This document shows positions 1 through 32,000 of a stretch of DNA of 32,000 nucleotides, one piece after another (the first letter of the stretch is position 1; each line of letters begins with the position of its first letter). A program made the position numbers and the translations under genes. Origin of the DNA: Candidatus Heimdallarchaeota archaeon (lineage in GTDB: Archaea; Asgardarchaeota; Heimdallarchaeia; Heimdallarchaeales; Kariarchaeaceae); contig JASBSB010000008.1 in assembly GCA_030149205.1 (NCBI GenBank), positions 91,318 to 123,317 of the forward strand, written 5' to 3'. The notes beneath the pieces are model-generated. The model had not been told where the DNA came from. It ran no database searches and worked only from the letters and a program-made list of their open reading frames with translations.

Positions 1-1
1 T

Positions 2-607
2 ACCATCAGTAGCAAGTTCCCACTTGAAGAACTCTCTGAAAGCAACATTGGAGACCTTTACAAATCAGCACAACAAAAATACATCAAAGGTACACTAACT
101 GGAATGGAGGTAGATGACCAAACCGGGGTCCCTTCACAACTTGCAGAGCGAGCGAAATTATTGAGAGAAATGGGATACGAGGATGAGTTAACAAAAGCTG
201 AATTTGAGAAAAAGCGAAAACAGGAAACAATGAGTATAAAACAAAAGGCTGGAGAAAGCAAAACAGAAGCAAAAACTCCCTCTGTAGTAAAAACTAAAAC
301 TACATCTACCGTTTCAAAAGCCCCATTGATTGAGGAAGCTTATCCAGAAACTGATCTTAAGAAGGGATTATTTTTTGAAGCGAAAAACATCAAAGAATAT
401 GTGGAGAATAACTTTACTGTAATTTCTGCAAAGGGAGTATTACATGACAATGAAAGAGAAACTGAGGAGCTGTTAGTGTTTAAACAACAAAAATTGGCAC
501 CTAAGCAATGGAACGATACTGTTGTATATCTACAAAATGGTGACTTGTTACAAGTCACCCTAGAAAAAGACCAAGATGTGTTGTATGTAACTAGTGTAGA
601 GAAATAA
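2..607 (+). CDS. Hypothetical protein, 5'-truncated by the window edge
   Basis: The frame of ORF 104..607 stays open back to position 2 (TISSKFPLEELSESNIGDLYKSAQQKYIKGTLTG-MEVDD...), so the gene starts outside the window. It has a charged helical segment, a K/T/S-rich linker and a small C-terminal domain. No recognisable motif. Confidence 0.7.
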   Translation, partial: TISSKFPLEELSESNIGDLYKSAQQKYIKGTLTGMEVDDQTGVPSQLAERAKLLREMGYEDELTKAEFEKKRKQETMSIKQKAGESKTEAKTPSVVKTKTTSTVSKAPLIEEAYPETDLKKGLFFEAKNIKEYVENNFTVISAKGVLHDNERETEELLVFKQQKLAPKQWNDTVVYLQNGDLLQVTLEKDQDVLYVTSVEK

Positions 608-609
608 TA

Positions 610-1464
610 ATGGACCCCATACAATCGGTAATCAACAGTATAAGTATTTTAGATGATGAATTAATAACTGGGAAAGGAGATTACAACATACAGAAATGGA
701 ATCTTAAGAGTAGAAAATTTTTGTTTTCACATGAAATAGGCTGGGAAGTGAGAAAAACAGAAATTTTTCAGGATACTTTATTTGTGGGAAGCTTAGATGG
801 GAAAATTCGAATGTTTGATGTAGACACATTTGAATTTAAGAATGAGCTGATTCATGAAAAAGGTATAACTGCCCTTTTTGTTGATGATCTATTTCTTGTT
901 AGTGGATCATACAATGGTTCAGTCCAGATTAGAGACTCTCAGTCCCTTGAAATAATCTCGGAATTGTCTGCGACTAACGATTGGATAAATACTGTTACTT
1001 CTGATGAGATTCATCTGTATTTGGGAGATGGATTTAGACGTAATTCTCAAATTGACATTTATCACAAAAAGGAAATTGAGAAGGTAAGAGAGTTGAAAGT
1101 ACCAGAAAGCAAAAAAATTTCTGCGATTGAGCTTACTGATAACCTATTGTTTGTTGGTCATTGTTATCCACACCAACTTGTCATCTGGGATGTGCTATCA
1201 TTTGAAATTATAAACATAATCAATGTATTTGACAAGGAGATAGTTTCAATCTTCTCAAATCGAAGATACGTTTATGTAGTATCCAAAAATCAAATTTTAC
1301 AAATTGAAAAATCATCACTTGCAGTTGTAAATATTGTTTATATTAAAGAAGGATCACTCATTACTGCTACTGGGAATAAGGATGAGATATTCGTTGCTCA
1401 GAGGGATAAAGTACTTTGTTATGATTCAAAAAAATTAGAATTGAAGTATAGGATTTTTACTTAA
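610..1464 (+). CDS. WD40/beta-propeller repeat protein
   Basis: Repeated ~40-aa units with WD40-like ends (LITGKGDYNIQKWN, LFVGSLDGKIRMFD, LVSGSYNGSVQIRD, LFVGHCYPHQLVIWD). Starts 2 nt after the upstream stop. Confidence 0.8.
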   Translation: MDPIQSVINSISILDDELITGKGDYNIQKWNLKSRKFLFSHEIGWEVRKTEIFQDTLFVGSLDGKIRMFDVDTFEFKNELIHEKGITALFVDDLFLVSGSYNGSVQIRDSQSLEIISELSATNDWINTVTSDEIHLYLGDGFRRNSQIDIYHKKEIEKVRELKVPESKKISAIELTDNLLFVGHCYPHQLVIWDVLSFEIINIINVFDKEIVSIFSNRRYVYVVSKNQILQIEKSSLAVVNIVYIKEGSLITATGNKDEIFVAQRDKVLCYDSKKLELKYRIFT

Positions 1465-1470
1465 CAATGG

Positions 1471-1478
1471 ATTTATAG
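1471..1478 (+). promoter_or_regulatory. Putative archaeal TATA box for the CoA-transferase gene
   Basis: ATTTATAG at -30..-23 relative to ATG 1501, the spacing expected for a leaderless or short-leader archaeal transcript. Confidence 0.45.
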
Positions 1479-1500
1479 TAACAATTACAATCGATCTGAT

Positions 1501-2601
1501 ATGAGATATGATATCCTGAAGGGAATTAGGGTGCTAGATCTATCCAGAATATTCACTGGCCCATTTGCAAGTCAGTTGTTGGGAGACCTAGGTGCAAACA
1601 TAACAAAGGTAGAACCTCCTTTTGGTGATGATACGAGGTTTTGGGGGCCTCCGTTTATGGACGAAAACCTTTCTGGATATTTTTATTCATTGAACAGGAA
1701 TAAATCGGGTATAACCCTTAACCTCAAAGACTCAGGTGATTTAGATAGATTATATGAGCTTGTAAAAAAAGCCGATATTGTAATTGAGAACTTTAAGCAT
1801 GGTGTCCCACAACAACTTAAAATTAGTTATGAAATACTATCAAAGATAAACCCTACATTAATCTATCTATCAATAAATGGCTTCCACAGTTCTGGAAAAT
1901 TTAAGGAGAGACCTTCCTATGATATAATTGCCCAGGCTGAGGCAGGTATCATGAGCTTAACTGGGACTGAAACAGGTGAGATCGTGAAGGTTGGTGTACC
2001 TATTGCTGACATTTCAGCAGGAATGTATGGAGTGATTGGAATACTTACTGCTTTACATCATAGGGATATGACCGGAAAGGGAACTTATTTAGAAACTGAC
2101 TTATTTTCGTCTCTCACTTCATGGCTTACTTATCAGGCTGTAAATAACCAACTATTGGAACCCAGACATACATTAATGGGTACTAGTCACCCAAATATTG
2201 TCCCTTATCGAGCATACAATTGTAAGGATGACAGAAAAATAGTATTAGCCGTAGGGAACGATAAGACTTGGGTCAATTTTCTAAAGGTGCTAAATAACCC
2301 CAAGACTCTTCAAAAATACTCAACAAATGAGTCAAGAGTTCAATTTAGATTGATTGTTGATTCTGAAATTCAGAAAATATTATTAACAAATGACTTGGAT
2401 CATTGGGAGCTTAAATTTACAACAGCTGGAATTCCTTATGGGAAAGTTTCTAATCTCGATGATGTAATGAATCATGAAGATGTTAAATCCAACAATTTAT
2501 TAATTGAATTTGAAGATGCTCAAGTTTTTAGAACTCCTATTAATTTTCGTGGGCAGACTCTATTGAGGTCTGAAGAACCCCCTAAATTTAATGATGGTTA
2601 A
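1501..2601 (+). CDS. Family III CoA-transferase (CaiB/BaiF)
   Basis: N-terminal LKGIRVLDLSRIFTGPFASQLLGDLGANITKVEPP, plus GDDTR, NRNKSGITLNLK, ADIVIENF and the catalytic Asp region PIADISAGMYG. Confidence 0.95.
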   Translation: MRYDILKGIRVLDLSRIFTGPFASQLLGDLGANITKVEPPFGDDTRFWGPPFMDENLSGYFYSLNRNKSGITLNLKDSGDLDRLYELVKKADIVIENFKHGVPQQLKISYEILSKINPTLIYLSINGFHSSGKFKERPSYDIIAQAEAGIMSLTGTETGEIVKVGVPIADISAGMYGVIGILTALHHRDMTGKGTYLETDLFSSLTSWLTYQAVNNQLLEPRHTLMGTSHPNIVPYRAYNCKDDRKIVLAVGNDKTWVNFLKVLNNPKTLQKYSTNESRVQFRLIVDSEIQKILLTNDLDHWELKFTTAGIPYGKVSNLDDVMNHEDVKSNNLLIEFEDAQVFRTPINFRGQTLLRSEEPPKFNDG

Positions 2602-2660
2602 TATTTCTTATGTATCTTCAATGAATTAAATTTCCTAAGATTCTTCACAAATTAAATATT

Positions 2661-3656
2661 TTAGACCCTATTTTCAAGGATAAATGAGTTTACTGCTACA
2701 TATATTGATCCAAGATCATTTTTTAATGTCTCCAATGTTTTTTGTGGTTTTAATGTTAGATCTTCTACCAATAAAGCGACAGAATTAACCACACTTGGAA
2801 CTACGATTAGGTTATTTGGTTTGGTCTCTCTATTAGAAGCTGTTTCAATTATTTTTTCAAGCCAAGTCTTAACAAACATGTTCAAGTCAGGTTTTTCTTC
2901 AGGGTTATAATTTAAAACAACTGGCAGAAAATCAATAAATAAGACGTCTTGAAGCTCATCAAACAGAAGCGGTTTTGGGTTCCTTTGCTTGTACTTCTTC
3001 TGCTTAGTCACCCGAAAAGTTCCTCTCGTTAATGATGAAAAGGTTCCCATAAGATTTGTTGCAGAATAATGTCTTGGTGTGAAAATATGTACCATACGCT
3101 CCTCAAACCCATGATTAAATTTTTTAAGGTTAGTAATTGCCCGCTTAAATCTTTCTTGTTCTCCAATCTGTAAAACAATCGAAGGTGACCAAAGATGCCA
3201 GACTTCAATTGGGGGTAAAAAATCGAAATCTTTCACCTTAGTTTCAGGTACACAAATCAAAGGAAGATTAAGATTTGTATCAACCACAATGACTTCAGGT
3301 CTAAAAGCATTATATTCCATTTGTGAAATCTTGTATATTTTTTGCCAAAACGACTCAATACTTGGGAGTCCCAAAGAAAGTACATTTCTCCACCGATTTA
3401 ACCAAAAATTTTGATTGATTTGCCAGAACATCTCCCCATCCTTTTCTACCGCTTCTAACCAACCGTTTGATTTACGATTTGATACCTCTGAGCTAGCAAT
3501 AATTGTAAAAGTATCAGCATTATTAAAATTAAAATCGCAAAGGAGAGTATTTTTACCCGCCTCAGCATAACTAACTGCTACGGAAATACTCATTGGTGTT
3601 TTTCCTCCCCCACCCTTTGAACCAGTGATTATGATAACCTTTGGTTCTGAAACCAT
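2661..3656 (-). CDS. Atypical ParA/MinD-family P-loop ATPase
   Basis: Deviant Walker A GSKGGGGKT after a hydrophobic strand (KVIIIT), LLCDFN at the D-x-D position and Walker B-like VIVVDT. The C-terminal half is divergent. ATG at 3656 is preferred over TTG at 3659. Confidence 0.75.
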   Translation of the reverse strand: MVSEPKVIIITGSKGGGGKTPMSISVAVSYAEAGKNTLLCDFNFNNADTFTIIASSEVSNRKSNGWLEAVEKDGEMFWQINQNFWLNRWRNVLSLGLPSIESFWQKIYKISQMEYNAFRPEVIVVDTNLNLPLICVPETKVKDFDFLPPIEVWHLWSPSIVLQIGEQERFKRAITNLKKFNHGFEERMVHIFTPRHYSATNLMGTFSSLTRGTFRVTKQKKYKQRNPKPLLFDELQDVLFIDFLPVVLNYNPEEKPDLNMFVKTWLEKIIETASNRETKPNNLIVVPSVVNSVALLVEDLTLKPQKTLETLKNDLGSIYVAVNSFILENRV

Positions 3657-3680
3657 CAAACAGGTTATAATTCATGAGCT

Positions 3681-3694
3681 AATATAAGTTTCGT
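3681..3694 (-). promoter_or_regulatory. Putative BRE-TATA promoter of the ParA-like gene
   Basis: The minus strand reads ACGAAA-CTTATATT, a purine-rich BRE directly followed by a TATA box at -32..-25 from ATG 3656. Confidence 0.55.
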
Positions 3695-3814
3695 ATTTTC
3701 ATTTTGAATTCATCCAATCTATGGACTTATATTGAGACAGTATTGAAATTATTCCATTTAATATTGAACTTTATAGTCACTAAATATCCTTAATTACATA
3801 GGAAAGCCATATTG

Positions 3815-5200
3815 TTAGACCTGTATAGGTATGATATGATTTTCAGATCTAAGTATTTGATCTGTTATTTGGAAAGATTCTGATAAAAGTCCATCACAGG
3901 CAATTGAATTCCAACCTATCCCAGATAAGTAGAGACCAGGATTTTCTTTTTCCATTTTTTCCTTCCATTCTATTATCGATGAATGATCCAAGGTAAATTG
4001 TGGTATTCCCTGGGGATGTTGTCGGTGAACCTCAACAAATTCTGGACTTCCTTTTGCACCCAATAAACCTGATAATTCTTTTGTCACCTCTTCGATAAGT
4101 ATTGAATCATCTAAAGTAGAACGTTCAGGATACCTTGCTCCTCCTACAAAACATCTCAATAGAATTTTATTATCTGGGGCTCTATGATTAAACAACTTAG
4201 AACTAAATAACACACCCAGTACAAAAGTTTTTTCACCTGATGGAGAGAGAAAGCCATATCCGATTGGAGGATTTTCAAAGGCTGTAACATCATAACCCAA
4301 CGAAACTACGGTCACATAAGAAACATTCGGAGGTTTTGGTAGGACTTTACCCATGATTGATATCTTTGTTGCTGCAACAGATCCTGTGGACACAATTATA
4401 TTTTCAGAATAATATGTATCACCTGATACAGTTTGAACTTCATATAACTCATCCTTCTTCTCAATCTTTTCAACGGTTGAATCGTAGCTGACATTTACCT
4501 GACGAGCTAAAGATTTGATCAAACCCTCCATACCTGTATCTGAAACATATAAGAAGGGCTTATCTGCTTTTTTATTTGATTCTATTTTTCCTTGGGAGGA
4601 ATTCTTTTTTTTCTTTGCCGAAGACATCATCCCTTTAACAACTGAACCAGATGATGTTTCAGCTGATTTAAGGAAAGGAAAAGAGTACTTAACACTTGAT
4701 TTAGTATGATCACCTCCATAAATCCCAGACACAAAAGCATCAACAATGGGAGTCACAGATTTACCAAACCTTCGAGAAATAAATTGTTCGACAGTTTCAT
4801 CATCTGGGTTTGCTTTGACAAAGGGTTCTTTTAACAGTCTCAACTTACCTTTCAGTGAGATTATAGGAGTTGATAATGCAGAGAATAATCCAGTGGGTAA
4901 AGAGACAAGCTTGTGGTTTTTAATCAAATACCTAAGCTTTGCTTCGTTCGATGCAGCAACTGGATCTAAGCCCGCAAGTTCAAATATCTTTTTTGTATTT
5001 TCGGATTTCCCTCGTAGACCCTCTGGCCCCCATTCAGATATATACCCATTCTTAGATGTGGTATGTATCAATCCTCCAGGCCTGTTTGCCTTTTCCAAAA
5101 CCAGCAGTTTATCTTTCTCTATACCTTCATGTTGAAGGGATACCGCCGCACTTAATCCTGAAATCCCCGCCCCAATAATTACCGTGTGATATACATTCAT
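3815..5200 (-). CDS. hemY: FAD-dependent protoporphyrinogen oxidase (HemY/PgoX type)
   Basis: Dinucleotide motif VIIGAGISGLSAA, plus EWGPEG, FISRRFG, FVSGIYGGD, GYGFLSP and GIPQFTLDH. Last gene of the heme operon, with AGGAGG 8 nt upstream. Confidence 0.9.
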   Translation of the reverse strand: MNVYHTVIIGAGISGLSAAVSLQHEGIEKDKLLVLEKANRPGGLIHTTSKNGYISEWGPEGLRGKSENTKKIFELAGLDPVAASNEAKLRYLIKNHKLVSLPTGLFSALSTPIISLKGKLRLLKEPFVKANPDDETVEQFISRRFGKSVTPIVDAFVSGIYGGDHTKSSVKYSFPFLKSAETSSGSVVKGMMSSAKKKKNSSQGKIESNKKADKPFLYVSDTGMEGLIKSLARQVNVSYDSTVEKIEKKDELYEVQTVSGDTYYSENIIVSTGSVAATKISIMGKVLPKPPNVSYVTVVSLGYDVTAFENPPIGYGFLSPSGEKTFVLGVLFSSKLFNHRAPDNKILLRCFVGGARYPERSTLDDSILIEEVTKELSGLLGAKGSPEFVEVHRQHPQGIPQFTLDHSSIIEWKEKMEKENPGLYLSGIGWNSIACDGLLSESFQITDQILRSENHIIPIQV

Positions 5201-5212
5201 AGTTTGTTCCTC

Positions 5213-6595
5213 CTAAATTGATTGTGAGAAAAGATGTTTCCCTGGGTCATAATACTGGTCAAATACCGATGCTATGATTCTTGAAAAGATCTTCCCCTTA
5301 GATGTTGACTCCCATCCAGCTTCTGTTACTTGTAACAGACCCAAATTTACAAATTCATCAAGTATCTTTACCTTGGAATTAATTTCATTGACTGCCTTTA
5401 AGCCATACCGTGATTCAACAACTTGGGGATTTATTTCTCCTTGACAGAGAAAATCCATTATTAATTTCTTGTGTAGAATATCATCTGAACTCATTGAATG
5501 ACCTTTTACCGTTGCAGTACCATATTTTTCAATTAGCCGCTCATATTCAGCCATATCCTTTGAATTTTGAGCGTATGCAAGTTCAAGTTCACTAATTCCA
5601 GAATAACCTAATGCAATTAAGTCTGTCCCTGCTTTTGTTGTATACCCCATAAAATTTCTTCTTAAGGTCTTTTTTTCATAACTTTGCCAAAGTCCATCAT
5701 GCTTTGTTGAAAAATGATCAAAGCCGATTTGTTCATAATCTTGATTAATAAAAAATTTACGTGCTGAAAGAAATCGATTCAATTTTTCTGATCCTTTCGC
5801 AATCACATTTAATGGAATAGCTTTATGATGCCGAAATAATGTGGGAAAATGTGCATAGCTGTACAATGCTATTCGATCAGGATGAATGGTGTTTACAAGT
5901 CGAAGGGTTTTTGCAAAGTTTTCATCTGTCTGGTAGGGTAATCCATAAATTAGATCCATATTTACACTCTCAAATCCCTTTTCTCTTGAATATTCAATTA
6001 ATGAGTTAGTCTCTTCGAAGGTTTGGAATCGGTTAAGTTTTTCTTGAACCTCAGGGTCAAAATCTTGAACTCCCACAGATATACGGTTAAAGTTAAATTC
6101 TGACAACACATCGATATGCTCATCTGATGTGACTGATGGATGTATCTCAATAGATAGTTCTGCGTCCTTGAGGACTTTGAAATTTGTCCAGATTGTTGTA
6201 AATAAGTCTTTGAGTTGATCAGGTGTTAGATGGGTTGGGGTTCCTCCACCTAGGTGTAGCTGTATGACCTCGTTTCTTGGCAAATACAGCTCAGAGGTTT
6301 TACGAATCTCTTCTTTTAGAACTGATAAATACCTTTCAACTCTATCCTCTCTATGTGTTACAAGTACGTTACATGCACAGAATAAACATCTTCTAATGCA
6401 AAACGGGATGTGTAAATAGAGGCTTAATGATTCTTCCTTGTGCTTGCTCTTTTCAATATCATCGAGATAGTTTTGCACGTTGTAATTCGATTTCCAATTA
6501 GGCACCGTCGGATAACTGGTATATCTCGGAACACGTAAGTCAAACTTCTCAATTTCTCCGACTTTTATATCTTCAATAGATTCTTGTTCAATCAT
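5213..6595 (-). CDS. hemN: Oxygen-independent coproporphyrinogen III dehydrogenase (radical SAM)
   Basis: RYTSYPT, CxxxCxxC (HIPFCIRRCLFCACN), LHLGGGTPT and RRNFMGYTT, which mark true HemN rather than the HemW chaperone. Confidence 0.93.
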   Translation of the reverse strand: MIEQESIEDIKVGEIEKFDLRVPRYTSYPTVPNWKSNYNVQNYLDDIEKSKHKEESLSLYLHIPFCIRRCLFCACNVLVTHREDRVERYLSVLKEEIRKTSELYLPRNEVIQLHLGGGTPTHLTPDQLKDLFTTIWTNFKVLKDAELSIEIHPSVTSDEHIDVLSEFNFNRISVGVQDFDPEVQEKLNRFQTFEETNSLIEYSREKGFESVNMDLIYGLPYQTDENFAKTLRLVNTIHPDRIALYSYAHFPTLFRHHKAIPLNVIAKGSEKLNRFLSARKFFINQDYEQIGFDHFSTKHDGLWQSYEKKTLRRNFMGYTTKAGTDLIALGYSGISELELAYAQNSKDMAEYERLIEKYGTATVKGHSMSSDDILHKKLIMDFLCQGEINPQVVESRYGLKAVNEINSKVKILDEFVNLGLLQVTEAGWESTSKGKIFSRIIASVFDQYYDPGKHLFSQSI

Positions 6596-7619
6596 AATTT
6601 TTCCACCTTTTTACTATCTCCACCATCTCACCCACGAGATTAACATCAGAATCTTTATGGATTCCTTGAGCTAAATTAAAAATATATTTGTTCCCAAACT
6701 TTGTCCCTTCCTCTAGAACATGTTGAGTCTCCTTCCTTACTGTATCCAGATTTGTTTGTAGAACACTTGGATCTAGATTCCCTTGTAGTATAACATCTTG
6801 TGAATAGTTTTTACGAACATTTGATAGTGAGAGAGTTGAATCTATACTGATGACATCAAATGAAAGCTTAACAAGTTCTGGAAGCAAATGCGAACTCCCT
6901 CTTGCATAGATTGAGTTTGGAACACCATTCAGACTTTGGATGATCTTCTTCAAGTGGGGAGAAACCCATTGCTGAAATTGCCAGGGAGATAAATAAAGTG
7001 CCCAAGATTCAAAAATTTGAACCATATCAACACCAGCAGACATTTGAGAATTTAGCTGAGATATGATTATATCACTTAATTTATCTAAGAGATTGTCAAA
7101 TGCATCTGGATAAAGGTATGCAAATTTTTTTGTTTTCAATGCGTCACGGGTAGATTTACCCTCAATTAAGTAACTTGCAAGGGTGAATGGCCCTCCTGCA
7201 AAACCTATCAACCATTTATCACTAATTTCTTCTCTAACTAGCTTCAAAGACTCTACAACGTAGGGGAAATCTTCATCAGGTTGCGGGATAAGTATGTCCG
7301 AAATCTCTATTGGATTTGTTAATGGTTTCTGCAGTTTAGGACCTTGGTTTGGAACAATCTTTAACCCCCTCTGCATGTAGTAAAGTGGTATTAAAATATC
7401 AGAGAAAATAATTGCTGCATCGAGGTTAAATCTTTGAATTGGTTGCAGAGTTATTTCTTTTGCAATATTTGCATTCATCACCATATCCTCAAAGGATTTG
7501 CCTTCACGAAGTTTTCGATACTCAGGGAGGTAACGACCGGCTTGTCGCATAAACCAGATAGGAGGTCTTTCTGGGGTGATTCCTTTAAATAACGATGAAA
7601 AAAGTTCTCTCGAGGTCAT
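6588..7619 (-). CDS. hemE: Uroporphyrinogen decarboxylase
   Basis: PPIWFMRQAGRYLPEY, IIFSDIL, FAGGPFTLASYLIEG and LQGNLDP. Overlaps hemL by 4 nt and hemN by 8 nt. Confidence 0.95.
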   Translation of the reverse strand: MTSRELFSSLFKGITPERPPIWFMRQAGRYLPEYRKLREGKSFEDMVMNANIAKEITLQPIQRFNLDAAIIFSDILIPLYYMQRGLKIVPNQGPKLQKPLTNPIEISDILIPQPDEDFPYVVESLKLVREEISDKWLIGFAGGPFTLASYLIEGKSTRDALKTKKFAYLYPDAFDNLLDKLSDIIISQLNSQMSAGVDMVQIFESWALYLSPWQFQQWVSPHLKKIIQSLNGVPNSIYARGSSHLLPELVKLSFDVISIDSTLSLSNVRKNYSQDVILQGNLDPSVLQTNLDTVRKETQHVLEEGTKFGNKYIFNLAQGIHKDSDVNLVGEMVEIVKRWKNYD

Positions 7620-8905
7620 AAGTTTGTCACCACCTCAGAAATTTTATCAAGAGTCCAATTAAGAATTTTAGAACTATGAGCTGTAGACAGAAATGATACC
7701 TCGAATGGACTCGGTGGCAAATAAACTCCTTGTTTCAACAACTTTTTGTGAAAGACTTTATATTTGTCTTGTGCGTCGATTCCAAGCTGCTCTGGCTTAA
7801 AAATTGTCCTATTTTCTTGAAATACAATCCAAAGAATGCTTGCAAGAGATACAACACCAGCTTGAATCGAATTATCCGCAAAAATTGAATCTAATGCCTT
7901 TGCGTAATCTTCAGATTTTTTATCTAACTCTCTGTAAACATTTCCATTTTGATCTGACAAAATTTCTAGCGTGGTTAATCCAGCACTCATCGCCACCGGA
8001 TTACCACTCAATGTACCTGCTTGATACACTGGACCAAGCGGAGCAATGTAACTCATTAAGTCAGCTCTTCCTCCGTAGGCACCTACAGGAAATCCTCCAC
8101 CTATAATCTTTCCAAAGGTAACAATATCTGGATATAGGTTGTAATATCCTGTAGCTCCAGCCAGTCCAATCCTAAATCCAGTAATGACCTCATCAAGAAT
8201 AAACATAGATCCATATTCTTTACAATGAGATTGAATTTCATGCATAAATGTACTAGATTGAACTAACAATCCGTTATTTGCTGGAACGCCTTCAATAATC
8301 ACTGCTGCTATATCTTCCCCGAACTTTTCAAAGAGAGCTTTCAACTTGTCTGAATCACCTAATGGTAGAACAAGAGTTTCAGAAGAGACTGAGGAAGGAA
8401 CTCCTGCACTTGAACTCAATCCAATTGTAGCCAAACCGCTTCCGGCTTTTACAAGCATAGAATCTGCGTGCCCATGGTAAGTTCCCTCAAATTTTACAAT
8501 GTATCGTCTATTTGTGTACCCCCTTGCCAATCTGATGGCAGACATGACAGCCTCTGTTCCACTATTCACAAAACGGATCCAATCGGTAGAAGGATGAAGC
8601 TCAATAATTTTCTCTGCGAGTTCGACTTCAATACGAGAAGAGGTACCATAGGTTAACCCATTTTTAATCTGCTTCTCCACTGCCTTAATTACTCGCTGAT
8701 CTGAATGACCCAAAATTAGAGGACCGAAACTCATGCAATAATCAATGTATTGCTGACCTTCCACATCTACTAAAGTTGTTTCATAACTCTTTTCTATAAA
8801 CAAAGGATCACCATCTACAGAGTTTAAAGCTCTCACAGGTGAAGATACACCTCCAGGCATTACTTTGCGAGCCCGTTGTTTAATGTCATTTAATCTTTCA
8901 ACCAT
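7616..8905 (-). CDS. hemL: Glutamate-1-semialdehyde 2,1-aminomutase
   Basis: MPGGVSSPVRA, RFVNSGTEA, KFEGTYHGHAD, DEVITGFR, PLP lysine in FGKIIGGGFPVGAYGG, and QAGTLSGNP. Confidence 0.97.
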   Translation of the reverse strand: MVERLNDIKQRARKVMPGGVSSPVRALNSVDGDPLFIEKSYETTLVDVEGQQYIDYCMSFGPLILGHSDQRVIKAVEKQIKNGLTYGTSSRIEVELAEKIIELHPSTDWIRFVNSGTEAVMSAIRLARGYTNRRYIVKFEGTYHGHADSMLVKAGSGLATIGLSSSAGVPSSVSSETLVLPLGDSDKLKALFEKFGEDIAAVIIEGVPANNGLLVQSSTFMHEIQSHCKEYGSMFILDEVITGFRIGLAGATGYYNLYPDIVTFGKIIGGGFPVGAYGGRADLMSYIAPLGPVYQAGTLSGNPVAMSAGLTTLEILSDQNGNVYRELDKKSEDYAKALDSIFADNSIQAGVVSLASILWIVFQENRTIFKPEQLGIDAQDKYKVFHKKLLKQGVYLPPSPFEVSFLSTAHSSKILNWTLDKISEVVTNL

Positions 8906-9867
8906 TGATTTTTCACCAGATCCTCTGCATGATATGTAATAATCATATCTGCACCCGCCCTCCTCATAGCCGTTAAATTTTCAAGAACTATTGATTTTTC
9001 CTCAAATAGCCCTGCTTTTACTGCCACTTTGACCATAGAATATTCTCCACTGACATTATAGGTATAAAGCGGTAAGTTTGTCATTTGACGGGCTTGTTGG
9101 ATAATGTCAAGGAAAGCAAGGGCAGGTTTGACCATCACCGCGTCTGCTCCTTGCTCTCCATCAGCTAAGACCTCAGAAAGTGCTAACCTCCTGTTACGAA
9201 TATCAATTTGATAACTTTTTCTGTCTCCAAAACTTGGTGAACTTTCAGCTGCATCTCGAAAAGGTCCATAATATGAGCTAGAATATTTGGCAGAATAACT
9301 CAAGATTGAGCGGTCAGTATAACCATTTTCATCAAGAGCTTGACGAAGAGAGCGAACTCTAAGATCCAGCATGTTACTAGGTGCCAACCAATCTGCTCCG
9401 GCTTGAGCATAAACTAGACCAGCTTTTGCATACAAATCAAGAGATTTATCATTGTTTACTGAGCTATCCGAATCAAGGATACCACAGTGACCATGTGATG
9501 TGTATTCACAGAGGCAAACATCAGCATATAACTCAATGGAGCGACCGTAAGCCTCCTTTAGTAATCTTAGAGCAGAAGGGACCGGTCCTTTTTCATCGTA
9601 GGCTGATGAACCAACCTCATCTTTATTTTTGGGAATTCCAAATAAAATATAATGTCTTAATCCATCATTTTGAAGTTTATCAATATATTCAGATGCAAGT
9701 TCTGGACTCATTTTGTATATTCCGGGCATAGATTGGATTTCTTTTTTTACACCTTTACCTTCAGTTATGAAAAGCGGATAAACAAGGTGCTTATAACTTA
9801 AATCGGTTTCTGCTAATGACTCTCTGAGAGTTTGGCTTCTCTTATATCTTCTAAATCTGTAATTCAT
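8890..9867 (-). CDS. hemB: Porphobilinogen synthase (ALA dehydratase), Zn-binding type
   Basis: DVCLCEYTSHGHCG zinc site, the two catalytic lysines (YSAKYSSSYYGPFRDA and MVKPAL), and YNVSGEYSMVK. Confidence 0.97.
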   Translation of the reverse strand: MNYRFRRYKRSQTLRESLAETDLSYKHLVYPLFITEGKGVKKEIQSMPGIYKMSPELASEYIDKLQNDGLRHYILFGIPKNKDEVGSSAYDEKGPVPSALRLLKEAYGRSIELYADVCLCEYTSHGHCGILDSDSSVNNDKSLDLYAKAGLVYAQAGADWLAPSNMLDLRVRSLRQALDENGYTDRSILSYSAKYSSSYYGPFRDAAESSPSFGDRKSYQIDIRNRRLALSEVLADGEQGADAVMVKPALAFLDIIQQARQMTNLPLYTYNVSGEYSMVKVAVKAGLFEEKSIVLENLTAMRRAGADMIITYHAEDLVKNQWLKD

Positions 9868-11470
9868 AAGTTTCTAACTCCTTTTTTAATGTGTTAACTA
9901 TACCTTCCACAGTTGGAGACTCTGCCATTTTTGATTTGATTCCAAGTTCATCCAGTTGACTTTGAACTGATTTCCCAATTACAATCCAATTGAACTTAGA
10001 AGATTTTTCCAGGGAATTAATTACATGTAAGACCCCTTTAGTTGAAAATCCAACAATATAATCTGGTTCAAATGGTAATTCAACACTCAGATATTTAGTT
10101 GAATAGACTTTAAAATGATCAACGTACTCAAAGGGTGATACAGTGTAAGACTCACCTGAAAAATATACCACTTTATCTTTAGTGCTTAACACTTCCTTCA
10201 AATGAAGTTGTAATTCACTCATCCCATTTAAGGAAACAATATTGACAGGAAATCCATTTTTTCTTAAAATTTCACTTGTCCTATAACCAACAGCAGCTAC
10301 TTTGAATTTAGACTTTGGAAACTGTTGTTGTAGTTTATTCAAAAATGGAATTGCATGCTTACTGGATATAATTACCCAGTTTGCGGATTTCCAAGATTGA
10401 ATCACATTTGAATTATTGAGTAACGAATAATTAGTTTCATACTCAATGATTTTTAAATTTGAAGCCATGTAACCTAAATTTACGGCTTCAGAAATGTATG
10501 GAGCAGCTGTTTCATCGTCAGTCAAGAATAAAATTGAATTTCCATTATTTTTAGAATCTGATGTTCTTGAATCCATGTTTTCACTGGCTATGAATTTTAA
10601 GAAGCGGTTTTTTAGAGCATTAATTGTATTATCTTGAAGTAAAATTCTATTGAAATTAGAAGTACCAATAGATTCAAGGTAATAGGTGGATGAGAGTTGA
10701 ATTTCACTGTCCCCAACATTTGTTATCGATATCCCAACTCCACTATCACATCCACCAAGAAACTGTCCTAACAATTCCCTCTCAACCTTAGTTATGAGAA
10801 AGCTATCTTCATCACCGATCTCTCTCAATTCAGAATACTCACCTTTTCTTACTTGAACCGCAATAGCAGATTGTCCAGGAGATGTTGGGAATCTGTCAAG
10901 GGGGAGAATTATCATCTGAATGTTCTTAGCAATTTTTAGAACTATTCTGTCAAAAACAGCTGCAGACATAACTAATCCATCGATATATTCTGTTTCAAGT
11001 TGTTTCACTCTTGTATGAACATTTCCTCTAATATCAAGTGGGATAATCGTTGGATCTAGAGCTTTTAGTTGGCTTCTTCTACGAATTGAACCTGTGGCTA
11101 TTCTTGAAAATTTTCTTATTTTTAAAGGTGATGTTGATAATAAGTTATCAGATTTAATCAACAGAACATCATTTGGAGTGTCACGCTTTAGAACAGTAAC
11201 TATTTCTAACTCATCTGGTTGTTCTAAGGGTAAATCTTTCAAACTATGAACTGCTATGTCAATCTTACCTTCCAGTAATTCTTGCTCCAATCTGCTTGTA
11301 AATACACCCTGTCCTCGGAAGCTTGAGATGGGGGAAACCAAATCAATATCACCCTTACTTGAGATTCCTTTAATCGTAACTTCTTGGTTGAGCTTATTGA
11401 TAATGGCATCTTTAACCATTTTAGCCTGAATTAAGGCTAATTCGCTCTTTCTGGTTCCTATACTGATCAA
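9851..11470 (-). CDS. hemC: Hydroxymethylbilane synthase fused to a uroporphyrinogen III synthase domain (HemC-HemD)
   Basis: The N-terminal ~300 aa has IGTRKSELAL, DIAVHSLKD, GSIRRRSQL, DIRGNVHTR and the cofactor Cys in GGCDSG. The C-terminal ~230 aa looks like HemD (WVIISSKHAI, AAVGYRTSEIL, IVIGKSV, AESPTVEGIV). The TTG start overlaps the hemA TGA. Confidence 0.88.
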   Translation of the reverse strand: MISIGTRKSELALIQAKMVKDAIINKLNQEVTIKGISSKGDIDLVSPISSFRGQGVFTSRLEQELLEGKIDIAVHSLKDLPLEQPDELEIVTVLKRDTPNDVLLIKSDNLLSTSPLKIRKFSRIATGSIRRRSQLKALDPTIIPLDIRGNVHTRVKQLETEYIDGLVMSAAVFDRIVLKIAKNIQMIILPLDRFPTSPGQSAIAVQVRKGEYSELREIGDEDSFLITKVERELLGQFLGGCDSGVGISITNVGDSEIQLSSTYYLESIGTSNFNRILLQDNTINALKNRFLKFIASENMDSRTSDSKNNGNSILFLTDDETAAPYISEAVNLGYMASNLKIIEYETNYSLLNNSNVIQSWKSANWVIISSKHAIPFLNKLQQQFPKSKFKVAAVGYRTSEILRKNGFPVNIVSLNGMSELQLHLKEVLSTKDKVVYFSGESYTVSPFEYVDHFKVYSTKYLSVELPFEPDYIVGFSTKGVLHVINSLEKSSKFNWIVIGKSVQSQLDELGIKSKMAESPTVEGIVNTLKKELETYELQI

Positions 11471-12600
11471 TTAGAATAGACCTCCTCATCAAGCACATCT
11501 TCAAACCTTTTTTGTGAGATGTACATTATCTCGTTAACAAATTTCTCAAAGTTCCGTTTTGCCTTCTTATCTTCTTTTAAAAATAAACCCATTCTTTGTT
11601 CGGCAACAACTTTTACATCTGACCTAAAACTTTTCCAAAATTCAGATTTTGAGAGTCTTTGATACTCTTTCAGAATTTTCAAAAGCTCATCATCCAACAT
11701 TTCCCTAATTCCACGGAACTCACCATCATCATCAAAGTTTCTAGAAAGAGAAAGCAAGGATTCCATTGAAAAGACATTAATATTCTCCAGATCCTTAATT
11801 TCTGGATGACAGTTTCTAGGGAGACCAAAATCAAATATTAGTTTCTCAGAGTTTAAAGGAAAGTCAGAAGAATAAACAAATGGTGTCTCTGCACGTGTGG
11901 TATAGAAAAGAACTGGATGATTAGGGACAGAATTATAAGATTCAGCCCGGTAACCCTCCAATTCAAGACCCAATCTATTTTCTGTTCTTGTATAAACTGT
12001 AATGTTATCATTCAATTCTTTAAGATGGTGAACAATTATCTCAGCCATCTTTCCCGTTCCCACAACACCTAGAGAAGAAGCTTGTTTAATTTGCTGTTCA
12101 AAATTTGATGCAACAAAATAAATTGTAGATTTTTTTGCATAAGATAAAATTGTGGAAGACCTTAGACGCTTTCCCGTACGAATTACCATTTGCATTAAGC
12201 GCTTCAAGTCACCACTCATGTAAGGCTCTGATTCAGTATACGCTGTTTTGAATTGATGTTGAATCTGGTCTTCCCCAATAACCAATGAATCAAGTGAAGA
12301 GATAACCTCAAGTAAGTGCTCTAATCCCTGTTTTCCTTGTAATTGTTCACAGCTTTGCAAATCTTTCCAATGGTTAAATTTACGGAGCCTTTCAAGATAT
12401 TGTTCTGATTGTTCTTTATCTGAATTTAACGTTACAAGTAAAACCCTTTGACAAGTGTTCAGGTAAAAAAAATTTCCGAATACCTTGTGAATCTCCTTCA
12501 AATATTGAGCTCTGTTCTCAGATGGTAGAATCACTTTTTCAACATCCTCAATGCTACATCTCCCCAGCCTCCACGACAGAACCAAAAGAGGAAAATCCAT
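11467..12600 (-). CDS. hemA: Glutamyl-tRNA reductase
   Basis: Catalytic YLNTCQR (canonical TCNR), HLLEVISSLDSLVIGEDQI, NADPH site GVVGTGKMA and DFGLPRN. The start is placed at ATG 12600 (MDFPLL...), which follows GGAGG by 9 nt and lies 2 nt after the hemH stop. Confidence 0.88.
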   Translation of the reverse strand: MDFPLLVLSWRLGRCSIEDVEKVILPSENRAQYLKEIHKVFGNFFYLNTCQRVLLVTLNSDKEQSEQYLERLRKFNHWKDLQSCEQLQGKQGLEHLLEVISSLDSLVIGEDQIQHQFKTAYTESEPYMSGDLKRLMQMVIRTGKRLRSSTILSYAKKSTIYFVASNFEQQIKQASSLGVVGTGKMAEIIVHHLKELNDNITVYTRTENRLGLELEGYRAESYNSVPNHPVLFYTTRAETPFVYSSDFPLNSEKLIFDFGLPRNCHPEIKDLENINVFSMESLLSLSRNFDDDGEFRGIREMLDDELLKILKEYQRLSKSEFWKSFRSDVKVVAEQRMGLFLKEDKKAKRNFEKFVNEIMYISQKRFEDVLDEEVYSN

Positions 12601-12601
12601 C

Positions 12602-13624
12602 TCAATTTTCCTCCAAGTAACCTTGCAAAAATTGGGCAACTTTGTTTGCGTAATCATCATCATCATTTGGAACTGAGACTCGAACATAGTTCCGAACACC
12701 ATATTTCTTGGCCAAGTCACCATATAAGATATCAATCTCATACAAGGTTTCTACATGGTCTGAAACGAATCCTAGGGGAACCATAATGATTGTAGAAGGA
12801 GATGTTTTCGAAATTTCCTCTACGGTTTTATCTGTGTAAGGTCTTAACCAAGGAAGAGGTCCAACCTTACTTTGGTAAGAAAGATGAAAGCTAATCTGAT
12901 TTTTGTATTCTCCTAATCCATCGATTATAAGTTGTTTAGCCTCTTCTATCCTTCTGGGATATTGTTCACCACGATCTACATATTTTTGTGGTAACCCATG
13001 AGCAGAAAATACCACGTGAACATTTTTATCCATCACCATCCCATCTTTCTGGAATTGTGTAAGTTTATTCTTAATCTCATCACTCCACCAGTCGATGTAA
13101 AAACCCTGTGTTGTCCAATCATCAATTTCTGTTATTGTCAAATGTGAAGTATTTTCTTGTGTTTCTAGAAACCTATAAAAATCATTGAAACTAGAACCTG
13201 TAGTTGCAGAAGCATAGTGTGGGTATTGAGAAAATAACAAGATGTGGTCATACCCATTTGTAATTTGTGATTTTAACTCCTCAACTCTCGGATAAGTATA
13301 TCTCATAACAACTTGAGTATCCACATCTAATCCAGATTCAACTAAGTTTGATTTAACTTTATTCGCCAATGATTCAGTGATAAGAAGAATAGGACTTCCA
13401 TTCCCAATTTGACCGTACATATGACGTGTTCCCTTTGATCTGAATATTGAAACCATTTTTCCAAACTGTTTTTGAAAGAGGTTCATAGGAAAAGGGAGTT
13501 GGATCATGTCCTTATCTTCAAAAATATTTTGAAGGAATTTAGGGATATCTTCAAGTGTCTCAGGTCCACCCATATTTAGAAATAAAATTAAAGTCTTCTT
13601 TTTACTAGATCCTAGACCACTCAT
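12602..13624 (-). CDS. hemH: Protoporphyrin ferrochelatase
   Basis: LFLNMGGPETLED, FSQYPHYASATTGSS, FSAHGLP, SYQSKVGPLPWL and VPLGFVSDHVETLYEID. Confidence 0.96.
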   Translation of the reverse strand: MSGLGSSKKKTLILFLNMGGPETLEDIPKFLQNIFEDKDMIQLPFPMNLFQKQFGKMVSIFRSKGTRHMYGQIGNGSPILLITESLANKVKSNLVESGLDVDTQVVMRYTYPRVEELKSQITNGYDHILLFSQYPHYASATTGSSFNDFYRFLETQENTSHLTITEIDDWTTQGFYIDWWSDEIKNKLTQFQKDGMVMDKNVHVVFSAHGLPQKYVDRGEQYPRRIEEAKQLIIDGLGEYKNQISFHLSYQSKVGPLPWLRPYTDKTVEEISKTSPSTIIMVPLGFVSDHVETLYEIDILYGDLAKKYGVRNYVRVSVPNDDDDYANKVAQFLQGYLEEN

Positions 13625-13652
13625 AAAGCTCTAGACTTTATACCACATTTAA

Positions 13653-13660
13653 CTTTAAAA
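13653..13660 (-). promoter_or_regulatory. Putative TATA box of the heme operon
   Basis: Minus-strand TTTTAAAG at -36..-29 from the hemH ATG. Confidence 0.4.
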
Positions 13661-13824
13661 GGAATAGTTTCTTTGATTCCGGAATCACCTGAACCTTTGT
13701 GGTTACGAAAAAATAAAGAGATTTTCATCTTTAATATTGAAAACATAAAGTAATTGTCTGTGGAATTAATATTCATTAAACTAAACATTTAACATTATAG
13801 TTTGGTTATCTTAAAGAAAAGATC

Positions 13825-13850
13825 AAAATAAATAGTCACTTATTTATTTT
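13825..13850. repeat. Perfect 10-bp inverted repeat in the divergent intergenic region
   Basis: AAAATAAATA-gtcact-TATTTATTTT. AT-rich, so the significance is limited. Confidence 0.45.
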
Positions 13851-13879
13851 ATCGCTCAGCGTCAGTCAAATCACAGGGT

Positions 13880-14170
13880 GTGGTCACAGTTTTAGGTGAA
13901 CAGAGAAATATAAATACAGAGAATAAAAAATTGAATGAAGTAGAAGCAGAACAGGGAGAAAAAGAACAGATTATACCTCTCCAGCAACTAAAAGATCGAG
14001 ACCTTTCCATAATTAAATTTAAGCAGTATCAACCAAATAATTTGCATCAATTCCAAAACACACCAGATCAGAAGAAATTTTCAAACAAGAGAAAAAATAT
14101 TGCTAACCTAAGCAGACCTGTGTCATTGAAGTCAGTGATATTTAAGCTCGTGAGTGAGGTGAATATTTGA
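13880..14170 (+). CDS. Hypothetical small protein (doubtful)
   Basis: 96-aa Q/N/K/E-rich ORF with a GTG start. The only support is a 4-nt TTGA overlap with the next gene. Confidence 0.3.
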   Translation: MVTVLGEQRNINTENKKLNEVEAEQGEKEQIIPLQQLKDRDLSIIKFKQYQPNNLHQFQNTPDQKKFSNKRKNIANLSRPVSLKSVIFKLVSEVNI

Positions 14171-15321
14171 AATTATCAGAGAAAAATAAACTGTTATTAG
14201 TCTCGATACTAGTAATTTCCCTTACCACAGGCTCTATTGGATCATTTCCGGGGATAATTTATTTTTATGGACATCTCGGTCCCGTCATCTTCGCTGTATG
14301 GAGCCCAGATGGGTCAACGATAGTCTCCGGGGGTGCGGATACAAATATAATCATTTGGGACGTTAAAAACTCTTCATCAAGCACTGGCCTCTATAAATCA
14401 CCATTTATGGATGATTTTAGAGGGGACCCAATTTCAGGGTTAGCTTGGTCACCAAATGGGACTTATCTCGCGGGTATGAGCTGGAAAGATGGATTACATA
14501 TCTGGAATGAAAGCTACCACAAAAAGACCACTTTTCATCCTGCTGGTTACTCCTTTAGTGCTATGTCGTGGTTTGAAGGTGGCTTTCTGCTTGGGTTACT
14601 GGTGGGCGAGAATCGAGTTAACCCATATTTATCACTGAACGCAATCCTTGCAAGACCTAACTTGATAAATGGGAGTATATCTCCAATCCTGAAAACAAAT
14701 GCCACAATCTTAGACATCAAGGTGAACAGAAACAATCAGGTGGCACTGCTCTTGAAAAACAGCACGGTTGTCACCATAATTGGCACCCAGCAACAATCCT
14801 ATGTGTTCCAGCACATGCCGAAGGCAATCGAATGGGACAATCAAACCTTGGTAGTTAGTGTTCGCAACGAGATACGGTTTTTTGATGGCAAAAACACGGT
14901 GTTGAAGAACTCAAAAGATGTGACCGCTTTCGCCTTTAATTCCAACCACTCTGAGCTGATTCTTGGAGATGACAGAGGAGTGGTAAGTGTCTGGAACAAA
15001 ACAGACCTCACGAAGAAACTAGAATTTAAGACACCATCTTATAGAATTCACAACTTTGATTGGAGAGGTTCCTCAGTGTTGATCACAAGCAGTAATTCAA
15101 GTTTTTTCCTGTATTCGACCAGCAATGGGACACTGTTGGATTCTTATGGAGGTGTTCTGAGTTCCATTCCTGGTTCCCATTACCCTGTGGGACAATATCT
15201 TGATTACCCCTTTGTCTCAATTCTATTAATTTTTGTTCTTATCATTCCAATTATGAAACGAAGAAAACTTTTGCATACAATCAATCGAAGGTCTTACAAA
15301 AATATCTCTGAACTAAATTAA
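14167..15321 (+). CDS. Secreted, C-terminally membrane-anchored WD40 beta-propeller protein
   Basis: Signal-like N-terminus (KNKLLLVSILVISL), WD40 units (AVWSPDGSTIVSGGADTNIIIWD, LAWSPNGTYLAG, LILGDDRGVVSVWN) and C-terminal TM FVSILLIFVLIIPI followed by KRRK. Confidence 0.8.
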   Translation: MKLSEKNKLLLVSILVISLTTGSIGSFPGIIYFYGHLGPVIFAVWSPDGSTIVSGGADTNIIIWDVKNSSSSTGLYKSPFMDDFRGDPISGLAWSPNGTYLAGMSWKDGLHIWNESYHKKTTFHPAGYSFSAMSWFEGGFLLGLLVGENRVNPYLSLNAILARPNLINGSISPILKTNATILDIKVNRNNQVALLLKNSTVVTIIGTQQQSYVFQHMPKAIEWDNQTLVVSVRNEIRFFDGKNTVLKNSKDVTAFAFNSNHSELILGDDRGVVSVWNKTDLTKKLEFKTPSYRIHNFDWRGSSVLITSSNSSFFLYSTSNGTLLDSYGGVLSSIPGSHYPVGQYLDYPFVSILLIFVLIIPIMKRRKLLHTINRRSYKNISELN

Positions 15322-15338
15322 GAATTACATTAAATCAA

Positions 15339-16469
15339 TTATTGAAGTAGATGCTCTTGAATATACTCCTCCAATTTCTGTAACCCCTCTGTAAAGTTCT
15401 TCCTCCCAAAGCCAATTCGAAAGTGCTTGTTTCCAAAGAAATATGTTGTACTTGGAAGTAATACCACTCCCTTCTTCTGTATTAAGTCTAAACAGAAAGA
15501 TTCTACATCTTCTGTAAAATGACATTTGACAAACCCTATGGTTCCAGCCTTTGGTTCTGTCCATGAGAATAATGAACTATGCTTTGAAATAAACTTCTTG
15601 AATTCTTTTAAATTTTCTCTTATTATCTGTAAATTTCTTTGAAGTAAATTATTGTAATTAGATAAAGCCTGAATGGCGAGATACTCAGATGGAGCACTGT
15701 TGCAAATTGTGGTATAATCCTTAAAGATGGCAAGTTGATCTAATATTTCTTTAGACTGAGTCGCAATCCATCCAATTCGCAAACCAGGTAAGCCTAGTGG
15801 TTTGGAGAGAACGCCAAGTGATAAGGCGTGACTGTACAGGTCTGCAAAAGGAGGAATTCTATCCTTTTGATCATATTCACCCAACCTGTAGACCTCATCT
15901 GCAAAGATAATTAAGTCATGATTGCGTGCTATCCGAATTAGCTCCAATTGTTCTTTCTGAGTCAAATGAAAACCAGTTGGGTTATTCGGTGTGTTGATCA
16001 TGATGACCCGAGTGTTAGTTTTGATCTGATCTTCTAATTCTTTAAAATTCATCTTCCACCCCTCATTTTCATGCATTTTCCAATAAGAAACCTCGACCTT
16101 ATTTGCCTTTGCAACCTCGAAAAGTGATTGATAACATGGAAATTGAACAATAAGATGATCGCCCTCTGTTAGAATACCTGCCATAAAGGCGAATATTCCT
16201 TCTTCAGCACCTGAAAATGAAAGAATGTTTTCGGATTCGAGGTTTTCATAAAATTGAGCAATTTGTTCTAGCAACAAGGGATTACCCTGTGATTCAGTAT
16301 AAGAGAGCTTTAAATCTAAAAATCCCTGAAGGTTCTCATCATATTCTCCTGAGTTTGACAATATTTCAGAAATGGTAAATGATTCAGCATCTGAACCACT
16401 TAACATATATGGGGCGTTAAACTCATGTTTGGCATAGAACCGCTCAATTTCAAACATTTGAATTTTCAT
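15339..16469 (-). CDS. PLP-dependent aminotransferase class I/II
   Basis: INTPNNPTG, IIFADEVYR and PLP lysine in LGVLSKPLGLPGLRIGWI. Confidence 0.93.
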   Translation of the reverse strand: MKIQMFEIERFYAKHEFNAPYMLSGSDAESFTISEILSNSGEYDENLQGFLDLKLSYTESQGNPLLLEQIAQFYENLESENILSFSGAEEGIFAFMAGILTEGDHLIVQFPCYQSLFEVAKANKVEVSYWKMHENEGWKMNFKELEDQIKTNTRVIMINTPNNPTGFHLTQKEQLELIRIARNHDLIIFADEVYRLGEYDQKDRIPPFADLYSHALSLGVLSKPLGLPGLRIGWIATQSKEILDQLAIFKDYTTICNSAPSEYLAIQALSNYNNLLQRNLQIIRENLKEFKKFISKHSSLFSWTEPKAGTIGFVKCHFTEDVESFCLDLIQKKGVVLLPSTTYFFGNKHFRIGFGRKNFTEGLQKLEEYIQEHLLQ

Positions 16470-16668
16470 GATAGTTTTTCTATTAAGTAACTAAGTACCT
16501 TTCTATGGAATTACATATGATATGTTATCTCAACTTAACTTTAAAACCAAATACTAATTATTCAGAATGATAAAAAAAACACTTATTTTATTAATTTGAT
16601 TTATAATATAACAATAATATTATAGAATCGTCTTGAATTAGTTCAAAGTTTCGCAACTAACTTCTATA

Positions 16669-17919
16669 ATGCTTATAAACAAGTTGGACAAATACTCTAT
16701 GATGAAGAGGGTTTCAACAATTCTAATTTTGGTTATCTTATTCCAATTTGGAATAAACCTAGGGGTGAGTTCAATGGGATATCATCCAATATCAGAGGTA
16801 ATTCAACCACAAATCACCAATGCAACATATGTTTCTGTTAAACTTGGTGGGATCTCAACATCAGTAAATGATGGGGTAACGTTAAATATCACTGTTAAAT
16901 TTCAGACGGATGATGTTAACAAAACTTTGGTGGATTTATCACTGTCAACAACTGAGGGTCATTTTGCAAACAACTTAACAGACACATCTGTCCAGTTCAA
17001 AGCTGCGAATGTAACTTTATGGTTTCTTTGGACTGCCCCTGTAATTTATCAGAAACAGTCACTTAATGCAAATATCTCAACTACTGCCACAATGGACACA
17101 TTAACTGCTTCCGATTACAATATAGTGAAAGTTAACCCGGTTTTTTATGATTTTTCTGTAACTTGGATTCAGCCTACACAGATATTTCAAGATCAAACAG
17201 CTGCCCCTATTGAAATACAAGTGAAAAACAAGGTAAATTCTTCTCTTGTCTATAATGCAACAGTCTCTCTTAATTTAGAAATAGGAGTATTTACTGGGAC
17301 AAACAGAAGTGATATTGTGGTTTTCACCAATCAATCTGGTGTGGCTAAGGCATACATGAACTTCAAACCAGTATCATTTATCTATGATAAAAACACAGTC
17401 TCGGTCTCTGCAATAATTACAAAACCTAAGTACAATGACCTTACGTCTAACACCACCCTCACTGTCATCAAAGGAGCAAATAAACCATCGGCATCAGTGA
17501 AATTTAGTACACATACGGATGGGGGAATATCAATTGTTGAAATCTTAATTTCTGCAAAACTCAATGGTAATCCCTGGTGGAATGCCACCTTCAAGGTTAT
17601 TGCCAATGCAGGACAGTTTGAGAACGGACAACAGACGATATCTGTGAAGACAAATTCATCTGGTTTAATATTAACTACTTGGAACTCTTCAAAGATTCCG
17701 AAGCATGTTGACGATTTATCGGTATTTTTTGTTGTGAAACTTCAATCACTGGATTATGGAAACTTTTTCAAAGATCAAAACTACACCTTATCACTTAAAG
17801 GAACACCAACAACAATCTCAATACCATCCTCTAAGAACCCTTCACCGCTGAACATTAGCTCAATCATTATTTCTTTTATAATTACAGTTATCATTTTTAG
17901 GAGGAAAATATTCAAATGA
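16669..17919 (+). CDS. Membrane-anchored Ig-like (invasin/Big_1-like) surface protein
   Basis: Signal peptide (MMKRVSTILILVILFQFG; true start may be ~16699), about 3 beta-rich units ending in TNxSG/W motifs, many N-x-S/T sequons, and a C-terminal TM followed by RRKIFK. Confidence 0.75.
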   Translation: MLINKLDKYSMMKRVSTILILVILFQFGINLGVSSMGYHPISEVIQPQITNATYVSVKLGGISTSVNDGVTLNITVKFQTDDVNKTLVDLSLSTTEGHFANNLTDTSVQFKAANVTLWFLWTAPVIYQKQSLNANISTTATMDTLTASDYNIVKVNPVFYDFSVTWIQPTQIFQDQTAAPIEIQVKNKVNSSLVYNATVSLNLEIGVFTGTNRSDIVVFTNQSGVAKAYMNFKPVSFIYDKNTVSVSAIITKPKYNDLTSNTTLTVIKGANKPSASVKFSTHTDGGISIVEILISAKLNGNPWWNATFKVIANAGQFENGQQTISVKTNSSGLILTTWNSSKIPKHVDDLSVFFVVKLQSLDYGNFFKDQNYTLSLKGTPTTISIPSSKNPSPLNISSIIISFIITVIIFRRKIFK

Positions 17920-20900
17920 GAGGCAAACAAAGATCTGTCTCTCCAGTCGTAGCAATGGTTTTAATAATTGCATTAGCTGTTGCAAGTGCTGCCACTGTCT
18001 ACATTGTTGTTGTAAACTTTATGAATCAAACCAACTACAATATTGCACCTGTTAGTTCTGTATTGGCATATGATTACAATAATGACACTAAAATTGATGT
18101 GCTGAAGGTTAAACTAGAAAATGTTGGATCCAGTTCACTAGAGATATCATACATAGCAATTCAAGATGCTAACTCACCAAAACAATGGTTTAAAGATCCA
18201 AACTCGCCATCCAAACTAGATGCAAAATCCTCACTTGATTTTACCTTCTTTACAAACAGCAGTTCATCACAGCTCTCATCAGGTCAAGATGTTATTATGT
18301 TTATTGGAAAATCAGTCAATGATTTTGCAACCATTAAACTAAGCATACCAACTCAGATTAATTTAGGAACTCCTGTAACTGTAACTGTTCTTTCCGCTGG
18401 GAGTCCTGTAGTTGGGTCTATAATAAGCTTTACCCAGGCAAGTGGCTTACCTGCAAGTGTACCTCCCCAGTCCACAGATGGAAAAGGACAGGTCAAGGTT
18501 TACCTTCTTCCCAATTATTACTATGCAACAACATCAAATGGTGTGAAATCTAAGGTGTTTTTCTCTCTTGATGAACCTTCAATCACAATCAACGGAACCG
18601 CTCAAAAAATCAGTGTAAAAGTTGTTGACAGCAAGAACCAACCCCTCTCAGGAATTAGTGTTTATGCTGCTGACAAAAATCAGAACGATATCGGTAAATC
18701 TACAATTACAAACAGTTCTGGGCTTGCTGACATGGTATTGGCTGAGGGTAGCTTTTTATTAAGAGCAAGCTATCTTTCTCAGAACTACTGGTCGTCTCAA
18801 ATAAATGTTCCTAGCTCAACCAAATTAGTAACCATAAAAATTACGTCTGGAACCCTGAATGGTAGCATATATTTTGGGAAGGTACAGGTTAAGCAACGAC
18901 TCTATGTCAGACTTTACACTTCTTCAAATGCAACAATGAACCAAGGTCAATGGACCAACAGTAGTGGATATTTCAGCTTTACAAATGGAGTGGTATCAGG
19001 TTTGTACAGGTTAAGACTCCAATATTCTGGGAGATATTTCTGGAGTGGAATCCTCTCTACTAGTACACCAGACCTTCAGGCGAACTTTGGTGGAGGAATA
19101 ATCTCAATCAATATTACCGCAGGCAACTACTCTTTAAGAAGAGGTGTATTAACCAGGCTATTTACAGACACGAACACATACACCAGCAGATACAGTTGGA
19201 CTAACACAACAGGAGGAGTGAATTATGGAGCTTACCCTGGAGGGAACTATAAAGTCAGAATTGATTGGCTCAGAAAATATACTTTCTCAAAGGTTTTTGA
19301 GAATACAGGAACTGCTTTACATCTTGATTTTGCTGGAGGAAAATTGATTGTTCAAGTTAGATTGAATGATACCACCATTCGTGGAGGAGTACTAACGAGG
19401 CTTTTCCTCCCAGATAATAACTATACCTACCTCTACGGTTGGACTAATTCATCTGGATTTGTAAATTATGGAGTTGTACTTGCAGGAAATTATAAACTAC
19501 GAGTAGACTGGTTAAGAAAATATGTTTACACCTCTGAATTCTATCATGATGGTCTTGGTACAAAATTTGTTGATGTAAATGGATTCAAGCTCTCAGTCAA
19601 AGTAAATCTGGATGGTCAATCTATTAGGTCAGGCGTGTTAACCAGACTATTCCTTGGCTCTTCTACAACATACACTTATCTTTACGCCTATGTTAATTCC
19701 ACAGGATATGCCAATTATGGAGGTATATTAAGTGGTATCTACAGGTTACGTATTGATTGGTTAAGGCAGTATGTTTATTCTTCAGACTTCGTGCATAATA
19801 CAACAGGTCCAAAAACAGTTAACTTAGCTGGTGGAAGACTCTTAATCCAGGTCAAATTAGATAATTCACCAATTAGGAGTGGAGTCTTGACTAGGTTATT
19901 CCTCAATGGATCAAATACTTACACCTACCTCTACGCATACACTAATGGAACAGGTTGGGTTGATTATGGAGGAGTATTACAGGGTAATTATAAGCTTAGA
20001 ATAGATTGGATGAGGCAGTATCAATTTTCCTCTGGTTTCTTCCACAATTCGAGCGCTCCAAAATCAATTAACATGCAAGGAGGTAGACTGGTAATCCATC
20101 TAACATCTGGGAACCAAAACCTCAGATCAGGAATTCTGACTAGGTTATTCCTTAACGGGTCAAATACTTACACGTACCTTTATGCCTATACCAATGCCAG
20201 TAGCTATGTGGACTTCGGTGGAATACTCCCTGGTGTCTATCAGCTTAGAATAGATTGGTTAAGAATGTATACATTTACCGTAGGGTTTGATCATCAAAAC
20301 TCTACAGCCAAATCCGTAAATGTACAAGGTGGAACCCTCTCGACTCAGGTAAAGATAGGAGGAACTCCTGTTCAGAGTGGGGTGTTAGTCAGACTCTTTA
20401 CCAATTCATTTTCGTATACATACCTCTATGCTTATACTAATTCTTCAGGTTATGCAAACTTTGGAAATGTGATTGGTGGAAACTTCTCAATGAGAGTGGA
20501 TTGGCAAAGACAATACACCTACTCTGGATTCTTGATCCATAATGATAGTACCCCATTAAGTTTTAGCTTAGATGGAACCGGAAAGCTTCTGATCAGAGTC
20601 CGAGATAACGCAAACTCTCCTTTAGCTGGAAGTCAACTCATCAGGTTATTTTTAACACCTGGAAACAGCTATACCTACATTTATAGGTATACCAATGGAA
20701 CTGGATATGTCCAATTTAACACCATATTGGCAAATACTTACCAACTTAGGTGGGATAATCAGAATCCTGACTGGTATTCAAACGTGTTTACTGTAAACAA
20801 TACCGCTTCAGCAACTGTCGACATTACTGTCACACCCACAGCAACAGCTCAAAACGTTTCAAATCCACTAAATCCTGTGAGAGTAACCTCTGTAAGCTAC

Positions 20901-20951
20901 CCAAGTCATATTGACAAGAAAATGGGGATAAGATATCCCCTAATCAGGTGA
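17916..20951 (+). CDS. Giant archaeal pilin-like protein with tandem prealbumin/carboxypeptidase-regulatory-like beta-sandwich repeats
   Basis: Class III signal-like N-terminus MRGKQRS|VSPVVAMVLIIALAVASAATVYIVV, a pilin-like globular domain (LKVKLENVGSSSLEI), then about 10 domains of ~82 aa. No C-terminal TM. AGGAGG upstream, ATGA overlap with the previous gene. Confidence 0.8.
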   Translation: MRGKQRSVSPVVAMVLIIALAVASAATVYIVVVNFMNQTNYNIAPVSSVLAYDYNNDTKIDVLKVKLENVGSSSLEISYIAIQDANSPKQWFKDPNSPSKLDAKSSLDFTFFTNSSSSQLSSGQDVIMFIGKSVNDFATIKLSIPTQINLGTPVTVTVLSAGSPVVGSIISFTQASGLPASVPPQSTDGKGQVKVYLLPNYYYATTSNGVKSKVFFSLDEPSITINGTAQKISVKVVDSKNQPLSGISVYAADKNQNDIGKSTITNSSGLADMVLAEGSFLLRASYLSQNYWSSQINVPSSTKLVTIKITSGTLNGSIYFGKVQVKQRLYVRLYTSSNATMNQGQWTNSSGYFSFTNGVVSGLYRLRLQYSGRYFWSGILSTSTPDLQANFGGGIISINITAGNYSLRRGVLTRLFTDTNTYTSRYSWTNTTGGVNYGAYPGGNYKVRIDWLRKYTFSKVFENTGTALHLDFAGGKLIVQVRLNDTTIRGGVLTRLFLPDNNYTYLYGWTNSSGFVNYGVVLAGNYKLRVDWLRKYVYTSEFYHDGLGTKFVDVNGFKLSVKVNLDGQSIRSGVLTRLFLGSSTTYTYLYAYVNSTGYANYGGILSGIYRLRIDWLRQYVYSSDFVHNTTGPKTVNLAGGRLLIQVKLDNSPIRSGVLTRLFLNGSNTYTYLYAYTNGTGWVDYGGVLQGNYKLRIDWMRQYQFSSGFFHNSSAPKSINMQGGRLVIHLTSGNQNLRSGILTRLFLNGSNTYTYLYAYTNASSYVDFGGILPGVYQLRIDWLRMYTFTVGFDHQNSTAKSVNVQGGTLSTQVKIGGTPVQSGVLVRLFTNSFSYTYLYAYTNSSGYANFGNVIGGNFSMRVDWQRQYTYSGFLIHNDSTPLSFSLDGTGKLLIRVRDNANSPLAGSQLIRLFLTPGNSYTYIYRYTNGTGYVQFNTILANTYQLRWDNQNPDWYSNVFTVNNTASATVDITVTPTATAQNVSNPLNPVRVTSVSYPSHIDKKMGIRYPLIR
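19098..20834 (+). repeat. Seven conserved ~83-aa intragenic tandem repeats
   Basis: Consensus RSGVLTRLFL..sxTYTYLYAYTNxxGYxxxGxxxxGxYxLRIDWLRQYxxS at ~249-nt periodicity. Confidence 0.92.
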
Positions 20952-22837
20952 ATATCATGAAGAAACTAACCATTCTAATTATTATCCTAGGTTTAAGCCT
21001 CATACTTCCAGGAAATGCGGTAGTCTCAGATCTAAACAGCTCAGTAATAATGACACCCACTGGTACATTACTTCCTACAACTAACTACACACTCTATGTG
21101 TATGTTGCAAACTCCACACATGGAATTTCAGGAGCAAATGTAACCTTTACAGTTTCAAGTGGGAAGCTTATCTCCTCTCCTCAGGCTGGAGGGCTTGTTT
21201 CACTCTCAACGTTAGAGGCTATTTCCAACAGTTCAGGGTATGTGAAAATTGTGTGGGAAAGTCCTCAGACAGATTTTAGCATTCCTACCATAAATGTACA
21301 ATTGCTGGCTGATATACAATACCCAGCAGAATCACTGAGTAAATCCTTAAGCAAAACAATATCTGTAGGCTCTCCAACTATTGATTCTATAGCACAAATC
21401 ACACAGAATCTGACTAAACCAGTATTGTCAAACCAATCTGTCGTAATCAAGACCACAGTGAAGAATAATCTGGGACTCCCCACACCAAACACACAGGTCT
21501 CACTTACTCTCCCTATTGGGAATTTCACCAGTAACAGTCAGGGATTAACAGATACAAATGGTGAGTTTATTGTCTCATGGAGAGCACCTATTCTTTCCAC
21601 TGCAAATCCTTCGCAGATTGCAAACCTAACAATATTGGCTCAAATTAGTCCATCAGTTAATAATTCAAAGATCTTTCTGATAAATGTAACTCTAGGAAAA
21701 GCAGCGGACATAGTAATTCAAAGCAGTTTACCACAGTTTACGAAAGAAGGTACAGTGCAACCAATCACAATAACAGTCCTAAACAATCAGACACTCCAAC
21801 AAGGTGCTGAGATATCCATCTCTACCACCAGAGGGTATTTCAAAAATCAAACTGGTTCATATGTACTTACCGATGCAACAGGTATATCAAACAGCACAGG
21901 ACAATTAACAGTATATTGGAAAGCACCAATCCTAGATAATAACTTGAATGTGACAAATGATTTCTCGCTTTTGTTAAATTTAGGTACAATTCAGGTTACA
22001 AGTGACTTTAACACAACTATCTACCCAGTGCTCAAAAGCTTCAAAGTTAAATGGTTGAGCTCAACAGCAGGATTCTCCCAAAATAAAACCATACCTGTTA
22101 GTCTTCAACTTTTGGACAGCGTAAGCTCTCTCCCCGTAGCAAACGCAAATGTTCAGCTCAGCAGTGAGTATGGTGTCTGGAATGTTAGTAATTCAGATGT
22201 GGTTTCACTCACTTCCGACTCTCAGGGAACAATAACTGGTTATATTGATGTCTCTAATGTCAAATTTGAATTTCAATTCCAAAATCTCACTGTTATATAC
22301 TCTGCTAGTAGCAGCAAATACAGGCCTATACAAGGAAATCAAAGTTTATCTATAGAAAGAAGCAGGCCAAATCTTGGGTTCAAAATTATCCTTGATTCTA
22401 AGAATGCAACAGTAGGGCAATCTATAGGCATTCTGATTAAAGTGGATTTGAAGGGTAATCCTGTACAAGATGTCACTTTGGAGTTAAGCACCACTACAGG
22501 GTACTTTGTAAATAGTACATCGGGTGTACCATCCAATTTTAGAGGTAGAACTGACACGGCTGGGTTATTGAAGGTAGTTTGGAAAACAGATAACATAAAC
22601 CAAACTGACTTCAATCTAACAAACTACATCCATATCAAAGCTTATTTCCAAAGTTACACATATGACCTTGGTTCCTATAAAATCAATCTCTATGAGAGTA
22701 CAACAAGTGCAACCACTAATATACTTCCGAATTCATCCCCAACAGCTGGTTCAAACTCGTTAATCATTGGGTCTATCGCAACCGCACTGTTGGTTGCAGC
22801 TGGAGGAACGATTATCGTAATTAAAAAATATAATTAA
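20948..22837 (+). CDS. Membrane-anchored Ig-like (invasin/Big_1-like) surface protein with about 5 domains
   Basis: Signal peptide MKKLTILIIILGLSLIL (likely ATG 20957 after AGGTGA), five units such as SNSSGYVKIVWESP, TDTNGEFIVSWRAP, SNSTGQLTVYWKAP and TDTAGLLKVVWKT, then a S/T linker and C-terminal TM + KKYN. Confidence 0.78.
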   Translation: MNIMKKLTILIIILGLSLILPGNAVVSDLNSSVIMTPTGTLLPTTNYTLYVYVANSTHGISGANVTFTVSSGKLISSPQAGGLVSLSTLEAISNSSGYVKIVWESPQTDFSIPTINVQLLADIQYPAESLSKSLSKTISVGSPTIDSIAQITQNLTKPVLSNQSVVIKTTVKNNLGLPTPNTQVSLTLPIGNFTSNSQGLTDTNGEFIVSWRAPILSTANPSQIANLTILAQISPSVNNSKIFLINVTLGKAADIVIQSSLPQFTKEGTVQPITITVLNNQTLQQGAEISISTTRGYFKNQTGSYVLTDATGISNSTGQLTVYWKAPILDNNLNVTNDFSLLLNLGTIQVTSDFNTTIYPVLKSFKVKWLSSTAGFSQNKTIPVSLQLLDSVSSLPVANANVQLSSEYGVWNVSNSDVVSLTSDSQGTITGYIDVSNVKFEFQFQNLTVIYSASSSKYRPIQGNQSLSIERSRPNLGFKIILDSKNATVGQSIGILIKVDLKGNPVQDVTLELSTTTGYFVNSTSGVPSNFRGRTDTAGLLKVVWKTDNINQTDFNLTNYIHIKAYFQSYTYDLGSYKINLYESTTSATTNILPNSSPTAGSNSLIIGSIATALLVAAGGTIIVIKKYN

Positions 22838-23003
22838 AATCATAGATTGAAGGACAATTATATTTTGAATCAGCAAAAACAATGTTATTACAATGAATTA
22901 TGAAGTGATTAACCAAATAATGTAACAATATTATAGATTTAGACATATTAGAATTTAACCATTACACAAATCTTTTCAAAAAAAAATTATTTTCAACTAA
23001 ATA

Positions 23004-23507
23004 ATGATTTCAATAGGAGAGACTGTGAAAGATTTCTTAGTCAAATATGTATTAGGCGTTGAGATAGAACCCATAGGAATTGATTACCTTAAAAAAAAGT
23101 GGACCATTCTATTCTTCTATCCGGAGGATTTCAGCTTTATATGTCCTACCGAAGTAACGGGGTTTAATGACCATCTGGAAGAAGTAAAAGAATTAGGTGC
23201 TCAAATACTCGGTGTATCGGTTGATTCTCTTGAATCTCACAAAGCCTGGATAAAAGAGCTCAAAATCAAGTATCCATTAATTTCTGATGAGAATAAAGAA
23301 CTGGGAAAAATTTTTGGAGTATTGGATAAAACTGACAATCGATGTCACCGAGCGACTTTCATCATCAATCCTGATTTAAAAGTCGAGTTTGTGATGGTTA
23401 CCTCCAGAAATGTTGGGAGGTCTGTACATGAGACAATTCGGGTTCTTAAGGCAATTCATACCGGAGACAGTTGCCCTGCAGATTGGGATCCAGAAGGTGT
23501 TAAATAA
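23004..23507 (+). CDS. ahpC: Typical 2-Cys peroxiredoxin (AhpC/Prx1)
   Basis: Peroxidatic FYPEDFSFICPTE, resolving DSCPADW, RATFIINPD and VGRSVHETIRVL. Confidence 0.92.
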   Translation: MISIGETVKDFLVKYVLGVEIEPIGIDYLKKKWTILFFYPEDFSFICPTEVTGFNDHLEEVKELGAQILGVSVDSLESHKAWIKELKIKYPLISDENKELGKIFGVLDKTDNRCHRATFIINPDLKVEFVMVTSRNVGRSVHETIRVLKAIHTGDSCPADWDPEGVK

Positions 23508-24241
23508 TGCCGTCTACAGATCTTGATGCTATAACTAAGAGCAAGGAACGAATTGATTTAAAAGGTAAAACCCGAGACCTTGTCTTTGGAATGCAAGATG
23601 GGTTAATCTCAATCTTGGGACTAGTAGCAGGAGTTTATGGGGCTTACTCTAATCAGCCTCTGATTGTAGTCATAACCGGCTTCACCGGGGCAATGGCCGC
23701 AGCAATTTCTATGGCTGTAGGGTCACTTCTTTCAACTGAGGCAGAGAGAGATATATTAATCGCAGAGATCGATGAAGCAAGAGAACTGTTCAAAGAAAAA
23801 CCGTATCTTGCCCAAGAAAGCCTAATGGGGGAGTTCACAAGTGCAGGTATGGACAAACCAACAGCATACGCTGCGGTAAAGGTTATGTCAAAAAATAAAG
23901 ATGTGTTATTTGACAACTTCAGGAACAGCATACTTGACCTTCCAGCAGTAGAAAAAGAAAATCCATATGTTAATGCAGTTGTTATGTTCATTGCATTCAT
24001 CTTTGGGTCTCTCTTCCCAACCCTACCATTTCTCTTTTTCAGTGGGAGGACTGCATACTATGCAGCTATTATAGCAACAGGTACTGCATTATTTATTTTA
24101 GGGGTTGCCAAAGGCTATTTTGCAAAACAAAATTTCTGGCTCTCTGGCATAAAATTCTTTCTCATCGCCGTAGTGGCAAGTTTATTAAGTGAATACGCTG
24201 GGACTGTGATCAGAGATCTACTTGCTGCAAGGTTTGCATAG
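23507..24241 (+). CDS. VIT1/CCC1 family Fe/Mn exporter
   Basis: RDLVFGMQDGLIS, AAAISMAVGSLLS, an acidic cytosolic loop (EAERDILIAEIDE) and about 5 TM segments. TAATG overlap with the peroxiredoxin gene. Confidence 0.9.
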   Translation: MPSTDLDAITKSKERIDLKGKTRDLVFGMQDGLISILGLVAGVYGAYSNQPLIVVITGFTGAMAAAISMAVGSLLSTEAERDILIAEIDEARELFKEKPYLAQESLMGEFTSAGMDKPTAYAAVKVMSKNKDVLFDNFRNSILDLPAVEKENPYVNAVVMFIAFIFGSLFPTLPFLFFSGRTAYYAAIIATGTALFILGVAKGYFAKQNFWLSGIKFFLIAVVASLLSEYAGTVIRDLLAARFA

Positions 24242-24339
24242 TTTGTATAACTATCATTTTAAATGATTAATTCATCCATATTTCAAATGGACTTAAACCT
24301 ATTTTGGCTCATCATAACATCTCAATGTTGCTTGATATC

Positions 24340-24915
24340 TTAAACTGGGGTGATGTCAGCATAAGCGATGTAATTACACAAGCGAATGGCATCAATTCTC
24401 TCATAAGCCCTGTACTTGTTTACACATTTCGCAAAAACAGCTTGAATTTTTGCTCTTAGCTCTTTTGCTATGTCCTCGTCAACAAACATCACCATGTCCT
24501 CCGGTAAGTCATCAATCCTATTTTTTTCGATATGTGATTTAGTGACCCGGATTTTGTGGTACTGTAGAGCTAAAGAAAGATATTGAACATACAATTTGAA
24601 ACCGTGGGGATTCTGCTTTGGATTTAAGTGCAACCGCATTATTTCCTCTATTTCAGGGGTAATATTGAACTTCCGTCGCACAAGGTGCTCAGACACATTT
24701 TCTGCGCCAGCTTCATAGATTATTGGGGGATTATGCTCAACAAGCTGATTTATGTAGTAGAAAATTTTGGTTCCCGAAATTATCAGTCTTTTCTTTAATT
24801 GTGAAGAAGTAATCCCAGGGTTCCTTAAAACAAGTATGAAAATCATCATTTTTATCGGATCCTCAAACTGGCTAAGAACAGATTCAATCTCAGGACTTAA
24901 TTGAAGCTTTTTCAT
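24340..24915 (-). CDS. Winged-helix (ArsR-like) transcriptional regulator with C-terminal domain
   Basis: DPIKMMIFILVLRNPGITSSQLKKRLIISGTKIFYYINQL. Divergent from the merB-like gene. ATG 24915 is preferred because of TATA spacing (ORF track starts at TTG 24930). Confidence 0.72.
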   Translation of the reverse strand: MKKLQLSPEIESVLSQFEDPIKMMIFILVLRNPGITSSQLKKRLIISGTKIFYYINQLVEHNPPIIYEAGAENVSEHLVRRKFNITPEIEEIMRLHLNPKQNPHGFKLYVQYLSLALQYHKIRVTKSHIEKNRIDDLPEDMVMFVDEDIAKELRAKIQAVFAKCVNKYRAYERIDAIRLCNYIAYADITPV

Positions 24916-24940
24916 ATAAAATGTTCTCAATCGACAGATA

Positions 24941-24948
24941 TTTTAAAG
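24941..24948. promoter_or_regulatory. TATA-like element usable in both directions
   Basis: TTTTAAAG on plus and CTTTAAAA on minus. It lies -33..-26 from ATG 24915 and about 25 nt upstream of the palindrome. Confidence 0.45.
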
Positions 24949-24970
24949 TATTGACATAATACATATTGTG

Positions 24971-24992
24971 AGCAGTCAAATAATTGACTGCT
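24971..24992. promoter_or_regulatory. Perfect palindromic operator candidate
   Basis: AGCAGTCAA-ATAA-TTGACTGCT, with 9-bp perfect arms, between the divergent regulator and the merB-like gene. Confidence 0.7.
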
Positions 24993-25016
24993 TAATTTTT
25001 TAAGAGGACAAAAACA

Positions 25017-25631
25017 ATGAGTATAATGTTTTCAGATGAGATTCTTAATTTGCATCTCAAGGTACTGGCGGAGATACTCAAGGGGAAGTCATTTGAGAAA
25101 ATAAAGAATCAGTATTCAGAGGAATTTAAGAGGCTAAACTATTTACAGGTAGCGACAGGACCACTTTTGACGTTTCAGAACGAGCAACTGATAGCTTCAT
25201 ACCCCATATCACCAAGAGAAAGCAGCTACATTGTGAATGTGGAAGGAGTTGGTAAAGGGTATGCCATGTGTGCCATCGACGCCTTAGGTGTCGCATACAC
25301 ATTCATGAAAAAGACCACAGTTGAAACCACCACCAAAGACACAGAAGAAGTGGTTAAAATAGAAGTCGACCCAAATGCAACAACACATGAGGCTATGGAC
25401 GTCTTTGTTACGTACACCCCGTTAGATAGCAAAATCACCAATGCTGCGGTGCAACAATGTCCAAGCATCAATTTTTACCGGGACAGTAAAAACATCCCTG
25501 AACAGTTACAGGTATTGTCTTTCCAAGATGCATTATCTAGAGCAAAGGAGATATTTTCTCAGCAGGAAATCTTGAATTGTATCAAGGGAACTTCAACATG
25601 CACAGCAGACAATGCTTCAGATTGCTGTTAG
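25017..25631 (+). CDS. merB: Organomercurial lyase MerB-like protein with Cys-rich C-terminal tail
   Basis: YAMCAIDAL matches the MerB WCALD Cys/Asp motif, QQCPSINFY matches the second catalytic Cys region, and ASYPIS precedes them. The tail is NCIKGTSTCTADNASDCC. Confidence 0.75.
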   Translation: MSIMFSDEILNLHLKVLAEILKGKSFEKIKNQYSEEFKRLNYLQVATGPLLTFQNEQLIASYPISPRESSYIVNVEGVGKGYAMCAIDALGVAYTFMKKTTVETTTKDTEEVVKIEVDPNATTHEAMDVFVTYTPLDSKITNAAVQQCPSINFYRDSKNIPEQLQVLSFQDALSRAKEIFSQQEILNCIKGTSTCTADNASDCC

Positions 25632-25657
25632 GACGTTAAATCAGGGATTGTTGGCTT

Positions 25658-26136
25658 ATGATAGCAGATTTGGAGCTACTCAGTGAGTATTTGAAGTGGA
25701 GTGACACAACTCTCATAAGTTCTCTTCATGAACTGTCCGAGGAAGAGTTTGAAAAGAGATTTGAAGGGATTTCTGGAAGCATCTCTGGAAAAGCGGGTCA
25801 TATAATTGGGGTCTATGAATTGTTTATTTTGACCATTGAGGGGAACTACCTGAGGGATTCCCAACCCAAAAAGGGCTGGGACAAGCAGCACTTCTCAAGT
25901 TATGGCAAGAGAAACTGATGAAACTACGCAAAGACATGAAAGAGAAAAGAAACAGGTTTTTGGAGCTGCCACTGGCAAAAAATCATTTCGTGAATATAGA
26001 GCTGGCATATCTAGATTCAATCATACATTCCATTCATCACAAGGGACAGATCATCACAATGATAAGACTGATTGGTAAGGAGTTTTCAAGCTCTGATCTT
26101 AATTTGGACTTCTTCAAATTATTTTATAAAGAGTAA
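25658..26136 (+). pseudogene. DinB/YfiT-superfamily protein split by a single frameshift
   Basis: The 5' part has SISGKAGHII and the 3' part has HSIHHKGQII. One extra G in GGGG at 25840-25843 joins them as ...TIEG-ELPEGFPTQKGLGQAALLKLWQEKLMKL..., giving about 159 aa. Confidence 0.75.
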
Positions 26137-26395
26137 AAAGACCTAATCTTTGACATCTGAAATTAAATTATATGGTTTTCAAATTATACAAGAGGCATCA
26201 AAGAGATTTAAAGAAAAATGCAAGACCACACCAACAAAAAATCTAAGACTTAAACCAGCATATAGATAGTTCCCAAAATATTAATATAACTCTGATGAAT
26301 TGTAGTAAACGGAGGAAAGATTCCAAATATTAAGCGAGAGTGAAGTTTGGTTTTTTACTTTCACAGATAAACAACTTAATAACTTAAATTGGGCT

Positions 26396-26917
26396 ATGAA
26401 TAATATCGACACAGAGTCAAGAGTGGTCGTATTTAAGATGAGTGAGGTTCTTAGGATAAATTCTAATTTAAGTGAAAAACCCGATAACAATAAAATTGAG
26501 CTTCAAGGTAAAATTACATTAGGATTTCAGTTTTGCCGAAGCGCTATCGGTATCTTCCATCTTGAAGAAAAGAAATTTCTCTCCAGATTAGATATTTTTT
26601 TCTCAAATAAGGGAAAAGCACTAGTTAACAGACCAACACATAGAAAATGGGCAAATCCAAATTTTGAATTGCAAAGGTATGAAAGATTATCAGAGAGAAA
26701 AATTTCAGGCCCACACAAAAACATATATTTCCCTTCAAAAAATAAATCAGAGATACTAGGTTATGCCTATATCCCAAAAGATTTAGAGTTATTCTCTTTT
26801 CAGGGGGTAATCCGATCTCTAATGGAAGAATGGAACATTAAAGTCAGAAATCAAAATACTCTAGACTTTAATCCCTTCAATTTTCTGAACCTTCTCCAAG
26901 GAGAAAATTTACTATGA
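26396..26917 (+). CDS. Small DUF6978-like protein (RxD...H..NP...GPH motif)
   Basis: FLSRLDIF, RPTHRKWANP, ISGPHKNIY, YAYIP and WNI resemble the small partner usually found upstream of DUF1828 genes (recognised from memory). ATGA overlap with the next gene. Confidence 0.6.
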   Translation: MNNIDTESRVVVFKMSEVLRINSNLSEKPDNNKIELQGKITLGFQFCRSAIGIFHLEEKKFLSRLDIFFSNKGKALVNRPTHRKWANPNFELQRYERLSERKISGPHKNIYFPSKNKSEILGYAYIPKDLELFSFQGVIRSLMEEWNIKVRNQNTLDFNPFNFLNLLQGENLL

Positions 26918-27882
26918 TTGATGAAATTAAACAACATTTAGTTCAAGACTTTTCAAAGTCACTGGAAATTGAGCAGCTAAATGATGGTTTTCTCGTAACA
27001 ATTCCATTAGAAGATGTTTTTGGGTCATTTTTTATAGTCAAAGTTTATAAGAATAACAAAGGACAGTTCCGGATCACAGATTTAGGTGAAACCATCAGCA
27101 TTTTGGATTCACATTACATAAAAAAACCAGATGATATGTATTTTAAATCTCTTAAAGAAAGATATGGTGTAGATCTAATTTCAGGAAGCTTAGTCTCAGC
27201 TTCGGAAGAAAATTTATATGAATCCATTCTCAATTTGTATTTTGCCTCATTTGAGCTTCAAAATTTGATTTTCATCAAAAATGATGATAATTCAAAAAAA
27301 GATGAATTTTTAGAATTAACTGACAAAACGTTATTCCAAAAATTTCCTAAATACCAAAAATATAGGAATATAAAATTCCAATCTCCAGAAACGATGGTTT
27401 TTTATTCATTTCATTTCTTTGTTCAAGGCATGTTTATTGACGCATTATCCACTGATACAAATGAAGACGCTAGACAAATATTAAAATTGGAGACAGTTAA
27501 AGCCGCAGACTTAAAAATTTCAATAAATAAAGGATTTTATGCAGAATACGAAAGTGATGATAATAACAAAAATCCTAAGAAAGACCCAGCGAAACCAATA
27601 TTAAGAATCGAAACTTCCAAAATAGATAATTCAACTGTAATTACAAAATATTACTCAGATCAAAACTCTTCAATTCGTGAAAGAGATTTTTACCTTAGAG
27701 ATAAACATAAACTTGTTGATTTCACTCAAACAAACCTTATTGTTATCCTTGATGACAGAAAAAATATTGATTGGGATACAGACTTGATTAAAAAACTCAG
27801 TGAATATTCACATGTATACAAATGGAGACAAGATCAGAAAAAACTCAAAGAAAAATTGATGAATAAAAAGAGAGAAGCTTAG
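26914..27882 (+). CDS. DUF1828/DUF1829-like protein (restriction-endonuclease-like C-terminal domain)
   Basis: N-terminal VTIPLEDVFG...FRITDLGETI, and C-terminal YSFHFFV...FIDALS, LIVILDD and LSEYSHVYKW. AT-rich. Confidence 0.68.
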   Translation: MIDEIKQHLVQDFSKSLEIEQLNDGFLVTIPLEDVFGSFFIVKVYKNNKGQFRITDLGETISILDSHYIKKPDDMYFKSLKERYGVDLISGSLVSASEENLYESILNLYFASFELQNLIFIKNDDNSKKDEFLELTDKTLFQKFPKYQKYRNIKFQSPETMVFYSFHFFVQGMFIDALSTDTNEDARQILKLETVKAADLKISINKGFYAEYESDDNNKNPKKDPAKPILRIETSKIDNSTVITKYYSDQNSSIRERDFYLRDKHKLVDFTQTNLIVILDDRKNIDWDTDLIKKLSEYSHVYKWRQDQKKLKEKLMNKKREA

Positions 27883-27919
27883 AATTCAATCTCATTTGAA
27901 AACTCTGAGGTAACAAAAG

Positions 27920-27947
27920 ATTTCGCTTAACCCGAGTTATGCGACAA
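27920..27947. other. dif-like (Xer-type) recombination site candidate, 11-6-11 architecture
   Basis: ATTTCGCTTAA-CCCGAG-TTATGCGACAA, with inner TAA/TTA and near-symmetric arms (TCGCTTAA / TTATGCGA). Confidence 0.5.
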
Positions 27948-28162
27948 ATCCAATCCAACTATTACAGGTTTTGAAACAACAGGAACAATTAAAGGAGCCT
28001 GACCTTCAAAGTCAAAGTCTATGAGATTAATAAGTAAATTAAAGGAGTTATTTCTTAGCAATCACAGAGTAAGAGGTTTTTATAAGACAAAGAATAAAGT
28101 GAGAAAAAAATTAATCAGATGCCATAAATCTTATATTTTGTAGTTTAAATTTTTTATTAACC

Positions 28163-29020
28163 TTGAATACAATACTAAAGAAGGATAACAAAATAGATTA
28201 TTGGGGGAAATCTGCACTTAGGGTATTGTTTGTAGCGATGGTACTTGTTGGTATATTATTTCACGCTTATTTACTATATGTCGGTCCAGTACTGGAAATG
28301 CTCACACGATCAATTTTTGCCTTCTTAGGAGCTGTAGCGATCATATTTTTGCTCATACTTATTTATCGCAGGTTTATTTTTCCTAAGACCTATGTCAGGA
28401 AGTACATAAGTGAAGTGTTTAATTTTTTAATGTTAATTCCCTTGTTGAACTTAGTATTGGTTGATACACAAAACACAATACTCAGCTTTCTCAATCTCCT
28501 ATTTATTGATTTGATTATCTTTTTCTTCATGCTCAATGAGCAGCAATTTTTAAGATTCCAGACCATTGTGGCTCTCGAAAAAAATAAACTGCTCCTTCAA
28601 TACAAATTTAAATTATTCAAATCCTTCGACTATGATTACCAACTTGACAAACAGAGTGTGTTTTTTGGGCTCACTAAAACAACCAAACTCTCTTGGGTAA
28701 AAGGAAAACGGGAGACATTGATCTCTCTTAGGGATGTTGAGTCACACTATCCAAATACAGAGTTAAACCTTTACCTCTATTCTTATAATTCAAAGGAAAA
28801 GGTGCTTTCAAGATATGTGCTACTATTGGATGTAAATTACATGATTGTGGAACAGTGGCTTACACAATTTGAGGAGAATCAGGTCAACATAAACTGGTAT
28901 TCAGATGGCTCTAGGACTCGAAGAACAGATGAGCTTATTCAAGTCAGGGCACTCAGATTCCCCCCAAAGGCTTTAAGAGATAATTCATTGTTAAGGCAAG
29001 CTGTGGAATCTGAATCTTAA
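28163..29020 (+). CDS. Hypothetical membrane protein (about 4 N-terminal TM segments plus a soluble domain)
   Basis: Four hydrophobic stretches in the first ~125 aa, a TTG start, and CTTATATT at -33..-26. Confidence 0.7.
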   Translation: MNTILKKDNKIDYWGKSALRVLFVAMVLVGILFHAYLLYVGPVLEMLTRSIFAFLGAVAIIFLLILIYRRFIFPKTYVRKYISEVFNFLMLIPLLNLVLVDTQNTILSFLNLLFIDLIIFFFMLNEQQFLRFQTIVALEKNKLLLQYKFKLFKSFDYDYQLDKQSVFFGLTKTTKLSWVKGKRETLISLRDVESHYPNTELNLYLYSYNSKEKVLSRYVLLLDVNYMIVEQWLTQFEENQVNINWYSDGSRTRRTDELIQVRALRFPPKALRDNSLLRQAVESES

Positions 29021-29194
29021 ATTGATAGGTAAGTAAAACAAATCTACAAAGATTAGACTAACCAAATAATATAAAGCTTCAAACTATCAATGTATTCAAG
29101 TTACAGAATAGATTCCTTTAGGCTTACAGCTAGGAAAATATACCAGACACTCTTCTGTGAAAGAACACATGAACTATTGCTGAAATCAAGTTGT

Positions 29195-29362
29195 TTATTC
29201 ATTTTTCTCATTATCCCCAAACACTTCATCTTCAATTTCCTCGATGCTCATATGCTTAATCATCTTAAAATAGACTCCATATGCATCTGAAAGAGAGAAA
29301 TCTGGATTTTTATTCTGGATTGCGATAAGCAGGTTTTTCATTCGATCTGCATCCTCTGACAT
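29195..29362 (-). CDS. Small acidic hypothetical protein (55 aa), not in the ORF track
   Basis: Manually translated as MSEDADRMKNLLIAIQNKNPDFSLSDAYGVYFKMIKHMSIEEIEDEVFGDNEKNE. It has amphipathic helical composition and is below the track's length cut-off. Confidence 0.45.
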   Translation of the reverse strand: MSEDADRMKNLLIAIQNKNPDFSLSDAYGVYFKMIKHMSIEEIEDEVFGDNEKNE

Positions 29363-29471
29363 TTCTATATTTTATTCAAGTTGAAACCACATAAATGAAT
29401 TGCGGTCAAATTTTCCCTTGTTTACATCCTAATACAGGTATTTTGAACAATGCAGGAGAGATATTGGTGAA

Positions 29472-31964
29472 GCTTCCAGACCATAAAGGTACTTCTTAGA
29501 CGATGATTAAAACAATGAGTAATATAAGATATTTGGTTTCCAGACCATAAAGGTACTTCTTAGACCATATCAAGATATGCCCGAAACAACGGAGAAAAGC
29601 TAGTTTCCAGACCATAAAGGTACTTCTTAGACTAGTCAAGTCCCTAAAATACTAGCTCAAAATAGCTTGTTTCCAGACCATAAAGGTACTTCTTAGACAC
29701 AAATCCCATATCCTTCTTAAACTGCTGTATCTCAGTTTCCAGACCATAAAGGTACTTCTTAGACTCGGTTGTTCCCAAATTTGCGTTTAGGTCAACGTAG
29801 TTTCCAGACCATAAAGGTACTTCTTAGACTAAGGGTTTACATCTTAAACTAGATCAAAAAACCCCGTTTCCAGACCATAAAGGTACTTCTTAGACGAACT
29901 GTTTTGGGTACTGCTATCTTCTGGTGGGATAAGTTTCCAGACCATAAAGGTACTTCTTAGACCGTGATACCTAGATTAGCGTTGAGATCAAGAACTATAG
30001 GTTTCCAGACCATAAAGGTACTTCTTAGACTAGTTGCCATTTTGTCTTTTTCACCTCTTTTGAACCGTTTCCAGACCATAAAGGTACTTCTTAGACGATG
30101 TTTCCTTTTTCGGTTACACCGAGATTCGCGCTGTTTCCAGACCATAAAGGTACTTCTTAGACTCTTTGTATTCTTTCGATCTGGTTAACCTTATCTACGT
30201 TTCCAGACCATAAAGGTACTTCTTAGACCGGAGGTGAAAACTGAAAAATGAGACAATATACCACGTTTCCAGACCATAAAGGTACTTCTTAGACACAATG
30301 CTGCCAACGCAACTGTGGATATCAACTATACGTTTCCAGACCATAAAGGTACTTCTTAGACTTATGTCCTCACTATTTATCTGTTAGTTATAGATCTGTT
30401 TCCAGACCATAAAGGTACTTCTTAGACTTAGATTCTTCTGGTTAATTATTGCAACGGTGTTATTGTTTCCAGACCATAAAGGTACTTCTTAGACTTTCTC
30501 GTGTTCTTTTTTTAGCTCTATAATCTCTTTTTTAGGTTTCCAGACCATAAAGGTACTTCTTAGACTCCAAAGTATACCCGATATTTCTGCTCAAATCATT
30601 GTTGTTTCCAGACCATAAAGGTACTTCTTAGACTTGCAACTTGTGGAGCTTTTGGCTTGATATCTAGTGTTTCCAGACCATAAAGGTACTTCTTAGACTA
30701 CCTTACCTGGTAAAAATCCAATCTTGCATATATTCCGTTTCCAGACCATAAAGGTACTTCTTAGACTTTGGTTGAGATATACAGAAAGTGCCTCAGAATT
30801 TAGTTTCCAGACCATAAAGGTACTTCTTAGACGTGTCTACTGTCAGGTTCTTTCCGGTTCCGAAGGCATTGTTTCCAGACCATAAAGGTACTTCTTAGAC
30901 CTTTTTAAATCTGTCTTTGTCTCTTTTTGTAGCATGTTTCCAGACCATAAAGGTACTTCTTAGACTTGGAATAACAAAATGCTTACTAAGAGGAAACCAG
31001 TTTCCAGACCATAAAGGTACTTCTTAGACTTCAAGATATTTGTTCTGTTGTTCAAGGGTTATGATGTTTCCAGACCATAAAGGTACTTCTTAGACTCCAA
31101 AGTATACCCGATATTTCTGCTCAAATCATTGTTGTTTCCAGACCATAAAGGTACTTCTTAGACTATCAAGTTTAATGATAGTAGTGTGGTTGTACATGCA
31201 AAGTTTCCAGACCATAAAGGTACTTCTTAGACGGGCAAGATTACACGGGTTAAACTTAAGTGAATATCGTTTCCAGACCATAAAGGTACTTCTTAGACTT
31301 TAGAATTTTTTCCCTGCTGGAAATATCCTCATCAAGTTTCCAGACCATAAAGGTACTTCTTAGACCAAACATCAAACCAATACCTCCAATAGAAGAGGAA
31401 CAGTTTCCAGACCATAAAGGTACTTCTTAGACTAAATTAAACCTATGGGAATTCTAATTCAGTATGATGTTTCCAGACCATAAAGGTACTTCTTAGACCG
31501 TTTTAATATTTACTTATAGTGAGCTTTCCTTTTTGTTTCCAGACCATAAAGGTACTTCTTAGACTGGAGCCTACGCCCCTTAGATCCTTGTTCGTAGACA
31601 GTTTCCAGACCATAAAGGTACTTCTTAGACTTTCGAATTTTAATTCCTCATATTCGGTTCCTCGAAGTAGTTTCCAGACCATAAAGGTACTTCTTAGACA
31701 AGAGGAACAAGATATACAAATAGACCACTCATTATAGTTTCCAGACCATAAAGGTACTTCTTAGACCCGATATCGGCAAGGATACATATATTACTGATCC
31801 AGCGTTTCCAGACCATAAAGGTACTTCTTAGACTTACAACAGCGCACCTTTTACAGTTACAAGCACAATGTTTCCAGACCATAAAGGTACTTCTTAGACG
31901 CACGATTCTAAGCATTTTGCGGTTGACCTATGTGGTTTCCAGACCATAAAGGTACTTCTTAGAC
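29472..31964 (-). CRISPR. CRISPR array: 38 repeats of 30 nt and 37 complete spacers (34-41 nt), continuing past the window edge
   Basis: Plus-strand repeat GTTTCCAGACCATAAAGGTACTTCTTAGAC (minus: GTCTAAGAAGTACCTTTATGGTCTGGAAAC). Only the leftmost repeat (29472) differs (GCTTCC...). A further 36 nt of spacer runs to 32000. No cas genes in the window. Confidence 0.98.
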
Positions 31965-32000
31965 CTTTCTGAAGAAGCACCCCAGAATATGTTGCAGATA

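Follow-up and report, generated by a model that had tools for sequence, protein, structure and literature searches.

Organization of the heme operon

The window, the whole 32,000-nucleotide stretch of a Candidatus Heimdallarchaeota contig that was analysed, carries eight co-directional genes on its minus strand from position 13624 to 3815, in the order hemH-hemA-hemC/D(fused)-hemB-hemL-hemE-hemN-hemY. All eight were named by Pfam and NCBIfam profile searches, and each is present in a single copy in the genome. As a sequence-only reading of this DNA had noted, the genes are tightly coupled, every junction being either an overlap or a gap of at most 12 nt. A single nucleotide separates hemH from hemA if the latter starts at the ATG at 12600, hemA and hemC/D overlap by 4 nt, hemC/D and hemB by 17 nt, hemB and hemL by 16 nt, hemL and hemE by 4 nt, and hemE and hemN by 8 nt, and a 12-nt gap lies between hemN and hemY. 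GGAGG-like motifs are found upstream of most gene starts, and the eight genes are presumably co-transcribed. The AT-rich intergenic region upstream of hemH (13625..13879, minus strand), as read from the sequence, is common to hemH and a divergent gene and is a probable hemH promoter. It contains TTTTAAAG about 28-35 nt and TATAAA about 13-18 nt upstream of the hemH ATG, and may include an archaeal TATA box.

The first gene, hemH (12602..13624, minus strand), encodes a protoporphyrin-type ferrochelatase (PpfC) of 340 aa that matches PF00762 at 296 bits and TIGR00109 at 280 bits (cut-off 124.6). Among solved structures it is closest to human mitochondrial ferrochelatase (194 bits), and the yeast enzyme scores 156 bits; CpfC proteins all score 92 bits or less, with 92 bits for that of B. 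subtilis. In the alignment, the motifs LNMGGPETL, FSAHGLP and SDHVETLYEID preserve the Met, His and Glu that we take to be human M76, H263 and H341/E343. These scores and kept residues place HemH with the protoporphyrin-type ferrochelatases, and its C-terminus stops short of the [2Fe-2S] tail. The next gene, hemA (11467..12600, minus strand), encodes a glutamyl-tRNA reductase of about 377 aa with a GlutR_N domain (86 bits, Pfam cut-off 27), a Shikimate_DH domain and an NTCQR motif carrying the catalytic-type Cys; its score against TIGR01035 (138 bits) is below the equivalog cut-off of 210. The longest hemA reading frame extends to 12741 and would overlap hemH by 140 nt. Because the GlutR_N match begins only at residue 62 of that frame, and because the ATG at 12600 leaves a 1-nt gap to the hemH stop, this ATG is most likely the start.

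Hydroxymethylbilane synthase and uroporphyrinogen-III synthase are encoded by the hemC/hemD fusion (9851..11470, minus strand, TTG start), whose 539-aa product matches PF01379 at residues 2-211, PF02602 (HEM4) at residues 354-525, and the hemC model TIGR00212 at 206 bits (cut-off 164). Cys241, within GGCDSG, is invariant across 13 archaeal homologs, and HemC and HemD are fused in all operon-bearing archaea. The zinc-type porphobilinogen synthase (ALAD) encoded by hemB (8890..9867, minus strand; 325 aa; PF00490, 433 bits; NF006762, 419 bits, cut-off 297) has a Cys-rich metal site, DVCLCEYTSHGHCG. Glutamate-1-semialdehyde 2,1-aminomutase, the product of hemL (7616..8905, minus strand; 429 aa), scores 549 bits with NF000818 (cut-off 398) and 527 bits with TIGR00713, and the PLP-lysine motif FGKIIGGG was found in it.

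The product of hemE (6588..7619, minus strand; 343 aa) is identified as uroporphyrinogen decarboxylase (HemE/UroD) by PF01208 (353 bits) and TIGR01464 (357 bits, cut-off 303), and it scores about 220 bits against solved relatives. Similarly, the 460-aa product of hemN (5213..6595, minus strand) is identified by TIGR00538 (450 bits, cut-off 325) as the radical SAM, oxygen-independent coproporphyrinogen III dehydrogenase that converts coproporphyrinogen III to protoporphyrinogen IX. It carries CxxxCxxCxC at residues 66-75, including the fourth Cys of true HemN, and the HemW model gives 131 bits, under its own cut-off. The last gene, hemY (3815..5200, minus strand), encodes a HemY-family FAD-dependent oxidase of 461 aa, probably a protoporphyrinogen IX oxidase of the PgoX type (TIGR00562, 253 bits, cut-off 98; PF01593, 123 bits), which scores 140-152 bits against the solved relatives 3i6d, 2ivd and 1sez. 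The catalytic motifs of HemN, HemB, HemC, HemA, HemL and HemH are intact; the genes are genuine and appear functional.

The route to heme

If the enzymes act as their families suggest, HemA and HemL would produce 5-aminolevulinate, HemB porphobilinogen, the fused HemC/D uroporphyrinogen III, and HemE coproporphyrinogen III. Radical-SAM HemN would then form protoporphyrinogen IX without oxygen, FAD-dependent HemY would oxidize it to protoporphyrin IX, and HemH would insert iron to give heme. The classical protoporphyrin-dependent (PPD) pathway of Gram-negative bacteria and eukaryotes has the same canonical family at each step (GtrR/HemA, GsaM/HemL, PbgS/HemB, HmbS/HemC, UroS/HemD, UroD/HemE, CgdH/HemN, PgoX/HemY and PpfC/HemH), and the signature residues that were checked are kept. 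In the Heimdall operon, as in that pathway, a HemN that needs no oxygen goes together with a HemY-type oxidase that depends on it. Unlike the classical pathway, it is found in an archaeal host, as a single operon with hemH first and hemC and hemD fused, and its proteins form a deep clade of their own.

The absence of ahb, cysG and hemQ genes, pointed out earlier for the cluster, holds for the whole genome. ChdC/HemQ (PF06778) gave no match in the genome or in four relatives, although control genomes including Bacillus and Corynebacterium did match, and AhbA/B (PF17805) was likewise without a match in these genomes although the controls Haloferax, Sulfolobus and Methanosarcina had one. The best genome match to AhbD reached 75 bits against a cut-off of 500, and SUMT/TP_methylase (PF00590) had zero matches. 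At a genome completeness of 93.5%, SUMT and AhbA/B are likely to be absent. The genome searches therefore found neither marker of the coproporphyrin-dependent (CPD) route (ChdC/HemQ or AhbD) nor the SUMT plus AhbA/B of the Ahb route, and because no ChdC, AhbA/B, AhbD or SUMT-type methylase was found, uroporphyrinogen III could be converted to heme only through the protoporphyrin-dependent route, as the sequence-only reading had proposed. Archaea with the siroheme-dependent (Ahb) pathway or CPD-type operons (Thermoplasmata, Bathyarchaeia; Storbeck et al. 2010, PMC3004389) share the early steps to uroporphyrinogen III and the end product. Unlike them, the Heimdall genome is without SUMT, AhbA/B, AhbC/D and ChdC, and its late steps are HemE, HemN, HemY and HemH.

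Host and distribution

The suspicion that the DNA came from an archaeon was borne out, and the host can be placed in the Heimdallarchaeia (Asgard) as Kariarchaeaceae-like by its archaeal SSU rRNA (1198 bits) and its named relatives. The eight-gene order, whole or as cut parts, is found in three Heimdallarchaeia families (f1, f4 and f6) and is common to loci L002-L013 (partial on the shorter contigs), L097 and L098, as expected of a lineage trait. Among 400 Asgard genomes, strong HemH matches occur only in these three families, and any HemB at all is found in 19. The same order is present in GCA_019347805.1, a 'Euryarchaeota archaeon' whose high-GC lineage belongs to another archaeal class. In three Heimdallarchaeia families the operon is a trait of long standing. 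It is both inherited and transferred as a block, and it has reached the high-GC 'Euryarchaeota' lineage as well.

The occurrence of this pathway in Heimdallarchaeia has been reported before. A PPD heme pathway in Ca. Heimdallarchaeota and unclassified Euryarchaeota, with horizontal transfer suggested, is described in PMC11459464 (2024), and the same two host groups were recovered here. The preprint bioRxiv 10.1101/2024.07.04.601786 describes heme biosynthesis in Heimdallarchaeia, and Fig. 3 of PMC11193907 lists HemA/L/B/C/E/N/G/H. In the portions of these three papers at hand, gene content comes from automatic annotation; relative to those portions, what is added here is the constant order of the eight genes, the fused HemC/D, a tree for each gene and the Leptospira comparison. 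The present result is solid and modestly informative, and is not new.

Phylogeny of the operon

Sequences from operon-bearing Heimdall archaea group in a single clade with good support in each of the eight gene trees. This clade is distinct from the bacteria sampled and from "ordinary" archaeal hemB-L-C genes. All of these trees are unrooted, and their bacterial rows come from 80 loci among the matches listed and from best-hit lists. Support for the clade is 100 for HemN, the HemC domain and HemL and 99 for HemA, HemY and the concatenate; for the Heimdall rows it is 98 for HemH, 99 for HemE and 98 for HemB. The window's proteins sit in the f1 subclade in every tree. The 'Euryarchaeota' operon joins the Heimdall clade in five single-gene trees. 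Its HemE joins long-branched Actinomycetota, a join flagged as possibly false, and its HemB has no firm position in a tree that is poorly resolved at depth. Within the Heimdallarchaeia, f4 groups with f6 and one f1 genus falls with them; since this mismatches the family codes, inheritance of the operon has not been purely vertical.

No bacterial donor is singled out by these unrooted trees, with the bacterial rows described above. Among the matches listed, no bacterial homolog is more than about 50% identical to an operon protein, and for most genes the closest named bacteria belong to Bacteroidota, Ignavibacteriota and Balneolota. FCB bacteria are the nearest named for HemC, HemE, HemH and HemY, at 31-42% identity among the matches listed, and FCB HemB is 47-51% identical to that of the operon on the same basis. 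Their heme operons, such as A-CD-B-L-E-N-H-Y in a Marinilabiliaceae MAG (JAFGBR010000077) and A-C-..-E-N-H-Y-B-L in Ignavibacteria/'Bacteroidetes' MAGs, resemble the Heimdall operon in having a complete PPD gene set in one cluster. Unlike it, they carry hemH between hemN and hemY, have the fusion, independently, only in some cases, and group in the concatenate in a clade (100) distinct from that of the archaeal operons.

The sequence-only reading had taken the gene order, which resembles that of the Leptospira cluster, as a possible sign of en-bloc transfer from bacteria. The per-gene phylogenies that it proposed show that the operon does behave as one block; a transfer from bacteria, if there was one, is ancient, and no specific tie to Leptospira was found. 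The order that it gave for Leptospira was correct: the Fig. 1 legend of PMC2266917 gives hemACDBLENYH for a cluster on chromosome II of Leptospira interrogans, and record NZ_CP020413.2 shows hemA, fused hemC/D, hemB, hemL, a kinase and a regulator, hemE, hemN, a DUF5683 gene and the oxidase, with hemH on the opposite strand. The core of hemA, fused hemC/D, hemB, hemL, hemE, hemN and HemY-type oxidase is thus shared. Unlike the Heimdall operon, the Leptospira cluster has an inserted two-component system and DUF5683 gene, a short hemA (290 aa), and, instead of a leading hemH, one at the opposite end and on the opposite strand; the Leptospira-type order with its two-component system and terminal hemY-hemH was not found in the window's operon. 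What the two clusters share in order is no more than the juxtaposition of two blocks that are widespread in bacteria, hemA-C-D-B-L and hemE-N-(H)-Y.

Alternative explanations

That the contig is a bacterial contaminant of an archaeal bin is hardly credible, although the pathway is of bacterial type and the estimated contamination of the bin is 2.8%. The same operon occurs in 13 other Heimdallarchaeia assemblies, its GC content of 35-39% matches the genome, and every top database match carries the name Heimdallarchaeota or Kariarchaeaceae, LC_2 and LC_3 among them. A gene 4 kb from the operon has orthologs of 53-55% in congeners, as do the operon genes, and also in closed genomes of a sister family. 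Additionally, an independent 52.5-kb Logan contig spans the operon together with its flank at uniform depth and equals window positions 1-14322 with zero differences, and fragments 98-99% alike occur in a second study. The presence of the same gene order in three Heimdall families likewise argues against contamination. The host evidence and the operon's presence in relatives also contradict a bacterial source. A coproporphyrin-dependent cluster, in which HemY would be CgoX, HemH CpfC, HemN a HemW-like heme chaperone and some other enzyme the final decarboxylase, is very unlikely. HemY is slightly nearer to B. subtilis CgoX (3i6d, 152 bits) than to M. xanthus PgoX (2ivd, 146 bits), but these scores do not separate PgoX from CgoX. 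Against this route stand the lack of ChdC and AhbD in the genome searches, a HemN above the HemN equivalog cut-off and below that of HemW with the fourth Cys of true HemN, and a HemH twice as close to protoporphyrin ferrochelatases, with the LNMGGP Met kept where CpfC has Tyr. Moreover, the nearest named bacterial homologs of HemY among the matches listed belong to Balneolota, Bacteroidota, Ignavibacteriota and Verrucomicrobiota, Gram-negative phyla generally understood to use the PPD route. From the presence of HemN, the lack of ChdC and these relatives, we favour PgoX for HemY.

That a Leptospira-like spirochaete passed on the operon en bloc, recently or directly, is most improbable, although the matching core order hemA-C/D-B-L-E-N-Y speaks for it, together with one quick HemL tree that joins Leptospira to the operon clade (99, on a long branch). 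It is contradicted by identities of 26-46% to the window's proteins, the most distant sampled and for most genes below those of Ignavibacteriota or Bacteroidota, and by the eight-protein concatenate, in which Leptospira has much the longest branch and belongs to neither the archaeal nor the FCB clade. Because the fused HemC/D proteins of bacteria branch in between unfused relatives, the fusion is recurrent and polyphyletic, and the Marinilabiliaceae MAG has an equally similar order without inserts. A piecemeal origin deserves more weight and is still unlikely. In that case the operon would have been put together inside archaea from early genes (hemA, L, B, C, D) of archaeal, vertical descent and late genes (hemE, N, Y, H) that came separately from bacteria. 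The best solved match of HemB is 5lzl (329 bits, against 293 bits for E. coli), which we take to be the enzyme of the archaeon Pyrobaculum calidifontis. One HemB tree puts the HemB of an Asgard hemB-L-C cluster (f31) beside the operon clade, and the nearest named bacteria vary by gene among the matches listed, being of the FCB group for HemC and HemY and Myxococcota/Acidobacteriota for HemN. However, the f31 HemB shifts to the opposite side of the tree once more taxa are added, and there is little vertical HemB stock to draw on, since so few Asgard genomes have the gene. Operon HemL is clearly separate from the HemL of hemB-L-C and hemA-B-L-C clusters in other Asgards and in another archaeal class, which has a clade to itself (100); operon HemC and HemA are likewise apart from those of other Asgards, which also argues against grouping with vertically inherited archaeal homologs. 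Finally, the order A-CD-B-L is that of bacteria, unlike the archaeal A-B-L-C or B-L-C clusters.

We consider it very probable that a single transcription unit encodes the whole classical route from glutamyl-tRNA to protoheme, that this is the only tetrapyrrole pathway of the genome, and that its origin is ancient and most likely bacterial. The sequence comparisons suggest that the nearest type is that of Bacteroidota, Ignavibacteriota or Balneolota, with transfer presumably from bacteria to archaea.

Heme use and aerobic capacity

The bearing of the operon on aerobic capacity, raised from the sequence and to be checked by a genome scan for heme-copper oxidases, gains weight because oxidases co-occur with it. 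Three genes for heme-copper oxidase subunit I (COX1) are present in the genome, one of them adjoined by CtaB (heme o synthase), and a short CtaA (heme a synthase) and cytochrome bd were also found. The operon would supply heme b, as well as hemes o and a through CtaB and CtaA, to the three heme-copper oxidases and cytochrome bd. In family f5, a group of large genomes that are possibly Hodarchaeales, heme-copper oxidases occur in 9 of the 22 genomes and HemH in none of the 22; HemB and HemC are found in only one, itself without a heme-copper oxidase. We tentatively suggest, as a scenario somewhat less likely than its alternatives, that one ancient capture of an FCB-like super-operon made the oxidase-bearing families f1, f4 and f6 self-sufficient for heme, that the cassette later passed from Heimdallarchaeia to the high-GC lineage, and that f5 relies on heme from partners. 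If true, this would be a concrete and testable metabolic dependency among close relatives of the eukaryotic host.

Operon structure and gene content

Eight consecutive open reading frames on the minus strand, from window position 13624 to 3815, encode a ferrochelatase (hemH), a glutamyl-tRNA reductase (hemA), a fused hydroxymethylbilane synthase and uroporphyrinogen-III synthase (hemC/D), a porphobilinogen synthase (hemB), a glutamate-1-semialdehyde aminomutase (hemL), a uroporphyrinogen decarboxylase (hemE), a radical-SAM coproporphyrinogen dehydrogenase (hemN) and a HemY-type FAD oxidase (hemY). All eight are assigned by Pfam and seven also pass a curated NCBIfam cut-off, the exception being hemA, which passes the Pfam GlutR_N threshold and no NCBIfam cut-off. 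The longest hemA frame overlaps hemH by 140 nt and its domain match starts only at residue 62; because an ATG at 12600 also leaves a 1-nt gap to hemH, the hemA start was placed there. The remaining junctions consist of overlaps of 4, 17, 16, 4 and 8 nt and a single 12-nt gap, in agreement with the sequence-only reading, which had described eight genes joined by overlaps or by gaps of at most 12 nt. The genome carrying the window (G000) has one copy of each gene, and scanning the window for Rfam families and tRNAs gave no match.

Elsewhere in the window, a CRISPR array with the 30-nt repeat GTTTCCAGACCATAAAGGTACTTCTTAGAC spans 29472-32000 and runs past the window end. It holds at least 38 repeat copies at a spacing of 64-71 nt, with one spacer present twice (30583 and 31113), and the window ORF list includes no cas genes. 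Directly abutting genes for a peroxiredoxin (AhpC/TSA) and a VIT1-family iron transporter lie at 23004-24241; this pair, with roles in oxidative stress and iron handling, is located some 10 kb from the heme operon.

The host is an archaeon, as had been presumed, and the alternative of a bacterial contig was refuted. The SSU rRNA of G000 is archaeal (1198 bits), and the nearest proteins in the databases carry the names Candidatus Heimdallarchaeota or Kariarchaeaceae, those of the original LC_2 and LC_3 bins among them. Operon and genome have equal GC content. At a distance of 4 kb from the operon, a large pilin-like gene has orthologs of 53-55% identity both in genomes of the same genus and in a sister family's closed genomes, a divergence comparable to that of the operon proteins from their relatives (41-62%). 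A 52.5-kb contig of even depth, identical to window positions 1-14322, is present in an independent Logan assembly, probably of the source sample. These lines of evidence exclude bacterial contamination. Fragments 98-99% alike were also found in a hydrothermal-vent metagenome from a separate study. The sequencing runs listed as containing the stretch include no RNA run.

Pathway of heme synthesis

In the enzymes checked, signature residues are kept. HemN has the CxxxCxxCxC cluster motif of the true enzyme, HemB a Cys-rich zinc site, HemC its cofactor cysteine (C241, invariant across 13 archaeal homologs), HemA the cysteine of NTCQR and HemL the lysine of GKIIGGG. HemH retains the residues aligned with the LNMGGP methionine, the FSAH histidine and the SDHxETLYE acidic stretch of human ferrochelatase. 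It scores 194 bits against the human and 156 against the yeast protoporphyrin ferrochelatase, versus at most 92 bits against the coproporphyrin ferrochelatases of Firmicutes. For HemY, scores alone do not separate the protoporphyrinogen (PgoX) from the coproporphyrinogen (CgoX) type.

The whole-genome pathway search covered G000, which is 93.5% complete, and four operon-bearing relatives. Neither ChdC/HemQ nor AhbA/B was matched in any of the five, and named control genomes matched as expected. The best AhbD match was a generic radical-SAM protein at 75 bits, against a cut-off of 500 bits, and the TP_methylase family (PF00590; SUMT/CobA/CysG), matched in 14 of 14 control genomes, was not found in G000. 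The lack of ahb, cysG and hemQ, first remarked on for the gene cluster, thus extends to the genome-wide profile scan, and uroporphyrinogen III is left without an outlet to siroheme, cobalamin or the archaeal Ahb route. Given a true HemN and a ferrochelatase of the protoporphyrin (PpfC) type, the only coherent reading of these sequences appears to be the protoporphyrin-dependent route. With respect to PF00590, a diphthine-synthase-type methylase also appears to be missing from G000, beside SUMT.

The suggestion that the operon bears on aerobic capacity in Asgards was borne out by the heme users in the same genome. G000 carries cytochrome bd and three genes for heme-copper oxidase subunit I, the best of which lies just downstream of a heme o synthase gene, ctaB (272 bits; G000:C2:101730-105122). 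For heme a synthase (CtaA), the sole match is an ORF of 173 residues, short and archaeal in style, that spans half of the Pfam model. The operon most likely would work exactly like its bacterial counterparts, supplying heme to the terminal oxidases.

Distribution among archaea

In a survey of 83 genomes of the class Heimdallarchaeia, the HemC/D fusion was found in 8 of 11 genomes of family f1, into whose subclade the window's proteins fall in every tree, in all three of family f4 and in one of two of f6. In one f5 genome the HemC portion alone was matched, and in part; the fusion was found neither in the other 21 f5 genomes nor in families f3 (0/31) and f7 (0/12). A scan of 400 Asgard genomes gave strong ferrochelatase matches in f1, f4 and f6 alone and any HemB at all in just 19; the few other HemB-bearing Asgards have unfused hemB-hemL-hemC clusters.

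The order hemH-A-CD-B-L-E-N-Y is found in every contig of sufficient length. The eight genes in this order are also present in GCA_054014235.1, an assembly grouping with f6, and in the 'Euryarchaeota archaeon' GCA_019347805.1 (locus L098; 66% GC), a member of another archaeal class. Of 197 genomes of that class, two carry the fused gene and one more gives a close partial match to HemC; the ordinary hemA-B-L-C cluster is found in members of low GC. The two carriers of a Heimdall-type operon in that class, L098 and L114 (G536:C3:46500-66400), are both high-GC (64-66%). The order in L114 is H-A-CD-B-L-E-x-Y, without hemN and with about 780 nt from hemE to hemY. A TGA lies inside the HemC/D match of L114.

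None of the genes flanking the operon in the window adjoins it in relatives. Synteny outside the operon therefore lends no support to vertical descent, and the conserved unit is the operon itself.

Phylogeny of the operon

Unrooted trees were built for the eight single genes and, as a quick tree, for their concatenate; the 80 comparison loci are a sample from at least 600 stretches and not the nearest relatives. In all nine trees, the Heimdall sequences that come from the operon group as a single, well-supported clade apart from every sampled bacterium. Support was 100 for HemN (56 rows), the HemC domain and HemL, 99 for HemA, HemY and the concatenate, and, for the Heimdall rows, 98 for HemH (192 rows), 99 for HemE and 98 for HemB. 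The 'Euryarchaeota' operon joins the clade in five single-gene trees, and in the HemN tree 'Thermoplasmata/Euryarchaeota' sequences are nested among Heimdall ones. The 'Euryarchaeota' HemB is weakly joined or without a resolved place, and in the HemE tree the high-GC sequence is pulled to long-branched Actinomycetota, a join flagged by the tool. Archaeal-type HemL, from hemB-L-C and hemA-B-L-C clusters, forms a clade of its own (support 100) that excludes the operon HemL. The operon therefore behaves as one evolutionary unit, whose early genes are not of the ordinary archaeal type.

Within the clade, f4 groups with f6, one f1 genus stands alongside, and family codes are not followed. This mismatch makes some exchange of the operon within Heimdallarchaeia likely on the tree topologies. 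The same is hinted at by locus L012 (genome G043, f1, genus g6), whose operon proteins group with f4 and f6, away from the remaining genera of f1, in the trees of HemA, HemB, HemC, HemL and HemH.

Origin of the operon

The gene order had been likened to that of Leptospira and read as a possible sign of en-bloc transfer from bacteria. The order given for Leptospira was right: L. interrogans genes are named hemACDBLENYH in PMC2266917, and the chromosome II record runs short hemA, fused hemC/D, hemB, hemL, a histidine kinase, a response regulator, hemE, hemN, DUF5683 and an oxidase, with hemH on the strand opposite to the rest of the cluster. In the HemC tree, the bacterial HemC/D fusions (Flavobacteriia, Marinilabiliaceae and Sumerlaeota) fall within groups of unfused relatives; fusion has therefore occurred repeatedly. 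A Marinilabiliaceae MAG has an insert-free A-CD-B-L-E-N-H-Y and Ignavibacteria have A-C-..-E-N-H-Y-B-L; the shared order is therefore a juxtaposition of two widespread blocks, hemA-C-D-B-L and hemE-N-H-Y, and is no Leptospira signature. Leptospira proteins are 26-46% identical to those of the window, and Leptospira is the longest branch in the concatenated tree. Together with the recurrent fusion and the Marinilabiliaceae order, this rules out a recent Leptospira-like import. What stands of the proposal is the block behaviour and a probable bacterial derivation; the special tie to Leptospira does not.

A link to eukaryotes was also considered, as human ferrochelatase is the best solved match of HemH and, in its representative search, many long proteins (400-570 aa) rank high. 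These long ferrochelatases, probably eukaryotic or plastid-type, make up a separate clade in the HemH tree, and this clade is not the sister of the archaeal one. Bacterial or archaeal structures outscore human ones for HemE, HemB and HemC, and in the comparison with solved structures no enzyme other than HemH was closer by score to eukaryotic than to prokaryotic ones. The link was rejected on these grounds.

Though the trees are unrooted, transfer from bacteria to archaea is favoured by three observations: the gene order is bacterial, the operon stands apart from archaeal-type early genes, and hemE, hemN, hemY and hemH are distributed very widely in bacteria and very narrowly in archaea. The nearest named bacteria are Ignavibacteriota, Bacteroidota, Balneolota and Chlorobiota-like for HemC and HemY (among the matches listed) and for HemE and HemH (by identity, among sampled loci), and Myxococcota and Acidobacteriota for HemN (among the matches listed). 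Among the sampled loci, neither the trees nor these nearest bacteria single out a donor lineage. Operon proteins reach at most about 50% identity to any sampled bacterial homolog, which points to an ancient event. In this lineage the operon is an old trait, inherited as a block and probably derived from bacteria.

Several clusters encountered in the comparison differ in composition. A 10.4-kb Logan contig (L106, SRR29911479) has a fused HemC/D with PF03900 in a coproporphyrin-type cluster, CD-B-ChdC-E-HemY-L, and a second fused homolog lies in a cluster A-CD-B. Two near relatives of HemH are found in clusters E-N-H-Y and H-E.

Biological significance

The protoporphyrin-dependent pathway has been reported from Heimdallarchaeota and unclassified Euryarchaeota, with HGT as a suggested origin (PMC11459464). 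Heme biosynthesis has been placed among the aerobic hallmarks of Heimdallarchaeia (bioRxiv 10.1101/2024.07.04.601786), and PMC11193907 tabulates HemA/L/B/C/E/N/G/H for Heimdallarchaeia MAGs. Predicted heme auxotrophy is widespread in Asgardarchaeota (bioRxiv 10.1101/2021.01.11.426183). At the level of the pathway, the core claim was therefore already known; what is added here is the anatomy of the operon, its phylogeny as a block and the negative Leptospira result. This HemC-HemD fusion is not listed in the sections consulted of an archaeal gene-fusion survey (PMC11237513).

Heme-copper oxidase subunit I is present in 10 of 11 f1, 2 of 3 f4, 2 of 2 f6 and 9 of 22 f5 genomes. Oxidase-bearing f5 genomes of genus g14 include G047, G048, G052, G053, G060-G062, G064 and G067, with subunit I at about 450 bits. 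HemH was found in none of the 22 f5 genomes, and within f5 HemB and HemC were matched only in G059, which has no oxidase. By gene content, the oxidase-bearing f5 genomes are probably heme auxotrophs.

To judge from the sequence, this Heimdallarchaeial archaeon has a protoporphyrin-dependent heme operon that is real, intact and well conserved. The analysis adds a single block-inherited operon with a lineage-specific HemC/D fusion, early genes that are not of the ordinary archaeal type, no special tie to Leptospira, and a ferrochelatase placed away from the long types. The operon is also a compact, clonable target through which heme synthesis by Asgards could be tested in hem mutants of E. coli. 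Since heme is needed for aerobic respiration, the operon marks those Asgards able to build their own oxidase cofactor, and it backs the published picture of Kariarchaeaceae-type Heimdallarchaeia as organisms equipped to respire oxygen.

Follow-up and report, generated by a model that had tools for sequence, protein, structure and literature searches.

The uninterrupted open reading frame at 17916-20951 (+ strand, stop included) of the window, the whole 32,000-nucleotide stretch of DNA analysed, encodes a 1011-aa surface protein of a Heimdall-group Asgard archaeon, here called the rod protein, which probably belongs to the known kind of large pilin-like archaeal adhesins. Its prepilin-type N-terminus leads into a pilin-like head, followed by three divergent beta-sandwich domains and seven strongly related repeats of ~83 aa. 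On balance we favour a reading in which it would be an exported surface glycoprotein, a pilin module carrying a ten-domain stalk, held by a partner protein as part of an adhesin-like fibril or coat at the cell surface. The original prediction had proposed a minor pilin or adhesin, and this is still the most likely identity. The predicted frame and the chain of beta-sandwich domains behind a pilin-type N-terminus are both borne out, the latter by AF2 models and a repeat profile; the estimate of about 10 domains of ~82 aa rises to 11, as AF2 adds those at residues 43-143 and 154-226, and the first of them is larger at ~100 aa.

The protein begins MRGKQRS|VSPVVAMVLIIALAVASAATVYIVVV. Its short basic leader MRGKQRS (17916-17936, +) is a predicted class III signal peptide that would be cut after Ser7 by the single PibD-type peptidase of the genome (one Peptidase_A24 + Arc_PepC_II gene). 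The site had been read correctly as RS|VSP with Ser at -1 and no Glu at +5, where Val stands, yet it is not unusual as had been supposed: both features are normal among archaeal prepilins, which accept G, A or S at -1 (PMC4371748), the PilA pilins of H. volcanii are processed at RA|VS (PMC4371748), and Ser occupies -1 in 4 of the 5 such N-termini of this genome, with Ala or Gly in orthologues. Across 16 homologues the motif [KR][SAG]|[VIL]SP[VI] is kept, -1 being S, A or G. The hydrophobic pilin helix spans residues 8-36 (17937-18023, +; helix 10-36 in the AF2 model of residues 1-395) and matches PF07790, at 29.3-29.4 bits for the N-terminal piece (cut-off 25.2), and TIGR02537 (18.3 bits, cut-off 20). 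The head beta-sandwich D1 follows at residues 43-143 (18042-18344, +), with a D-x-N-x-D-x-x-x-D loop at residues 53-61 in which all of 16 sequences retain D53, D57 and D61. When residues 7-150 were compared with solved archaeal type IV pilins using VIA-align they matched over nearly their whole length with Z 7.6-8.9 (8fjs_A Z 8.9 with 124/132 aligned, 8fk7_A Z 8.3, 8q30_A Z 7.8, 6w8u_A Z 7.6 and the archaellin 5tfy_I Z 8.6). In the model, helix and D1 make up an archaeal type IV pilin module that is complete, and together with the leader it would account for the first ~150 residues; the pilin-type N-terminus proposed at the outset is supported by both the PF07790 score and these structural matches.

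The rod gene lies between two genes for related membrane-anchored proteins. Upstream, a 416-aa partner (16669-17919, +) has a signal peptide, Ig-like (Big_1-type) repeats and a C-terminal hydrophobic anchor with an RRK tail; its stop overlaps the rod ATG in a 4-nt ATGA, and a Shine-Dalgarno-like AGGAGG is present, as expected of an operon. The downstream partner (20948-22837, +), also with a signal peptide, Ig-like repeats and a C-terminal membrane anchor, is 629 aa from GTG 20948 or, likelier, 626 aa from ATG 20957 (MKKLTIL...). The two partners are paralogues (28% identity, E 3e-20). Of 10 loci examined, across two families, 9 have an orthologue or larger homologue of the upstream partner immediately 5' of the rod gene, and orthologues of the downstream partner lie 3' of the rod gene in the three other loci of the window's own family that retain the three-gene layout. 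The repeat family occurs in 20 of the 301 genomes of the phylum, all 20 within the 83 genomes of the window's class.

Binding was modelled for rod residues 1-395 with the upstream protein, giving an ipSAE of 0.78, where the highest-scoring of 3 controls had 0.28; among solved complexes 58 of 80 attained this ipSAE mark, among mismatched pairs 2 of 110, counts that are only rough as own alignments were used. Contacts agree between runs to at least 73%, partner pLDDT is at least 80, both membrane anchors point to one side, and the conserved GLPASVPP loop of D2 (residues 154-226; 18375-18593, +; AF2 model of 1-395) falls within the predicted interface. Conservation in this interface does not exceed that elsewhere in these domains (rod 0.38 vs 0.36, P = 0.32; partner 0.33 vs 0.37), and the interface contains sequons (rod N338; partner N261, N305 and N371) whose glycans, if present, would clash and so count against the binding; side-by-side packing of beta-sandwich chains can also score well in complex models without real binding. 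The model supports, short of demonstrating, binding of the upstream partner to the base of the rod. In the reading we favour, one or two Ig-like proteins with C-terminal anchors would be co-produced with the rod and grip its membrane-proximal D2-D4. The pilin helix and the anchor of the partner would hold the assembly at the cell surface, where it may serve as an adhesin-like fibril or belong to the irregular protein coat that Asgard archaea typically have.

The protein could instead be a true minor or tip pilin, its cleaved helix extracted by type IV pilus machinery and co-polymerised with a small major pilin of the same helix type, so that the rod would decorate or cap a pilus as an adhesin. 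We consider this unlikely, while giving it some weight, as the complete module matches filament-forming archaeal pilins and a very similar H-domain following [KR][SG]|[VL]SP is common to five proteins of the genome, one of them pilin-sized (149 aa) and two of 658 and 698 aa. Such a set resembles PilA1-6 of H. volcanii, which share an H-domain and whose genes are unlinked to the machinery (PMC4371748), and the genome has one ATPase with a paired TadC locus. That pilus locus and the rod gene are however on different contigs, the conserved membrane-anchored neighbour predicted on D2-D4 fits a cell-bound base better than a filament subunit, and a filament could hardly accommodate an 860-residue extension on each subunit other than at its tip. 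TadC is found in 79 and the peptidase in 76 of the 83 genomes of the class, and since the machinery is near-universal but the rod patchy (20/83) their co-occurrence is uninformative either way.

The remaining ~860 residues are predicted to form ten linkerless transthyretin/CarboxypepD_reg-like domains, the last seven being a lineage-specific repeat. D3 (residues 230-308; 18603-18839, +) is canonical, scoring 36.3 bits against PF13620 (cut-off 32.3) and matching 3e8v_A (Z 12.9, rmsd 1.5) and carboxypeptidase D 1qmu_A (Z 10.3). D4 (residues 311-390; 18846-19085, +) is a divergent repeat copy with AF2-supported strands and the bacterial-type pattern YRLRLQYSGRYFWS. A repeat-built profile finds seven strong copies (392-473, 474-555, 556-638, 639-721, 722-804, 805-886 and 887-971; 112-144 bits each, E 1e-37 to 1e-47) and two weaker related domains, 311-389 at 24.7 bits and 230-308. 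The array as a whole (residues 392-971; 19089-20828, +) has repeats starting at 19089, 19335, 19581, 19830, 20079, 20328 and 20574, with anchor motifs returning every ~83 aa. The motifs ascribed to all of the last seven repeats are largely there, GVLTRLF-type being exact in 5, YTY[LI]Y present in 6 and R[IV]DW in 6, while the first and the seventh repeat depart from the pattern (YTSRYSW; LRWDNQNPDWY). The C-terminal tail (residues 972-1011; 20829-20948, +) is not conserved among homologues and contains no transmembrane segment; overall length is kept across families at 868-1059 aa.

AlphaFold and Foldseek, run on two repeats, returned a known stalk fold. The AF2 model (pLDDT 96.6, pTM 0.86) matched Gram-positive pilins in Foldseek, gave Z 7.2-9.4 against CnaB2, an usher C-terminal domain, SlaB and transthyretin, and aligned with a tandem CarboxypepD_reg model at TM 0.73, so that by modelling the repeats are transthyretin/CarboxypepD_reg-like stalk domains. 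The many sequons noted earlier prove to be a real excess, 28 N-x-S/T sites vs 15.4 +/- 3.4 in 5000 shuffles (P = 0.0004), and 7/7 repeats share one that falls in the TN-x-[ST]-G loop (repeat position 38-41). The rod protein is, judging from these sequons, probably glycosylated, and its ten domains would form a fairly stiff rod of ~35-40 nm, each repeat offering an N-glycan site in the equivalent loop.

The original prediction held that the aromatic and Arg conservation went beyond what a stalk needs, such that each of the seven repeats would show an Arg/Tyr/Trp face to glycan or another polyanion and the rod would be a multivalent lectin-like adhesin. We find this improbable. Some carbohydrate-binding modules have aromatic strips, which the Y-x-Y-x-Y-x-Y strand would resemble if exposed; Tyr makes up 9.0% of the repeats vs 3.7% of the proteome, R57 and D59 are invariant and point outward from strand E, where they may form a conserved polar patch or domain-domain contact, R22, R62 and Y64 are confined to the archaeal repeats, and the rod protein is basic (pI 9.65, net +39). 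However, the fold is that of a known stalk, and 80 repeats from Sec-secreted bacterial relatives, PF13620 arrays of other architectures, retain F24, Y31, Y54, R57 (99%), D59 (97%), Y/W60 and W66 (F/W66 across both groups) to an equal degree, sharing by alignment about half of the conserved aromatic/Arg positions (F24, Y31, Y54, R57, D59, W60). Tyr31/33/35/37 alternate with variable, often charged positions, of which 34 and 36 are occupied by Arg (25% of repeats) or Asp (29%), so the tyrosines of the supposed binding face are most likely inward. The ~26 hydrophobic or aromatic conserved positions of 83 per repeat are a normal core size, domain-profile searches of the rod protein matched no carbohydrate-binding family, and the basic charge invoked for polyanion binding is not a family trait, pI ranging over 4.5-9.7 in the family and 4.5-9.2 among homologues. 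From strand alternation and variability, then, the conserved Tyr/Phe/Trp are probably mainly scaffold and core; with Arg/Asp most likely making structural ionic contacts, whether on a domain or between domains, the repeats would be a spacer stalk rather than seven binding sites.

A further alternative, an ordinary signal anchor left uncleaved at the N-terminus of a type II membrane protein unrelated to pilin processing, is very improbable: Ser is the least common accepted -1 residue, and PF07790 on the entire protein (23.1 bits) falls, like TIGR02537, just below its cut-off, but the N-terminal piece passes, [KR][SAG]|VSP, its spacing from Met1 and the H-domain are kept in the 16 homologues (Ala/Gly in other families), helix and head match pilin subunits in 3D, the genome has a PibD-type peptidase, and archaeal prepilin peptidases accept Ser at -1 (PMC4371748).

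Close relatives of the repeats are bacterial CarboxypepD_reg (PF13620) arrays of the same subfamily (P0023, P0043 and ~40 others; VYLF...GSY...TD..G...F.L..G.YKFRADYLG.QFWS), likewise tandem repeats within large secreted proteins, with phmmer E down to 1e-23 (P0021) and 2.7e-21 for the checked PF13620 array P0023. Both groups have G1-G2, L23, F24, Y31, T38, D/N39, G42, Y54, R57, D59, Y/W60 and L61 in common. The archaeal repeats differ in R22, which replaces Tyr, in extra Tyr33/35/37, R62, Y64 and H72, and in the sequon TN-x-[ST]-G in place of TD-x-x-G, whereas the bacterial arrays carry Sec signal peptides and are combined with different partner domains, several beginning with YD/RHS-like stretches. 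The prealbumin-like fold is also that of Gram-positive stalks (CnaB2 8bdw, SpaA 5f44, GBS52 3phs and SdrD B repeats 10ps; Z 7.2-8.6), where, as in sortase pilins, it is used in series as a rod keeping a surface protein off the cell. Unlike these, the rod repeat is without the Lys-Asn isopeptide triad, with no conserved Lys or Glu (Glu being 0.6% of the protein), and the protein has an N-terminal pilin-helix anchor instead of LPXTG or sortase. SlaB, the S-layer stalk (8qox_B, Z 8.0-8.5), is a similar chain of beta-sandwich domains, but its anchor is a C-terminal helix and coiled coil, and its partner is SlaA. In the Sulfolobus bindosome, with class III signal peptides on non-pilin cargo, a prepilin-type N-terminus also holds a large extracellular protein at the surface; there the cargo is a solute-binding fold, unlike the rod.

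Archaeal type IV filament loci encode large adhesin-like multi-Ig-fold and 'S-layer-like' C-terminally anchored proteins (Makarova et al. 2016, PMC4858521), protein types that recur in the 2026 T4F census, e.g. arCOG05616 and arCOG07037 (PMC13705601). The rod is likewise a large secreted many-beta-sandwich protein, a proposed adhesin or minor pilin, paired with a C-terminal-TM protein. Those genes lie within pilus loci, mostly of Thermoproteota and Methanobacteriati, whereas the rod cassette stands alone and, compared by description, has a different repeat family, found in one Asgard class only. PilA1-6 of H. volcanii (PF07790-type, PMC4371748) resemble it in the processing site (R-A|V-S-P there, R-S|V-S-P here), the short basic leader, the conserved H-domain common to several paralogues, the lack of linkage between their genes and the pilus machinery and the N-glycosylation sequons. 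They differ in being pilin-sized and filament-forming, the rod having ten extra domains (~860 aa) after the pilin module and a conserved membrane-anchored neighbour. Against the reading we favour, a complete pilin module with an H-domain in common with the 149-aa paralogue fits polymerisation into a pilus at least as well as it fits a stalk anchored in the membrane.

The reading frame at 17916-20951 on the forward strand is open throughout and codes for 1011 aa, as originally predicted. Its product, referred to here as the rod protein, contains no Cys, 0.6% Glu and 7.2% Tyr (9.0% within the repeats), the last of these lying at about the 99th percentile among long ORFs of the window's genome, with total aromatics (13.1%) inside the normal range for that genome. 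A profile built from the repeats identified seven strong copies at residues 392-473, 474-555, 556-638, 639-721, 722-804, 805-886 and 887-971 (112-144 bits each, E 1e-37 to 1e-47) and two weaker repeat-related domains at residues 311-389 and 230-308. An AF2 model of residues 1-395 (16 homologues aligned, mean pLDDT 87) contains a helix at 10-36 followed by beta-sandwiches at 43-143, 154-226, 230-308 and 314-390. Model and profile together indicate a pilin-type helix followed by 11 predicted beta-sandwich domains, so that the proposed chain of beta-sandwiches holds but its count of about 10 does not; the quoted repeat motifs are present in series but are not kept in those forms by the first and last repeats. 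The abundance of glycosylation sequons is also borne out, with 28 N-x-S/T sites observed against 15.4 +/- 3.4 in shuffled sequences (P = 0.0004). One sequon occupies the same place, a TN-x-[ST]-G loop, in 7/7 repeats, and over 48 aligned repeats its columns are strongly conserved (Asn39 94%, Ser/Thr41 96%).

The N-terminus, MRGKQRS↓VSPVVAMVLIIALAVASAATVYIVVV, begins with a short basic leader whose last residues are [KR]-[G/A/S], after which comes a hydrophobic H-domain of at least about 20 residues, and MRGKQRS↓VSPVVAMVLIIALAVASAATVY matches the archaeal class III pattern. For the Pilin_N family PF07790, whose cut-off is 25.2 bits, the whole protein scored 23.1 bits and residues 1-80 scored 29.3 bits, the genome search giving 29.4 bits; for TIGR02537 the score was 18.3 bits (cut-off 20). 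Among 16 homologues the motif reads [KR][KR][S/A/G]↓[VIL]SP[VI][IV]A, the residue at -1 being Ser within the genus of the window and among the closest relatives of that genus, and Ala or Gly elsewhere. Five proteins of the window's genome carry such an N-terminus (149, 290, 658, 698 and 1011 aa) with H-domains much alike, and at -1 four of them have Ser and one Gly. Archaeal prepilin peptidases require G/A/S at -1 plus a charged residue at -2 (PMC4371748). The Ser at -1 and the lack of Glu at +5, both flagged as odd in the original prediction, are therefore ordinary, since this rule and the motif in homologues and genome accommodate them. For annotation this means that prepilin sites of this lineage usually have Ser at -1 and that standard predictors accepting G/A only would miss such substrates.

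Comparison of the model with solved structures returned pilins from S. solfataricus (8fjs_A, Z 8.9, rmsd 3.9, 124/132 aligned), P. calidifontis (8fk7_A, Z 8.3, 131/136), S. acidocaldarius (Aap, 8q30_A, Z 7.8, 132/141) and P. arsenaticum (6w8u_A, Z 7.6) as well as an archaellin (5tfy_I, Z 8.6). The Z scores are middling and the whole subunits are covered, all five matches spanning model residues 1/7 to 146/154. As the alignment takes in nearly the full length of solved pilin subunits, we conclude that residues 7-150 are modelled as a complete archaeal type IV pilin module. The class III motif, the modelled helix and the helix-plus-head architecture of solved pilins thus all agree with the pilin-type N-terminus first proposed. 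Within the pilin head (window 18072-18098, rod residues 53-61) lies a D-x-N-x-D-[GT]-x-[IV]-D loop, YDYNNDTKID, in which D53, D57 and D61 are invariant across the 16 homologues; the pattern is like the DxDxDG calcium-binding loops of EF-hand and dockerin and suggests a possible metal site beside the pilin helix.

The four other proteins with this N-terminus lie on contigs 4 and 7 of the window's genome (G000). The 149-aa protein is pilin-sized (AKS↓VSPVIAVVLLIALTVAAG; G000:C7:59791-60987, L010:8792-9987) and adjoins a 189-aa secreted protein matching PF05753, the eukaryotic translocon-associated protein beta (43 bits, cut-off 22.4), which in turn adjoins a gene whose N-terminus by eye resembles a Get3/ArsA-type ATPase. 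The 658-aa protein (G000:C4, L012:8171-10147) and the 698- and 290-aa proteins (G000:C7, L013:8008-10104 and L013:18423-19295) have near-identical pilin-type H-domains and ectodomains of which none is recognisable to Pfam, and a gene for a large secreted protein of 736 aa precedes the 698-aa gene, recalling the rod layout. Several large surface proteins of this genome seem to share the pilin handle.

The genome holds a single candidate PibD/FlaK-type peptidase (G000:C4, 271 aa; Peptidase_A24 32.8 bits, Arc_PepC_II 28.2 bits) and one locus with an ATPase and paired TadC, both on contig 4 and unlinked to the rod gene; no pilus machinery genes were found within the window. Such ATPase/TadC machinery was found in 79/83 genomes of the class, and because machinery and peptidase are near-universal their co-occurrence with the rod across the class is uninformative.

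The rod gene is the middle member of a tight three-gene cassette. The upstream partner (16669-17919, forward strand, 416 aa) ends within the rod start codon in an ATGA overlap, and an AGGAGG motif lies 8 bases 5' of the rod ATG (13 counted from the first base of the motif). The downstream partner is called mechanically as a 629-aa frame at 20948-22837 (forward strand) from a GTG at 20948 overlapping the rod stop; the ATG at 20957 (MKKLTIL..., signal peptide MKKLTILIIILG...), which has AGGTGA upstream, is the more likely start. Each partner has a signal peptide, many sequons and weak Ig matches of Big_1 type, and carries at its C-terminus a hydrophobic anchor with a basic tail; the two are paralogues (28% identity, E 3e-20). 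A word-index homologue search with the upstream protein returned itself alone. The three-gene layout is seen again in the window's family, and in another family, two closed genomes among its members, the gene directly 5' of the rod gene encodes a homologue of the anchored protein of 618-622 aa. Overall the pair of anchored protein and rod is kept in 9/10 loci examined, the sole exception being in family f7. The C-termini of the upstream partner and its orthologues (window 17800-17916 and 22740-22834; L031:2852-4045, L032:5065-6261 and L034:4182-5369 among related loci) share a conserved Pro, a hydrophobic stretch of 13-17 aa and an RRKK tail, a three-part arrangement similar to sortase/archaeosortase sorting signals. 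An NCBIfam scan of these signals matched no sorting-signal family, and archaeosortase PF09721 had no match in the window's genome (93.5% complete) in a search whose control missed Haloferax too.

We modelled the first 395 residues of the rod with the upstream partner in three runs, alongside three controls. The complex reached an ipSAE of 0.78 compared with 0.28 for the best control; 58/80 solved complexes and 2/110 mismatched pairs attain the ipSAE mark used, counts that are only rough because the alignments were our own. Agreement between the runs is at least 73% of contacts, partner pLDDT is at least 80, and the predicted interface brings rod domains D2 (including a conserved GLPASVPP loop), D3 and D4 against partner residues 200-380. 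The modelled orientation is topologically sensible, with the rod N-terminal helix and the partner C-terminal anchor on the same side. Binding of the upstream partner to D2-D4 is thus supported by the model, not demonstrated. Such models frequently pack beta-sandwich chains alongside each other, and the predicted interface holds four sequons that would clash if glycosylated. Its conservation gives no independent support, being no higher than in the rest of the domains (P = 0.32, 0.79).

From the sequence and models we read the rod protein as a probable adhesin-like fibril or coat component. Its leader would be removed by the PibD-type peptidase, leaving a glycosylated surface rod of about 11 domains in which the repeats would act as structural spacers, and the rod would be made together with its anchored Ig-like partners and probably held by them at its base. 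The main rival makes the rod a minor or tip pilin that would co-polymerise with the pilin-sized paralogue of 149 aa; here the modelled pilin module and the ATPase/TadC locus elsewhere in the genome are to be weighed together with a window in which no machinery genes were found and the anchored partner kept beside the rod gene. A profile search with Pfam found no PilY1-type tip adhesin domain (DUF2341 or beta-propeller PilY) in the rod at E <= 0.01, a result that leaves room for a remote relationship. Surface rod and pilus subunit may even be successive states of the same protein. A bolder proposal, to which we give a low probability, is that the cassette encodes an undescribed pilus-independent appendage of Heimdall-group archaea: the pilin module would do no more than hold in the membrane a glycosylated rod of 11 domains and fixed length, whose base would be clamped by one or two Ig-like paralogues with C-terminal anchors, and arrays of such stalked fibrils would contribute to the irregular, non-crystalline coat of cultured Asgard cells or attach cells to syntrophic partners. 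Large multi-Ig 'adhesin-like' and C-terminally anchored 'S-layer-like' proteins are already described beside archaeal pilus genes (PMC4858521; PMC13705601) and cultured Asgard cells bear irregular protein coats rich in adhesin-like proteins (10.1101/2025.07.22.663070), some strains also having unexplained surface filaments (10.1101/2025.07.22.663070; 10.1101/2025.02.26.640444). Given this literature we file the rod as a further case of these known large adhesin-like surface proteins.

The reading of the repeats as spacers of a surface rod can be set beside their fold. A two-repeat AF2 model (31-row alignment, pLDDT 96.6, pTM 0.86) has eight strands per repeat and no linker, and its high pTM suggests that neighbouring repeats are held in a fixed orientation. 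Foldseek matched the repeat to the Gram-positive pilins GBS52, SpaA and BcpA and the B. anthracis TIE protein; further matches in the Foldseek and VIA-align comparisons were the Caf1A usher C-terminal domain (Z 9.4), CnaB2 (8.6), SlaB (8.0) and transthyretin (7.2-7.5), with a tandem 'carboxypeptidase regulatory-like' AFDB model at TM 0.73. D3 (232-302) matches PF13620 at 36.3 bits (cut-off 32.3) and 3e8v_A at Z 12.9. A Pfam scan of a single late repeat alone gave no match at E <= 1, the late repeats being tied to PF13620 through bacterial relatives that are arrays of this family (P0023), and a PDB sequence search with the repeat profile gave matches at chance level only (AAV capsid, E 0.046; GH61). 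As modelled, the repeat is a known stalk domain of prealbumin/transthyretin-like type, which is the outcome of the AlphaFold and Foldseek comparison suggested with the original prediction.

That prediction had also held that the dense Arg, Tyr and Trp conservation exceeds what a stalk needs and suggests multivalent binding to glycan or another polyanion, or domain stacking. In order to examine this we aligned 80 repeats from bacterial relatives, which are more distant HMMER matches with Sec signal peptides, to the archaeal repeat profile; both relatives checked are PF13620 arrays (P0023, 139 bits; P0043, 112 bits). The bacterial repeats keep G1-G2, L23, F24 (95%), Y31 (100%), T38, D/N39, G42 and F46 as well as Y54 (90%), R57 (99%), D59 (97%), Y60, L61 and W66, and because of this about half of the conservation would appear to be the hallmark of an old repeat subfamily that also has other architectures, which mostly argues against a requirement beyond that of a stalk. 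The archaeal repeats alone have R22 (where 97% of the bacterial repeats have Tyr), Y33, Y35, Y37, R62, Y64, H72 and the sequon. On strand C the tyrosines at 31, 33, 35 and 37 alternate with positions 34 and 36, which vary and can be Arg (25%) or Asp (29%). Since it is the variable, charged side of a two-sheet sandwich that is turned to solvent, the tyrosine ladder most likely points into the core, where it would lie beside the invariant L23 if DSSP's B-C hairpin register is correct. On strand E, R57 and D59 share a side with N53 and K55 opposite the hydrophobic Y54, L56, I58 and W60 and therefore point outward; they may belong to a network of structural ionic contacts that includes R22 (in the bacterial form, K20), or to a domain-domain contact. 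Conserved hydrophobic and aromatic positions number about 26/83, as in a normal core. Judging by strand alternation and variability, the conserved aromatics are probably buried and structural rather than a binding face. A seven-fold glycan-binding face is thus not supported given the bacterial conservation, the strand alternation, the normal core size and a charge that is not conserved, and the finding is accordingly less unusual than at first. Pfam and NCBIfam scans of the rod protein matched no CBM or lectin family. Polyanion binding through net charge is rejected as a family trait, the rod having pI 9.65 and net charge +39 and its homologues pI 4.5-9.2 (4.5-9.7 overall). CnaB isopeptide cross-links are rejected on the lack of any conserved Lys or Glu column in the 48 aligned repeats. 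In CnaB-type Gram-positive pilin domains the intramolecular isopeptide bond depends on a conserved Lys in the first strand, Asn/Asp in the last and a catalytic Glu/Asp; at the place of the catalytic Glu of G-x-Y-x-L-x-E the rod repeat has Ile/Val58, and Glu makes up 0.6% of the protein.

The window lies on contig 9 of a 3.3 Mb genome (12 contigs, 93.5% complete). A search of genome contigs for related loci gave one locus only. A word-indexed search recovered 13 homologous proteins, and HMMER with three repeats against 1.84 billion representatives recovered 57 at E <= 0.001, 11 of them at E <= 1e-30. By whole-genome search the family is present in 20/83 genomes of the class (families f1 5/11, f3 8/31, f4 3/3, f7 3/12, f5 0/22) and in 20/301 of a phylum-wide sample, all 20 within the window's class. 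Full-length homologues run from 868 to 1059 aa, so rod length is conserved. In public records the proteins go by 'hypothetical protein', 'carboxypeptidase-like regulatory domain-containing protein' or 'flagellin-like protein'; MCE7735241.1, from 'Candidatus Heimdallarchaeota archaeon', bears the first of these names, and a full-text literature search found no paper on this rod family. Found in one class only (20/301 genomes searched in the phylum), conserved in length and partner, present in two closed genomes and annotated only as 'hypothetical protein', the family is a concrete candidate surface fibril or adhesin for tagging, imaging and pull-down.

Two genes upstream on the same strand (14167-15321) is a 384-aa WD40 beta-propeller with a hydrophobic segment at each end, which may by analogy be another surface component, as membrane-bound WD40 surface proteins have been reported from a cultured Asgard archaeon (10.1101/2025.07.22.663070). 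Further upstream, the reverse strand carries a run of haem-biosynthesis genes (2661-13624), among them ferrochelatase (296 bits) and glutamyl-tRNA reductase; a 539-aa ORF of this run (9851-11470) resembles, by eye, a HemC-HemD fusion.
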